Source: Macrostomum lignano
Lineage: Eukaryota
DNA: 64,000 bases
Assembly (NCBI GenBank): GCA_002269645.1
Contig: NIVC01002482.1
Location: 62,304-126,303, forward strand
Reading direction: 5' to 3'
The notes beneath the pieces were generated by a model. That model had not been told where the DNA came from. It made no database searches and was given only the letters and a program-made list of their open reading frames with translations. Within the stretch, counting starts at the first letter, position 1. The number at the start of each line of letters is the position of its first letter. A program made the position numbers and the translations under genes. This document shows, in pieces, positions 1 to 64,000 of this stretch.

Positions 1-480
1 GCTTCCGACTAGAAGGGGCTTTGCACTTACCTGCCAACTAGTGTCTTTTTGCTGTCTATCTCGAAGTCATAGCCGATGAAAAGGGACACTGCTGGGACTA
101 GATCGCATTGGCCATGCAGGTACAGAGGGGACTCGTGCAGGGGATTCTTGCAGTGGCGAGACTATGGGGTAGCTACATGTACTATTCCATTGCTAAATAC
201 GAAGAATTGTACTTTTGGCCTTCAACGCGCCAACTAGCCTCTCATAGCGCTGATGATAGACTAACTCGAACTTCAGAGACCGCATGATTCATTACCCGAG
301 CCGCTTGGCGAACCTAGAGTGCACAAAGTACATCTCTGGCGCCGGTTTTGCACTATTGGCAATTTTGCTCATTGATTTGATAGATTGATCGACTGAGAAC
401 TGCCTTGCCATTGGTCCACTGTGACCGGCGCCTACTAGCTTAGCTACTCATCTGAGCCATCGGCGAACAAAGAAATAAAA
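1..480. repeat. Diverged dispersed repeat, inverted homolog of 12520-13025
   Basis: Positions 1-160 align by eye at roughly 85% to the reverse complement of ~12860-13025; patchier similarity continues to ~480. Confidence 0.7.
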
Positions 481-813
481 CCGATAAAAATAACTGTTAG
501 ATTTAACCTTCTCCTTAGATCACTTCACACTTCAGATTGAATTGGAGTTTAGACTACTAGCAGTATTATTGAATGACTTCTGCCTCAGCAACAGCACTAC
601 TGAACAAAGTGAGCAAAAGTGTGCGCCTAATTCAGCTACTGAAACAGGGGACAGATAAGGAATCACCCAATCAAGCAAGTCTAGGCAGCCTCTCACCCAA
701 CCAATCAGAAACTCAACAGCCGGAGACCAGGTAATCCACAGCGACCGAATCGGCTTGATGCTTCGCAGCTGTAGACTCGGGATGATGCTGACACAATCTT
801 CGCAGATAGCTAG

Positions 814-1083
814 TGTTTTGATGGTTCATTCAATAAATTGAGTCTTCGCAGTAAGCGACTATTTTTCGGCTACTAGCCAACCGAACAAAACAACCAGCGT
901 GCGCACTCTCTCTGGAGAGGCTGATAACTATATATTGCAATAATTTTAAATAAATGGGGTGGGTGCTGCTGAACATTATAAATGGGGGCTGGGGCTGAAA
1001 CGTACGTATCAAAATCTCTGCTATGAAAGTTACGCGTAGGTGAATGAAAAGTACACTCGTACATGTAAGCCAACTCCTAAACA
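814..1083 (-). repeat. 3' LTR of BEL/Pao element
   Basis: Read base by base, identical to 7577-7846; TG...CA ends; the PPT abuts it. Confidence 0.95.
827..859 (-). other. Spliced-leader-like sequence in the 3' LTR
   Basis: Minus strand GTCGCTTACTGCGAAGACTCAATTTATTGAATG versus recalled M. lignano SL ...GTCTCTTACTGCGAAGACTCAATTTATTGCATG: 31/33 identical. The SL reference is from memory and needs checking. Confidence 0.75.
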
Positions 1084-1096
1084 TTCCCCCCTTCCT
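1084..1096 (-). promoter_or_regulatory. Polypurine tract (AGGAAGGGGGGAA)
   Basis: Pure purine run on the minus strand immediately 5' of the 3' LTR. Confidence 0.9.
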
Positions 1097-1690
1097 GACA
1101 GAGCAATGTCAGCAACAAAGACCGGAAACACTGAACTTGAGTACCTAGTAACCGAACGGACAAACTATGACCATAGCAAAAAAAAACATACAACGCCTGG
1201 GAACAGCACGAGAAGCGTGAGGGCTCAAAAGAGCTCAAAAGCCAAACTGAAAAGATGTTTCGGCACCCGCCACCAAGACTCGCAAATGAAAACAATGAAA
1301 ATGCGCAAGACCGCAAACTGAAATAAGTTACCACTAAACATAAAAAAATATAAAAATTTGCAACTCAGCTTAACTCGCAATTTTAATAAAGTCGAAAATG
1401 GTTGACAGAAAAAACCCATCACCGTAACTTAACAGAAACTTCAAACAGCTCAAACTCAAAGGAAAAACAAATGCGCCAACTGCGCTCCAAAAAAATCTGA
1501 TCCCAAAAAAAACCATGAACAAAAACAGACACAACCAATAATCAAAAAGGCAACGGCTTGAAAAGCCCAAAACTGGCAGAAAGCCTACTGAACGCACACG
1601 ATACAGTACAAACAATTTGAAAACTCAGCGTAAACTCGGAAAAGTCCGGAAAAGAAAACAAACAGTTCTTAAGCAAATGATCAACTCCTC

Positions 1691-4600
1691 TCACTCGAGA
1701 TAGCACAGTTTGCTCACAGGCCGCACGAATACCGTCCCACCGACCTGGACCTTGGCCACCCGGACTCGATTGTCTGAACCTGGGTAGACTTCGACTACTC
1801 GTCCCAACGGCCAGTGTCCCCGCGGTGAGTCTGCTTTGATGACGAGAACGACATCACCTGGCTGTAAATCACGCTGCGGTCCCGCCCACTTGGCTCTCGG
1901 CTGCAACCCTGGCAGCCATTCGCGCATCCAGCGTCGCCAGACGTGCCTCACGAGTTCTTGGACGCGCCGCCACCGCCGCCTCGGGTCAGCCGCGACGTCG
2001 TCGGGCACATCCGGCGCGAATTGTCCACCAGCTTGACCGTGCAGGAAATGGTTTGGCGTTAGTGGCTCTTCGTCTCTCGGATTCGCCGATTGATAGGTGA
2101 TGGGGCGCGAGTTGATAAGCGCCTCCGCTCCAGTGATCGCTGACTGAAGCTCCTCGTCGGTGACATCTGCGCTGCCCAGAATCGCGTGTAGCGCTCGCTT
2201 CGCAGCCCGAATCATCACCTCGTGGGCTCCACCAAAGTGCGGGGCGGCTGGCGGCTGGAAGTTCCACTTGACTCGCTGCTTGGATGTCTCGCGACTGATC
2301 CTTGTCCTGTCCAGCTCCTCCAGAAGTCGCAGTTCATCTGCACCTTTTACAAAGTTGCCACCGTTGTCAGAATACATAGCCTTGGGTAAGCCACGCCTGT
2401 TCACCATTCGGTAGAAGGCGTTCAAGAAAGAGTCCGCGTCAAGGCTGTAGGTCATCTCGAGGTGTACCGCTCGCGTCTCGAGGCATGTGAACAGCGCCAA
2501 ATAGCGTTTCTGCCTCTTCTTAAATCGGCCTTGAATAGTGACGAACGGCCCTCCCATGTCGACGGCTACGTTCGTGAAGGCTTTTAAGGATCCTGCGACA
2601 CGGGCATCAGGCAGTGGCGCCATCTGTTGTACGATGGGACGAGCTTTCTCTCTCTTGCACACAGCGCATTCAACCTCCCACTCGCGAATAGCTTCCCGAG
2701 CACAGATAACCCAATACTTGGCTGACAGCGCCGCCAGAGTTTGGTTAGTCCCACCATGGCTCTGCTGCTCGTGATATTGTTTGATGATCAGCTTGGTGAT
2801 CCAATGCTTCCGCGGCAAAATAGATGGATGTCTTGCTGCAAATGGCGCCTGTGGCCTGAATTTCAACCGGCCATCCACTCGTAGGACTCCTGCTGCATCA
2901 CGTACCGGCTGCAAGCACCGCAGCTTCTTCTCGTTCACTGTATCCGTCTTGAACGCTTCCTCCTGAGCTAACCTTACCAAACGCTCCTCGACCTCCTCGA
3001 GCTCATCCACCAACAGCTCACCGCCGCTCCGCTGATACTTCTCCGTCTGACAGTTCCGAATGAACCGCAACACCCAAGCGAAGACGCGCTGCAGTCGATG
3101 GAAACTAGAGAATCGCTCTGGTTTGAGTCGCCAGCCTGTCTTGTCTTCTTCATCGGTGGTGACCAGACATACGGGCTCTGCACAACGCTTCTGGATGCTT
3201 GCTAGCTCTCTTCGACGGGTATTCGCCTCAGTAGTTTCTGGCGCAACTGGAATCGGCATTTCTGGCCAATCGTTTGAGCACCTCGCCAAGAATCCAGGGC
3301 CGTTCCACCACAGCTCGTTGTCCATCAGCTCTTGCACACTGCAGCCACGGGATGCCACATCCGCTGGATTCAGACCTGTTGGAACGTACCGCCATTGATT
3401 TGGCTGCACCTGCTGCTGGATGAAGGCGACTCGGTTCGCAACGAAAGGCTTGAACGCTCTACTCTGCCTGCGAATCCACCAAAGCACATTGTGACTGTCA
3501 CTCCAAAACACCACAGACTCAATCGCGATCTCCAACGCCTCGGCCACTGCCCTTGCGAGCCGAAGTCCTAGGACTGCCGCCATCAACTCCAGTCGAGGGA
3601 TGCTCACCGCCATCAATGGTGCTACCTTAGCCTTTGCAGCAACGAAACGGACCGTCGTCTTACTCATCGTTTCGCTCCGCAGATATACGACGGCTCCGTA
3701 GGCCTCTTGCGATGCGTCTACAAACGAGTGAAGTTCGATGGATCCGTTGTCTGGACGCAGACACCGAGGCACGGCTAGTCTCGTAGCTTTGGAGAGCTCA
3801 CTGGTCCACTGAAACGCTTGATCAGCCAACTCAGGATCCAACGCTTCATCCCACCCAACACCTTGTTGCCATGCCAACTGCAGCATTATCTTTCCTGTGA
3901 TAACTACCGGAGCTAGGAAGCCACAGGGGTCAAACACCTCGGCCACACCGCGCAAAAGCAGTCTCTTCGTCATCACCTTGCCGCTAGCATTCGACTCGCT
4001 GATGGAAATTCCTAGGACGTCCTCTTTCGCATTCCAATTCACTCCAAGCGCCTTAGCGGTTCGGGCCTCACCTTTCAATAGCAACTCGGCGCGTTCTGCG
4101 CGGTCCTCGACTGGAACGTGTTGCAGCACTTCTAACGAATTCGACATCCATTTGCAAGCTCGCATCCCTGCCTTGCTCCATAATTCTACGAGTTGTTGGA
4201 AGAGTTTCACCGCTTGGCCAACGGTTTCTACGGAGTCTAGACTGTCGTCCATATAAGTGGAATGCAGCACGGTGTTGGCCGCCAGCGGCAGCTGTTGCTG
4301 ATAGTGTCGCGCATTCTCCTGTGCCACAAACTGAGCCAGAAACGGAGAGCAGTTTACGCCAAATACCACACTGCAGAACTCATAGCTCTTCGGCGTTTGC
4401 TTCAAGTCTAAGTCTCGCCACAGAAATCGGAAAAATCTTCTGTCCTCCGGCGCAATTCGAACTCTCAGATACATCTCCTCGATGTCGGCTGCTAGCGCCA
4501 CGGGATGCTTCCGGAACCGTAGGAGCACCTTTAGCAAATCCTGCTGCAACTTCGGTCCCGTATGAATGGTGTCATTTAGGCAGACCCCATTGCTCCGAGC

Positions 4601-5299
4601 CGCTGCATCAAACACAATTCGAACTTTGGTCGTCTCCTTATCGGCCCGCACTATCGCGAAATGCGGCAAGAACCACTGGCCAGCCTGACTTGGCTCGCTG
4701 ATGCCGACCTCCCGCACATAGCCTTTTGCCAGATGCTTGTCTATCACAGCCTGGTACGCCTTCGCTAGCTCCGGGTTCTTCAGCAAGCGCTTTTCTGTGC
4801 TGACGAGACGCTGTAGGGCAGCTTCGTTGTTCATAGGTAGTTCTTCCGGATTCTTTTTCCAAGGAATCGCCACTTGAAACCTGCCGTTCTCCATCTTCAA
4901 GGATGCTCGTGTCGCTTCTACGATCTTTTGATCTTCAGCGGACATTCTGGCCTGCTGTCCTCCATCTGGCACTTCATCGATCTCCCACATCTTCCGCAGA
5001 AGATCAGATGCCTCGTTCTCCGCCGTCACCGTAAAGAATGTCTGCTGCTGCTGCTCTTCTGCAGTTCCTACTTGATTCACTGGTCCAACGCAGGTCCACC
5101 CAATTGGCGTCAGTCTGGCAATCGGCTCTCCAGGTTGCCCACCTACTTCGCGACAGGCAAAGTGCAAGTCTGCATTGTCCACACCAATGAGCATATCCAC
5201 AGTCTGCTTCCCTTTAATTTTGTCGAACGGCACGCCCCTCAGATGAGCCCAACGCTTTGCAAGCTGGCTCCAATCTACGGCTTCCATCCCACCGGTCAC
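1691..5299 (-). CDS. BEL/Pao pol: reverse transcriptase, RNase H, integrase
   Basis: YMDD RT motif; Pao RNase H IELHSFVDASQEAYGAVVY; integrase H..H..C..C and DDE (VAVDMGGP, YSDNGGNF, FGGAHE); C-terminal W-rich domain. Confidence 0.95.
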   Translation of the reverse strand: MTGGMEAVDWSQLAKRWAHLRGVPFDKIKGKQTVDMLIGVDNADLHFACREVGGQPGEPIARLTPIGWTCVGPVNQVGTAEEQQQQTFFTVTAENEASDLLRKMWEIDEVPDGGQQARMSAEDQKIVEATRASLKMENGRFQVAIPWKKNPEELPMNNEAALQRLVSTEKRLLKNPELAKAYQAVIDKHLAKGYVREVGISEPSQAGQWFLPHFAIVRADKETTKVRIVFDAAARSNGVCLNDTIHTGPKLQQDLLKVLLRFRKHPVALAADIEEMYLRVRIAPEDRRFFRFLWRDLDLKQTPKSYEFCSVVFGVNCSPFLAQFVAQENARHYQQQLPLAANTVLHSTYMDDSLDSVETVGQAVKLFQQLVELWSKAGMRACKWMSNSLEVLQHVPVEDRAERAELLLKGEARTAKALGVNWNAKEDVLGISISESNASGKVMTKRLLLRGVAEVFDPCGFLAPVVITGKIMLQLAWQQGVGWDEALDPELADQAFQWTSELSKATRLAVPRCLRPDNGSIELHSFVDASQEAYGAVVYLRSETMSKTTVRFVAAKAKVAPLMAVSIPRLELMAAVLGLRLARAVAEALEIAIESVVFWSDSHNVLWWIRRQSRAFKPFVANRVAFIQQQVQPNQWRYVPTGLNPADVASRGCSVQELMDNELWWNGPGFLARCSNDWPEMPIPVAPETTEANTRRRELASIQKRCAEPVCLVTTDEEDKTGWRLKPERFSSFHRLQRVFAWVLRFIRNCQTEKYQRSGGELLVDELEEVEERLVRLAQEEAFKTDTVNEKKLRCLQPVRDAAGVLRVDGRLKFRPQAPFAARHPSILPRKHWITKLIIKQYHEQQSHGGTNQTLAALSAKYWVICAREAIREWEVECAVCKREKARPIVQQMAPLPDARVAGSLKAFTNVAVDMGGPFVTIQGRFKKRQKRYLALFTCLETRAVHLEMTYSLDADSFLNAFYRMVNRRGLPKAMYSDNGGNFVKGADELRLLEELDRTRISRETSKQRVKWNFQPPAAPHFGGAHEVMIRAAKRALHAILGSADVTDEELQSAITGAEALINSRPITYQSANPRDEEPLTPNHFLHGQAGGQFAPDVPDDVAADPRRRWRRVQELVRHVWRRWMREWLPGLQPRAKWAGPQRDLQPGDVVLVIKADSPRGHWPLGRVVEVYPGSDNRVRVAKVQVGGTVFVRPVSKLCYLE

Positions 5300-6714
5300 T
5301 TTCTCAGTTGTGTGGGCCGTAACTGTGGCACGAAAGGCGCCGTCCAGACTGCGGATGTCGACCTCAACCGGAACGTCTGAAAGGTGCTCACCTGGCCGTT
5401 CAGAACCTTTACCGTCATCGGTTCGAGGTTGCCTTCCAAGCCGAGTTCCGCTGCAACGTCAGAGTTCAGGTACGACCGGGTGCTAGCGTCGTCCAGCAAG
5501 ACATTCACTCGGACTTCCCGACCGCCGTTGGATAAAATCACGGGCACAGTCCTCAGCGCTATTGACGGCGATGTTCTGGCCAGTAAAGTGCATGCCTCTT
5601 GCGGCTCTTGAACTGTGCTCTTCTTCTCCTGGAAGGACTTTGGTCTTTCGATCGTTTTGGGCGACCCCCCTTCATGCGGATTCGCCGTTGTCGCCGCCGG
5701 CCCTCGTTGATGCAGCAGCCGATTATGGTTTGCTTTGCAGCCATCAACACCGCACACTCTCGCTCGCTTGCACGCACCGGCTAGATGGTTTGCTCCCAAG
5801 CAGCAGAAGCACAGGCGCTTGTCACGAACCGTCGCCCATCTGGCTCCAGGTTCCATTCGTTGAAACCTTGGGCAGCTCCAAACTCCGTGCTGTTCTCCGC
5901 AGAGACCACAACCTTTTCGCCCTTCCGCCTGTTCTTTGTTTTGGCTATTCGAATCATTCGTCTTCACAAAAAACGAGCGTGCTGCGGCTGCCCCTCGGGA
6001 AACAGTTTTCTTGGCTTTTACACTGTCGTGCCGTCCGGTCTCACCGGAAGAAGCCACGCCTCTTACCGCCTCACACGCTACTGTCATGTACTCTGCCTCC
6101 GTCAGAAGCCATCGATGCAACGTTCTGAGCGAATCTTCTTTCCTAGCTTCTCCGATCCACCGATGAAAACGAGCTAGGGTTTCGGTTGGCAGCTTCTTTT
6201 GCACTCTCAAGTACATAAGTCCATTGTTGCTTAGCTCACTCTCTCGCCCTGCAGCCTGTAGATTAACTACCGTAACATCCAGCAAGTCGGCCAGCTTTTT
6301 TAATTGACTTGCATTCTCTATCTGAATAGGTTGGAAACTATCCAAGTCCTCCAGTGCCAGCATCAGTCTTCGTCTCTCTCCACCATACTCCCGCTCAAGC
6401 CTTTCCAGAGCCGCTTTGTAGGCGAACTCCGAGTAGCCAAGATTCGCAACAAGTTTTAATGCCTCTCCTCGCAGCGACTGGCGCAATTGCAACAACTTAT
6501 AGGCTTCTGAAGATGGCGAGGCATGCACGCAGGCATAGAAAGCCGCCCGCCATCCTTCAAACTCCCGTTTGTCTCCACTAAACACCGGTATCGCAACTCT
6601 CTGCAACTGCCTCCACATATCCTGACCGATTCTTTCCTCAGCCCAAGCTTTCGCTGTACATTCTGCTGCGGCGGCCGGTGAAGCCCCAATTGGCGAATTA
6701 GCTCCACCGTACAT
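5296..6714 (-). CDS. BEL/Pao gag core, three Cys/His knuckles and aspartic protease
   Basis: FSGDKREFEGWRAAF (DUF1759-like), CGLCGEQHGVWSC / CFCCLGANHLAGAC / CGVDGCKANHNRLLH, protease LLDDASTRSY. The frame is open from 6828. Confidence 0.88.
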   Translation of the reverse strand: MYGGANSPIGASPAAAAECTAKAWAEERIGQDMWRQLQRVAIPVFSGDKREFEGWRAAFYACVHASPSSEAYKLLQLRQSLRGEALKLVANLGYSEFAYKAALERLEREYGGERRRLMLALEDLDSFQPIQIENASQLKKLADLLDVTVVNLQAAGRESELSNNGLMYLRVQKKLPTETLARFHRWIGEARKEDSLRTLHRWLLTEAEYMTVACEAVRGVASSGETGRHDSVKAKKTVSRGAAAARSFFVKTNDSNSQNKEQAEGRKGCGLCGEQHGVWSCPRFQRMEPGARWATVRDKRLCFCCLGANHLAGACKRARVCGVDGCKANHNRLLHQRGPAATTANPHEGGSPKTIERPKSFQEKKSTVQEPQEACTLLARTSPSIALRTVPVILSNGGREVRVNVLLDDASTRSYLNSDVAAELGLEGNLEPMTVKVLNGQVSTFQTFRLRSTSAVWTAPFVPQLRPTQLRK

Positions 6715-6809
6715 AGCTTGGATACCTAGCTGTCCGCGGGGTTGGTTAGAATCAGCGTGGTCACACTTGCCGCCAGTTGGGGTGGGTGGTATTGATTTTT
6801 TTCCGGCCT

Positions 6810-7514
6810 TTACTCTCTCACCCCTTGCTCAGCGCTCCTTAGTTGATCTGACCCTCCCCCAATTAAGGGGTTGACTGAAGGGTCGGCTTGAACCATGGGG
6901 TTGGCGACTGGTACTGAGTACGCAGCTTGCGATTGGACGGCCGCTTCTACCCGTAGTTGAGAGGAGTACAATTGATCATTTGCACTCGCTGACGTCTCTG
7001 CCAGTCTTAGCGCATCCAATCTGACATCTAACTCGCGCTGCCTCTCTGCAAACTCCTGCTGCATTCTGCGCTCCTCCTCCTCCATCTCTATCCGCTGCCG
7101 CCTGACTGCCTCCAACTCCTTCTGTCGCATCTCTTTCTGCTCGATCTCCCTCGACTCTAGTCGCACCTCTCGTTCCCTCTTGCGCAATTCTCTCAGCAAA
7201 TTTACAATCTCACCGTACTCAGTCTCCAGCTTTTCCAACTCCTTTACTGTCTGGACTTGCACTGGTAGATTCCCGACGACCTCGGGCAGAATCGCTTGTA
7301 GCACCGCACTAACTCGCTCGTAGTGGTCATCCAGAGTGCCGGCCAGCGGTTCCACGTCCGCTAAAGTAGCTCCGTCCGAGCCCAATACCTTCAGTAGACG
7401 ATTCCGCTGCTTCGTGAACGCGCACTTGTCGACCGCTTTTCTGGCCTTCAGCAAAATGAGACGGCTGTCTCCCTCCGGCACTTGTTCTTGCATCTCTGCT
7501 TCTTCATCAGACAT
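6810..7514 (-). CDS. BEL/Pao gag N-terminal coiled-coil region (separated from the rest by a -1 frame break)
   Basis: 234-aa ORF starting 42 nt after the PBS; E/R/Q-rich helical sequence; overlaps the next open frame at 6810-6828. Confidence 0.75.
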   Translation of the reverse strand: MSDEEAEMQEQVPEGDSRLILLKARKAVDKCAFTKQRNRLLKVLGSDGATLADVEPLAGTLDDHYERVSAVLQAILPEVVGNLPVQVQTVKELEKLETEYGEIVNLLRELRKREREVRLESREIEQKEMRQKELEAVRRQRIEMEEEERRMQQEFAERQRELDVRLDALRLAETSASANDQLYSSQLRVEAAVQSQAAYSVPVANPMVQADPSVNPLIGGGSDQLRSAEQGVRE

Positions 7515-7556
7515 CTTTTACCAATGAAGTAGAACCACAAGTAGAACCACAAGTAG

Positions 7557-7574
7557 AACCACGCTCTGCTACCA
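7557..7574 (-). promoter_or_regulatory. Primer-binding site, tRNA-iMet type (TGGTAGCAGAGCGTGGTT)
   Basis: Starts 2 nt after the 5' LTR. Complementary to the conserved 3' end of eukaryotic initiator tRNA-Met (...AACCACGCTCTGCTACCA). Confidence 0.85.
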
Positions 7575-7576
7575 GA

Positions 7577-7846
7577 TGTTTTGATGGTTCATTCAATAAA
7601 TTGAGTCTTCGCAGTAAGCGACTATTTTTCGGCTACTAGCCAACCGAACAAAACAACCAGCGTGCGCACTCTCTCTGGAGAGGCTGATAACTATATATTG
7701 CAATAATTTTAAATAAATGGGGTGGGTGCTGCTGAACATTATAAATGGGGGCTGGGGCTGAAACGTACGTATCAAAATCTCTGCTATGAAAGTTACGCGT
7801 AGGTGAATGAAAAGTACACTCGTACATGTAAGCCAACTCCTAAACA
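7577..7846 (-). repeat. 5' LTR of BEL/Pao element
   Basis: Identical to 814-1083; followed after 2 nt by the PBS on the minus strand. Confidence 0.95.
7590..7622 (-). other. Spliced-leader-like sequence in the 5' LTR
   Basis: Same 33-mer as 827-859; it ends 13 nt before the LTR end and PBS. Confidence 0.75.
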
Positions 7847-9114
7847 GCTAGTAGGTGATGTCTTAACTTTGATGTTCGCTGCTGGTGACCGGGGGACTCG
7901 TCCTTGATGATGAGGGGGAAGTCGCAATCCGGGGATCAAGAAACGACGGTCGGGCTGAGGGAACCAGAAATATTGGGAGAGAGCCGGTTGAGGTCCGAGC
8001 GGGCCAAAAACACCGGTTTAAATAGCCGCCAACTGGACCACAGTTTGTTATAATGGAACACGTCGATTCTGATTGGCTGAGCCGTTTTGTTAAAATGAGC
8101 GCCGAATTTTCTGATTGGCTAAGCTGGTTGCCACCCAGAATCACGTGACCGGGAGATCCTATCAGTTCCCACAGGGTCGTAAAAAGATGACAGGTGCGGC
8201 CATAAATCACTCAAAATCGCAACAAAATGATATATGACCTTTCGCGTAGGATTGACAGAAATTAATGAAAAAATATACATTAGAAAGCTCTTATTAAATA
8301 GAAAGTGAAGATAATGAAGAGAAATCGCTAATCGCTAATCCCAAGGTACTTTTAGGGGTAAAACGCATAGCTGTCAAAGCTGTCACACGCTTGAGTGAAC
8401 CCGAACAATAGGCTCTGACCTCATAAATCTTGATGGCCTGTCAAAATGATGAGAAAAAAGCTACCGCCCGCATCCTCTCAGACCATCTGGCGCCCGCCTC
8501 AACACTGAGTGAGGCGCAGGTGGCTGTCAGACCAGCTTCGAAAGCGATGATTTATGATCCAAAAAGCTGCGCCTATGTTATTTTGACTACTAGTATGACC
8601 AAACATTATATCAAGTATAGATTCTATGACTATTCGCAGAAAAAGGATAAAAATGCCCATTGCCCACTGTTAGTAGGCTAGTAAGTTTAGAGCCCATGTG
8701 CTAGCGCGGGGTTTGGAAAAAAGTGCGTCCTCATCACATGGTTCATAATCATATGTACATGTACACGTATACATGTAATCTGTGAAACTGATGTTGATCA
8801 ATTCAGAAGGCTGCCATTATACATGTAGCTGCCATAAAAGTATTGAAGTTTGCGGTGTGCATCGAAACAATACATTAAATAACCCTTGAAATCATTCAGG
8901 AGGTAATACTGATATACATGTAGTCTCGGCCGACTGACCTCTTTTATCTGAACAGGTGCAGATGACCCTTTATTTAAGTGTATAGATATAACAAAGTCAG
9001 TAAGTCAATGACGAAATCAACGCACAACAATAAAATATGACGAGTTTTAACTATTAACTCTTGTTCATAATCATGAGTAATCTTACAGACTAATAAACTT
9101 TCATTTTTAAAACG

Positions 9115-9210
9115 TGTCACCGAATTGTCTAAATTTGTCACCGAAACGTCCTAAAGTGTCACCGAAAAGGTTGTCACCGAAACGTCTTGTCACCGAAATG
9201 TCCAGGGACC
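9115..9210. repeat. Cluster of short GTCACCGAAA motifs (subterminal-repeat-like)
   Basis: Five GTCACCGAA motifs in ~90 bp. Confidence 0.6.
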
Positions 9211-12200
9211 GAGTCTATGAGTCTATTCTCAAGTTTGAATTGGTGCTGCAACGTAATGACACGTCAGAAAATAATGTCTATGGGCAAAAGGGATGCAAAA
9301 TAGCACTGTTAAAGACATTCTGATTTCACTGGCTGTCTGAGGAATTTCTGTGCCTGTGCTACAGCACAGGCATTTGGCGCTGTGCTGTGCTGTATTTTGG
9401 GTGTTGCATTATTATCCCCTGTAAACAGTTCCTCTGTTTTCCGCCCCCCCCCCCCCCAACTGTTACTGTTACTCGTCTGCTTCCTATTTCACATCCCTTT
9501 TGGCCGTAGGTATCGTCTTCAGGCGTTTCACTACATTGACGCACCATTTTACACTAAAATAAACAAGCGAATAATATCGTGAAACAAACTGGAAGATCGC
9601 CCTATAGACTAACTGGGATGGGTAGGCCAGGCCCTAATGATATTGAGTGAATAAGGGGACAAAATAAAAATTAAATAGCGAAGGCAGTATAATATCTTTT
9701 TGTCTTTACAAAACATCTATTCCTTACTAAACCCTAAAAAAGCTTCAATGCATCTATAATATATAAGGCTTGTTTATTGCATATACAGCGGAGCTTCAGC
9801 AAAGCTATTGAGGTCGGGGGAGAGAACTCTTAGTTGGTCGCCGGGTTTAATCCGTTCGTTACAGCCGTTCGAATCGGTGCGGTTCCGCGTTTCAAACAAA
9901 CTTAAACAAAGATCTCGGCTTGCAGATGACGGGGAGCTCCACTGCTGAGTTCCTCAGGCTCAGGGGGAGGGTAGCTGTGGTCGCGGCTGAGCGGTCTAGT
10001 TTAGCCGACGTTCAGAATGCCGAATGTAGACTTTGTAGCCGAAATGGGTGGGGGCTTCAAAATAAGCTAAATTTGTCGGGAGTCTTACTAATAGTAGTAG
10101 GTCGCTGCCACCACCGCGATTGTATACGGAAAAAGCTCTAAAGCTTACGACTAGCTTGAGTTTCGCTCTAGCGCTTCTCAGTAGACCGCTAAGGGTCAAA
10201 TAATGCTTCCGAGGTCACGAAGGCTAAGACACCGTTTCACACACAGTATGGATCAGGCCGAAGTTAAGAAATGATTGGCCAAGCTGATTAATTATCGTTA
10301 TTTTTGTTAAATGAAGAAATCAAGGACTACAAGCGTATTACTACTTAAATATATTGGCGTTAGATTGACGGGCGAGGAGTTGGTCGGGTCGGGATCCTGG
10401 TCGTACAATTAGGGGCCTCTCGCAATGAGCTGTAATCGAGTCAAGGAGGGGTCAACCTACGGAGTTCGGGGCACGGGCCATGAGAGTCTGGCGGGGAAAG
10501 GCAGGGCGCACACTCTTAAAAGGGCTCTCATGAACCACCGGGAGGAAAGCGGGTTACCCCGGGTGGGACAGGAGAGACACGGGGTGGGGAGAGAGGAGGG
10601 TACACCGGGTGGTGAGGATTAGACACCGGGTGGACCCTATGGAAGAACACTAAAACAAACAAAAATACGGGGAGTGGGAAGGAAAATTACACTAGGCGCA
10701 ACGCGGGTTCCGTGCAGGGAAAATGACGTCAATGGCGCAATTTACGGATGAGCAAATCGCGCGGCGGAAAATGAGCTACAACCGGTGAGAGGTCTTCGCC
10801 TACCACACTATAATGCAGGGATTCCCCGAGCGATATTCAAGATCGATTTTCGGAAATAACAAAAATCTCTGCTTTTAAAGCACCAAACGCCATGATTTTT
10901 TTTACAGAAGAAACATCACCCACGAGATAAACCGACTTAAACAAAATTACGGCTACAGATTGAAAGGATTTTTTAACAATTTGCCAAAAACTGGTGCTTC
11001 CCTATATCCACAGTGTAATAAATTGATATTCAATTTCGAGTACTTCTGCTTGCTCTTTGTCTGCTTGCTCTTTGTCGCTGCTCTTTGTTACTGTCGCAAG
11101 CAATTCTGGCGTCCGGTCTAAATTTGAATTTTAGCTTAATTTTAACAGCATGTGTAGGTTTACCATTTTAGACAATAAAAAAGCGCAACAAAGAGAATTT
11201 CATTTCATTTTTATTGCACATTGTTTTCTCTTAGGCGTGGATCCTAGAAAAAAATAGATTGACTAAATTGACTAAAGTATCAGCCGCGGATATATGCATT
11301 CTTAAAAATTGATTACGCGTGTGCATAAATATAAATGTAATAAGCTATATAGTTTACTTATATTTCCTCACATACACTGGAAACTTCTACGCTCTTTCCA
11401 GATATGACGGTGCTCAATGAATATAGACACCTCTCCCGCACATCCCGGAGTCTATTAGAAACACCATGCATAACGTACGGTAGCAAAAACCAGGAATTCT
11501 AAGAGCTATAACTGCTGCGTTGAGTTGCTACCAGTATCACTTACTAATATACGCTTAATAAACGATTCTCCTCGTGTCAAGCACATCTTATCGGTCTGAA
11601 CTACTATGGATCAATATACGATAGCCGCATTAATTATTAGTCTGCGGCTGTTATAACTTCAATTGCATGACGATTTTGATATTTTTCGAGTCATAAGTTG
11701 GGATCTCTGGTCGCTCGAACTAATCAAAGATACAAATACACAAAGATAGTTCGGATATCGAAACTTATTAAAAGGATATACAGTTCGAATATTTCTGCAG
11801 TGTGGCTAGAACGGGACTTGAGCCCCCCGGTCGCACCCGCCCTGCAGCAAAGACAGACGACCATTCACAAAAGCGTACGGTAGAGCCCAGTTGATGCCAG
11901 CCCTGAGGCTGAGCCCCGGGTTGCAGGTCTCTCTCCAGCCTGCTTTTAGGGTTCAGGTGCTCCTCCCTTCTGCCTTTCTTTTTTTCTGGGCTGGCATCCC
12001 AGCGCGGTTTTATCCCTTTGCGATACCCTTGGGTTGGTAGCAATAGAGGCGGTCGGTCTTCCCGCCTGGAGTCTCCCACTCGGAAACAAGCCTTCCAGAC
12101 TCACTCCAATTGATAAGCCATTTCCGTTGACTTCGGGGTATCCCCGCTCTCGGACCGCTTTAAGTAGTATATCCAAAACTTTTCGATTTCCAATTCTATT

Positions 12201-12519
12201 TCTGAAGCGCACTCCCGAGGACTTGTCTGCTGGGGGGCTGGCCTGGGTGGACTCGGTCCTAGCACCGTCCCTGATTCCACTTTTTGGGTTGGCGGTGCCT
12301 TGTACCATAGGTTTGAAGTCCCTCGCCTCCCCTGGCCTTAGTCAGGGCCCAACTAAATTGGTTCTCGGACTTCCGAGGAGGGTATCTCGGGTTCACGGAA
12401 TTCCCCGTGCCCTTGGAAAGTGCCCCGCAGCGGCAGAGCCCCCTTTAGGGCTGATCCGCGGGTAAGCCCGGCTTCCCATCCCCGTTTAACAACAAGTTAA
12501 ATACTTAACGTTTTCTTTC

Positions 12520-13025
12520 TTTTTCGCAATGCCAACTGAGATGAGCGACTAGATCTAGGGGCAGAGGTCACAGTGGACCGGAAGCGACACAGGTCCCAGT
12601 CAATCAGTCGATCTAAGCAATCATGATAAACATGCAAACTATAAGGGCCAGACTGGTGCCTTCGTGCAGTCTCAGGCAGCTAAGCGGCTAAAACGAGTTA
12701 AATGTTAGTCTAAAGATCTCCAAAGGTGACAATACACCTACATTATCGCTATCTGTCGACGTGTTAACACATTTAGTGCCAAAAGCGTGCAGTTACGTGT
12801 ACTTGTACATGTACTTCTGGGAATTTGGTAATGATGTAGTACATTGGGCGGTGCTTGAAAGCTCGCCACCGCAAGAACCCCCTGCAGAAGTCCTCTCTCA
12901 GTCCCTGCATGGCCAATGCGAACTTTAGTCCCAGCAGTGTCCCTTCTATTCGGCTATGACTTCGAGATAGACAGCTAAAAGACACTATAGATGGCAGGTA
13001 AGTGCAGTGCCCTTCTAGTCGAAAG
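12520..13025. repeat. Diverged dispersed repeat, inverted homolog of 1-480
   Basis: Shared blocks such as GGCTATGACTTCGAGATAGACAGC, GGCAGGTAAGTGCA and GGTCCACTGTGACC. Confidence 0.7.
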
Positions 13026-13895
13026 TCCGATTTCGACAGCTCCGGTTTGGTGAGCCGGGGCGCACGGACTGGTGGCAGCGGGTTAAGTTAGCCTGCCGGT
13101 TAGCTAATTTCTTCTACGTTTCAAATTCTCCCAGCTTGTCTCTCGCTGTCTTCTCTTAGCTATAGGACCTTGCTGCTCGCCCAAAATCTAGCTACCTCGG
13201 GACTGACCATCTGACAGCGAGCGAGAGGCCAGAGCTCTTAGAGATTCATTTCTGAGTTCTGAGGCCCGAAGCTACAGGCTTAAAAAGTCCGAACCCATCA
13301 AGAAATTGATTTGCCATAGACATATGCAGAAAACCAGCAACCAATTTGGTATAAACTGCGCGTTCTATTTGCATGGGCTAAACTCAAAAGACGGAAAATC
13401 AAAGCTTTCCATATACTTTCACCACGAGCAATGCACTGTCATAAACGCTCTCAAACATGAAAACCACATTAAACAAAACAGTCGAAGCACAGTAAATCGG
13501 TGTCAGTATCAATGTTAATATGATTTGTTACACCTACATGTACATGTATTAAAAGTGAATTTCGTCCAGATTTAGGCAGCGCTGAACGTACATCTGTGTG
13601 TGGATCACCCACTGCAGACACTTCGCTGCCGTGATGCTGCTCTGACCTCTCTCATCACGATAAGTGCCATGTCTCAATTTCTCTTGTACATGTACGAGCT
13701 GTTCTTGGCCAGACCAAACTGAACGCAGCTATTTCCAAATTGCTTTCTGCTTTCTGATAAGTCTATGGCCAAACTCTAACTGGCTGACACGTCAGCCTGC
13801 TGGCGAATTCGCACCAAATTCAACACGGATTTCACCAAATATAGCGCAATTAGAAGGTATAGTATTATAAGAATTAAAACAATCAAAATCCTGTT

Positions 13896-14254
13896 GGGGC
13901 CGTAGCCCAGCGGTAGCGCAGCTGCTCTGGTGTGCCAGCGACCCAGGCTCGATTCCAAGTGCAGTCACATTAATTTGGGGCTGAATTGGAATCTCGGCTT
14001 GGCTCTGCTCGTGCAATTAACGGCCTTGAGGGCCAACCCCCAAGGCGCAGTGAAGTGTACATGCCTAACGATAATATAAAGTTAGGGCCGCTGTCACTCC
14101 TGTGTGAGTGTGTGCCTGCGTACGTATCCGCGCGCTTGTATGCCTGCTCAGGGGAGTCGGCGGAATGGGCAGTAATGCCTCTCGCCGGTTGCGTGCCTAT
14201 GTCGCTTAAAGTGCGCCAGGGTGCACACAACCCCCCTGCCTCTAATAAAATAAA
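13896..14254 (+). mobile_element. tRNA-derived SINE
   Basis: GGGGCCGTAGCCCAGCGG (A box) ... GGCTCGATTCC (B box); A-rich tail; 11-bp TSD AAAATCCTGTT at 13885-13895 and 14255-14265. Confidence 0.85.
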
Positions 14255-14934
14255 AAAATCCTGTTTTTAAACATGTAAGAATTATATATAATTGCAAATG
14301 GTCATGGGACTCTAGACAGTCTAGTCTAGTCTAATCTGTCTGACAAGGGCCGCTCTAAAAATTGCTAATTGCACTTTTAATGAAACACCGAAAATTCCTT
14401 GCCCATGCATGCACTTTTCTCAACGGCAAATACGATTTTCCGAGATACTAGTGTACAAGTGCAAGCATACCTTTGCACGTGTGTACGCTCGTATAATAAT
14501 CGGTTTAATAAAAAAAACTTAAGGCATAAAAAACATCGTCAACAATTGTTTCATTGATCAGAAATTCATACAAATTTTGCTATATTAAATAATGAATCTG
14601 AATTTTACACTCACATCTATTGTTAAAATGCGTGCGCGTGCGAATAATTTAGTGCACGTATTACATGCACAGATACAAACGAAAAAAAGATGTTTTCAAC
14701 ACGCACTTGAGTCCTTCAGCAGTGTCAGGTTCAGAGGAGCTTATAAGGCATAAAGATACGCTATACCGACATGCGAAAATATAGTTTCGATTCAACAGTA
14801 CATTGTTTTCTTCATCTAGAAAATATGGGATCTAGAAAATAGAGTGCGAGACAGTTCTGCTTATTTATTGTGGACTTAACTACTAAATTCTGTCTGAGCC
14901 AAACCTTCGGATCTTACGAGTACTGTGTTGTGAT

Positions 14935-15515
14935 CAGGGGCGTAGCCAGAGGGGGGGCAAGGGGGCCGTGGCCCCCCCCCCCAATCACCAACTCTGGCCT
15001 TGGCGCCCCCCCCCCTAAAAGAAACTGGCGCCCCTATAAGAAACTGGCGCCTCCCACTAAAAGAAACTGGCGCCCCTATAAGAAACTGGCGCCTCCCACT
15101 AAAAGAAACTGGCGCCCACCTCCTAAAAGAAACTGGCGCCCCCCACTAAAAGAAACTGGCGCCCCCCACTAAAAGAAACTGGCGCCCCCCCCACTAAAAG
15201 AAACTGGCGCCCCCCTCCTAAAACTGGCGCCCCCTCCTAAAACTGGCGCCCCCTAAAAAAACTGGCGCCCCCTAAAAAAACTGGCGCCATTCCCTCCTTA
15301 AAATTGCGCCCCCTAAAAGAAACTGGCGCCCCCCCCTAAAAGAAACTGGCGCCCCCCCCGTAAAAGAAACTGGCGCCCTCCCTAAAAGAAACTGGCGCTA
15401 CCCCTATAAGAAGCTGGCGCCCCCCTATAAGAAGCTGGCGCCCCCCCTATAAGAAGCTGGCGCCCCCTAACTCACGGCCCCCCCTCCCCAATCAAAATTC
15501 CTGGCTACGCCCCTG
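14935..15515. mobile_element. hAT-type MITE with an internal ~22-bp tandem array
   Basis: TIR CAGGGGCGTAGCCAG...CTGGCTACGCCCCTG; perfect 8-bp TSD GTTGTGAT; about 20 copies of AAAAGAAACTGGCGCCCC inside. Confidence 0.9.
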
Positions 15516-15981
15516 GTTGTGATTCATAATAATTCGAAATACAACATACATATAGTATTAATGTACGATTTCCAGGGTATTAGTTCCATTCAGGGATTTT
15601 ATTCGGTTATATTCAATATGAGAGCGAGTTAATGCCGGGAAATCGTTTGTCTATATATCTTATACGAACTATTATGCAAATACCTTCCCCCCAACAAAAG
15701 CAGGTTAAATCTTCTACATAACTTCGTATTAAAAGAAAATATTCCTCGTAAAAGTATTAGTTGAAACGCGTCGCTAAAATACAAATCTGACAAACAGACC
15801 TTTTAACAAAATCAAGTTCAATCAAAACTTGACACCCATCTAATAAACGACAATTCGTTTCCCAACTAAACCTACATTTCATCTACCTAAAATTAGCTTT
15901 GCATTCCCTATAAAAACACATGTATAGCTACACTCCAGTCGGGCTGAAAGACCAACATCGTTCAGACCTCAGCAGCCGCGT

Positions 15982-16272
15982 TCACGCCGCCCCAGACACA
16001 AGCCGGTCCATGATCTGCTGCAACGACATCGACTTCATATCCTCGATCTCCTGGTTTACGAACGCTTTGTCTTCGTCCGACATGCCTTCCATGAACTTTT
16101 CAACGTCCATGGATCCGGCCAACATGCCCTCCGTTTCCTCTGCGTCCAGCTCCACTCCGGACTCCGCTAGCCACTTCTTCATGTCCGCCGCCATTTTGTC
16201 CAGTGCGTCCATGCCATCGTCTTCCTCTTCTTCTTCGTCCTCATCTTCGTCTTCATCCTCTTCCGCTTTCTT

Positions 16273-16305
<33 letters not shown>

Positions 16306-16929
16306 ATCCTCGTCTTCTTCTTCGTCTTCATCTTCCTCGTCGACTTTTGCTGGCACCCCGGACGCTTGTTCTTCTTCTTCTTCGTCTTCGTCTTCGTCTT
16401 CATCCTCGTCCTCATCCTCAGCCGCTGCTGCTGCTGGCTTAGCCGGCTCTTCTTCGTCTTCGTCTTCATCTTCTTCATCCTCATCTTCATCATCATCCTC
16501 AGCTGCCGCTGGCTTGGCCGGCTCAGCTTTCTCTTCTTCCTCTTCATCATCTTCATCCTCATCCTCATCCTCATCCTCGTCATCAGCTGCCGCTGCCGCT
16601 GGCTTGGCTGGCTCAGCTTCATCCTCCTCATCTTCTTCATCTTCTTCTTCATCTTCGTCTTCGTCTTCCTCCTTTTTAGCGGCGGTGGCAGCGGCCGGTT
16701 TCTCTTCTTCTTCATCTTCGTCGTCTTCCTCATCCTCATCGTCCTCATCAGCATCCTGGTCAGCAGCGGGTTTCTTAGCGTCCGTTTTCTGCTCTTCTTC
16801 TTCTTCTTCGTCCTCTTCGTCCTCGTCGTCTTCTTCATCTTCCTCTTTTTGCACTGGCGGCGGCGGCTCTATTTTCTTGCTGTCCTCTTCTTTGGTCTTC
16901 TTTGCAGCGTCAGTTTTCTTGTCCGCCAT
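15982..16929 (-). CDS. Uncharacterised highly acidic (D/E-rich) protein, 315 aa, single coding exon
   Basis: ATG-to-TGA ORF. Repeated modules of poly-D/E plus AEPAKPAAA, third-position variation in the acidic runs and a non-repetitive ~78-aa C-terminal domain. Confidence 0.75.
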
Positions 16930-17112
16930 GCCTTCTCGATTGCCGAATTGAGAAACAAGCGTGAGCGAGAGGGGCTATCGAATCACTACGGGTTTCTGCT
17001 CACATCTCCGTGACTTAACTGGGGAGCGGCTGCCTACACCGACTTGAAATAGGCCAACCCCGCGTCCCCACCAACCCCGCGTCCCCATCTGCAACTCTGC
17101 TGCAGATGTCGT

Positions 17113-18535
17113 CAACGACATCTGCAGCAGAGTCCTGTCCCGCTGCCGCATGCTGTCCTGCCTCGCGGCTCGGGACTGGGGTTGGCGCAAGGAGCGCCTT
17201 CGCGGCGTCTACCTGGCTATGCAGCAGAGCCTTCTTAACTACGCGGCCCCGGCTTGGCAACCTTGGCTTTCCAGCACCTCCTTCGAGCGCCTTGAGCGCG
17301 CGCAAAACCAGGCCCTCAGAATCGTCACGGGCTTGCACCGCTCGGCGCCGCTTGACGCTGTGCACCTGGAGGCCGGCATCGGCAGCTACAGGAACACCAG
17401 CGACCGCCTTTGCCTCATCGCCAGGGAACGCGCGCTCAGGCTGCCCAACGACCATCCTCGCGCCATCGCCCTCTCGGGCACCGTGCAACACCGGCTCGCC
17501 CGCAGTAGCTGGAGACTCCGCTCGGCTCAGCTTGCCAATGGCCTTGGCATTGATCTCACGCCGCGTCTGCCGCTCACACCGGCCTTCCCATGCCCCTGGC
17601 TGGACCAACATCTTCCGGCGATCCTAGCTGACAATCCTTTGCCTCCGGCCACCACGCCCCCGTTGGAGCGCTGTCTTGCCGCTCTCGACGTCATCCGGTC
17701 TCACCCGGCTGAGCTCGTCATTTACTGCGATGGTTCGGCGGCCGGCGGCTCCGAGGCTGGCGGGGCGGCCGCTGTGGTCACCATCGGAGACCCGGCAGTC
17801 CCGACGACCGTGGAAGCCCGCACGTCCGCTGGCAGCCGCTACACCAGCTCCTTTGAAGAGGAACTCCGCGCTCTGGTCCTAGCCCTCGACTACCTCCGCT
17901 CGCACCCCACGCGCCCTGCCATCATCTGCTCTGACAGTCAGTCTCTTCTGCGCGCCCTTCAGCGTCCCTTCAGCCGCCTGGCCTCTTCCCTCCGCTTCCC
18001 GCACAACTGCCGCGCTCTCCTGTGGGTCCCGGGTCATGTCGGCATTCCGGGCAATGAACTCGCGGACCGCGCTGCTAACTCCGCTGCCGCCAACGCCGAT
18101 GAAGCACCGCGCCCCAGCATCAGTTTTCCCACTGCCGCCTCGGTGATCCGCCGCACTCTGGTTGACAAGCCGGTCACCCACGCGAGATCTCGTCTCACCT
18201 ATGCCTCCGCCGACGCCGAAAAGGAACGTCGGCTTATTACTAACCGCAAAGACGCTGTCCTTCTTGCCCGGCTGCGCTCCGGCCACTCCAGCCTCTTCGG
18301 AGCCTTCCGCGCCCTCATGGACCCCACGGTGGATCCGACGTGCCAAAGGTGCTTCCTCGAACCAGACACCCTTGAGCACTGGACAGCGTGCCCTGCTCTC
18401 GAGGCCGCCCGCCGTCGCTTCATTGGAGCTCCGCTCTCCCTCAGCAACTTGTCCGATTACCCTGATGGTTTGGTCGCGCTGGCCAGGTTCTGCATGGATC
18501 CTGGGCGCGTTTGGGCCAACTAACAACAACAACAA
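17113..18535 (+). mobile_element. 5'-truncated non-LTR retrotransposon (I-group/ingi-like: RT thumb, RNase H, CCHC)
   Basis: ORF 17150-18523 with LERAQNQALRIVTG, RNase H IYCDGS / EEELRAL / CSDSQS / WVPGHVGIPGNELAD, and knuckle CQRC..EHWTAC. (CAA)n tail directly after the stop. Confidence 0.9.
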
Positions 18536-19456
18536 TCCCCACCAGCAAGCCACCGTTCCCCAAGCCGAGCATTCCACTCTGCTCAGGCAAATTGCTTTCC
18601 TTCCCCATGCAGCAGAGAGACGGGCATGGCGGGAGGGGGTTAAAGGGGAAAAACTCTCCCCCATCGTCCCAGCGTCCCCTTGTCTTTGAGGAGGGAGCTC
18701 CCAGGACTCTATGGGAGCGACAGGCGGAGCTGCTGCAGGCCAGCCAACTCTGCGGTTGCTGCACGTCGCAAAAGGGGGGGGGGCGATGGAGTTTTGAAGG
18801 CGGCTGGGGACCGGACAGCCACCCCTCTCACTAAGCAACCTGTTCATTGTTCTTCTGCCTCCGTCAGCCTGCAGGACCTCCTCTATTTCCTTCCAAAATT
18901 TTCTGCCCCATCTCTTCCTCCTTCGTCATGAAGCGGCACGGGAAGCTGGAGAGCAGCATGGCTGCAAATTAAAAAACACAGCGTAAGGTGAGTAGGAAGG
19001 GTTTGTCCGCTGCCGGACGCTGCAACTCAGACATTCAATTATTAGAACTTCCAGCGGGCTGAATATTTGATTAGAAAATACGAGAATGCGGAGCGACTGC
19101 CAGTGTCAGCGCAGAGCAGGGGGTGGTACTTAAAGGGACTCAAACTGCTTATTCGGCTCATTTTGGCAACTTGGAGGAGGAGAGCGATGGGGTGGCTGGC
19201 CGGGCTGCTGAGGACTCGGCAACGGGCATTGTTTGTTGCTTTGTTGAGTCAAAGCCTGTCGGGCACGTCCGTTGCCATGGCCAGTCAGCCACCCCCCTGC
19301 TCAACTTGAAGGGCGAGAGAAGCCTTAGTTACCTGTTTTAACTGTACGATTGCAAGCTCAGGCCATGCATGCTCTGAATCCTCTGGTCTGGGATCGGATA
19401 TCAACTTAGCAGAAACTTTTCTAAGCTTAAAGTTCTAATACCTCGATGCGAAATTG

Positions 19457-20450
19457 TTCAGGGAAATATGGGTAGCTTCAGGGTACTATGGGTAGCTTCA
19501 GGGTAATACGGGTAGCTTCAGGGTAATATGAGAAGCTTCAGGGTAATATGGGTAGCTTCAGGGTAATATGGGTAGCTTCAGGGTAATATGGGTAGCTACG
19601 GGGTAATATGGGTAGCTTCAGGGTAATATGGGTAGCTACGGGGTAATATGGGTAGCTTCAGGGTAATATGGGTAGCTTCAGGGGAATATGGGTAGCTTCA
19701 GGGTAATATGGGTAGCTTCAGGGAAATATGGGTAGCTTCAGGGTACTATGGGTAGCTTCAGGGTAATATGGGTAGCTTTGGGGTAACATGGGTAGCTTCA
19801 GAGTAATATGGGTAGCTTCAGGGTACTATGGGTAGCTTTAGGGTAATATGGGTAGCTTCAGTGGAATATGGATAGCTTCAGGGTACTATGGGTACCTTTA
19901 GGGTATTACGGGTAGCTTCAGGGTATTACGGGTAGCTTCAGGGTGATATGGATAGCTTCAGGGTATTACGGGTAGCTTCAGGGTATTACGGGTAGCTTCA
20001 GGGTAATATGGGTAGCTTTGGGGTAACATGGGTAGCTTCAGAGTAATATGGGTAGCTTCAGGGTACTATGGGTAGCTTTAGGGTAATATGGGTAGCTTCA
20101 GTGGAATATGGATAGCTTCAGGGTACTATGGGTACCTTTAGGGTATTACGGGTAGCTTCAGGGTATTACGGGTAGCTTCAGGGTGATATGGATAGCTTCA
20201 GGGTATTACGGGTAGCTTCAGGGTATTACGGGTAGCTTCAGGGAAATATGGATAGCTTCAGGGTAATACGGGTAGTTTCAGGGTACTATGGGTGGCTTCA
20301 GGGTATTATGGGTAGTGTCAGTGGAATATGGGTAGCTTTAGGAAATATGGGTAGCTTCAGGGGAATAAGGGTAGCTTCAGGGTATTACGGGTAGCTTCAG
20401 GGTATTACGGGTAGCTTCAGGGGAATATGGGTTACTTCAGGGAATATGAG
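19457..20450. repeat. 20-bp minisatellite (GGGTAATATGGGTAGCTTCA)
   Basis: About 49 units, with a 240-bp internal duplication. Confidence 0.95.
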
Positions 20451-21043
20451 CAGCGTCAGGGGGAATACAGCATTCCTATTTCTCTACTATAGGTAGAATC
20501 AAGAGAAATATGTGGGACTTTTATACAGCCACAGTTACAGCAACAGCAGGCAATCAAAAGCAGTGTACTAAATTTTTTGATAAGAACGAGGCGCTAAAGT
20601 TTTGAGGAGTTGATTATTCACAATAGAGTTTTGTCAAAGGGATTTTTTTGTGCCTGTGACGAACGCCTTTGATATACAGTGCGTTTGAGTTGCTAGGAGA
20701 TTGTTGGTTTCTATAGCTCTCCAAAATCTCGATATATTGCATAAATTTGAACATGATCAAAGGCTTATGGTAATTTGACCATTGATCTGATAAACAAATA
20801 TTCTTGGATGGTTATGATATTATTTTGTCTTTTCTTTACGGAGTGCGCAGTTGAAATTGTCTGGCATCAAGCCATGAATGAAATAATGGCAGGGATTGCA
20901 CTGAAATGGATTCTTTACTTTCGTTTAAAAATGTCTTGAAAAATAATTATTTCATAATTATGATATAAAAATACAGAAATAGTGCATTTGATAGCTAATT
21001 GTAATTATAATTTAAATAGACTTATTCGTGTATTAAAAAGTGG

Positions 21044-21898
<855 letters not shown>

Positions 21899-22030
21899 GC
21901 AGGCAGGCGACTTCATCGAAAGTTGTTATCTTTTAGTGTCAGTGTCAGTGTTAGCAGTGTCATTGCAAACAAGAAATTCGAAAACGATTTTTTCAATATT
22001 TGAAGTTAGCAACTCTGGACACCGAGCCGT

Positions 22031-25000
22031 CTAAGCGGAGCTCATCTGCTCCAGCTGCCTCAGCCGCTCGCGCCGGGTACGCAGCACCTTCTGGTCCCAG
22101 TCAGGCAGACTCTGCACCAGGTGGTTGGTCACGTGACGGTGCCCCAGGACCATCTGGCCATTGGCGTTGCTGGCGGGGCACTGCTTGGTTTTAACGAGAA
22201 CGCGACTGCCTCGGAGACGCGGCTTCTGTATCTCCACGTCCTTTCGGATTCGAAGCAGGCGGGTAGAATGGAATTCAGTTGGTGCAATAAATTTATGGAA
22301 ATTAACTTAAAATTATCCCCTCAACTCAATCTGTGATACTCAGTATCTCCCCTCAACTCAATCCGTGATACTCAGTATCTCCCCTCAACTCAATCCGTGA
22401 TACTCAGTATCTTCCCCTCAACTCAATTCGAGTTTCCGCCATCTAAAGTAAAAGTTCCCAGTCCAATCAGACTGTCCATTTCTTACCGGCAGTCGCAGAA
22501 GAGGCTCCACATGCGGCTTTTGACCTTTGACGTTGCCGCCAATGCCACCGCCAACCGCGCCGACGCCGGGTCTACGATAAACAACACCTGCTGTATCCGT
22601 GCAGAAGGCTTCAATGCGACGCTCAATCAGGCGCAGGTGCGCTTTGGACAATTCGAAATCCGTCAGCAGTCGGGGCACGCCAGAGTTCGAGGTTGTCCAG
22701 GCGGCACTCGGAGGTGCATTGGCGGCGCCTGCTGAGTCACCAGGCCCTTTGCCAGCATCAGTCGGGCGGAAGGCCGCTCTGTTGGCCTCGTTGGCAGCGA
22801 AAGCAGCAGCAGGCTGTCGATATTCTGAGTGGAGGCAAGGACAAGTATTCAATCTTAAAATTTAAAATTTGGAATTAATTTTTTTGTTTCTCTCAAAAAT
22901 GTAGACGTTTTGCGCGGCGGATGCTTTCTCGTTGAGTGTTCGCCCGTCGATTGCTTTCTCGTTGGGTGTTCGCCCGTCGGATGCTTTCCCGTTGGGTGTT
23001 CGCCCGTCGGATGCTTTCCCGTTGGGTGTTCGCCCGTCGGATGCTTTCTCGTTGAGTGTTCGCCCGTCGATTGCTTTCTCGTTGGGTGTTCGCCCGTCGG
23101 ATGCTTTCCCGTTGGGTGTTCGCCCGTCGGATGCTTTCCCGTTGGGTGTTCGCCCGTCGGATGCTTTCCCGTTGGGTGTTCGCCCGTCGGATGCTTTCCC
23201 GTTGGGTGTTCGCCCGTCGGATGTTTTCCCGCTGGGTGTTCGCCCGTCGGATGTTTGTCCGCTGGGTGTTCGCCCGTCGGATGTTTGTCCGTTGGGTGTT
23301 CGCTCATCGGATGTTTGCCCGCCGCACATTTCCCAGCTACAATATTCTTCAATAGTTCAAGTTTAGCCCAGCCTAGCCTTCCCTTAATTTGCTTCCTTAA
23401 CACGAGAATACTTTGCTCTTGAAGATTTTTTACTGTATGTTTTATGCGATTTTCAGTACACAGTCACTTTTGTGCAAATAAATATTCAAATAATTTAAGT
23501 TTGACACCGACTTAAAATTGTTCTTAATTTTAAACTCAGTGTAAGATTCGAACGATTCTAGAAAGATTTAATCATCAAAGAAGCTTGAAACGAAACTGTT
23601 TACTGCATAAGACAGACGAAATTTCGATACTATACCTGCTGAAATTACGAATAATCATTCCCACTTGCATTAAGAGGATCCACAACAATACAAGTACAAG
23701 CGAATCTACAAGCTACATCTGATAGACGCGTACAAAAAGCTGCACCAATCACTCCGACCAGATGAATTTTCAGCTACTACGGTGTACAAACGTCGGCGGG
23801 GCAAACGTCTCGCTGCCAAAATTCTCCACCCCTTCAGGATATTTGCGAGCCAAAGATGCCAAAAAGTCTTGCGTTTTATGTTTCTACTAAGGAACTGTTA
23901 AATATCTCGACGGCCTCGAATATCGCCGAGTTAAAAAACTTGCTCGCAAAATCGAGACAATTTTGTAGAATTGTGGAACTGAGCGTCCGATTTTTCACCC
24001 AAATTAATTGCCAAAAAATACAAGCTACGCTAGCCAAACAGCATATCACTGATGCTTTGATACCTTTACAGTTGTTTCTTTTCAAGTTCACCCATTATCT
24101 TAGACGAGACAAAGAAGACATTTCTTTTTGTTTGAAGAGTAGGAAATGTTGCGGGCCATTCCTCCTTTAAAGTTGGGTATGAGTTCTACTTAACTGCGAA
24201 AAAATAGTGCTGATTTAGTGTATCGTCTTTGCTCCATCCGGGTTACGCGATGAAAGCCAGTCGAAAAAGATTTTTAAAGCATCTAACTGTTGATCAATCA
24301 GCCTTCCAGGAATTTTATCTAAATATTTTATCCACTCAGAGCTCCATTTTTCAACAGAAATCAAAATCAGGCCGCTCACCCAGACCCGAGACTATTCCTT
24401 TCTCGGATGCTTCCAGTTCGCGTTGCAACAGCCGGCGACTCCTAGGGACCGTGCGCCGCCGCTGCTGCTGCTGCTGCTGCCACATCTTCAACTGCGGCTG
24501 CCCGCTGTCCAGCTCAGACTCCCTGGCCTCTTCCTCATCTTCGTTCTGAAGCGACGCGACCAGTTTAGCCGGCCTCGATCGCTCTCGAAGATGCCGCCTG
24601 CGCTCCGCATTCACCCGGCACAGGTGGCGATAGTAGAGCGACGCATCGGCCGGAGCCGGACCCAGCTGGCTGCGGCCCTCCACGTACATGGCCAGCATGT
24701 GCTGCCAGAGCAGGTCGCCAGGCGGCGGCTGCTTGCGCGTGTGCATCAGCCAAGCCTGGCGTTGTTGCTGCTGCAGCTGGCGCTGCTCCTCGCCTGCTGC
24801 CACGGGATCTGTGGAAGCCGCGGTTGCTGCGGCTGCAGCCGCGGCTACTGCCGCTGCCGCCGCGGCACCGCCCGCAATTCGAGGATCCTGGCCGAGTCGA
24901 CGCATCAGAGGGGCCCGACGTGAACGAGACTGCAGACGGAGCAGGATCGTTTGGCGCAGCTGGGCCAGAGCGCCGCGGTTGCGAGACAGCAGTCGGCGAC

Positions 25001-28000
25001 AATTGGCGCGATTCAGCCAGTAGCCGTAGGTGTTGTCGACGCTTATTGCAGTTGTGAGACTCTCGCCTAAACTTGCGAGCAGCTCCACTTGCCCGAGAAT
25101 CTCGCCCTCGCCTAGCAAGGCAATCTCGACCTGACGACTGCGCTGCCTCTGCTCAGCAGCCTGGTAGCCCTGACGATGTCGAAGCAGTCCCGCCTGCACG
25201 GCCGCTGCAGCCGGAGCCGGAGTCGCTGCCGGCGCCGCTGAAGATTGTTCGTCCTTCTCTGACTTCTGGATGCTCGCCGGCCACCTGATTGGATCGGCGA
25301 GCAGCTTCACGGATCCTCTTGACAGATGGGAAATGAATGCACTTTGCTTTATTCTGGTTCGCTCCTAGAATCAAATTTCTCGGTTTTATTTTTTACGTTT
25401 GTTTCCCTACATAGAAGCATATTTTAACGAGACTTGAGTTTGAAGGCAAAGTTGCACCTGAATTTGGACTTATTGTCATGGCAACTACCGGTTGTCTATC
25501 AAGGCCCCCGTAGACGAAAAAATTCAACAGGTCTACTATTTTTCCTCTCTCCCCCTGGAGCAGGCTTTCTCATTGCACTGGGAGGCTCACCCCAAACCCA
25601 TAGCAGTGTCTGAATGGTCGGGTGGTCAGCAGTGCGGCCTCCACCACCCCCGCCCCTTACTGGGGATCATGCAGCCAGGTATCAGCAACAGTAGAGGCAG
25701 TTTTTGGGAGCCGGGAAATTTCAGCTGAGGTGGTGGAAGCAACCGGAGCAAGCATTGTCTTGCAGCAGCAATGCTTGGGATACGAGGATATACCTACACT
25801 TGCTAACCATGCACGCATTGGAAACACGTGACAACTTCACGTTTCTCACGTCCATTTATTGAAGCACACTTCTGCATCCTAAACCTGGCATGATTACTCT
25901 GAAATTCAACTACCTCGCAGCTGTCAGATCCTAAGTGGAGATGCTTCAAAATTAATATCCGGGTATTTAAAGTTTGAGTATACCGTACGTGAAGCCGGGT
26001 GTAATTCGGGTTTGTGAATTTTGTAGATTTTGAAACGCCCTCCTCGAAAATGGGACGATGTCATGTCACCGAAGGCTTTGCGCCAGGTGCCCGCAGCCAT
26101 AAAATTATCATATATTACAATATTATAGCTATTAAGTGGATGGACTCGCTTCCTCACCCAACAATAAAGAACAGGCCTCCGCTCTTCTGTCCCTGCTGCA
26201 CAATCGGCTCGCCGTATCCGTACACCTCCTTGTGCAGGCTGTTGCGCAGGCTCTGCCGCTGCTTCGGTCGCCAGTTGACGAACACAGGGCAGGTGTCTAT
26301 GAAGCTCTCGATCATCTGGTACTCCTGCAGCTGGTAGGCTTTAAGAGTTCTAGCAAATGACACCTGGTGAATTACTAGCACTGCGACATCCTCATCGCAG
26401 ATGACGGACGCCTTACGGATGCTGTTAGGACTGGTGAGGGCGATCTCGCCGAATGCGTAGCCCTCGCCCATCTGCAGCACGTGAGCGCCTAGCAAGCGGC
26501 TGCGCAACTCTTCTGCGTCCTCGCCGTGACTGGCTAATTTATTAGCATCATCGAGGAAGGCCAAGTCCACATCCTCGTCGGCATCTTCCGCATCCGCCTC
26601 TGGGTCCCGATCCGCTTGGTTGGGACCCCCTGCGCCTGAAGCTGAGGCGTCGGCAGCAGTGACAGACTCCGAGGCCTGCTCGGCATCGCTGTTGACATAC
26701 ACGGAGACGCGTCCGGTGATCACCAGGTAGAAACTGTGGCCCTTCTCGCCCTGCCGAATGATCAGCTCATTGGCATGGAAACGCTGCAGGTGGCAGTCGC
26801 GAACGATTTCTCGAATAGCGTCTGGAAAGATTTTTTAACGAGTTGAAATCACAAATGCTAGAATAACTAGATGGGCCACTCAACACATTTGCGTGCAAGC
26901 TACTTTCAGTTCAGTAGCAAGTTAAACTGAAGCATTTTAATGTATTTTTAAAGACAAAGATTACAGGCTGCGTATTTACGAGTTATTGGCTCTTACCCCC
27001 CCCCCCATTTTAAACATTCAAACTCCACTCAAAACCTTTACCCCTGCCCCGCCACCCAATTTTTTTACTTTCCCCGGTTGTTCGAGCCTAAATCTGCCAT
27101 GTACATTTCAGTGGCTTATCATGTACATTATGGTTGAACCAATTAGCAAGCTGTTAACGCCTGCAAGCTTGGGCTTCTGAACTTATCAAAGTCATCTCAG
27201 CTGCCTTTATTCTTATAAAATAGCTTAGGTATTCTTCATTGCTACTGAAATGAAAGTAGAAAGCTGTTTTGCTAGGTATTTATGCCTGAGTGGCCAATCG
27301 AGTCATATTCTAGTATCTGAGGTTGAAATTGAGTTCGAGACCCCGAGTTTGATTCATAAACAACTGAAGTAAGTAGGACGCTACAGTCGATTTTGTTTGA
27401 AGTTACTTTTCAAAAAGGGTTGCAGACTAGTGGTTAGAGCGTCGGACTCGCGAATGAAAGGTCGGGGGTTCGATTCTTGACCCACTCGGAACAATTTGTG
27501 TCTTTGAGCAAGACACTTGACTCTGCATTGCTTCAGTTCAACCCAGCTGTAAAATGGGTGCCAGCATTAGCTGGGGTAATTGGGAGTGTGTGTGGCGACC
27601 CCCCAGTCCTTGGACTGAACAGCCGTACGCAGCTTTCAGATGCGCAATAGCTGGAGTTTGTCACGTCGGGCACTCATGCCTAGCTGAAAGTGCGCATAAA
27701 AAGGCAGGACCGCCGTACACCCACCCTGTGTGAGCGTGTGCCTGCGTACATATCCGAGTTCGTGCTCAAAGGGTCAGCAAACTCGGAATGACTGCTTGCC
27801 TCCTGGCTGGCTGCTTGTCGACTTTCGCCATTGAGTTGCGGCACATGACCAAAGCCTCTCTGTATTTTTTCTACATGGCGATAGATTTCAACCGACAATG
27901 CAAACTTTTCGCACTGATTTCTTTTCTTTACAATGCCTGCACAGTCGGTACATGAACTCTCAGACTTCTTGAAACACAAGTGGGCTCCCCCTGCACTGAA

Positions 28001-30114
28001 ATTAGTTTCCTCTCAGTGAGATTAGTTTCCTCTCAGTGAGATTAGTTTCCCTCTCATTGAGATTAGTTTCCCTCCCATTGACATTAGTTTCCAACTCATT
28101 GAGATTCACTTCTGTCATTAAGATTCACTTCTGTCTCATTGAGATTCGCTTCTGTCTCATTGAGATTCACTTCTGTCTCATTGAGATTCGCTTCTGTCTG
28201 ACTGAGATTCACTTCTGTCTCACTGAGATTCACTTCTGTCTCATTGAGATTCGCTTCTGTCTGACTGAGATTCACTTCTGTCTCACTGAGATTCACTTCT
28301 GTCTCATTGAGATTCGCTTCTGTCTGACTGAGATTCACTTCTGTCTCATTGAGAATCACTTCTGTCTCATTAAGATTCACTTCTGTCTCATTGAGATTCA
28401 CTTCTGTCTCACTGAGATTCACTTCTGTCTCATTGAGATTCACTTCTGTCTCATTAAGATTCACTTCTGTCTCGTTGAGATTCACTTCTGTCTCATTGAG
28501 ATTCGCTTCTGTCTGACTGAGATTCACTTCTGTCTCACTGAGATTCACTTCTGTCTCATTGAGATTCGCTTCTGTCTGACTGAGATTCACTTCTGTCTCA
28601 TTGAGAATCACTTCTGTCTCATTAAGATTCACTTCTGTCTCATTGAGATTCACTTCTGTCTCACTGAGATTCACTTCTGTCTCATTGAGATTCACTTCTG
28701 TCTCATTAAGATTCACTTCTGTCTCGTTGAGATTCACTTCTGTCTCATTGAGATTCACGTCTGTCTCATTGAGATTAACTTTTGTCTCATTGAGATTCAC
28801 TTCTGTCTCATTGAGATTCACTTCTGTCTCATTGAGATTCACTTCTGTCTCACTGAGATTCACTTCTGTCTCATTGAGATTCACTTCTGTCTCACTGAGA
28901 TTCACTTCTGTCTCATTGAGAATCACTTCTGTCTCACTGAGATTCACTTCTGTCTCATTAAGATTCACTTCTGTCTCATTGAGATTCACTTCTGTCTCAT
29001 TGAGATTCACTTCTGTCTCATTGAGATTCACTTCTGTCTCATTGAGATTCACGTCTGTCTCATTGAGATTCACTTCTGTCTCATTGAGATTCACTTCTGT
29101 CTCGTTGAGATTCACTTCTGTCTCATTGAGATTCACTTCTGTCTCATTGAGAATCACTTCTGTCTCATTGAGAATCACTTCTGTCTCATTGAGATTCACT
29201 TCTGTCTCATTAAGATTCACTTCTGTCTCATTGAGATTCACTTCTGTCAAACTGAGATTCACTTCTGTCTCATTGAGATTCACTTCTGTCAAACTGAGAT
29301 TCACTTCTGTCTCATTGAGATTCACTTCTGTCTCATTGAGATTCACTTCTGTCTCACTGAGATTCACTTCTGTCTCATTGAGATTCGCTTCTGTCTCATT
29401 GAGATTCACTTCTGTCTCATTGAGATTCACTTCTGTCTCATTGAGATTCACTTCTGTCTCATTGAGATTCACTTCTGTCTCACTGAGATTCACTTCTGTC
29501 TCATTGAGATTCACTTCTGTCTCATTAAGATTCACTTCTGTCTCATTGAGATTCACTTCTGTCTCATTGAGATTCACTTCTGTCTCATTGAGATTCACTT
29601 CTGTCTCATTGAGATTCACTTCTGTCTCACTGAGATTCACTTCTGTCTCACTGAGATTCACTTCTGTCTCATTGAGATTCACTTCTGTCTCATTGAGATT
29701 CACTTCTGTCTCACTGAGATTCACTTCTGTCTCACTGAGATTCACTTCTGTCTCACTGAGATTCACTTCTGTCTCACTGAGATTCACTTCTGTCTCATTG
29801 AGATTCGCTTCTGTCTCACTGAGATTCACTTCTGTCTCATTGAGATTCACTTCTGTCTCATTGAGATTCACTTCTGTCTCATTGAGATTCACTTCTGTCT
29901 CATTGAGATTCACTTTAATAGGTCGAGAGCAAGCGCTTGAACGCAATGGGCTAGCAACAACACCGAACTCAGGAACCAGCGTACCTTTGTTGCGCAGCTT
30001 CCGAAAATATGAGCTGCTGGATTCGATCCACCTGGCCAAGAACTCGATCTCCTCCTCGTTGCGCCCCTCTGGCGCAGTCTCGTACAGGCTGATGACGCGG
30101 TCCGTGAAACTCAT
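22031..30114 (-). CDS. Cyclic-nucleotide-binding-domain protein (CNBD2-like), 5 coding exons, 759 aa
   Basis: Exons 30114-29985, 26821-26158, 25317-24380, 22824-22487, 22240-22031. All junctions are GT-AG and phase-consistent (total 2280 nt). cNMP motifs IIRQGEKGHSFYLVITGRV, GYAFGEIAL..SIRKASV, IVQQGQKSGGLFFIV, LGEGEILGQVE. Confidence 0.85.
22317..22430. repeat. 31-bp tandem repeat in the last intron of the CNBD2-like gene
   Basis: TCCCCTCAACTCAATCCGTGATACTCAGTAT x3-4. Confidence 0.85.
22915..23325. repeat. 30-bp minisatellite (GGATGCTTTCCCGTTGGGTGTTCGCCCGTC) in intron 3
   Basis: About 13 units; the overlapping ORFs are periodic artefacts. Confidence 0.93.
26850..27321. mobile_element. hAT-type MITE (family copy 1) in CNBD2-like intron 1
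   Basis: Imperfect TIR CACAAATGCTAGAATA...TATTCTAGTATCTGAG; perfect 8-bp TSD GTTGAAAT; homologous in inverted orientation to 51639-52072. Confidence 0.88.
27416..27760 (+). mobile_element. tRNA-headed CORE-type SINE (3' end approximate)
   Basis: TAGTGGTTAGAGCG A box, GGTTCGATTC B box, then CORE-like TGTGTCTTTGAGCAAGACACTT...CAGCTGTAAAATGGG; second copy at 55523-55800. Confidence 0.8.
28093..29914. repeat. 21-bp minisatellite (TGAGATTCACTTCTGTCTCAT) in CNBD2-like intron 1
   Basis: About 85 units, each with TGAGA...TCTCA inverted ends. Confidence 0.97.
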
Positions 30115-30610
30115 TGCTGATTTCTTCTTGGCAGGTCAAGTCAGTTGGGTCACGACTCGGGGTGAATTCGCTAAGCTTAATTAAATGAGTAGCGCAAACA
30201 TGTCTTTTTTGAGCTGCCCTTACCTCTCGCGCTTCACTCGCCTTGGCCAAGTCAACTTTACGAGCGGTTTAAATACACAAAAAGCACAGGCGCAAGCACA
30301 GTCCTTTAGATTAAGGCTTGATCTTCGGCATATCGTTATTCGCTATCTCATCTCTGCCATATGGCTCGGCCAAGCAGCCTGCGTGCATGGCGTCAAGGTT
30401 TGAGTTGTGCTCACATTATTATCTTGGTCGGCTCACCCGCTCAGGACTCGACTTTTGGGCTCAATTTCGGTTGCCATGGAGATCCGAATTTTTTGCGCTA
30501 TTTTCTCTCTCTCTCTTTCTAGGTAAGTTATGGTAGGATAGCATTTTAATAGTTCTGATTTATTTATGGGCCAATAAGATGTGCGTGCTCGAGCATGAGG
30601 AATGACAACG

Positions 30611-30698
<88 letters not shown>
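30611..30698. repeat. (CT)n microsatellite
   Basis: Direct reading; similar shorter tracts at ~34205-34262 and ~55439-55485. Confidence 0.95.
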
Positions 30699-31611
30699 AA
30701 CGTTAGCACTCTTAATTGAGTCTTAATTCTGGCTCCCATGACTCGGGCCAGCTGTGACTTGCTTTAGTTCTAAATACACGAGGGTTGAGTCTCGGGTCTC
30801 AGACCAGCCACCGAGATTTATTCCCAGGAAACTCTCCCCAGCCTCCCTCCATCCAATTAATCACCAGGTGGGTTCGCGACAGGAATATAAGAGTCCAAGT
30901 CTAATATATAATTGCAGAGCTATTAAACTATACTCTATGGAATACTATAAAAATATAATTTTTTACTGAAAGTTTTCAGAAAATGCCGTCACACTTCTAC
31001 TGCTTGTGAGTAGCATATATTGCGCATTTTATTTTAGCTCAGAATATACACTATTGAGGTTCAGGTACACCGTACAAGTACTTATATGTGTGAGGAGAGA
31101 GAGTAGCAGTCACGCACACACAGGCCAGCCTTATTCAGCAGCTGTCAAATGTCAGGTCAGCCGGAGTGCATACTGTAGGTAAATGAGTCAGAATTCACCG
31201 AGAGTGTGCCTGCACCAGCGTGTCAATGGGTTACTAACTTCATCCCTCTAGCGCATTTATTTGCCTGCTTTGTCTCTTATGCATTGCCAGTCCAAGTGCA
31301 CCTGGGATGATTTTGTGACCAAGAGGCGAGACCAAGAGGAGTGGAGAAGCGGCATTGAGTGAGAGAAAAGACATTCGTCGTGAGATATGAGAGCTGAAAT
31401 AATCAAGCAGATCCCCAGACAGCCGAAAATTAAAAATTTTGAATCTCAATTTTTACAATTTTCAACAAAAAGTGTGATATTGAGATAGTGCGTTCGAATC
31501 TAGGCCCTCTGACAAAAAGTGGCACCTGACCTGGATGATTATGTTACAACAATGTCATCGACTGTGTATTGGGTGCTGTCTGCTGTGGCTCTGGCGCGTG
31601 GCCCCTCCCCC

Positions 31612-32005
31612 CTGAGTTCATGATGATTTCATGAGTTCATGAGTTCATGAGTGAGTTCATGAGTTCATGAGTGATTTAATGAGTGAGTTCATGAGTGAGT
31701 TCATGAGTGAGTTCATAAGTTCCTGATCCTGGGTTTTTGGGTTCATGAGTTCATTGGTTCATTAGTTAATGAGTTATTGAGTTCGAGTTCCTGAGTTCAT
31801 GAATACATGAGTGAGTTCATGAGATGATGAGTGAGTTCATGAGATGATGAGTGAGTTCATGAGATGATGAGTGAGTTCATGAGATGATGAGTGAGTTCAT
31901 GAGATGATGAGTGAGTTCATGAGATGATGAGTGAGTTCATGAGATGATGAGTGAGTTCATGAGATGATGAGTGAGTTCATATTCATAAGTTGATGAGTTC
32001 AGAGT
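31612..32005. repeat. TGAGTTCA-based minisatellite, resolving into a 20-bp unit (TGAGATGATGAGTGAGTTCA)
   Basis: Direct reading. Confidence 0.9.
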
Positions 32006-34226
32006 TCACGAGATGCGAGATTGAAATGATTGCACCTCACTTTGTCGACTCTATCTTTGTAGAAACAAAGATATACACAGACAGAAAATGCTCATTAATT
32101 GCCTGCTAGTTGGGCATACGGTTTACTAATAAGAATAATGTGTAAGAATCAATATGGATCCGACTAACTGCATGACCAACTAATATAAATTTTAGCAATA
32201 GAATTATAATTTCTAATTGACCACCGGACCGGAGCTGCCGCGTGGAGCAGATAAAAGCTGTTTCCGGGATGGCAAGGGCTCATTATATTTTTGAGAAGGC
32301 TAAAGACCACAGTGCAATCTCATTAATACAATAGCACTTTAATGTGAACTATAGAGAAAGACAAATTTCCAAATTATTTTATTCCAATTTTCCAATAGCT
32401 GTTTAACAACAAAAAGCAAACCAATCTAAAGGCATTATGCTACAAAAAGCTTTTTCTCCAGCAGGCCTCAGTTTGGGAGTCACTTTTTTAATACAAAATT
32501 CACTGTCAAACCCTCAGTCCATTCCTCAAGGCTTGCCTTTCCTACTTGAATTCTATTGGCTGGCTTGGTCCCCCCCCCCCCCCCCCCCAGTTCAAGCCCC
32601 GCACGTTTCGGGTAAATTTCCCATATCCATGGCCTATTTATAGCAACTGACGTCAGTCCCACCCCTTCGTCAAGCCTCCACCCCAACCCCCCTCGGCCCC
32701 GAGAGAATCTTCAATAAGCGCGCCCTTAGCAATTTAGGTAAAGCTGCGCCCTTCCTTTCTGGCTTGTTCCTTTGCCATATATGCGCTTGTAGTTTGCTCT
32801 TGCCGCATTTTCCATTCACCACTTTTACCTAACAGCCACTCTGCCACCTAATTCTAAATTGATAGTAATGCAGCGGTAAGTAATAAACCCTCAAACTGAG
32901 TGAGTTAATCGACAAAGCATTATCTTAAGCCGGTGAGGTAGTGGGTTGTTCAGCAACGGAACGCAGCAAATGTGTCCCCCTAACTCTGCATCATACGTTC
33001 TAATAGTAAGTTACTTTTATGTAGCTCATTATTAGAATACGGATGCAGTGCATGATGGTTCCTCAAAATCTGCTGGGCACCTCACTAGCTTGCTCGAAAG
33101 TCGATTGTGCTACAATGCTCAAGTATCCTGTTTGTTTAACGTTAAGTATCGTTTGTCAGCGATTTCTGCGCATGCATGCATATTGACATTCAGGTACAGC
33201 ACTGATAATTTAACAGGCAAATATGCATTTTTAACTAAAGTACACAACACGACAACAAAACAATGCTAGTATCAAGTATTGCACCAGTACTTTTATACTG
33301 GTTATTTTGATGCGGAAATGTCCAAAATTGATGCCAATTTGAGAGCCAAGATTTACTATAGCCGAGTATAGGTTATATAGTTTACTCTGGTTAATGATAT
33401 TGCTAGAAAGCATTGAATTGTTGAGATCTCAAACACTGAGATTAAGATTGATATTTCATTCTTAGATTTAAGAATTCTTTTAAGAAACAAATAAAGAGGA
33501 TAGATGGGAACGCCAGGCCCGACACATTCCATTCCACATACCAAATATGACTACTGTGGACTGGGAGTGAGGACAGGGAGAACTTATTATATAGTGAGCA
33601 CAATTCCATAAAGGACGAACATAAAAATATAGATAAAGGCGGCTGTTTACAGTCTCTACCAAAACCAAATTCCTGAACCTTCTTGCTAAACACAAAATAA
33701 GTAAGCAGTAACGTAAATGGAGGTCTTTGTCTCGCTCGGCATCACACGAGGACTGGGGCTTGTTTTTGTCTGGCGTGTGTCTCGAATTTGAACTTTGTTT
33801 TATCAACTTAACGACCCCGTCTGGAGAGGAACGGGGACGAGAACATAGGGAGTGGCCTTGAGCAGGGAGCACCGGAGCACTGAGAGACTTGAAATTGAAA
33901 ATGAACACCCCCGAAAATGGGGCTATGCAGAGGCCAGTTTGTATAAAAAAAAGCTTTGCAAGATGGGCCTAGAACCCTTTACTTTCTGCGCAAAGCTAAA
34001 CCGATTTTTATGACAATCTTCACTCTTCAGTCTTCACACAACTGGCACGAGTTTCATATTGGAAAATGAGCAGAAAGTTTAAAATCATTTTTTGGCATCA
34101 AAGCTATGTACATTAAAAACTGGCAACCAACTTTAAATAAACAGTTGTGTTATTCCGGGGCCGGTGCTCTCCTGAGAGTGTTCTAAACGTACACCCACTA
34201 CCCGGCTCTCTCTCTCTCTCTCTTTT

Positions 34227-34261
<35 letters not shown>

Positions 34262-36770
34262 GTCTCGGTTTTGATCTGTTGACTCCCCCCGTGTTTTGTT
34301 ATTACAATCTTGTGCATCACTGACTATCTGCCACTGAAATGTATTTATACTCTACGTTTTGACTTAAATTAAATAAATTCCAATCTGCCCGATGATGCCT
34401 AAAGTTAGGCGAAACATGTCGTTCTAATGAAAATGCTCGCAATCTCCTTTCTTTTACTTCTCATTATCAAGCGTGCTGTTCTACCAGAAGTTGACATTAT
34501 ACACAGGTTTGCTAATTGCTAACAGACAGACCTGGGCTTAGGGCTAGATAAAGTCGAGTCAAATTTTACAATTCTCGACAATGACTGAATCACGTGACCA
34601 CGGGCGAGGGCCCGAGACGATCGATGATACTGATAGCTTTGCCGTGTCTGCATTAGTTAATTGCCGAAAGTGGGTCAGCCAAACAATTATTTAATAATTA
34701 AAGTCCAACGATAGTCCACAGTCCAGTCCAGGCAGGGCCTGGGGGCCGTGGCCTTATCAACAGGCTGACAAAAATGGTCACTTTCACTCACAGCAGGTTT
34801 AGGTTTAAAAAAGTAGCACCATTGTTCCCAAATCCCAACCCAAATTTTCCTCAACGAACAACTGACTTGGCGCCACCGCTCCCCGTGGTGCTTGGTGGCG
34901 CCACTACGTTGGCGCCCCCAAAGATCCTAGGGGATTCCTTCCTAGCTTACAGAGCTTTAACAATCCTTATTCTAATTCCCAAGTCGTCGAACGATTCCCA
35001 CCCAAATAAGTATTATATTAAAAAATCTTTGAAGTTTTTTTGTGAATGTGAATTTCTTAAACGATTTTTAAAAAATTAAGTGTTACGATGAAGCAAATTT
35101 GTGGATATTAAGAATAAAGGAAATGCGAATGCACTTCTTAGCCAAGCTTCAAGGGGGTGGGGTGTGGGGGGAACGCACCCGCCCACCGCTACCGTCGCTT
35201 TATTTCCGATTCCGATGCGAATGGGGGGGGGCAGGCAGGATAGGGCAGGCAAATAAGAGAGTTTGGGGTCGGGTGAGAGACGGGCGGGAGTGAGCGATTT
35301 CGGTGACTCACTAGGCCAGGCCACGGACCAGGGGTTTATAGTTTGTACGCTAAGCAAAACAAGCCCTTCTTTCCCTTCCGAAGCGAATTCACGGCCTGAT
35401 AAGCCAGAGCAGGACAGTTTGAAAAACAAAGACCAAAGGGGAGGGCTGAATAAGCGCGCACAAGCGCGCAAACGCGGCTGTGACACAAGCGCGCAGACAA
35501 TTTTGACGGCAGTCACCTCAACAGATAATTCTGTGACCCATTGTGATTGACATTTAGGACCACAAAAGATGTACATCACCTGACAGACTAGCGCCCCTCT
35601 TTGTCTATCACACTTTCCACCCCTTTTCGCTTGAGCTGCCCTTACTTGAGGGGAGGGGCCAAATCATCAAAATAACCTTAAAACATCCACACCATAAATC
35701 AACCGAGCTCAAGTGGCATTCAGATGCGGGCCTGTGCCAGAAAGGTACATTTGAATGCCCGCTTGTGTCACGTAGAGCAGTTCCAAAATGCGCGCGCTTA
35801 ATCAAGCCCCCCCCCCGGAATTCGTATTGCCATTTGCAGACTGCCTGTCAATAAATGTTAAGAGTGCATTGTCTATCTGATATGCTACGACTGAGTAGCT
35901 TAAATTGGAAAATGTTTTGATGGGAAATTTCTAAATGGTATACATTACTAGGAGCCAGCATTTTGCAGTACTTCATTTAATGACATTTTTATCAATTAAT
36001 TATGTACAAGTAGAGAAAAAAATCATAAGAATAAAGAATTAGATTCAAATCGAGGCTTTAGCTATTTTTGAAAATTTCACAAGTTCAATAATTCCATATG
36101 CCATACTGTCTACTTACGTAAGTAGAAAAGCATGTATTTAACTGTATTTTAAAACATCTGCCGTAATTTTGCAAAATTTTTACAAGTTCCCCTCGCTTTG
36201 TGTGAATGCGATGTAGAAAAACAAAAAACGTTTCATTATAAATGGAAAATAAGTTCAGGAAAATATTTGTTTGTTGGATTAAAAAACTACGAAGCACTAA
36301 AGTCAAAAGCTTCCAACCACAACAGGTAACACAGTGGACGGAATGGAAGTACTTAAGAAAAAATTAAGACAATTACACTGTCGCTACAAAATGTCTGAAT
36401 AATCAATAAAATGGAATGCATTTAATACTTATGCAACAATGGTTATTTGTTACAGATCTGGAATTAAAAAACTTGCGTAGCTTGCAACTCAATATCAAAT
36501 AGAGTATGCCAAGCTAAATAAAAAGCTTACAAAATTACTTCACTTCCATCCGTACCGATCGTTTAATATTCGATTATAAACCAATAAAAGCATAGGAAGA
36601 CACAAACAACACAAAATTCGGGGAAACACAAAACAGTATACCTAATTAATATATGTATTGATGATTACTTTTTCACTGAAATACGACAGAAAGTCAAACT
36701 TTAAAACCCCTTGTAAACAGGATTTCTAAGGGTCACTACAAAAGGACCGGAGTAATTACAGTGCTACCGG

Positions 36771-37500
36771 AGTCATCAAAGTGGTACCAGAGTCATCAAA
36801 GTGGTACCAGAGTCACTTAAGTGGTACCAGAGTCACTTAAGTGGTATTGAAGTCACTACAGTGCTACCGGAGTCATCAAAGTGGTACCAGAGTCACTTAA
36901 GTGGTATTGAAGTCACTACAGTGCTACCGGAGTCATCAAAGTGGTACCAGAGTCACTTAAGTGGTACCAGAGTCACTTAAGTGGTATTGAAGTCACTACA
37001 GTGCTACCGGAGTCATCAAAGTGGTACCAGAGTCACTTAAGTGGTACCAGAGTCACTTAAGTGGTATTGAAGTCACTACAGTGCTACCGGAGTCATCAAA
37101 GTGGTACCAGAGTCACTTAAGTGGTACCAGAGTCACTTAAGTGGTATTGAAGTCACTACAGTGCTACCGGAGTCATCAAAGTGGTACCAGAGTCACTTAA
37201 GTGGTACCAGAGTCACTTAAGTGGTATTGAAGTCACTACAGTGCTACCGGAGTCATCAAAGTGGTACCAGAGTCACTTAAGTGGTACCAGAGTCACTTAA
37301 GTGGCACCAGAGTCACTTAAGTGGCACCAGAGTCACTTAAGTGGTACCAGAGTCACTTAAGTGGTACCAGAGTCACTTAAGTGGTACCAGAGTCACTTAA
37401 GTGGTACCAGAGTCACTTAAGTGGTATTGAAGTCACTACAGTGCTACCAGAGTCACTACAGCAGTACCGCAGTCACTACAGAGCTACTAGGGTGACTAAA
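36771..37500. repeat. 20-bp minisatellite with an 80-bp higher-order repeat
   Basis: Variant units GTGGTATTGAAGTCACTACA / GTGCTACCGGAGTCATCAAA / (GTGGTACCAGAGTCACTTAA)x2 recur as a block about 5 times. Confidence 0.93.
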
Positions 37501-37845
37501 GTGGTACGAAGTGATTACAGTACTGCTAAATTTCTGAAAAGTCACTAGAGAGCCGTTCTTTCTACTCCAGGAATCCAAAATTTCTGTTATTATTGAGTAG
37601 TCTCATCTGGCATCCTATATACAAAAACGCTTAAGTTTCCCGGTCTTGGCAGCACGTATATATGCAACCCTAGAACAGCAGGTGCCAGATTTTAAGAAAA
37701 ATGTTTTGGAGATCTACTTCCAAGTAAAACTGGAAATTATATCTGACGTAAAAAAGCTCGACACTTCGAGCTTCGATTAATATGATTATGAAGTAAAAAT
37801 AAGCAAAAGTTTCGAGTGAATAAGAAAATCTTTTCTCTAACGGAG

Positions 37846-39924
37846 TTAATCATGGTTCGCCGCTCTGCGCTTGTTACGCTTACTCGACTTTTTGGATTTT
37901 CCGCCACTCTGCTTGAACACCTGATGATCCAACTGCTCGCTATATGACAGGTACACCGACTCCAGCGGCAGCTCTGCAAACTTATCTTCCATCTCCTTCT
38001 TCTCTTTCTCCTCGGCTTCGGCGGCCCGCTTGCGCATGTTGTTGCCTGAGTAGGCTATACCCTTCAGCTGCCACTCGCCTGTGGATTCGTTCCAAATAAT
38101 GTTCCGCTCAATGAGCTCCTGATACTCCCGAGGAATGCATTGGTCAATGATCAGCAACTGCTGGCGCAGATCTTTGCTTAGTTGGCGCACATTTTCCAGC
38201 AGGCCTTCCATCTCGCGTTGGTGAACCTCGTTGATTTCTACAAGCTCATCCTTCGTCTTTGTGTAAAGTTCCCAAACCTTTTTCAGCTTACGCGTCTTTC
38301 CTTCTTCCTCTTCGCCAAGACTGCGATAGCGATCCTCAATCTCAACTTTGGCCTGCTCTTTCTCTTTCAGCTGAGCGCGGAGTCGCTCCTCTTCCTTCTT
38401 GCGCTGTTGCAGCTCCAGATTTGTCTTTTCAAGTAGCTTCTCCTGCGCCTCAGATTTCTCCAGCAAGTTTTCACCGCCAACAATAAGCCGACCCATGAGG
38501 TTCTCCATCTTACGCTGCAGTGCAAGGCGATCCTTCATGTGCTCGTCCAGCTCCTGTTGCTTCGCTTGAAGTCTTTTAAGAGCGTCATTCTTTTCTTTTT
38601 CTGACAAGCGAGAGTCGCTTTCGAGTTTCTTCAAATCAGACTGAAGATTAATCTCAATTTTTTTTATCTCTTCGTCAGACAAGCCACGGAATTGATTGCG
38701 CTTTTTCCTCTCCTTGCCTTCTCCAACGACAACGTCTTCATCATCCTCGTCATCTTCATCATCTTCGTCTCCCTCTGGAATGCCGCCACCATCCTCCAAC
38801 TGCTTCTTCAGATCCTCAATCTCCTTCTGGAACTGTCTCAGCATTGCGTCTTTCGGATCCTCATTGATCTTAGCATTGTTCTTGATGTTCTTTGCCCGAT
38901 TTGCGTATCGTAACGTGCTCATAGTTTCGTCAAAGTTGTAGTCAGCTGGACCAAAGTTGGCGCACATTACGGTCTTGCTGTTGCCTCCAAGTGAGTCCTG
39001 AAGAAGGCGAGTGAGCTTGCTGTTGCGGTATGGAATGTGGGTACTCTTTCCATCGACAAGTGCAGAAATCACGTTGCCAAGGGTACTCAGCGACAAGTTG
39101 ATCTTTGTGGCTTCCTTCAGTCTCACACCAGTGGCTCCGGTCTTTGCCTGACGCTCGCTGCCAGCCAAGTCTACAAGATGCAGCTTGCCTTGTCGGAGCA
39201 TCGTTTTACCAGTCACTGCTTTTTCGGAACATTCCACCGTCACAGTGTAAATTGCATGAGAACGTGAGCTATGCTCGTTCATGTTCGTGGCTCCTACAAC
39301 ACGATTCTTGTTTCCGACGGTCATCAGCTTGTCCATTTCGTCCGGACTGTGACACACAAAGCTGCACAGATCCTTCACGTACACTCCCACATCGGGCCGC
39401 TCTTTCACATCTAGTTTGGCTGTCTGATCCTTGCCCAGCAGGTCGCGCACCTCCTCGTTGTAGATCTCCAGATACGAGACCCGCACAAGAAAGGTCACAT
39501 TGGCTGTCGCCTTGCTGATGGCGCCGAAGATGTGAGCAAACGAGTTCGGGATGATGCCACGGAGCTCAGGTACGGTCCTGACGCCTTCCATCGTGAAAGT
39601 CTTGCCCGTTCCGGTCTGGCCATACGCGAATATCGTGCCATTGTAGCCTTCCAGAACGAAATCGACAATTCGTCTGGCCACTTTGTTATAAATGTCCACC
39701 TGCTTGCTCTGCATGCCGAACACGTGATCGAATGTAAATGTCTTAGGCTCTCCCGCGTGACTGGCCATCCCTTCTTGGCGAACAACATTTGGCTCCGTGA
39801 TTTCAACTGTTCCTCTGAGCTCGTCAATCTTCACAGTCACCTTGTTGCCTTCGGTGATCTCTTTTTGACTGAGTGGCCGGCACCTCACCACCACCTTGAC
39901 GTTGTCTTCCTTTTCTTCCGACAT
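37846..39924 (-). CDS. KIF3A: Kinesin-2 motor subunit KIF3A-like, copy A (692 aa, intronless CDS)
   Basis: GQTGTGKT P-loop, MNEHSSRSH switch I, DLAGSE switch II, KIF3A-type tail [18 protein letters not shown]. Confidence 0.9.
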
Positions 39925-40834
39925 TGCTGGAAAGAGAAAAGGCGTTCTTATAGTAAAATATGGCTGCTACTTTAATAGTTGTTTAGGAGAAACTCTAAAT
40001 GCAAATTGTTTGAAAGTTCTAATGCTAATAGCCTAATACACAGAATAACCTATTTTTACATTGTTTACAAATTTAGCCAAACGGAAATCGAAAATTATAC
40101 ATAGAGAAGATTATTAACTTATTGATTTGAATTTATTTGCAAGTAAATTTTCTTACTACAATATAAACTCATGAATTGTATACTAGTAATATTAAAAAGT
40201 ATCTGTTGTAAAAGAGTTTGTCATCTTCAAAGTTCACAAATGCATTAAAAATATGAGATAGTTCGATTAGGCCTCACTAGATAGGCTGGATAAAAAGCAG
40301 AAAGCACATTTGCGGAACAATCAAATACGGAATCAGTAAAGGTTTTCAAGCACTTCTTAAGGCGCAGTTTCAAATCCTTGTGATGTTCTGAAGGCCAATC
40401 AGTACAAATAGCATAGTATTGTACTTAATTGCCTGAAAGCTAGAAAGTATAGCCAAGTAATTCTACATGTATCGCTTAATTGCGATAATCTCAAAAGCAA
40501 AATAGGTATTAAAATGGTTATTTTGCTGGCTTTAAATCCAAAGTTGAACACAGTAGCGTAAGATTTGTAAACAATCGTACTTATACACATATAAAGTATC
40601 GTGGCAGAGAAAAACAGAGAATACCAGAGTGAGTTGGAGATACGAAGCTTCCTCAAAAGTATATTAGTTTTACAAATCGAGTGAACAATTTACCTATGAT
40701 GTATTTTTTTTAAAAACGGACAAAAACGAACTACAATAAAGTGAAAATAACGCTTCAAAACAAAACGCTTGTGCGTTGATCAGTATTTCTATATCGAAAC
40801 CGCCGCGATTTTACCCAGGATAAATACAACTGAA

Positions 40835-42267
40835 TCACGGATTTAAAAACAGCACTGCCTGGCTGATTGCAGCTGGAATGGCACACAATCTCCAATGGAG
40901 ACAGTCTGAGCTTCTCCAAACCAACTGATGGTGAAACTGGTCAAGCTCCCGTTCAGGTATGTTTGGATCGTGTTCTGGTCGGAGACGGCCAGCGAAGTGA
41001 CGCTCAATTTCCAGCATCTGCTCATTAGAGAGGCTCTTAAACGCATGCTGCTTACAAACAGAACGCCCGTGTCTGTCTTCTTTACTCGTAGCAGCAGCGT
41101 CTGTAACATCGCAGTTCGTGCCTGAAATTCTGTCGCAACACTCCAGTTGACTTTTTAACTGTTCAATCTCCTTTTGGAACTGCCTCAGCATCGCGTGTTT
41201 TGGATCCTCGTTAATCTTGGCATTATTAGTGACTCTCTTTGCTCTACAGGCCAATCTTAACGTACTTATAGTCTCCTTATAGTTACAGTCAACTGGACTG
41301 AAGTTGGCGCACATCAATGTCTTGCTGTTACCACCTAGTGAATCCTTAAGTATACGAGTGAGCTTGCTGTCGCGGTAGGGGATGTGGACACTTTTCCCAT
41401 CAACGAGTGCTGATATCACTTTGCCAAAAGGACTCATAGACATGCCTATCTTAGAGGCCTCCTTCAGCCGCACGCCAGTGACTCCAGCGTTTGACTGACG
41501 CTCGCTACCAGCAAAAACTACAAGATGCAGTTTGCCTTGAAGCACCACTATTTTACCATTTTGGCCTTGCTCTAAACACTCGATTGTTACTGTTAACACC
41601 CTGTTGGATCTAGAGCTTAGCCTGCCCATGCGTGTCGCATGAAACATTCGATTCCTTGCGCCATCGATTAAAAGTTGGTTTATTTCGTCCGGACTGTGAC
41701 ACACAAAGCTGCACAGATCCTTCACGTACACTCCCACATCGGGCCGCTCTTTCACTTCTAGTTTGGCTGTCTGATCCTTGCCCAGCAGGTCGCGCACCTC
41801 CTCGTTGTAGATCTCCAGATACGAGACCCGCACAAGAAAGGTCACATTGGCCGTCGCCTTGCTGATGGCGCCGAAGATGTGAGCAAACGAGTTCGGGATG
41901 ATGCCACGAAGCTCAGGTACGGTCCTGACGCCTTCCATCGTGAAAGTCTTGCCCGTTCCGGTCTGGCCATACGCGAATATCGTGCCATTGTAGCCTTCCA
42001 AACGAAATCGACAATTCGTCTGGCCACTTTGTTATAAATGTCCACCTGCTTGCTCTGCATGCCGAACACGTGATCGAATGTAAATGTCTTAGGCTCTCCC
42101 GCGTGACTGGCCATTCCTTCTTGGCGAACAACATTTGGCTCCGTGATTTCAACTGTTCCTCTGAGCTCGTCAATTTTCACAGTCACCTTGTTGCCTTCGG
42201 TGATCTCTTTTTGACTGAGTGGCCGGCACCTCACCGCCACAATAAAATTATTTTCTTCTTCCGACAT
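40835..42267 (-). pseudogene. KIF3A-like copy B: frameshifted, diverged and truncated
   Basis: 1-nt deletion at ~42001 relative to copy A (GTTCTGGAA to GTTTGGAA). Switch [10 protein letters not shown], switch II VFAGSE; stalk ends after ~90 aa. Confidence 0.75.
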
Positions 42268-43280
42268 TGGAAGCTTCTTGCAGAAGTAAAGGAAATTTTT
42301 AAAATAATTAAGGTTAACGAGATCAACCTACTTATTCCAAACGCCAATATTATGGTTTCCTAGAAAAAATGAAGTCTCGGAAACCCTAGCTCAGGGTTTC
42401 TAATGAACAACTATTCTAGAACTACTTTCACGGAGCATCAATTGGACTCGTCTCTAGACAGTCTAAGGCTAAAGCAAAGAGTTAAGAAAATTGTTAGCTT
42501 TTGACCCATGACTTAAAATACGTGCGTAGTAGCTAGTGACATACTTAAGTATATGTGCGTATTACAATTTGAACACTGAAAGTAAAAAAGTTAAACAAAT
42601 TTAAAGTAAAGCTGTAGCATTAGCTAAAGTTCGAAGTAGTATTGTACACATACATTTAAAATAAATAAAGACGTTGTGACTTTAGGGATCATTTTTTAGC
42701 CTACAGTATATATATTTAAATAAAAACAATAAGACATAAGAAAACAGGTGCTAGGCAATTAAAGTTGTCAGAGATTCTCAGAGACTACTGAAGAGATATT
42801 TAGGGTAACTGTGAAAACATACTAAAGTCAAATATTGCAATGATTAGAGATAATATTATAAACATCATAAGATTTGTGAGAAAAACCAAAAATTGCACGT
42901 CTGTATAACCATACTAAGTTGAATATAAAAAATAGAACGAATCTGTGACATAAAAGACGCAAACCGACATTGAGAAAGGCAGTAGAGTTCAAGTAATTGC
43001 CTAGTGAACAAAAGCAGTCAGAAACATGCATGACACTGCATACATAATAAAACAGGTAAAACAGTGACTAGAGTAACAAGATTACTAAGTAGTGACCTAA
43101 AGAAACATTGATTACTGATAAATTTACCTGGGATACTTTTTTCTTTAAAAAAACAATTGCTTCATTAGAAACTGAGATTGTTAGGACACTCGTGTCAATA
43201 GAACGATAGACAAATAAAGACTTGTTGATGTCCAAAACAGCAAATTAACTGTTACTAAACATGCAGAAAAGGCCACAATT

Positions 43281-45350
43281 TTATGCAGCAGATTTCTTTT
43301 TCCTACCGGCACTTTTAGCCGACTTTTTGCCTTTGGCGGACCGAGCGCTTGGCTTGAACACGGCACTGTCCAGCCGCTCACTATAGCGCAAGTACACCGT
43401 CTCCAGCGGCGGCTCCGCAAACTTCTCCTCCAACTCTTTCTTCTCTTTCTCCTCCGCTTCAGCGGCTCGCTTGCGCATGTTATTGCCTGAGTAGGCCACA
43501 CCCTTGAGTTGCCACTCGCCGATGGCATCATTGTATACAACGTTGCTCTCGATGAGTTCCTGATATTCGCGCGGGATGCATTGGTCAATAGCGAGCATCT
43601 GCAGGCGCAGATCTCTGCTCAGTTGTCGCACGTTTTCTAGCAAGCCTTCCATCTCGCGCTGGTGCTCTTCTTGCACGTCGGCTAGCTCAGACTTTGCTTC
43701 CATGTACACCTGCCAAAGACGCTTTAGCTTCCGCGTCTTAGCAGTGGCTTCTTCGTCCAGACTGCGGTAGCGATCTTCAATCTCGACCTTTGCTTGCTCC
43801 TTCTCTTTTAACTGCGTTCGAAGTCGCTCTTCCTCCCGGCGCCTAGCCTCCAACTCTTTTGCATTCTGTTCAAGAAGCCGCTCCTGTTCAGTCGCCTTCT
43901 CCAACAGGTTCTCGCCACCAACGATAAGACGCTTCTCCAGGTCCGACAGCTTCTGTTCAAGTGCCCGCTGCTCTTGACGGTGACGCGTGAGCTCGCGCTC
44001 CTGCGATTCCAGCTGCTGGCGAACGCGGTCGCGCTCCTCTTCAGCCATGTTTTGATCTTTTTCTAATCGACGGCGATCTGCGGCAATGCGCTGCTCGATT
44101 TCCTGCATCTGGTCTTTAGAAAGGCTTTTAAGGGCGCGCCGCTTGCGAACTCGACGTTCTTGCCCGTCTTCGCCAACAACGACGTCCTCATCATCCTCGT
44201 CATCTTCATCATCTTCGTCTCCCTCTGGAATGCCGCCACCATCCTCCAACTGCTTCTTCAGATCCTCAATCTCCTTCTGGAACTGTCTCAGCATTGCATC
44301 TTTAGGATCCTCATTGATCTTAGCATTGTTCTTGATGTTCTTCGCCCGATTTGCGTATCTCAAAGTACTGATTGTTTCATCAAAATTGTAGTCAGCTGGA
44401 CCAAAGTTGGCGCACATTACGGTCTTGCTGTTGCCTCCAAGTGAGTCCTGAAGAAGGCGAGTGAGCTTGCTGTTACGGTATGGAATGTGGGTACTCTTTC
44501 CATCGACAAGTGCAGAAATCACGTTGCCAAGGGTACTCAGCGACAAGTTGATCTTTGTGGCTTCCTTCAGCCTCACACCAGTGGCTCCGGTCTTTGCCTG
44601 ACGCTCGCTGCCAGCCAAGTCTACAAGATGCAGCTTGCCTTGTCGGAGCATCGTTTTACCAGTCACTGCTTTTTCGGAACATTCCACCGTCACAGTGTAA
44701 ATTGCATGAGAACGTGAGCTATGCTCGTTCATGTTCGTGGCTCCTACAACACGGTTCTTGTTTCCGACGGTCATCAGCTTGTCCATTTCGTCCGGACTGT
44801 GACACACAAAGCTGCACAGATCCTTCACGTACACTCCCACATCGGGCCGCTCCTTCACTTCTAGTCTGGCTGTCTGATCCTTGCCCAGCAGGTCGCGCAC
44901 TTCCTCGTTGTAGATCTCCAGATACGAGACCCGCACAAGAAAGGTCACATTGGCTGTCGCCTTGCTGATTGCGCCGAAGATGTGAGCAAACGAGTTCGGG
45001 ATGATGCCACGGAGCTCAGGTACGGTCCTGACGCCTTCCATCGTGAAAGTCTTGCCCGTTCCGGTCTGGCCATACGCGAATATCGTGCCATTGTAGCCTT
45101 CAATGACACAATCAACAATGGGCCTGGCCACTTTGTTATAAATGTCCACCTGTTTGCAGGTCATGCCGAAAACGATGTCAAAAGTGAATGTTTTCGGTGG
45201 CTCACTAGGCGGCCCGGCCGGGTTGGTGATCTCAATTGAGCCGCGCAGCTCATCAACTTTCACAATCACCTTGTTGCCGGCGTCCTTCTCCTTCTGATTG
45301 ATGGGGCGACAGCGCACCACCACGCGTACATTGTCGCCGGCATCGGCCAT
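43281..45350 (-). CDS. KIF3A: Kinesin-2 motor subunit KIF3A-like, copy C (689 aa, intronless CDS)
   Basis: All motor motifs intact; [10 protein letters not shown] stalk motif and [18 protein letters not shown] tail. Confidence 0.92.
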
Positions 45351-45919
45351 CAGAGACTACTTTCTGGAAAGCGGAAGAATAGTGAAATATTTTAATACGG
45401 CGTAAAAGCAACAGAGCAGAAAATCAAGCTACGATTTATCTTCATTAAAACGGAGGAGTGGAAGTATATGCATGAAGTACCATAGTAAAATCAACTAAGT
45501 TCTCCTAACTTTGTTTGAAAACGTCTTTTAAAAGCAAACTGAAGGTGGAGATGGATGCGGTAATGATTTTGATTTTAAGGCCTAGATTAGGCATGCCTAC
45601 AATACAAGAGTACATACAGTCTGCCTTTTGAAAACTTTGCACGAGCGTAACTGTCCACAATGTGTAGAATTACAACAGTTTATTTAATTTTTTTCAATTA
45701 TACGCTTTATAGGCAAACGTGAGCATTTTATAAACCTAATGAGGCATGAAAACTGGTTATATTCTTACTATAATCAACCATTCGAATTTTAAATGCAATG
45801 CGTCATATTGAAGGAGTTCCCAAGGCATCATTCGCGACATTTCTGCTGCTCACAGGCTTCTTTGTGTTGAATATCCCTGTGTAATCCAAAGTTCCCACCG
45901 CCCACACTAAAGTCAATAA

Positions 45920-46657
45920 TTATTCCCGAGAGTTCATCAAGCTGACAAGAGACGCATCCAGATCGCCAGGATCGACCGTCCGCCACTCCGGCGCCAGCTG
46001 TGGCAGGCGCTCGGTCCGCCTGTGAATCTCCGGCCACAGCAGGTCGAACATTCGCTCAGCCCCGGCCGGGCCAAAGTGCAGCCCGTCGCAGAACAGCCCC
46101 CGCCAATCGCCGTCCAGCCCGTGCTCCAGAAAGCCGTCGTAGGTGTTGCAGAAAGTGGCGCCAGCAGCCTCGGCTGCCCGCCTGCAAGCGTCTCGATAAG
46201 GCGGCACGTCTTCCAGCGTCTTGGTGCCGGGCGTGCCGAACCGCTCCTGGCAGCAGCGGTCCCACGCGTCGCCGTCAACTGGCGGCGGGGAGCAGAAAAT
46301 CAACGCATCGCGGCTGAGCCCGGCTGGCCCAGTCAGGTAGTCAGCGAGGCGGACGAGCTCGGCCTCGTAGTCGGCGGTCGGCAGGTGCTGGGTGGTGCTG
46401 CCGGCACGGTTCGAGTCGTTAGCGCCCAGGAAGATGACAAAAGCAGCAACTGCAGTCTTCAGACTGTCGGCTGGGAACAGATCTGGCGCGATCAGCCTGC
46501 ACCAGCGACTGTTGTAGCCCGAGAAGCCACGGTTGACGATGTCGCAGCGGCGGGCCAGGGAGTCAGCTATGCGAGCAACCCAGCCAGAGGTGCTGGACCA
46601 GCCAAACTGGGTCAGTGAGTCACCAAGAAGGATCACACGAGGCAAAATGTGGGACGC
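45920..46657 (-). CDS. IAH1: IAH1-like SGNH/GDSL esterase (no in-frame ATG near the N-terminus; begins at a splice acceptor)
   Basis: LLGDSLTQF, NRGFSGYNSRW, IFLGANDS, DGLHF motifs. Acceptor TTCTGCAG|GCG at 46658/46657, in phase 0. Confidence 0.85.
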   Translation of the reverse strand, partial: ASHILPRVILLGDSLTQFGWSSTSGWVARIADSLARRCDIVNRGFSGYNSRWCRLIAPDLFPADSLKTAVAAFVIFLGANDSNRAGSTTQHLPTADYEAELVRLADYLTGPAGLSRDALIFCSPPPVDGDAWDRCCQERFGTPGTKTLEDVPPYRDACRRAAEAAGATFCNTYDGFLEHGLDGDWRGLFCDGLHFGPAGAERMFDLLWPEIHRRTERLPQLAPEWRTVDPGDLDASLVSLMNSRE

Positions 46658-47336
46658 CTGCAGAAGTTCATATTTTGATTGCCAATGTCAATAATTCTAT
46701 TGGAAAGAAAACAAAAGGGAAAAATTAACAAGCAATGGTTTAAATTGTTTTATCCACCTAGCCATTTATAGATTATATTAGCAATGCTTTCTTATATAAG
46801 TTTCTATTAGACAAAACAAAGAATCCTCTAGTAAAAACAAGAATTTTAAAGATGTGCATATATTAGAAGAAGGACAGGATCTGAGCAAAAATTGGAATCC
46901 CAATCTTGCCAAAAAATTAATCCTATTCAACCTTTAGCCTATATATAGTAGGATATTTAGGTATAGCAGCTTGTAAGTAAGCATAAAAGTATAAAAAAGA
47001 AAACCAATAAAGTTTGCTTTAATAGTTAAATCCATCAGCAATATAGCTCATATTTTGGTTTGTCAAGGGCCATCTTCTGGGTCTTAGGGTCTAAGATATA
47101 TTTTTCATGCATATATCAGATTATATAAGAAAACATTTCTATGAATATAGTCCAAAGGGCAAATCAAAGTGCTGATTGTCCAAAGAGAGTATATTATAGA
47201 TAGTTCATTTAGACAAGCATGTTGCAAATGTTTTTGCCTATACTTAGAATACCTTGAGTAAAAGACCCAGACCACTGTGAATAAACTAAATATAAAGACT
47301 TGGTTTCTAGTTTTTGATATAGATTGATTCCAGTAT

Positions 47337-48621
47337 CCCGCTGGAAAATAGGGCAGGATTTCGGTTTGGATTTTTTTAATTTCGGCCAGATATTCTCTGC
47401 ATCTGTTCAGTGGGAGAATATCCGGTCGTTTCTTTGGATAAGTGACGCCAACTTTACATATCCGGATGCTTTGTTCGGATATTGTAGTTCTGTATCCGGA
47501 CGAAACATCTGGATATGTACATTGAATCCAGACGTAAGTCCGGAAATGTATCCGGCTATAAGGCCGGATTGAAGCCACATATCCAGATGTTTCATCCGGA
47601 TATCACGTCTTTATCCGGACGAAACATCCGAATATGTGCATTGAATCTGTACGTAAGTTCGGAAATGTATCCGGCTATAAGGCCGGATTGAATGTCCATT
47701 TTTATCCGGACGAAACATCCGAATATGTGCATTGAATCTGGACGTAAGTCCGGAAATGTATCCAGCTATATCGTGCCGATTTTCACATTAATTTAGTTTT
47801 CCAAAGGATAATGCAGCATAATCTGCTGTTTCGCTCGTACAGATAGATTCTGTTAATTCAAATGAATAAATTGTAGCAATTCTTTTGTGCATTTTAGTTG
47901 ACAAAAAGTTGTCACTATTATTTCTACATGCATACAATTTGCCTAAAAAATTACCTCACTATTATGACTAGGAGACGTATATGTATACATACTATGAAAA
48001 CCGATTACTCAAAAGTAAATATTCATCTATATTTTGCAAATCAATCTTGCTGCCTATTCAATATCTAACTGTATATCCATATCCTAATATTTCAACTTGT
48101 TTAGCTAACAGCAATTTTACTACTTGATTAAAGGGCAATAACTGAAAATAAAAAACTTAAGTCCAGTGTTCAAGTAGCTTTCATTGACATTGGTGCCGAA
48201 TTGTATTTGCACACAAGAAAATTTCAGACACTTAATTTCAGGCATTGCAGATAAAATTTAGTCAGGTACAGTTGTAACTGGAAATTCAGTGACCACATTA
48301 GCTCTCATGGACAGCTTTCTAAAATCCAGGGTTGATGTGAGCAAAAAATTGAAGAAGGCCATATATGCATTGAAAAAACAGTGCGGTAAGTATCCGAACC
48401 AAGAGGTTTGGTATCCGGATGAAAAGTCCGGAAATTTTTGTCCGGATAAGTCATATATCCGGGTGATAATCCAGATATTCGTCCGGATACGACTTGTCCA
48501 GATATAGTTCGGATAAAATGTCATATCTGGACATATCTGGCCATTCATTCGGAAAAGTGCCCCTATCCGGATCTAGATACGCTATATCCGAACCAAATAT
48601 CCGTCCCTATTTTCCAGCAGG
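47337..48621. mobile_element. Non-autonomous CMC (EnSpm-like) element with ATCCGGA subterminal repeats
   Basis: TIR CCCGCTGGAAAATAGGG...CCCTATTTTCCAGCAGG, flanked by AT on both sides (2-bp TSD); many ATCCGGA motifs in both arms. Confidence 0.75.
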
Positions 48622-49231
48622 ATGCTAAGTCTAAGTTAAGTTTAGCTTATAAGATATATTTTGCTTGCTTTATTTTGTTTTAGGACCTAGTTAGAAACCA
48701 AAATTGAACCTTTTATTACCTTATTTTAAGCTAAAGTAAAATCATTTAAGAAATTATAATAATTGCAAAAAAGAATGGAATAAATAATTCAACATTTTCA
48801 CAGTTAAGTATATAGATAATTTAAACCTATATTTGATATAAATATGTAAAATACAATGGTAAAAATGTGAAAAGGGCTTTATATTCTAGTTTAGTTAGTC
48901 TAACCTATGCTTTCAAAGTTGAAAGCCACATGCTTATAATTTAACATAACTACATAAATAGAATTTGTTCAAAGCCCAACCAAAATCTTTTTATTTCATA
49001 ATCTTGACACAATGTATAGGTACATTAAATAATGGAATCAGTGAGCAATGTCTACCAAAAACTATGTTAGCTATAAAAAATAATACGCTGCAAGCAATCG
49101 AAAGTACTTAAAATATCAGTTAATGCACTGTCCAAAATATCTTGCTTTTCGATTGTTATGCAACAGATCAATTGAAATAATTTCGTTAATTTGCATTGAA
49201 CAGATATAAAAAAGCAAAGTTTATTTACATG

Positions 49232-49414
49232 CAGTGGCGTAGCCAGGATTTCCTTCTGGGGGGGGGTCACACTCAGTCACAGGCTCACAGCGGCAACCAG
49301 GGGTTTGTTATTTAAAATTACAAAAAATTAAGTTTTGAATTTTGAAAATTTGGCCTGGATCAGACGGCTTGGGGGGGGTCATGACCCCCATCAACATCCT
49401 TGGCCACGCCCCTG
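49232..49414. mobile_element. Short hAT-type MITE
   Basis: TIR CAGTGGCGTAGCCAGG...CTTGGCCACGCCCCTG; 8-bp TSD TTTACATG/TTGACATG (7/8). Confidence 0.78.
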
Positions 49415-50529
49415 TTGACATGAACTACAAAGCCAAGAAAGAAGAATCCTCTTGCAATGCAATGAAAGAATTTAAATGTGGCATTCCACGCGTAATTAAA
49501 TTGTGCATCAACAACAGATACATTAAGATCATATGCTAAGAAATTGACGGCCTCTAAAAGAACTGATTTATTTTTTGAGAGTCCTTACATTAGAAATATA
49601 TTTTACTTATAGTTTACTGGTTTAATATTTTTTTGTTTAAACTATTTTCCGTGATAATAAAACAAGTCTGCAGATTTGAACTACTAAGAACTTGTTCATT
49701 CCTCAAAACCATAAGTTTAACCGACCGAAATCGTAGTTGTCAATCAGAGATAAACCTATTATTAATCTGACTATAAAGTACCAACAAATAACATCAACAA
49801 AGTACAACATTGTTGTAACTCTGTATAATAACTGTAACAGTAAATGTTATAGAGTGTCTAAAGAATTACATAGATAAACATACCGTCGAGCTTTTCTCAC
49901 CGAGATTTGCCGCAGTAAAATTTTTCCGCGGGTGATTTGCCAGCCGAGACTTGCCCGCAATGCTTTTTCCTGATGTACATCACTAAACCCCAAAATTCAT
50001 AAATATTTAAGCATTATTGCTATATAAATTGCTATATAGGATCGGGCCAATATTTTGTATGCTTAATGTGTTATGTAAATCTCATTATGATTTTTTATGC
50101 AGATACATGTACATGTATAAGTTATGATTTGACATTATCTTATGCTTAAGATGATTTAATTTTTAGTTTATGCTCATCCATAATTATTGTCACATATATA
50201 TGCTCATAGTAATTGTTTACTAAGCATTTCAGCTGTGGCTGCGTCTGGTATGTATACATAAATGTGTAGTACATTTCCAACATGTATAAATTAATGGCAA
50301 AGTTTAAAAATTAAAAAAAGATCATATTAATAGTTGAACTAGAACAGCTGTGAGCAATTTACAAAAGAACCGAATAGTGAGTGCTTTTGCGCTAAAGAAT
50401 CTCTTTTATTACGTCATTTCATTTTGATTACGTTTACACGTATTATTACGTCATTATTAGAGTTACATTTGCACACTCAAAAAAAGCATTCATTCAAAAA
50501 GACAGACTTTTTGGCTGTTTTTACTCCAG

Positions 50530-51428
50530 TCATTTCTTTTGGCTCGCCTTGTCAGCATTCGCGTCCACAGCCGCTGGTCTGACGGAGGCAGCCAGCACCT
50601 CGGGTGGCATGAAGTTTCCGGCCAGGATGCGCAGAAACTCCTGAAAGTCAATCTCACCGTCGCCATCTGTGTCGCAGTCGCGAATTATACCCTGCGCTTC
50701 GCCGTAGCCGCCTGTCAAGCCCAACGAGGACATGAATTCGGACAGCTCCTGGGGCCCCACTCGACCGGAGGAGTCGCGGTCGAATATGGCGAAGGCCCGG
50801 CGCAGGTCGTCCATGCAGCGGCCGCTGGCCATGTTGCGGCAGATCACCGTCATGAACTCCGGAAAGTCGATCAGGCCGTCGCCGTCGCTGTCCACAAACT
50901 GCAGCATGGCCTGACAGACAGAGGTATACGAGCTTACATGCTTCTATACGTCTTAGTCGCAGTCCATTCTCTGCTCTATCTCCTCCCCCCACTCGCTCTA
51001 TATACATCTACCTACTCTCCCCCCCCCAACAAACAATGTACATATCAGGCCGGCGCGGCAGTACGAGTTTATCCCCCTCTCATGATATTTAATCTTATTC
51101 TGACCCTGTCATTCTCCGTCAATCTCTCCTTTTCTCCCAGCCTTCTCGCTCCCTCCATCTGCCTCTGGCATCCTGGCCTATATAGAGCTGTTTTCCCAAA
51201 ACTGATGTCCAATGATCAGCTTAGGCATCTACGCAGAAAGAGAGCTCTCACATCCAGCTGCTGTTCGCTGACCCTGTAGCCGAACGTCTTCATCACGTGA
51301 CCCAGCTCCGACCGCGATATGAACCCGTCGCCGTCCTGATCAAACAGAGCGAAGGCGTCGCGGAATTCTGCAATCTGCACGCCCTCGACGTCAACTACGG
51401 GCGCTGAGGACTCTTTTCGTTTGGCCAT
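50530..51428 (-). CDS. Calmodulin-like protein, 4 EF-hands, 2 coding exons (51428-51252, 50910-50530), 185 aa
   Basis: EF loops DQDGDGFISRSE, DSDGDGLIDFPE, DRDSSGRVGPQE, DTDGDGEIDFQE; phase-0 GT-AG intron. Confidence 0.9.
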
Positions 51429-51638
51429 TGAAAAGTTTGAAGCCACCTGGGCTGACGCTGAGAGCTGTCGGTCTCTACCGCCAGGCCGCACACCGCTGTG
51501 CACACATTCTTATATAGCCTCACCCCTCTCTCTAGTTCTTTCCAGATTCTGCAAGCCTCTTGCGTGCTTCTTCATCTCTCAGCCTTCTCTCCCCCCTGTG
51601 CTCTTTCGCACAATGGCATCTCTGTACTCAGCTTCACT

Positions 51639-52072
51639 CACAGATTCTAGAATAGATAGGGCCACTCAGGCATATATACTTAGCAAAACAGCTTTCTACT
51701 TTCAGTTCAGTAGCAAAGACGAATACATAAGCTATTTTACAAGAATAAAGGCAGCTGATGACTTTGATAAGTTTAGAAGCCCAAGCTTGCAGACGTAAAC
51801 AGCTTGCTGATTGGTTCAGCCATAATGTACATTGGCCACTGAAATGTACATGGCAGTTCTTAGGCTGGAACAACCGAGGAAGGTAATAAAAATTGGGTGG
51901 CGGGGCAGAGGTAGAGGTTCTGTGTGGAGTTTGAGGGTTTAAGCTTAGGGGTAAGAGCCAATAAATAAGCCTTGTCTTTAAAAATACATTAAAATGCTTC
52001 AGTTTAACTTGCTACTGAACTGAAAGTAGCTTACACGCAAATGTGGCCCATCTAGTTATTCTAGCATCTGTG
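51639..52072. mobile_element. hAT-type MITE (family copy 2) upstream of the calmodulin-like gene
   Basis: TIR CACAGATTCTAGAATA...TATTCTAGCATCTGTG; perfect 8-bp TSD GCTTCACT. Confidence 0.9.
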
Positions 52073-52729
52073 GCTTCACTCAGCCACACAGCCCGGGTCA
52101 GGCTATGAGCAGTCCACCAACTGTGTAACTCATAGGACATTTAAAATGAATGAAACTGAACAAAAATGACGGATTCAAAAATAATAAACTAATTAAGAAT
52201 GCAGTATATGTGTTTAAAGTTATAGATCTAGTTCAGCGACTACAATTTCATTAAAATATATTAATTAAATCTAAACAAAATGAGTTATTAAAATTAATAA
52301 ATTCAACCTGATCATTGGAATCTGATGATAATGATTATTAAAATATAATTTTGGCAAATTGTTTTGTTAAGAAGATTGGCACTATCTTTTGTTAGAACGG
52401 TTCCTGGTTGAAAGACTAATTTCGAATAAAAGAGACTAATAAAACTAAATTTTTGGATCGCTGCAAATGTCTACATGGCAAGCTAGGGAGGGAAAAGCGG
52501 CTAGAGAGAGAAATTAAAATAACTGCAAAAATACTATTGATAGTATTAATAAAAACATGCATAGAAAACATAAAAATAAAATGCTGGATAAGTGTGTCAT
52601 AGTGCTCATGGCATTTTAACAGCGATTCCCTATCTGCATGGGATGGTAGTTTAGTTCGACCCGTAAAAGGAGTATGCAGTGCAAGCTTTCGTCTTCAAAT
52701 GTCCTTGTTTACGTATTGTTCTCATAGAT

Positions 52730-52930
52730 GATTGGGGTGCACATGGGGTGGGTGGTGTTCTCATGATCAGGTGATTGGGGTGCACATGGGGTGGGTGGTG
52801 TTCTCATGATCAGGTGATTGGGGTGCACATGGGGTGGGTGGTGTTCTCATGATCAGGTGATTGGGGTGCACATGGGGTGGGTGGTGTTCTCATGATCAGG
52901 TGATTGGGGTGCACATGGGGTGGGTGGTGT
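52730..52930. repeat. 43-bp G-rich tandem repeat
   Basis: GATTGGGGTGCACATGGGGTGGGTGGTGTTCTCATGATCAGGT x4-5. Confidence 0.9.
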
Positions 52931-55338
52931 GATAAGTGGGTGGTGTGTTGGTGTGATAGGTTGGTGGTGTGAGCATGATAATATAAAACAGAAGCAGGCC
53001 ACAGCAAACAAAAAGCGACGAATAGCCAAACAGAAACTCAAGCATCGGGAAGAGTTCGAACAGGTGTGACAGCCAATCAGAAGCGGCTGGTGCCGAATTG
53101 ATGCCACCGTTGCAGCACTGGCCAATCAGAGAGCTGGCGTTGTAAGCGCGGCAGGCCGGCACCGACAATTGGGACACGCTAATCAGTGTTTCCATGACAA
53201 TCGAGCAGGAGACAGGCTCGAACGTAGGCGTTTTTACGTCTGGACTCATCTGGACGGACACGCAGTCACCAACGCCTGCTTGAACTCTAAAAAATAAGGT
53301 GTGTCAGAAAATTTCTAGGATTGAACTCATCAATATTAGCAGCAAAAGTCAAGCAGAAGTCTCCATTGAGTTGAATGCACCTTTCTATCCTTATGAGGGT
53401 TTGGAGGGGTAGGGAGTGAGGGGTTTGGAGGGGCAGGGAGTGAGGGGTTTGGAGGGGCAGGGAGTGAGGGGTTTGGAGGGGCAGGGAGTGAGGGGTTTGG
53501 AGGGGCAGGGAGTGAGGGGTTTGGAGGGGCGGGAAGTGAGGGGTTTGAAAAGCAGACATTAAGAGCAGCTTGGTGAATATTATATGGGTGAGCTAGGATG
53601 ACAGGAAGTCAATTAAAGGAAGTCAAACGAAAACCTACTTTCTTGACTAAGAATGCATTAGAGGAGAATTTACCTCTCCGCATCCACAGGCAGCCGTCCG
53701 CAGGTGCAGGCGTCCCCACTCGGCAGCCAGTAGACCAGCTGACTGCTCGTGTCACAATACGACATGGCCAGACGTACAGGCGAATCCAGTGCTCGATCGA
53801 TCGAACCAGATGAAAAGGCATCCGCGACTGAAAGTTTGTTGCTCGATAAAATTAAGCACTCCTCACACAACCCTTTTGCACTCTTACAGTCATAATTATA
53901 GTATCCGTGACCCTCATTGAGACCCCTAGCACTCCTAATCATGTCACTACTAGCCTCTTAATGTGACTCTTAGCGCTTTTCCTGAGACCATTAGCATCCT
54001 CTCCTGAGACCATTGGCATCTCTCCTGAGACCATTGGCATCTCTCCTGAGACCATTAGCACCCTCTACTGAGACCATTAGCATCCTCTACTGAGACCATT
54101 AGCATCCTCTACTGAGACTATTAGCATCCTCTACTGAGACCATTAGCATCCTCTACTGAGGCCATTAGCATCCTCTACTGAGGCCATTAGCATTCTCTAC
54201 TGAGACCCCAGCTCTCCTGAGACCCCAGCTCTCCTGAGACCCCAGCTCTCCTGAGACCCCAGCTCTCCTGAGACCCCAGCTCTCCTGAGACCCCAGCTCT
54301 CCTGAGACCCCAGCTCTCCTGAGACCCCAGCTCTCCTGAGACCCCAGCTCTCCTGAGACCCCAGCTCTCCTGAGACCCCAGCTCTCCTGAGACCCCAGCT
54401 CTCCTGAGACCCCAGCTCTCCTGAGACCCCAGCTCTCCTGAGACCCCAGCTCTCCTGAGACCCCAGCTCTCCTGAGACCCCAGCTCTCCTGAGACCCCAG
54501 CTCTCCTGAGACCCCAGCTCTCCTGAGACCCCAGCTCTCCTGAGACCCCAGCTCTCCTGAGACCCCAGCTCTCCTGAGACCCCAGCTCTCCTGAGACCCC
54601 AGCTCTCCTGAGACCCCAGCTCTCCTGAGACCCCAGCTCTCCTGAGACCCCAGCTCTCCTGAGACCCCAGCTCTCCTGAGACCCCAGCTCTCCTGAGACC
54701 CCAGCTCTCCTGAGACCCCAGCTCTCCTGAGACCCCAGCTCTCCTGAGACCCCAGCTCTCCTGAGACCCCAGCTCTCCTGAGACCCCAGCTCTCCTGAGA
54801 CCCCAGCTCTCCTGAGACCCCAGCTCTCCTGAGACCCCAGCTCTCCTGAGACCCCAGCTCTCCTGAGACCCCAGCTCTCCTGAGACCCCAGCTCTCCTGA
54901 GACCCCAGCTCTCCTGAGACCCCAGCTCTCCTGAGACCCCAGCTCTCCTGAGACCCCAGCTCTCCTGAGACCCCAGCTCTCCTGAGACCCCAGCTCTCCT
55001 GAGACCCCAGCTCTCCTGAGACCCCAGCTCTCCTGAGACCCCAGCTCTCCTGAGACCCTCGGTGAAGCAGTGCATTTCAAGCGATCAGTAAGCCAGCTAG
55101 TTGCAAATCCAGTGACTCACAGGCGGCAGAAATACGCTGAACTTCAGCCAGGCTTGATATCGCAGCCGCCTGGCCCAGCCTGCTGGTTCGTCTCTGAGCA
55201 TAGCAACCAGATCCTGACCGCACCAGCCCGCGGCCGCACTGTGCCAACGTGTGGAACATCGCCCGCAGCTGGTAGCCGGCCACAGAGTCAAGCTTGACCC
55301 AATCTGACCCGGTAAACTCGATGATCAGCTGGTCAGAA
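52896..55338 (-). CDS. 3' part of an uncharacterised Cys-rich (WSC-like) protein with a C-terminal hydrophobic segment
   Basis: Phase-consistent GT-AG exon chain 55338-55121, 53827-53674, 53286-52896. Motifs SGCY, SYCDTSSQLVYWLPSGDACTCG; hydrophobic LFGYSSLFVCCGLLLFYIIML. 5' exons not found. Confidence 0.45.
53395..53545. repeat. 24-bp G-rich tandem repeat (GGGAGTGAGGGGTTTGGAGGGGCA)
   Basis: About 6 units. Confidence 0.9.
53985..55057. repeat. 17-bp minisatellite (TCTCCTGAGACCCCAGC, ~50 perfect units) preceded by related 20-22-bp degenerate units
   Basis: Direct reading. Confidence 0.97.
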
Positions 55339-55436
55339 CTGAGGGGCAAAATGCGCGATTGCAAAAAAGTAACTTCCGTTAGTGTTTAAAGCGATACCGA
55401 AAAAGCGTTGATTCGTGACTTTTTACTCTTAGTCCT

Positions 55437-55487
<51 letters not shown>

Positions 55488-55522
55488 GTGCAGCCGACAG
55501 CTCAGCCGCAGCTATTGCGCGC

Positions 55523-55800
55523 ACTAAGAAAGGTCGGGGGTTCAATTCTTGACCCACTCGGAACAATTTGAGTCCTTGAGCGAAACACTTAACTCTGCAT
55601 TGCTTCAGTTCAACCCAGCTGTAAAATGGGTGCCAGCATTAGCTGGGGGGTAATTGAGGGTGTGGCGACCCCCCAGTCCTTGGACTGAACAGCCGTACGC
55701 AGCCTTCAGATGCGCCGCGCAATAGCTGCGGCTGAGCTGTCGGTTGCACATCTGGCCCAATCAGGACGGGTGTAATCAATTATTGTTATTATTATCATTA
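55523..55800 (+). mobile_element. 5'-truncated CORE-type SINE (copy 2)
   Basis: Near-identical to 27456-27650 from AAAGGTCGGGG onward; ends in a TTA-rich tail. Confidence 0.8.
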
Positions 55801-56470
55801 AGTGCGTCAGTAGTGTTACTATTAGTACCATACCAGTTTTGTTGCGCAAACAGTCCAATTTTAAAATAACAGTTTTCAAAAAACGGTAATTCCCAGTGGG
55901 AAATTCTGGTACGCCCAAGGGTGCGCAGACCGCGGCGCCCGGTGGCCTGTGGCCGGTAGCGGGGCGCACTCTTTGTCCAGTCGGGGCGCCGGCCTTATAC
56001 CCGGCGCCCGGTGGACTGCCCAATAAATTAAGGCAAGAATTGGTTTACTCTACTAACAGTAGTATGCAGGGCTTTTACTGATATATTTTGCTCTGGCAGC
56101 AGCCTAGCTTTCTGGTTGTTTCAAAATTGAATTTATTTCCAAATAATTTTCAGAGCTATCTGATTTTTTTAAGCAATTGTCTCTTCCATTATAAATTTAA
56201 ACAACCTTGCTGCTACCTGCTTACGAAGTTTGCCTTTTGTAAATTTTTTTGCAGTTCTTTAGAAAATTAGTTTGAGTCTATGAATGAAATCGAATAAGAA
56301 ACTTAAATGTAATGAAATTTGAATTTATTTAGCGAAGTTAAATGGAACTGATATTAAAACACAATATTAGAACGAAAAATAGTTAAGTTTTTGGCAACAA
56401 AGGTGTTGAAAGAATGTCAGTTTTAAAATCATTTTGACAGCATTTACTCGTAAAATACGTGCTCTCATAA

Positions 56471-59432
56471 TTAGAAGATTTTAAATTGTCCATCATCCAG
56501 CTCTCGCTGATCTTCGGACCAGTTTGATCCACTTGATTCGGTTTCGTCATCAGATTCGAGAGAGCAGTCAGTGCGGTAGTTGGTTTTTGACTTTGCTGAA
56601 CGGGGGCGATGGTTGTTCCGCTTTCGAGGCTGAGAATCCAACTGAATACTCGCTCGCTTTCTGGATTGGGAGCTCGGCTTTGCTGTCGCCGCTGGCGGCA
56701 CTTCTCCCGCTGATAGTCGCGATGGTGTCTGTGACATTGGAAAGAAAACAAAAAATTACTGCATGCACATTTTATCTTACTGATAGTAGTATTTAATGCT
56801 TAGCAATCATAGTATTCATCGTTCATTATTCAGTTTAGATACGTTTTTACTCACTAGGGAAAAAGAAGATGAATGGCTGTGTCTTTGCACGGCGCTGCCA
56901 GAAGCGGGACTTTGAGTCGCTGCCACCAAAGACCGTCTTTGCACGGCGCTGCCAGAAGCGGGACTTTGAGTCGCTGCCACCAGAGATCGTCTTTGCACAG
57001 CGCTGCCAGAAGCGGGACTTTGAGTCGCTGCCACCAAAGACCGTCTTTGCACGGCGCTGCCAGAAGCGGGGCTTGGAGTCGCTGCCACCAGAGACTGTCT
57101 TTGTACGGCGCTGCCAGAAGCGGGGCTTGGAGTCGCTGCCACCAGAGACTGTCTTTGTACGGCGCTGCCAGAAGCGGGACTTTGAGTCGCTGCCACCAGA
57201 GACTGTCTTTGTACGGCGCTGCCAGAAGCGGGGCTTGGAGTCGCTGCCACCAGAGACTGTCTTTGTACGGCGCTGCCAGAAGCGGGGCTTGGAGTCGCTG
57301 CCACCAGAGACTGTCTTTGTACGGCGCTGCCAGAAGCGGGACTTTGAGTCGCTGCCACCAGAGACTGTCTTTGTACGGCGCTGCCAGAAGCGGGGCTTGG
57401 AGTCGCTGCCACCAGAGACTGTCTTTGTACGGCGCTGTCAGAAGCGGGGCTTTGAGTCTGGACTCCGGAAAGCAGCTGGCTTCCTGTGCGATGCGACCGC
57501 CCCTTTAATCGGTCACCGCCATGCTTTAGCTGCTGTCTGCAAGTATTTCTTACAGATTGTTCAGAGGGCCTGCCGGCTTCAGCGGTCGCGCCATAGATGA
57601 ATGTGATTGCTTCTGTTAGGAAAAAAGTTGAAAGTTACTATGAATAGCATGCACTGTGCTCGACTAATTTCTTGATATTTAGCTCTAAAAGTCTCATTGA
57701 ACGTTGATTAAGTAGACTTACTTTGGAAATGGCTGAGCAGAGTGCTCTGAAATCCAAGCTGCGCATCAGTAAGGTTGGTCGCAACTCCAGCAGCAACAGC
57801 TCGGCTTCGCATGTCTGACCCGATTAAATTAATAACCGCCTGCATCTCTTTCGACAAGCTCTCGTTAAGCATTGCCATTAAAGCATCGGACCACTTGTCT
57901 CGCTTGCATGAACGTAGCAGGCTCTTCTGTTTAGATTTTTACAGGTGAGAATACTTATAGATTATTATTTCAGTGATAGTACTAGTGCGCTTTGAGTAGT
58001 AGTTAGAGCATTTCTTCTAATGAAAAGAAAATAAAAAACTCTGTCATGAACTTACCAAAGTAGAAATATGTTCATTTGGACTGGAAGCGAATTGCACATA
58101 TTTTTCCCAGGAGTTGATCGGCCAGAATGAAGGCTCAGAATTATCAGTTGGAATGTCAGCGCCAACAGGTTCCAAAAAGCGTAGCACGCTCTGCACTTCA
58201 GTGCGCATTGCGGTGATTTGTTTGGTCAAACTATTTTCTAATGCTTTCAATTCATTCTTGCGCATAGTAAGTTCGCGTAGGGCATATAAGGACAGAAACT
58301 TGATGCCTCTTGGACTTTCCAGCTCAAAGCTAACACCGGCTTGGATCTGCTCTTCTAGTTTTCTAAGAAAGCCAGAACCAAAATTAAAAGATGAAATGGT
58401 GGGAGGCGACTTAGGAATCGTCGATCGATCATCTGCTACGAACTCAGCTTCTATTTCAGCTTCCGCCTCAGCTTCCACCTCAGCTCCCATCTCAGCTTCC
58501 ACCTCAGCTTCCGCCTCAGCTTCCGCCTCAGCTCCCATCTCAGCTTCCACCTCAGCTCCGATCTCAGCTTCCACCTCATCTTCCGCTTCAGCTTCCGCCT
58601 CAGCTTCCACTTCAGCTTCCGCCTCAGCTTCCACTTCAGCTTCCGCCTCAGCTTCCGCCTCAGCTTCCATATCGGCGTCTACGCCAGCTTCTGCTTCATC
58701 ATCACTAATAGGAGGCATTGGCGCTAACTGTGCAATCGTAGGCGGATGTTGTTTAGGCAGCAAAGCTGGAGGTTGCAAACAGCGGCTGCTCTTATCTTCG
58801 AAGATTGCCTCGGAATCGGTGGCTGAGCCGTCTGACAGATTCTGTTTGGGATGGTTACGGCATGAGAAATTATCAAGTTAATGTCAGTTTTAAAGATTAT
58901 TTTCACATTTAATTTCTTCCCTTTTCTTAAAAAATAGTTTAAAAGGTAAAACGGAGAAAACAAAGTTCTCGATAAAAATTATATGGGCTGTGCTTAATTT
59001 TACCTTAGTCTGGTAATGCCTTCGTGCTTTCTTCATGTCACGCTCCTGAAAGACTCTGGGTTGAACCAACTCGAGAATTCGGTTCAGTCGGGTCTTTTTG
59101 GCCACCAATTCACGCACAAAGCGGAAGCTCCCAGGCTCTAGGTTGTTGCTTAGTATTACCTTTAAATTAATGAGAAAATATGAGCGTACAAATATTAGAT
59201 CGATTCAAGAATTTTAACATTTCAATCGTTGGGATCGGTTGCTTACCTGAATAATTAGAGCAGAGTAAAAACAGCCTTCATACAAGGCTTCACACTTCCA
59301 CTTCTCAGTGGAGTCCCTCTTTTCTAACCATTCCTCTTCCTTAAGGTTTTGAAAGCCTTCAGGAAGCTTCACTTCGCTTTCCGAGACCTCAACAATTTGA
59401 CGGTCGTCTTTAAAGATCACTAAAAACTTCAT
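56471..59432 (-). CDS. Spliced accessory gene (ORF2) of a CMC/EnSpm-type transposon, DUF4806/BEN-like C-terminal part
   Basis: GT-AG exons 59432-59247, 59159-59004, 58841-58056, 57926-57722 and 57612-, phase-consistent (0,0,0,1). [10 protein letters not shown] and [13 protein letters not shown] motifs; probable last exon 56731-56471. Confidence 0.65.
56878..57460. repeat. 54-bp tandem repeat inside the ORF2 exon (18-aa unit)
   Basis: About 10 units; reads [18 protein letters not shown] on the minus strand. Confidence 0.92.
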
Positions 59433-59796
59433 TGTAGCATGCAGACTAGACTATGCTAGTGCAAAACTGAGTACCAAATAAAGCAAGAGTTTGGAGCTCA
59501 CACTATAGTTTATGCTTATTTAATGATTCAGTGGTTTAGGTTGCTTCTAGAAGCAATTGTCTTCTATAGTTCTTCGAATGAAAAAGGCCGCCCTGGCTTT
59601 TCCAATTTCATTGGCCCTACCGTCCCCGCATCCATACCTGTCCAATCAGCGCGCACAAACCCCCAAAGGAGTAGTTTTCAATTCTTCCCAGCTTTTGTTC
59701 ATATCCTTTCTTTAATACGAAATAAGCAATCGTAGTAATTACTTTATTATTATTACAACAGTCAACTATCATCAAAGTCTGATTCGGACGAAAACA

Positions 59797-61824
59797 ATGA
59801 CAAGGCAATTGAGGCGACAAGCAAATAAGGATTTGCTGGGCTTGTTCATGGAAGGAGAACAAGAAGCTTTGGAAGACATCGCACTGCAAGAGAAAAAAAG
59901 AAAAGTATTCGAAGCAGATGATTCTGGGAGAGTCGCCGGTTTCATCGCTTCGGAGTCCTCTGTAGCAGAAGTCAATGAAGGTACGGATCCAGATCTTGAC
60001 AACGACAATGGCAGCTATCCTGATTTTGACGAGTTCGCGCGAGTTTGCAGCGATGAAGATGAGGAGATTGACAAGAAAGAGGATGACCGCTCTTTAGAAG
60101 ATAAAATATTCGCCTTGCTGGTAGTCTACTTTTCTTGTTTCAACCTAAGTCGTGGATCTAAAAAATTCCTTGTTGATGGTCTAAGAGACATAGGCTTGCC
60201 TGCGCCGAAGTCTGTCAACTCTATTGAGGCCGTCATCAATGCTGGCGATCCAACGGAAAAATTGGAGCCCATGGGAAAAGGCCATTTTCGCTACATTTCG
60301 ATTCTGAAAAATCTAGAACTAATGTTTCGCAAAAACCAGCTGCACATGAAGCCAGAATATCTACAACACGATAGTGAAACTGAGAAGGTTTACAAAATTG
60401 AAGCCATCGTTAATTTTGACGGCTTGCCTTTGTACCGAGCAAGCCACTTCGGTCTTTGGCCCATACTTATGTCTATTCCCAGCATATTCAGCAGACCTTT
60501 TCCAGTAGCCGTATGGGCTGGTTGTGGCAAGCCACCTCTGAATGATTATCTTCGACAATTTTGCGACGAGGCTAAACGTTTTCTTACGGGTCCAATAAAA
60601 ATTATCGAAAATTTAAGCATCAGCTTCTCGACTATCCGATTTGTTTGCGATGCGCCTGCTCGAGCCTGGGTCTCAGTAACTCAAGGGCACATGTCGTACG
60701 TCGGTTGCATGTACTGCAGGGCTACTGGACCTTATACCGACAACAGAGTAACATTTTCAACGAGCGTCGGGGAGTCTCGTAGCAGCCAACAATACCGAGA
60801 GGGAAAGGAGTCTAACCAGGAAAATAAAAAAATCGCTCTATCGCCCCTTCTAAATTTGCCTAACATTAGTTTTGTCGATGCTTTTCCCCCTGACTACCAG
60901 CATGCCGTATGCCTTGGAGTCACAAGGAAGCTATTTTACCTATTTTTCGACAAATCTAATGGCAAGAAGTGTCTCGTCTATCCCGGTCCGATGAGCCTAT
61001 TGGGCGACCGAATTACTATGGCTGCCGGTTGGACACCTTCAAACTTTCAACGAAGACCCCGGAAAATCGACTTGGAACTGAAGCACATGAAGGCTACTGA
61101 ATTCAGACAGTACTTGCTGTACCTAGGACCTGTCCTCTTCAAAGGCATTTTAAATGAAGAAAGGTATAACCACTTTCTTTACCTCCATTTCGCCATTTAC
61201 GCATACTCCAACGAAAGGTACTCCAAGTGGTGGACGCAGGCAAAAACTTGCATTGAAGTTTTTGTTGAACGGGCTGCCCACCTTTACGGCCAGAAGTTTA
61301 TAAGTTTCAATCTTCACACTATTCTTCATTTGGATGAGTTTGTCCGAAAGCTAGGCAGTTTAAACAACTTTTCGACTTTCCCTTTCGAAAACTTTCTTGG
61401 ATCTGTAAAGCGCCGCGTAAAGGTGACAAGGCACATGGCAGCGCATTCAGTTAAGCAGGTGCTCAGAGTTCGCGATCTTCTGTTGAATGAGCAGCGAATT
61501 CCACCGTTGAAATTCAGCACAAAGCGAGGTGATAATTGTTGCATAATCGACAAAGTATGCGTCCTAATCGAAGCTGTAAGTGAAGCTAATCAAGTCACTG
61601 GCAGGATTTTACACCCAGTTGACAACATCTACGCCAACCCATATCCATCTTTGCGTCTGGGAATCGGCTTGTACAGGATGACATCTGGTGTTCTAACTGG
61701 CACACCTGAGCGAAAGTGCTGGATTTTGCCTGCGAATCTGCTTGCCAATCTTGCTGGAGCGGACAGGGATCCAGCAAGCCATTTTTTTGTCATTCCTCTG
61801 ACAGGTGACTCCGAGGAGGCCTGA
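59797..61824 (+). CDS. CMC/EnSpm-type DDE transposase, 675 aa, intact
   Basis: NFDGLPL..LWPIL, FVCDAPARA, GH..GCMYC, DYQHAVCLGV, MKATEFRQYLLY, NLHTILHL, FPFENFLG. Confidence 0.9.
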   Translation: MTRQLRRQANKDLLGLFMEGEQEALEDIALQEKKRKVFEADDSGRVAGFIASESSVAEVNEGTDPDLDNDNGSYPDFDEFARVCSDEDEEIDKKEDDRSLEDKIFALLVVYFSCFNLSRGSKKFLVDGLRDIGLPAPKSVNSIEAVINAGDPTEKLEPMGKGHFRYISILKNLELMFRKNQLHMKPEYLQHDSETEKVYKIEAIVNFDGLPLYRASHFGLWPILMSIPSIFSRPFPVAVWAGCGKPPLNDYLRQFCDEAKRFLTGPIKIIENLSISFSTIRFVCDAPARAWVSVTQGHMSYVGCMYCRATGPYTDNRVTFSTSVGESRSSQQYREGKESNQENKKIALSPLLNLPNISFVDAFPPDYQHAVCLGVTRKLFYLFFDKSNGKKCLVYPGPMSLLGDRITMAAGWTPSNFQRRPRKIDLELKHMKATEFRQYLLYLGPVLFKGILNEERYNHFLYLHFAIYAYSNERYSKWWTQAKTCIEVFVERAAHLYGQKFISFNLHTILHLDEFVRKLGSLNNFSTFPFENFLGSVKRRVKVTRHMAAHSVKQVLRVRDLLLNEQRIPPLKFSTKRGDNCCIIDKVCVLIEAVSEANQVTGRILHPVDNIYANPYPSLRLGIGLYRMTSGVLTGTPERKCWILPANLLANLAGADRDPASHFFVIPLTGDSEEA

Positions 61825-62615
61825 TGTAGGACGCGTGAGTCGCAAGTGAGTACTAAAAATATCTTTCTCTGGTTTTTTATATCAATCCGATTTCCTTCTA
61901 TCTCGATTCTCGTATTCCCTGTATTCTGCAATTCTGCAATTTCTTCCTGTATATGTTCTCAGCTTCAACACGCAGACATGATTGTAGATTGTGAGTTAAA
62001 TATTAGTATATTACGATGCATACTCGATCGCAACTGCCATTTTATCTTTACTTTTAGGATCCGCAGTTTCACGAGTTTACTACAAGCCTGGCGATCGGTC
62101 ATTCATGAACTGGAGTTATTTTAGAGACTGATTATATTGATTCTATCTTTATTGTTTACATTCTTGAACCCTAGAATTAGGTACAGCTTAAAATTCGGTG
62201 TTATAGAGGCCGGAGGGGTAATTTAGCTCAAAACTGTGTAGGAGGGGTGGAGGGGCCGGAAACTTAGTGGGAGGTGATGCCGCTGTATGTGGCTGAAATG
62301 GGGGATTTATTTTCTTAAACCCCAGTATACGAGTATGAAATACTAATGGTATTGTATACAGTATTCCTACCTCCAATTCAAGCCAACAGAATTTTTGTAA
62401 TATTTTACTTATCCCATTGATAATAATCAACTAGCTGCACAACTGTAATTTCCATCTGTTACCATCTGGTTTTACTTTTAAGCACATATAAAATGCTATG
62501 AATATTTTCTTTCTTTTGCTGGCACCTATTTTAGGTCAGATCGAATCAATACTTTCCGTATCAAAGTATTTATGTGTTTATGCTAGGTTGTAACTTATAA
62601 AATATATATATATGA

Positions 62616-63640
62616 ATGAATGACCGATCGCCAGGCTTGTAGTAAACTCGTGAAACTGCGGATCCTAAAAGTAAAGATAAAATGGCAGTTGCGATCGAGT
62701 ATGCATCGTAATATACTAATATTTAACTCACAATCTACAATCATGTCTGCGTGTTGAAGCTGAGAACATATACAGGAAGAAATTGCAGAATTGCAGAATA
62801 CAGGGAATACGAGAATCGAGATAGAAGGAAATCGGATTGATATAAAAAACCAGAGAAAGATATTTTTAGTACTCACTTGCGACTCACGCGTCCTACATCA
62901 GGCCTCCTCGGAGTCACCTGTCAGAGGAATGACAAAAAATGGCTTGCTGGATCCCTGTCCGCTCCAGCAAGATTGGCAAGCAGATTCGCAGGCAAAATCC
63001 AGCACTTTCGCTCAGGTGTGCCAGTTAGAACACCAGATGTCATCCTCTACAAGCCGATTCCCAGACGCAAAGATGGATATGGGTTGGCGTAGATGTTGTC
63101 AACTGGGTGTAAAATCCTGCCAGTGACTTGATTAGCTTCACTTACAGCTTCGATTAGGACGCATACTTTGTCGATTATGCAACAATTATCACCTCGCTTT
63201 GTGCTGAATTTCAACGGTGGAATTCGCTGCTCATTCAACAGAAGATCGCGAACTCTGAGCACCTGCTTAACTGAATGCGCTGCCATGTGCCTTGTCACCT
63301 TTACGCGGCGCTTTACAGATCCAAGAAAGTTTTCGAAAGGGAAGTCGAAAAGTTGTTTAAACTGCCTAGCTTTCGGACAAACTCATCCAAATGAAGAATA
63401 GTGTGAAGATTGAAACTTATAAACTTCTGGCCGTAAAGGTGGGCAGCCGTTCAACAAAAACTTCAATGCAAGTTTTTGCCTGCGTCCACCACTTGGAGTA
63501 CCTTTCGTTGGAGTATGCGTAAATGGCGAAATGGAGGTAAAGAAAGTGGTTATACCTTTCTTCATTTAAAATGCCTTTGAAGAGGACAGGTCCTAGGTAC
63601 AGCAAGTACTGTCTGAATTCAGTAGCCTTCATGTGCTTCA
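62616..63640 (-). pseudogene. Inverted duplicate of the transposase 3' third and its 3' flank (61079-62106)
   Basis: Reverse complement of 61079-62106. The differences I found were three 1-nt deletions in homopolymers and one substitution. Confidence 0.93.
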
Positions 63641-64000
63641 TGTGCTATATATAGTTCAGACCTTGTCAAGCCTCGCACGAAATTCGTCTTTGTTCTTCCT
63701 TTATCTTTGGTGCAATATGGGAATAGAAAAAACTTGATGACCTGCACTGATAAGGAGTCAGGACAGTTTGTTTGTTTCGCATAGGTTCGCTTAAGCAGGC
63801 AAGAACGGTACAACGTAGAAATTCCCATATCACTTCTCTAGCCTTTCTTCTAACCCCCCCCCCACCCAACTGAAATGAATTGGCCAAAATTAGCTGTCAC
63901 CTCTAGGTTAAAATAATTCCTTGCATTGCCCTGTCATTACGGGTTATTGCACTGGCCAGGAAATTCAAAACATTTTTCTAAGAGCAACTCAAAATGAGTA

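What the first reader, a model, noticed from the sequence alone, without database searches (positions are those of the whole stretch)
7590..7622. LTR retrotransposon carrying a copy of the host spliced-leader exon in both LTRs
Seen: on the element's sense strand, the last ~46 nt of each LTR read GTCGCTTACTGCGAAGACTCAATTTATTGAATG-aaccatcaaaACA (also at 827-859). Recalled from the literature: the M. lignano SL exon ends ...GTCTCTTACTGCGAAGACTCAATTTATTGCATG, giving 31/33 identity in sense orientation. It is not followed by GT or an SL-RNA intron, so it resembles the 5' end of a trans-spliced mRNA, not an SL RNA gene. Inference: an ancestral element transcript was SL-trans-spliced and the leader was fixed into R/U5 by reverse transcription, or the element keeps an SL mimic. 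A mimic could support SL-dependent translation, stability or evasion of small-RNA silencing. Known SL-associated retroelements (SLACS/CZAR, NeSL) are non-LTR elements that insert into SL arrays. I know of no LTR element with an SL inside its LTR, though I cannot search for one.
Basis: partly seen in the sequence, partly recalled or inferred. Interest (0 to 1): 0.88.

Follow-up and report, generated by a model that had tools for sequence, protein, structure and literature searches.

The report
Spliced-leader relic inside a retrotransposon LTR
A young BEL/Pao retrotransposon carries, near the end of both its terminal repeats, an intron-less copy of the flatworm host's spliced-leader exon, most likely a fossil of a trans-spliced RNA that was reverse-transcribed; this kind of relic has already been noted in other flatworm genomes.

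Summary
The 33-mer GTCGCTTACTGCGAAGACTCAATTTATTGAATG occurs exactly twice, at 827-859 and 7590-7622 on the minus strand, with none expected by chance. It matches the published Macrostomum spliced leader (SL) at 31 of 33 positions.

It lies 13 nt from the 3' end of each 270-bp LTR. The two LTRs are 100% identical. The element is a BEL/Pao retrotransposon at 814-7846 on the minus strand, with a 5-bp target duplication (GCTAG), a tRNAiMet-type primer-binding site (PBS) and a polypurine tract (PPT).

I recovered two genuine SL RNA genes from public contigs (L005, L010). The LTR homology stops exactly at the exon's last base. There is no GTAAG donor, no intron similarity (P=0.74), no Sm site and no SL RNA fold.

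The two related elements whose LTR end could be read (L008, L009) share the PBS but lack an intact block.

Best reading: the exon was copied into U5 from a trans-spliced RNA during minus-strand strong-stop synthesis. The resulting variant stayed able to replicate. A mimic function is untested.

Novelty is modest. Boroni 2018 and Calvelo 2025 already report partial SL leaders associated with LTR and LINE elements in parasitic flatworms, with the same explanation. What this case adds is the resolved anatomy: the block sits inside U5 of both LTRs.

The parts
814..7846 (-). Complete BEL/Pao LTR retrotransposon (7033 bp)
   Evidence: Identical 270-bp LTRs. Pfam hits: Peptidase_A17, RVT_1, Integrase_H2C2, DUF5641, DUF1759.
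7577..7846 (-). 5' LTR (TG...CA)
814..1083 (-). 3' LTR, 100% identical to the 5' LTR
7590..7622 (-). SL-exon-derived block in the 5' LTR (LTR positions 225-257), 31/33 identical to the Macrostomum SL
827..859 (-). The same SL-exon-derived block in the 3' LTR
7623..7633 (-). Possible 5' extension of the SL homology (GCCGAAAAATA versus GCCGTAAAGACG of the 45-nt SL). The same sequence lies at 860-870 in the 3' LTR. It also forms one arm of a local hairpin at 7628-7648.
   Evidence: Anchored alignment P about 0.01. Hairpin in the fold. Ambiguous.
7577..7589 (-). 13-nt U5 tail AACCATCAAAACA between the SL block and the LTR end (814-826 in the 3' LTR)
7557..7574 (-). Primer-binding site TGGTAGCAGAGCGTGGTT, 2 nt after the LTR. 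Assigned to the initiator tRNA-Met type from background knowledge of that tRNA's 3' end.
   Evidence: The same PBS occurs in relative L008 and, with one mismatch, in L009.
7569..7592 (-). 7-codon uORF (MNHQNIW*) that starts at the SL-derived AUG and ends inside the PBS
7527..7562 (-). Three tandem 12-nt units GTGGTTCTACTT continuing from the PBS in the leader
7691..7699 (-). TATA-like box AATATATAG in the 5' LTR (928-936 in the 3' LTR). It implies a transcription start about 30-45 nt upstream of the SL block.
   Evidence: Read from the sequence. The start site itself is inferred, not mapped.
1084..1097 (-). Polypurine tract CAGGAAGGGGGGAA abutting the 3' LTR
   Evidence: Near-identical tracts occur in L007 and L008.
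809..813 (.). Target-site duplication GCTAG (second copy at 7847-7851)
6810..7514 (-). N-terminal gag-region ORF (234 aa, frame -2)
5296..6714 (-). gag (DUF1759) and the start of the protease (472 aa, frame -1). It is shifted in frame relative to the N-terminal ORF.
1691..5299 (-). pol ORF (rest of the protease, RT, Pao peptidase/RNase H region, integrase, DUF5641; frame -3). A frameshift lies near 5372, inside the protease region, relative to L009.

Best explanation
The block is a molecular fossil of SL trans-splicing that became a heritable part of the element's U5.

Proposed sequence of events (inferred):
1. An RNA carrying the host SL at its 5' end served as template while reverse transcriptase was making minus-strand strong-stop DNA from the tRNA primer. 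The most economical candidate is the element's own transcript, trans-spliced at a site 13 nt upstream of the U5 end.
2. The cDNA therefore copied the 13-nt U5 tail and then the SL exon.
3. A template switch rejoined the rest of the LTR. This was either a copy-choice switch to a co-packaged full-length RNA, or a non-homologous first jump.
4. The product was an LTR of the form U3-R-...-SL-13 nt. Ordinary LTR regeneration then placed it at both ends of the element.
5. The variant remained able to replicate. It later produced this young insertion, which has identical LTRs and a 5-bp target-site duplication.

Shown: the anatomy, the homology and its exact boundaries, and the absence of the block from relatives.
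Inferred: the reverse-transcription route, and the view that the block is now a passenger with little or no function. Because it lies in U5, it is necessarily transcribed as part of the 5' leader.
For: (1) The block matches the SL at 31/33 positions, in sense orientation, in both LTRs, with none expected by chance.
(2) Homology to genuine SL RNA genes ends at the last exon base. The LTR lacks the GTAAG donor, the intron, the Sm site and the SL RNA fold. Anchored alignment to the intron gives P=0.74. This fits a spliced-RNA source, not a gene source.
(3) The block lies 13 nt from the LTR end and 15 nt from the PBS. This is exactly the segment copied first in strong-stop synthesis.
(4) Relatives L008 (58% pol identity) and L009 (46%) have essentially the same PBS, and L008 also the same PPT, but no intact SL block in U5. 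The block is therefore an acquisition by the element, not the source of the host SL. The SL itself is identical in three Macrostomum species and in two environmental SL RNA genes.
(5) The identical LTRs and the TSD show that an SL-bearing element completed a full replication cycle.
(6) Precedents exist. The C. elegans Cer1 subgenomic RNA is SL1 trans-spliced (PMC3315495). SL fragments merged to or associated with transposable elements are reported in S. mansoni and across 24 parasitic flatworm species, with the same explanation (PMC5832876, PMC12582326).
Against: - No other copy of this family could be retrieved, so neither the pre-capture U5 nor the conservation of the block is known.
- The 5' boundary is ambiguous, with two competing signals. 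A weak extension to the full 45-nt exon has P about 0.01. Alternatively, there may be a junction inside the SL at TCGCTTAC. L008's U5 ends ...TCGCTTACGAACA, and the window reads TCGCTTAC[23 nt of SL]GAAC. That model scores P=0.0002 uncorrected, but it was chosen post hoc and is roughly 0.01-0.1 after allowing for the choice.
- No trans-splice acceptor is present now (ATG|AACC), so self-trans-splicing of the ancestor is an assumption.
- The differences from the SL are unevenly spread across the 45-nt alignment: 5 of 12 positions at the 5' end against 2 of 33 at the 3' end (Fisher P=0.01). This could equally mean selection on the 3' part.
- The transcription start and poly(A) sites are not mapped, so the R/U5 assignment is inferred.
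Confidence: 0.65

Rival explanations
1. Adaptive SL mimic. The block was captured as above but is kept by selection, because an SL-like 5' leader helps the element. Possible benefits are translation or stability like trans-spliced host mRNAs, escape from small-RNA silencing, or removal of a trans-splice acceptor that would otherwise decapitate the genomic RNA.
For: The 3' 33 nt are much better preserved than the putative 5' 12 nt (Fisher P=0.01). The block has survived at least one full replication cycle. L008's U5 shows a faint SL-like stretch, GACGATCTCGTTGCGCAGTCT, matching 17 of 21 positions. If real, this would imply an old capture that is kept intact only in this lineage.
Against: The L008 similarity is not significant (P=0.075). 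The block is probably 30-45 nt from the cap rather than at the 5' end, judging from the TATA position. An encoded copy would not carry the trimethylguanosine cap; this rests on established knowledge of SL RNAs. Its AUG creates a uORF ending in the PBS, which is a likely cost. The leader shows no unusual structure (z=-0.65). No population of copies was available to test constraint.
Confidence: 0.15
2. Template switch to a foreign SL-bearing RNA. During strong-stop synthesis the reverse transcriptase jumped briefly onto a co-packaged host trans-spliced mRNA or free SL exon, then jumped back using the CTTAC/TCGCTTAC microhomology. The element's own RNA was never trans-spliced.
For: L008 has TCGCTTAC directly followed by GAAC. 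These are the sequences that flank the 23-nt SL-only segment in the window. This would also explain the T>G difference as ancestral U5 sequence.
Against: It needs two switches, and the first must land by coincidence on the last one or two bases of the SL exon. The match to L008 was noticed post hoc. The window also has an extra CATCAAA relative to L008's LTR end, so the insertion is not clean.
Confidence: 0.15
3. DNA-level capture of part of an SL RNA gene, for example by recombination or transduction after insertion next to an SL array.
For: SL RNA genes are repeated in the genome (PMC8629364), so encounters with them are plausible.
Against: No intron, donor, Sm site or upstream gene sequence is present. 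The homology is limited to the exon. The flanks of this insertion are not SL array sequence.
Confidence: 0.03
4. Chance resemblance or assembly artefact.
For: None.
Against: No matches are expected by chance. The block lies in both LTRs of a structurally complete, TSD-flanked element.
Confidence: 0.01

Closest known systems
Genome-encoded partial SL leaders associated with LTR/LINE elements in parasitic flatworms (Calvelo et al. 2025, PMC12582326; Boroni et al. 2018, PMC5832876)
   Same: An SL exon sequence without SL RNA features, sitting in or next to retrotransposons in a flatworm. The explanation is also the same: integration of retrotransposon transcripts that had been trans-spliced.
   Different: Those papers treat the loci as contaminants to be filtered out. 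In the text I read they give no anatomy. Here the block is resolved inside U5 of both LTRs of an intact-looking BEL/Pao copy in a free-living Macrostomum-type genome. This shows the SL became a replicated part of the LTR rather than the 5' end of a dead copy.
Relict DinoSL in dinoflagellate retrogenes (Slamovits & Keeling 2008; PMC3229502, PMC6050394, PMC8045281)
   Same: DNA-encoded SL remnants at the 5' end of transcription units, which mark reverse transcription of trans-spliced RNA.
   Different: The relics tag host retrogenes, often as stacked repeats, not a transposon's terminal repeat. The organisms and the SL are unrelated.
SL1 trans-splicing of the C. elegans Cer1 LTR retrotransposon subgenomic mRNA (PMC3315495)
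   Same: Shows that LTR-retrotransposon transcripts are substrates for SL trans-splicing.
   Different: In Cer1 the SL is added to RNA only and is not encoded in the element. The full-length genomic RNA is not trans-spliced.
SLACS/CZAR/NeSL-1 site-specific non-LTR retrotransposons (background knowledge, not tested in the literature tools)
   Same: An association between a retroelement and SL sequence.
   Different: Those are non-LTR elements that insert into SL RNA genes. This is an LTR element that carries an SL copy and is inserted at an unrelated site (TSD GCTAG).

Membership tests
BEL/Pao LTR retrotransposon | Long terminal repeats ending TG...CA, flanked by a short target-site duplication | tested here: met
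   270-bp identical LTRs, TGTTT...AAACA ends, 5-bp TSD GCTAG.
BEL/Pao LTR retrotransposon | Pao-type peptidase/RNase H region (Peptidase_A17) with RT and integrase in pol, and a DUF1759 gag | tested here: met
   Peptidase_A17 2.5e-48, RVT_1, Integrase_H2C2, DUF5641, DUF1759. The best homologues carry the same domains.
BEL/Pao LTR retrotransposon | PBS after the 5' LTR and PPT before the 3' LTR | tested here: met
   PBS at 7557-7574 and PPT at 1084-1097; PBS shared with L008/L009 and PPT with L007/L008.
BEL/Pao LTR retrotransposon | Intact gag-pol reading frame (an autonomous copy) | tested here: not met
   Three frames are used. There are frame breaks at about 6715-6810 and about 5372 relative to L008/L009. 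These could be real mutations or assembly indels.
SL RNA gene | Splice donor (GTAAG) immediately after the SL exon | tested here: not met
   The LTR reads ATG|AACCATC. L005 and L010 read ATG|GTAAGACACC.
SL RNA gene | Sm-binding site and a three-hairpin SL RNA fold downstream of the exon | tested here: not met
   No intron similarity (P=0.74). The LTR block fold has z=-0.25, against z=-3.46 for the L005 SL RNA.
SL-relic retrocopy (reverse-transcribed trans-spliced RNA) | A genome-encoded SL exon in sense orientation at the 5' part of a transcribed unit, with homology limited to the exon | tested here: met
SL-relic retrocopy (reverse-transcribed trans-spliced RNA) | The parent transcript is demonstrably SL trans-spliced | not testable with these tools
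   No RNA data are available for the host. The current copy has no acceptor at the junction.
SL-array-specific non-LTR retrotransposons (SLACS/CZAR/NeSL) | Non-LTR architecture and insertion at a fixed site inside SL RNA genes | tested here: not met
   The element has LTRs, a PBS and a PPT. Its flanks are not SL RNA gene sequence.

The most novel reading that the evidence does not exclude
The SL block is not a passive relic but a maintained module. In this reading it was captured before the window and L008 lineages split, which the faint SL-like stretch in L008's U5 would then reflect. It has since been kept, or repeatedly refreshed by copy-choice with trans-spliced RNAs, because an SL-like leader benefits the element. 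The benefit could be host-like translation or stability, exemption from small-RNA surveillance, or abolition of a trans-splice site that would destroy the genomic RNA.
Probability: 0.12. Interest if true: 0.75.

Novelty: new member of a known kind. Interest (0 to 1): 0.38.

Why it matters
This is a clean, well-resolved example showing that SL trans-splicing and retrotransposon replication intersect. A host leader exon can be written into U5 and then be copied with the LTR, rather than only marking dead retrocopies.

There are practical consequences. LTR-borne near-perfect SL copies can mislead SL-read-based gene-boundary annotation and SL RNA gene searches in flatworm genomes. Searches restricted to 100% matches, as in PMC8629364, would miss them. 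Looser searches would pick them up as false SL RNA loci, as PMC12582326 found.

If family-wide data showed constraint on the block, it would become a testable case of a transposon mimicking a host mRNA signature.

Tried and rejected
- Rfam scan of the window: no family matched. Rfam has no model matching this SL RNA; only U1 was found in L010.
- tRNA scan of the window: none found.
- Search for same-family copies:
  - Protein search with pol gave a best hit of only 64% identity.
  - The N-terminal ORF gave no hits.
  - gag gave 44% or less over most of its length, plus one M. lignano UniRef fragment at 54% with no DNA available.
  - Viral-contig scans for the PBS, the SL and pol found nothing.
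  - As a result, conservation of the block within the family could not be tested.
- L007, the closest relative, ends 60 nt into its 3' LTR, so its U5 is unknown.
- Supplements of the M. lignano LTR-retrotransposon paper are not held as text.
- Capture from the SL RNA gene or promoter: rejected. There is no intron similarity and no significant similarity upstream of the exon.
- The host SL deriving from the LTR: rejected. The SL is conserved across species, whereas the element's relatives lack it.
- The SL block acting as an R-like homology for trans-spliced RNAs: rejected. No acceptor precedes the 13-nt tail.
- An ancient SL remnant in L008/L009 U5: not significant (P=0.075 and 1.0).

Full report
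OBSERVATION

The 33-mer GTCGCTTACTGCGAAGACTCAATTTATTGAATG occurs exactly twice in the window, at 827-859 and 7590-7622, both on the minus strand. With up to three mismatches allowed there are no further matches, and none in 100 dinucleotide shuffles. A looser BLAST with the 45-nt leader finds nothing else in the 64 kb.

The published M. lignano spliced leader (SL) is CGGTCTCTTACTGCGAAGACTCAATTTATTGCATG (PMC8629364). [quoted passage not shown] (PMC10468722 supplement).

THE ELEMENT

A 7033-bp element lies at 814-7846 on the minus strand. Its two 270-bp LTRs (814-1083 and 7577-7846) are 100% identical. Its other features are:
- TG...CA LTR ends and a 5-bp target duplication, GCTAG.
- A polypurine tract, CAGGAAGGGGGGAA, at 1084-1097.
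- A primer-binding site, TGGTAGCAGAGCGTGGTT, at 7557-7574, two bases after the LTR. I assign it to the initiator tRNA-Met type from background knowledge of that tRNA's 3' end.
- Pfam domains DUF1759 (gag), Asp protease, RVT_1, Peptidase_A17 (Pao), Integrase_H2C2 and DUF5641. This makes it BEL/Pao.

The coding region uses three frames. Relatives use one frame for the gag region, and L009's pol gene reads through the point in the protease where the window changes frame. The breaks lie at about 6715-6810 and about 5372. This copy is therefore either defective or affected by assembly indels.

The SL block occupies LTR positions 225-257. It is followed by 13 nt (AACCATCAAAACA), the LTR end, the dinucleotide TC, and the PBS. 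It therefore lies in U5, or in R/U5, and must be part of the 5' leader of the genomic RNA. A TATA-like box (AATATATAG, 7691-7699) sits about 65-75 nt upstream. This suggests a transcription start 30-45 nt before the block, although the start site is not mapped. The SL-derived AUG opens a 7-codon uORF (MNHQNIW*) that ends in the PBS.

WHAT THE BLOCK IS NOT

One metagenome scan and one genome scan for the SL core returned three kinds of sequence:
- Five metatranscriptome contigs that begin with the SL joined to unrelated coding sequence. These are trans-spliced mRNAs (L001-L004, L006).
- An SL RNA gene in L005.
- An SL RNA gene in L010. L010 is labelled as a Flavobacteriaceae MAG contig, but it also carries a U1 snRNA gene (151.7 bits), so it is eukaryotic contamination.

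Both SL RNA genes read GCCGTAAAGACGGTCTCTTACTGCGAAGACTCAATTTATTGCATG|GTAAGACACCG..., followed by a hairpin, AUUUUUAG and a terminal hairpin. The L005 RNA folds far better than shuffled versions of itself (z=-3.46). The two genes are identical through the exon and the first 11 intron bases.

Aligned to these genes, the LTR homology ends at the last exon base. The next 28 nt of the LTR align to the intron no better than random window sequence does (P=0.74). The block has no SL RNA-like fold (z=-0.25). It is therefore a copy of the spliced exon, not of the gene.

THE 5' BOUNDARY

BLAST limits the homology to the 33 nt. Upstream, GCCG-AAAAATA resembles GCCGTAAAGACG, the first 12 nt of the 45-nt exon. 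An anchored alignment gives P of about 0.01. However, these bases also form one arm of a local hairpin in the LTR.

There is a competing signal. The relative L008 ends its U5 with ...GAATCGCTTACGAACA. The window reads ...AGTCGCTTAC[TGCGAAGACTCAATTTATTGAAT]GAACC... Removing those 23 nt yields a 12-mer shared with L008 (P=0.0002 uncorrected). I noticed this after the fact, and I estimate P of 0.01-0.1 after allowing for the choice of deletion. On that reading the T>G difference is ancestral U5 sequence, and the junction used CTTAC microhomology.

I cannot decide between the two readings without more family members.

RELATIVES

The closest retrievable elements are as follows.
- L007 (64% pol identity) has a near-identical PPT. 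It ends 60 nt into its 3' LTR, so its U5 is unknown.
- L008 (58%) has the same PPT and PBS. It contains a complete LTR lying between pol and gag.
- L009 (46%) has the same PBS with one mismatch, and verified 249-bp LTRs.

Neither L008 nor L009 has an intact SL block. A 17-of-21 match in L008's U5 to SL positions 9-31 is not significant (P=0.075), and L009 shows nothing.

The block is therefore an acquisition in the window element's lineage. The SL is the conserved partner, being identical in three Macrostomum species and two environmental genes.

MECHANISM (inferred)

Minus-strand strong-stop DNA starts at the PBS and copies U5 toward the RNA 5' end. Suppose the template RNA carried the SL joined 13 nt upstream of the U5 end. 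This would be the case if the element's own transcript had been trans-spliced there. The cDNA would then read 13 nt followed by the SL, which is the observed order and orientation, with an exon-precise junction.

A switch to a full-length RNA, by copy-choice at microhomology or by a non-homologous first jump, would restore the upstream LTR. Normal LTR regeneration would then put the composite at both ends.

The identical LTRs and the TSD show that such an element completed at least one more cycle. The two differences from the host SL show that the capture predates this insertion.

FUNCTION

Nothing here shows a function. The leader has no exceptional structure (z=-0.65). The block is probably not cap-adjacent, and it adds a uORF.

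The uneven spread of differences, 5 of 12 positions at the 5' end against 2 of 33 at the 3' end (Fisher P=0.01), has two possible explanations. Either the 3' part is under constraint, or the 5' part is not homologous at all.

COMPARISON WITH WHAT IS KNOWN

The literature search found the kind already described.
- In S. mansoni, 32 genome-encoded SL exon copies were reported, six of them merged to transposable elements. The authors suggested they are 'trans-spliced retro-transcribed elements' (PMC5832876).
- Across 24 parasitic flatworm species, 597 candidate SL loci were discarded because they sat in or near LTR and LINE elements and had only partial leaders. The same explanation was offered (PMC12582326).
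- C. elegans Cer1 shows that an LTR-retrotransposon RNA can receive SL1 (PMC3315495).
- Dinoflagellate retrogenes carry relict DinoSL.
- SLACS/CZAR/NeSL are a different phenomenon: non-LTR elements that insert into SL genes (background knowledge).

In what I read, none of these papers gives the anatomy seen here, namely the SL inside U5 of both LTRs, 13 nt from the LTR end. This anatomy shows that the leader became a replicated part of the element.

VERDICT

The origin by reverse transcription of a trans-spliced RNA is well supported by the boundaries. The mimic function is untested. I rate the finding a new member of a known kind, of moderate-to-low interest unless family-wide data reveal constraint on the block.

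Noticed in passing
window 37846-39924, 40835-42001, 43281-45350 (minus strand): Three tandem, apparently intron-less kinesin motor ORFs (Pfam Kinesin, 1e-87 to 1e-120). Two of them have TTCCAG just upstream of the ATG, which fits the M. lignano trans-splice acceptor motif YTNCAG. None has an encoded SL.
   Followed up: partly
window 7527-7562 (minus strand): Three perfect tandem 12-nt units, GTGGTTCTACTT, which start inside the PBS and continue into the leader. They might be extra primer-binding or packaging/dimerisation sequence.
   Followed up: no
window 5372 and about 6715-6810: Two frame changes within gag-pol relative to relatives L008 and L009, despite 100% identical LTRs. They are either disabling mutations in a very young copy or homopolymer indel errors in the assembly.
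   Followed up: partly
window 61079-63640: A long, nearly perfect palindrome. The arms are 98-100% complementary over about 1 kb each, around a roughly 500-bp centre. It could be a foldback element or an assembly artefact.
   Followed up: no
window 20956-22000, 27974-30100, 52743-52930: Tandem arrays with periods of 8, 21 and 43 bp. The long ORFs over the first two are translations of the repeats.
   Followed up: no
window 26884-27295 and 51660-52045; also 39-100 and 12926-12987: Inverted-repeat pairs of 84-96% identity, 24 kb and 12.8 kb apart. The second pair brackets the BEL/Pao insertion, so the element may lie inside another mobile element.
   Followed up: no
window 17150-18523 (plus strand): An ORF with an RNase H domain (1.2e-11), probably a fragment of another retroelement.
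   Followed up: no
L010 1121-1283 and 1589-1696 (JAGQZA010000190.1, labelled as a Flavobacteriaceae MAG): The contig carries a eukaryotic U1 snRNA gene (Rfam, 151.7 bits) and a Macrostomum-type SL RNA gene. It is flatworm contamination in a bacterial MAG.
   Followed up: yes
L005 615-722 and L010 1589-1696: The two SL RNA genes are identical from GCCG onward and diverge beyond about 5 nt upstream. Together with the 45-nt M. cliftonense leader, this suggests the Macrostomum SL exon is about 45 nt, not the 35 nt usually quoted.
   Followed up: partly
L008 3790-4275: A single LTR lies between the end of pol and the start of gag. This indicates tandem elements sharing an LTR, a one-LTR circle, or an assembly collapse. 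Its U5 has a weak similarity to the SL (17 of 21 positions, P=0.075).
   Followed up: partly

What the first reader, a model, noticed from the sequence alone, without database searches (positions are those of the whole stretch)
46640..46665. IAH1-like ORF lacks its own ATG; the flatworm SL terminal AUG would supply it in frame
Seen: the esterase frame is open from a splice acceptor (TTCTGCAG|GCG TCC CAC ATT TTG CCT CGT GTG ATC CTT CTT GGT GAC) in phase 0, and the first in-frame ATG comes only after the catalytic DGLH motif. Established: flatworm spliced leaders end in AUG, and in Schistosoma this AUG can act as the initiator Met. Inference: trans-splicing gives MASHILPRVILLGDSLTQF, a normal-length IAH1 N-terminus with G at +4, so this gene may depend on trans-splicing for translation.
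Basis: partly seen in the sequence, partly recalled or inferred. Interest (0 to 1): 0.7.

Follow-up and report, generated by a model that had tools for sequence, protein, structure and literature searches.

The report
Esterase gene started by spliced-leader AUG
A flatworm (Macrostomum lignano) esterase gene has no start codon of its own and most likely borrows the ATG at the end of the spliced leader added by trans-splicing; this mechanism is already known in flatworms, so it is a clean example, not a discovery.

Summary
An intact 245-codon IAH1-type SGNH esterase frame (46657..45920) opens directly after a CTGCAG acceptor. An in-frame TGA closes it 11 codons upstream (46690-88). Its first in-frame ATG is codon 203, after the catalytic DGLH. 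The window is Macrostomum lignano Mlig_3_7 (NIVC01002482.1). This species' 35-nt spliced leader ends in ...TTGCATG, and its trans-splice acceptor motif [T/C]TNCAG fits this site. The deposited gene model begins at GCG 46657 with no Met. In that annotation, mature mRNA 5' ends are cut at peaks of spliced-leader reads, so this is indirect evidence for trans-splicing here. Joining the leader gives MASHILPRVILLGDS, which puts the nucleophile Ser at residue 15, the commonest position among 108 homologues. The 3.9 kb upstream is AT-rich and holds no ATG exon with a consensus donor in phase. I saw no junction read, so trans-splicing and use of the leader AUG remain inferred (about 0.8). Rivals are a distant cis exon, a 1-nt assembly deletion that would activate the ATG at 46671, near-cognate initiation, and a dead gene. 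Leader-AUG initiation was shown in Schistosoma in 2006 and is acknowledged for Macrostomum. Interest is low to moderate: a new member of a known kind.

The parts
45920..46657 (-). Single-exon coding region of an IAH1-type SGNH/GDSL esterase: 245 codons plus TAA, with no ATG before codon 203
   Evidence: Translation. Pfam Lipase_GDSL_2 5e-18 and Lipase_GDSL 4e-15. Identical to the deposited protein P0001, which begins ASHILPRV. Yeast Iah1 3MIL by sequence, 8e-18, and by fold, TM 0.81/0.83. AF2 pLDDT 95.1. Invariant G12 D13 S14, G44, G47, G78 N80 D81 and D191 G192 L193 H194 are all kept.
46658..46663 (-). Splice acceptor CTGCAG, the inferred spliced-leader trans-splice site. The exon starts at 46657, in phase 0
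   Evidence: Sequence. It matches [T/C]TNCAG, the top motif at M. lignano trans-splice acceptors (PMC8629364). It is the only AG in the open in-frame stretch. The deposited CDS starts at the next base.
46702..46724 (-). Polypyrimidine tract TTTTTCCCTTTTGTTTTCTTTCC in the presumed outron, 42-66 nt upstream of the acceptor AG
   Evidence: Read directly from the sequence. Its role is inferred.
46633..46671 (-). Out-of-frame upstream ATG (46671-69) opening a 12-codon ORF, MNFCRRPTFCLV*. It lies in the outron and trans-splicing would remove the ATG
   Evidence: It is also the basis of the assembly-frameshift rival: one extra T in the TTTT run at 46647-44 would join it to the esterase frame.
46688..46690 (-). 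In-frame TGA that closes the esterase frame 11 codons upstream of the acceptor
46789..46798 (-). TATATAAGAA, a candidate TATA box for the outron, 132-141 nt upstream of the acceptor. It would give a primary 5' end near 46765 and an outron of about 105 nt
   Evidence: The same 10-mer lies 25-34 nt upstream of the deposited transcript start of the EF-hand gene at 51482. There are 3 matches in the window against 0.05 expected. Promoter function is inferred.
45679..45684 (-). AATAAA poly(A) signal about 240 nt after the stop codon
   Evidence: Read from the sequence. Inferred.
45364..45369 (-). TTCCAG acceptor 13 nt before the ATG of the downstream kinesin gene (43281-45350). This gives a possible two-gene operon, esterase then kinesin, with about 555 nt between the esterase stop and this acceptor
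   Evidence: The operon criterion (same strand, less than 1 kb apart, downstream gene trans-spliced) is from PMC8629364. Whether the kinesin is trans-spliced was not tested.

Best explanation
This is the only IAH1-type (isoamyl acetate-hydrolysing esterase 1 homologue) gene found in the Macrostomum lignano deposit. It is one exon, and that exon begins at a trans-splice acceptor. The primary transcript probably starts about 100 nt upstream. It carries only out-of-frame AUGs, so it cannot yield the enzyme. Spliced-leader trans-splicing replaces this outron with the 35-nt leader, whose last three bases are AUG. The exon starts in phase 0 with GCG, so the leader AUG becomes codon 1 with G at +4, behind a 32-nt 5' UTR made only of leader sequence. 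Translation then gives MASHILPRVILLGDS..., a complete 246-residue SGNH hydrolase with the nucleophile Ser at position 15. Shown here: the frame, the phase, the lack of an own ATG, the intact enzyme, the acceptor motif, and a deposited model that starts at the acceptor. Taken from the literature: the leader sequence and the ability of flatworm leader AUGs to initiate translation. Inferred: that leader reads map to this site, and that ribosomes use this AUG.
For: The frame, phase and lack of ATG are. The source is M. lignano Mlig_3_7, NIVC01002482.1, and exon base 46657 equals record position 108960. The deposited protein P0001 is 245 aa and starts ASHILPRV, exactly at the acceptor. That annotation cuts mature mRNA 5' ends at peaks of trimmed spliced-leader reads (TBONE) and then calls ORFs with TransDecoder (PMC5730564). 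A control in the same window supports this reading: the EF-hand gene's deposited CDS also lacks ATG, and it starts at 51482, where the transcript 5' end is expected after a TATA box. So ATG-less models there mark the transcript 5' end. The leader sequence and the [T/C]TNCAG acceptor motif come from PMC8629364. The only AG in the open stretch fits that motif and the phase. In 108 Met-starting homologues the nucleophile Ser sits at a median position of 15.5, with 15 the commonest value; the leader Met gives 15. The protein is a complete, confident fold with beta-1 at residues 7-12, and yeast Iah1 is its closest structure. The 3.9 kb upstream is 26-34% GC apart from a transposon, against 65% for the exon. 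It holds 0 ATG...GTRAG phase-0 exons, with 1.5 expected by chance. Cheng et al. 2006 found the leader AUG in frame in 28% of S. mansoni trans-spliced transcripts and required by more than 40 cDNAs (as summarised in PMC9851317; also PMC5832876). Authors of Macrostomum genome papers call the terminal ATG a translation start codon (PMC10468722).
Against: I saw no leader-exon junction read, 5' RACE product or N-terminal peptide. The exact sequence MASHIL... is not in the 15-billion-protein collection, and the supplementary tables I searched held nothing on this gene. The leader AUG has U at -3, a weak context. The two neighbouring kinesin genes have the same kind of acceptor 13 and 2 nt before their own ATGs. 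There a leader AUG would be out of frame, opening 37- and 14-codon ORFs. If those genes are trans-spliced, ribosomes must often skip the leader AUG. The Schistosoma orthologue has its own genomic ATG, so dependence on the leader is not conserved across flatworms.
Confidence: 0.8

Rival explanations
1. The acceptor is a cis-splice site. A first exon carrying the ATG lies further upstream and was missed by the transcript assembly.
For: Flatworm acceptors can serve both cis- and trans-splicing (PMC12582326). Relaxed donor scans (GTR, GT) find AT-rich ATG...GT candidates upstream, in numbers close to those from shuffled sequence.
Against: There are zero ATG...GTRAG phase-0 candidates in the 3.9 kb up to the next gene, with 1.5 expected. 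The relaxed candidates are 17-47% GC and mostly inside a transposon. None lies between the acceptor and the transposon edge at 47332. The deposited model, built from RNA-seq, starts at the acceptor.
Confidence: 0.07
2. Assembly error. The TTTT run at 46647-44 is really TTTTT, so the ATG at 46671 is the true start, giving MNFCRRPTFLPRVILLGDS with Ser at position 19, and no splicing is needed.
For: The assembly is PacBio-based. The required change is a 1-nt homopolymer deletion. Ser at 19 is within the range seen in homologues.
Against: The assembly was polished with Pilon using Illumina DNA and RNA-seq reads (PMC5730564). The deposited transcript and CDS begin at 46657, so they exclude ATG 46671. 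GC content falls from about 65% to below 30% at the acceptor. That exact protein is not in the collection.
Confidence: 0.04
3. Translation starts at a near-cognate codon inside the exon: TTG at 46645 giving MPRVILLGDS, or GTG at 46636. It is then independent of the leader AUG.
For: Both would still give family-like N-termini, with Ser at 10 or 7, and some homologues are that short. Near-cognate starts are used in trans-spliced mRNAs of other taxa (PMC9851317).
Against: In the trans-spliced mRNA an in-frame AUG with G at +4 comes first. In the unspliced RNA, out-of-frame AUGs come first. Initiation at UUG or GUG is generally much weaker than at AUG (established knowledge).
Confidence: 0.04
4. 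The gene is a transcribed but untranslated relic that lost its ATG.
For: It has no own ATG. I found only one copy in the deposit, even though the assembly is highly duplicated (PMC10468722).
Against: The 245-codon frame is open. All 15 invariant family columns, including the Ser, Asn, Asp and His catalytic and oxyanion residues, are kept. The fold prediction is very confident. The frame is in phase with the leader AUG.
Confidence: 0.05

Closest known systems
[quoted passage not shown]
   Same: A flatworm leader ending in AUG is spliced in phase 0 onto an exon with no own start codon, so the leader supplies Met1. In that study the AUG was in frame in 28% of trans-spliced transcripts, and more than 40 cDNAs required it (PMC9851317).
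   Different: The species is a free-living macrostomorph with a different 35-nt leader, and the gene is different. Here the evidence is genomic plus a deposited gene model. There are no cDNA or transfection data.
slORFs: open reading frames created by spliced-leader addition (slORFfinder, PMC9851317)
   Same: The ORF exists only in the trans-spliced mRNA, because the start codon lies in the leader.
   Different: Most described slORFs are alternative or overlapping frames, often with near-cognate starts, and are detected by ribosome profiling. This one is the main, conserved enzyme frame. No profiling data were available here.
IAH1 / yeast Iah1p (PDB 3MIL), SGNH (GDSL) hydrolase family
   Same: It has all four SGNH blocks and Pfam GDSL domains. 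3MIL is the best match by sequence and by fold. Animal IAH1 homologues are the best database hits at 33-43% identity.
   Different: It is a single exon with no genomic ATG. The Schistosoma orthologue is a 17.8-kb multi-exon gene with its own ATG. Substrate and activity were not tested.

Membership tests
Spliced-leader-AUG-initiated mRNA (flatworm type) | The organism's spliced leader ends in AUG | tested here: met
   Source genome identified as M. lignano. Its leader is CGGTCTCTTACTGCGAAGACTCAATTTATTGCATG in PMC8629364.
Spliced-leader-AUG-initiated mRNA (flatworm type) | Leader-exon junction reads or cDNA at this acceptor | not testable with these tools
   No M. lignano RNA data can be reached with these tools. 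Indirect support only: the deposited CDS starts at 46657, and the annotation pipeline cuts at leader-read peaks.
Spliced-leader-AUG-initiated mRNA (flatworm type) | Leader AUG in frame with the main ORF, with no stop between them | tested here: met
   Leader plus exon gives a 246-aa ORF starting MASHILPRV.
Spliced-leader-AUG-initiated mRNA (flatworm type) | No own in-frame AUG that could give a functional protein | tested here: met
   The first in-frame ATG is codon 203, after His194. An in-frame TGA lies 11 codons upstream of the acceptor.
Spliced-leader-AUG-initiated mRNA (flatworm type) | Protein N-terminus derived from the leader AUG | not testable with these tools
   This needs N-terminal proteomics or a reporter assay.
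SGNH/GDSL hydrolase, IAH1 subfamily | Block I GDS nucleophile, block II Gly, block III GxND and block V DxxH all present | tested here: met
   G12 D13 S14, G44/G47, G78 N80 D81 and D191 G192 L193 H194 are invariant across 34 homologues and present here.
SGNH/GDSL hydrolase, IAH1 subfamily | Scores above the curated family thresholds, with IAH1 as closest relative | tested here: met
   PF13472 scores 66.7 bits (cut-off 32.9) and PF00657 scores 56.9 bits (cut-off 23.6). 3MIL gives 8e-18 by sequence and Foldseek 6e-20 with TM 0.81/0.83, ten orders of magnitude better than the next fold.
SGNH/GDSL hydrolase, IAH1 subfamily | Esterase activity on short-chain acetate esters | not tested
   No biochemical data.
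M. lignano operon (Ustyantsev and Berezikov criteria) | Adjacent same-strand genes less than 1 kb apart, with the downstream gene trans-spliced | tested here: inconclusive
   The esterase stop at 45920 and the kinesin acceptor at 45364 are about 555 nt apart on the same strand, and the TTCCAG motif is present. Trans-splicing of the kinesin is not verifiable here.

The most novel reading that the evidence does not exclude
Translation of the only IAH1 homologue found in the M. lignano deposit is strictly gated by trans-splicing. The gene has lost its own ATG, which the Schistosoma orthologue keeps. The unspliced RNA carries only out-of-frame AUGs. The whole 5' UTR is the leader. In a flatworm where transgenesis works, this locus would be a natural, minimal reporter for asking when the conserved flatworm leader AUG is used and when it is skipped, for example against the neighbouring kinesins, where it would be out of frame.
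Probability: 0.6. Interest if true: 0.35.

Novelty: new member of a known kind. Interest (0 to 1): 0.25.

Why it matters
The finding has three modest uses. It flags a deposited '5'-partial' CDS that is probably complete once the leader ATG is added, so protein sets for this genome under-call Met1 for such genes. It gives a concrete, testable case of obligate leader-AUG initiation in the one flatworm with routine transgenesis. Together with the neighbouring kinesin acceptors, it illustrates the open question of how ribosomes handle a leader AUG that is out of frame in about two thirds of targets. It does not reveal a new mechanism.

Tried and rejected
1. I looked up the exact proteins MASHIL..., MNFCRRPTFLPRV... 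and MPRVILL... in the 15-billion-protein collection. None is present, and the cluster of P0001 has one member, so no transcript-derived copy can be reached.
2. I searched for the gene (IAH1, isoamyl, scaf2482) in the supplementary tables of PMC5816591 and PMC5173321 and found nothing; PMC8629364 has no supplementary files held.
3. Cheng et al. 2006 and Wasik et al. 2015 are not held, so I cited them through secondary papers.
4. I tried to get deposited gene calls for the rest of the window from two long ORFs. Neither is on record.
5. No Macrostomum orthologue is in the protein database. The best non-self hit is 43% identical in the alignment (42% by BLASTP) and comes from an ENA contig of unknown organism with three tandem IAH1-like genes.
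6. A trematode-like Logan transcript (L003) has ...GGATTTGCATG before its ORF, but 83 nt of upstream sequence, so I did not accept it as a leader junction.
7. I considered bacterial contamination or horizontal transfer because of the 65% GC and the lack of introns. I rejected it because the best hits are animal IAH1 proteins and the neighbouring kinesin genes are also single-exon.
8. The alternative AG at 46697-96, just after the pyrimidine tract, does not fit the motif. A leader AUG spliced there would meet a stop after 3 codons.

Full report
**What is in the sequence.** The feature is on the minus strand. Read 5'->3' it is ...aatcaaaatATGaacttctgCAG|GCG TCC CAC ATT TTG CCT CGT GTG ATC CTT CTT GGT GAC TCA.... 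The AG is at 46659-58 and the first codon GCG is 46657-55. The frame runs 245 codons to TAA at 45922-20. An in-frame TGA at 46690-88 closes it 11 codons upstream, with no ATG in between. The first in-frame ATG is 46051-49 (M203), nine residues after His194 of the DGLH block. An ORF from that ATG would be 43 aa. The nearby ATG at 46671-69 is out of frame and reads MNFCRRPTFCLV*.

**What the gene is.** The product matches Pfam Lipase_GDSL_2 (5e-18) and Lipase_GDSL (4e-15), both above their curated cut-offs.
- Its best named relatives are animal 'isoamyl acetate-hydrolyzing esterase 1 homolog' proteins at 33-43% identity.
- The only solved relative by sequence is yeast Iah1 (3MIL, 8e-18).
- In an alignment of 34 homologues, all 15 invariant columns are present here. 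These include G12 D13 S14, G44, G47, G78 N80 D81 and D191 G192 L193 H194.
- AlphaFold2 gives a mean pLDDT of 95.1 and a pTM of 0.92. Strand beta-1 is at residues 7-12, and only six coil residues precede it.
- Foldseek puts 3MIL first (E 6e-20, TM 0.81/0.83), ten orders of magnitude ahead of other SGNH folds.

It is an intact enzyme gene that lacks only a start codon.

**Where it comes from.** The exact protein is on record once, in NCBI GCA_002269645.1, contig NIVC01002482.1. This is the Macrostomum lignano Mlig_3_7 assembly. The window is the last 64 kb of that contig, and window 46657 equals record position 108960. The deposited protein (P0001) is 245 aa and starts ASHILPRV, so the submitters' CDS begins at the first base after the AG, without Met.

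**Why that matters.** According to the genome paper, reads containing the spliced leader were trimmed and mapped. Their peaks were used by the TBONE pipeline to cut transcriptional units into mature mRNAs, and ORFs were then called with TransDecoder (PMC5730564). An ATG-less CDS in this deposit therefore means that the frame is open up to the transcript's 5' end. A control in the same window shows this. The EF-hand gene's deposited CDS starts with GGC at 51482. That codon does not follow an AG. It lies downstream of a TATATAAGAA box that ends 25 nt before it, and the gene's own Met is at codon 19. For the esterase, the transcript 5' end falls directly after a CAG. This is the signature of a cut at a leader-read peak.

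**The leader and the acceptor.** M. lignano has one 35-nt leader, CGGTCTCTTACTGCGAAGACTCAATTTATTGCATG. The top motif at its trans-splice acceptors is [T/C]TNCAG (PMC8629364). The site here is CTGCAG. It is the only AG in the open in-frame stretch 46687-46616. About 3% of AGs on this strand fit the motif, and one phase in three fits. A 23-nt pyrimidine tract lies 42-66 nt upstream of the AG. Joining leader and exon gives a 246-codon ORF, MASHILPRVILLGDSLTQF..., with G at +4 and a 32-nt 5' UTR made only of leader. The next ATGs in the mRNA are far downstream and useless.

**N-terminus length.** In 108 Met-starting homologues, the nucleophile Ser sits at a median position of 15.5, and 15 is the commonest value. 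The leader Met puts it at 15. This fits the model. It does not exclude the rivals, whose Ser positions of 19, 10 and 7 also occur in the family.

**Upstream region.** From the acceptor to the stop of the next minus-strand gene (50530), GC content is 26-34%. The exception is a roughly 1.3-kb element with terminal inverted repeats (47332-48626). The exon is 65% GC. With the species' donor consensus GTRAG, there is no ATG-containing phase-0 exon, against 1.5 expected. With relaxed donors, the candidates are close to the numbers from shuffled sequence, AT-rich and mostly inside the transposon. None lies between the acceptor and 47332. A TATATAAGAA box at 46798-89 is identical to the one upstream of the EF-hand gene start. 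There are 3 copies in the window against 0.05 expected. It could drive a primary transcript with an outron of about 105 nt. That is inference.

**Mechanism proposed.** A short outron carrying out-of-frame AUGs is replaced by the leader. The leader AUG then becomes Met1 of the esterase. Without trans-splicing, no functional product is possible.
- Shown here: the anatomy, the phase, the intact enzyme, and a deposited model that starts at the acceptor.
- From the literature: the leader sequence, and the finding that flatworm leader AUGs can initiate. In S. mansoni the AUG was in frame in 28% of trans-spliced transcripts, and more than 40 cDNAs required it (Cheng et al. 2006, summarised in PMC9851317; also PMC5832876, and PMC12582326). 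[quoted passage not shown]
- Inferred: junction reads at this site, and use of this AUG.

**Caveats.**
- I could reach no RNA or peptide data.
- The leader AUG has U at -3.
- The two full-length kinesin genes downstream have TTCCAG acceptors 13 and 2 nt before their own ATGs. A leader AUG there would be out of frame and open 37- and 14-codon ORFs. If those genes are trans-spliced, the leader AUG must often be bypassed.
- The Schistosoma orthologue has a genomic ATG and many introns, so the arrangement is lineage-specific.

**Rivals.**
- A distant cis exon: 0.07.
- A 1-nt homopolymer deletion in the assembly that would put ATG 46671 in frame (MNFCRRPTFLPRV...): 0.04. Pilon polishing with DNA and RNA reads counts against it, and so does a transcript model that excludes that ATG.
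- Near-cognate initiation at TTG 46645 or GTG 46636: 0.04.
- A dead gene: 0.05.

**Comparison and verdict.** It works like the leader-AUG-initiated mRNAs of Schistosoma and like slORFs in general. Membership is met for every feature that sequence can test, and is untested for junction reads and the protein N-terminus. It is a new example, in M. lignano, of a known mechanism. It is useful as an annotation correction and as a candidate reporter locus, but it is not surprising to a specialist. Interest is 0.25.

Noticed in passing
window 7590-7624 and 827-861 (minus strand), inside LTRs at about 7575-7845 and 813-1083: There are two copies of a spliced-leader-like 35-mer, TAGTCGCTTACTGCGAAGACTCAATTTATTGAATG. 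It matches the M. lignano leader at 31 of 35 bases and ends TTGAATG. Each copy lies 15 nt before the 3' end of an LTR of a BEL/Pao retrotransposon (ORFs 1691-7514 with Peptidase_A17, RVT_1, integrase zinc-binding (Integrase_H2C2) and DUF1759 domains). A tRNA-type primer-binding site, TGGTAGCAGAGCGTGG, follows the 5' LTR. This looks like a captured leader sequence. A 2025 paper on M. lignano LTR elements does not mention it.
   Followed up: partly
window 37846-39924, 40835-42001, 43281-45350 (minus strand): There is a tandem array of three kinesin genes with motor domains. Two are full-length single-exon genes (692 and 689 aa), 77% identical overall, with long stretches of 100% identity in the motor domain, which suggests gene conversion. 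Between them is a truncated copy with degraded motor motifs (for example DLAGSE changed to VFAGSE). It is absent from the deposited annotation and is probably a pseudogene.
   Followed up: partly
window 45364-45369 and 39927-39932 (minus strand): Both full-length kinesin genes have a TTCCAG acceptor, 13 nt and 2 nt before their own ATG. If they are trans-spliced, the leader AUG would be out of frame and open overlapping ORFs of 37 and 14 codons. The esterase and the first kinesin are about 555 nt apart on the same strand, so they are a possible operon.
   Followed up: partly
window 47332-48626: This is a roughly 1.3-kb element bounded by 28-nt terminal inverted repeats (86% complementary). It has many subterminal TATCCGGA-type repeats and an 85-nt unit in three copies. 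It is probably a non-autonomous DNA transposon in the esterase upstream region.
   Followed up: no
window 50530-51482 (minus strand): The deposited CDS of the EF-hand gene starts with GGC at 51482, at the likely transcription start after a TATATAAGAA box that ends 25 nt upstream. It has 18 codons before the probable true Met (MAKRKESS...). The deposited protein is over-extended at its N-terminus.
   Followed up: yes
window 46779-46799 and 47121-47141: A 21-nt inverted repeat (90% complementary, 321 nt between the arms) carries TATATAAGAA on each arm. The 10-mer occurs 3 times in the window against 0.05 expected, and two copies lie upstream of minus-strand genes. It may be a small element with terminal inverted repeats that supplies a TATA box.
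   Followed up: no
L004 440-3675 (ENA ERZ25069296 contig): The closest non-self homologue (42-43% identity) sits in a tandem array of three IAH1-like genes next to adenosine-deaminase-domain genes, on an 18-kb contig from an unidentified eukaryote.
   Followed up: no
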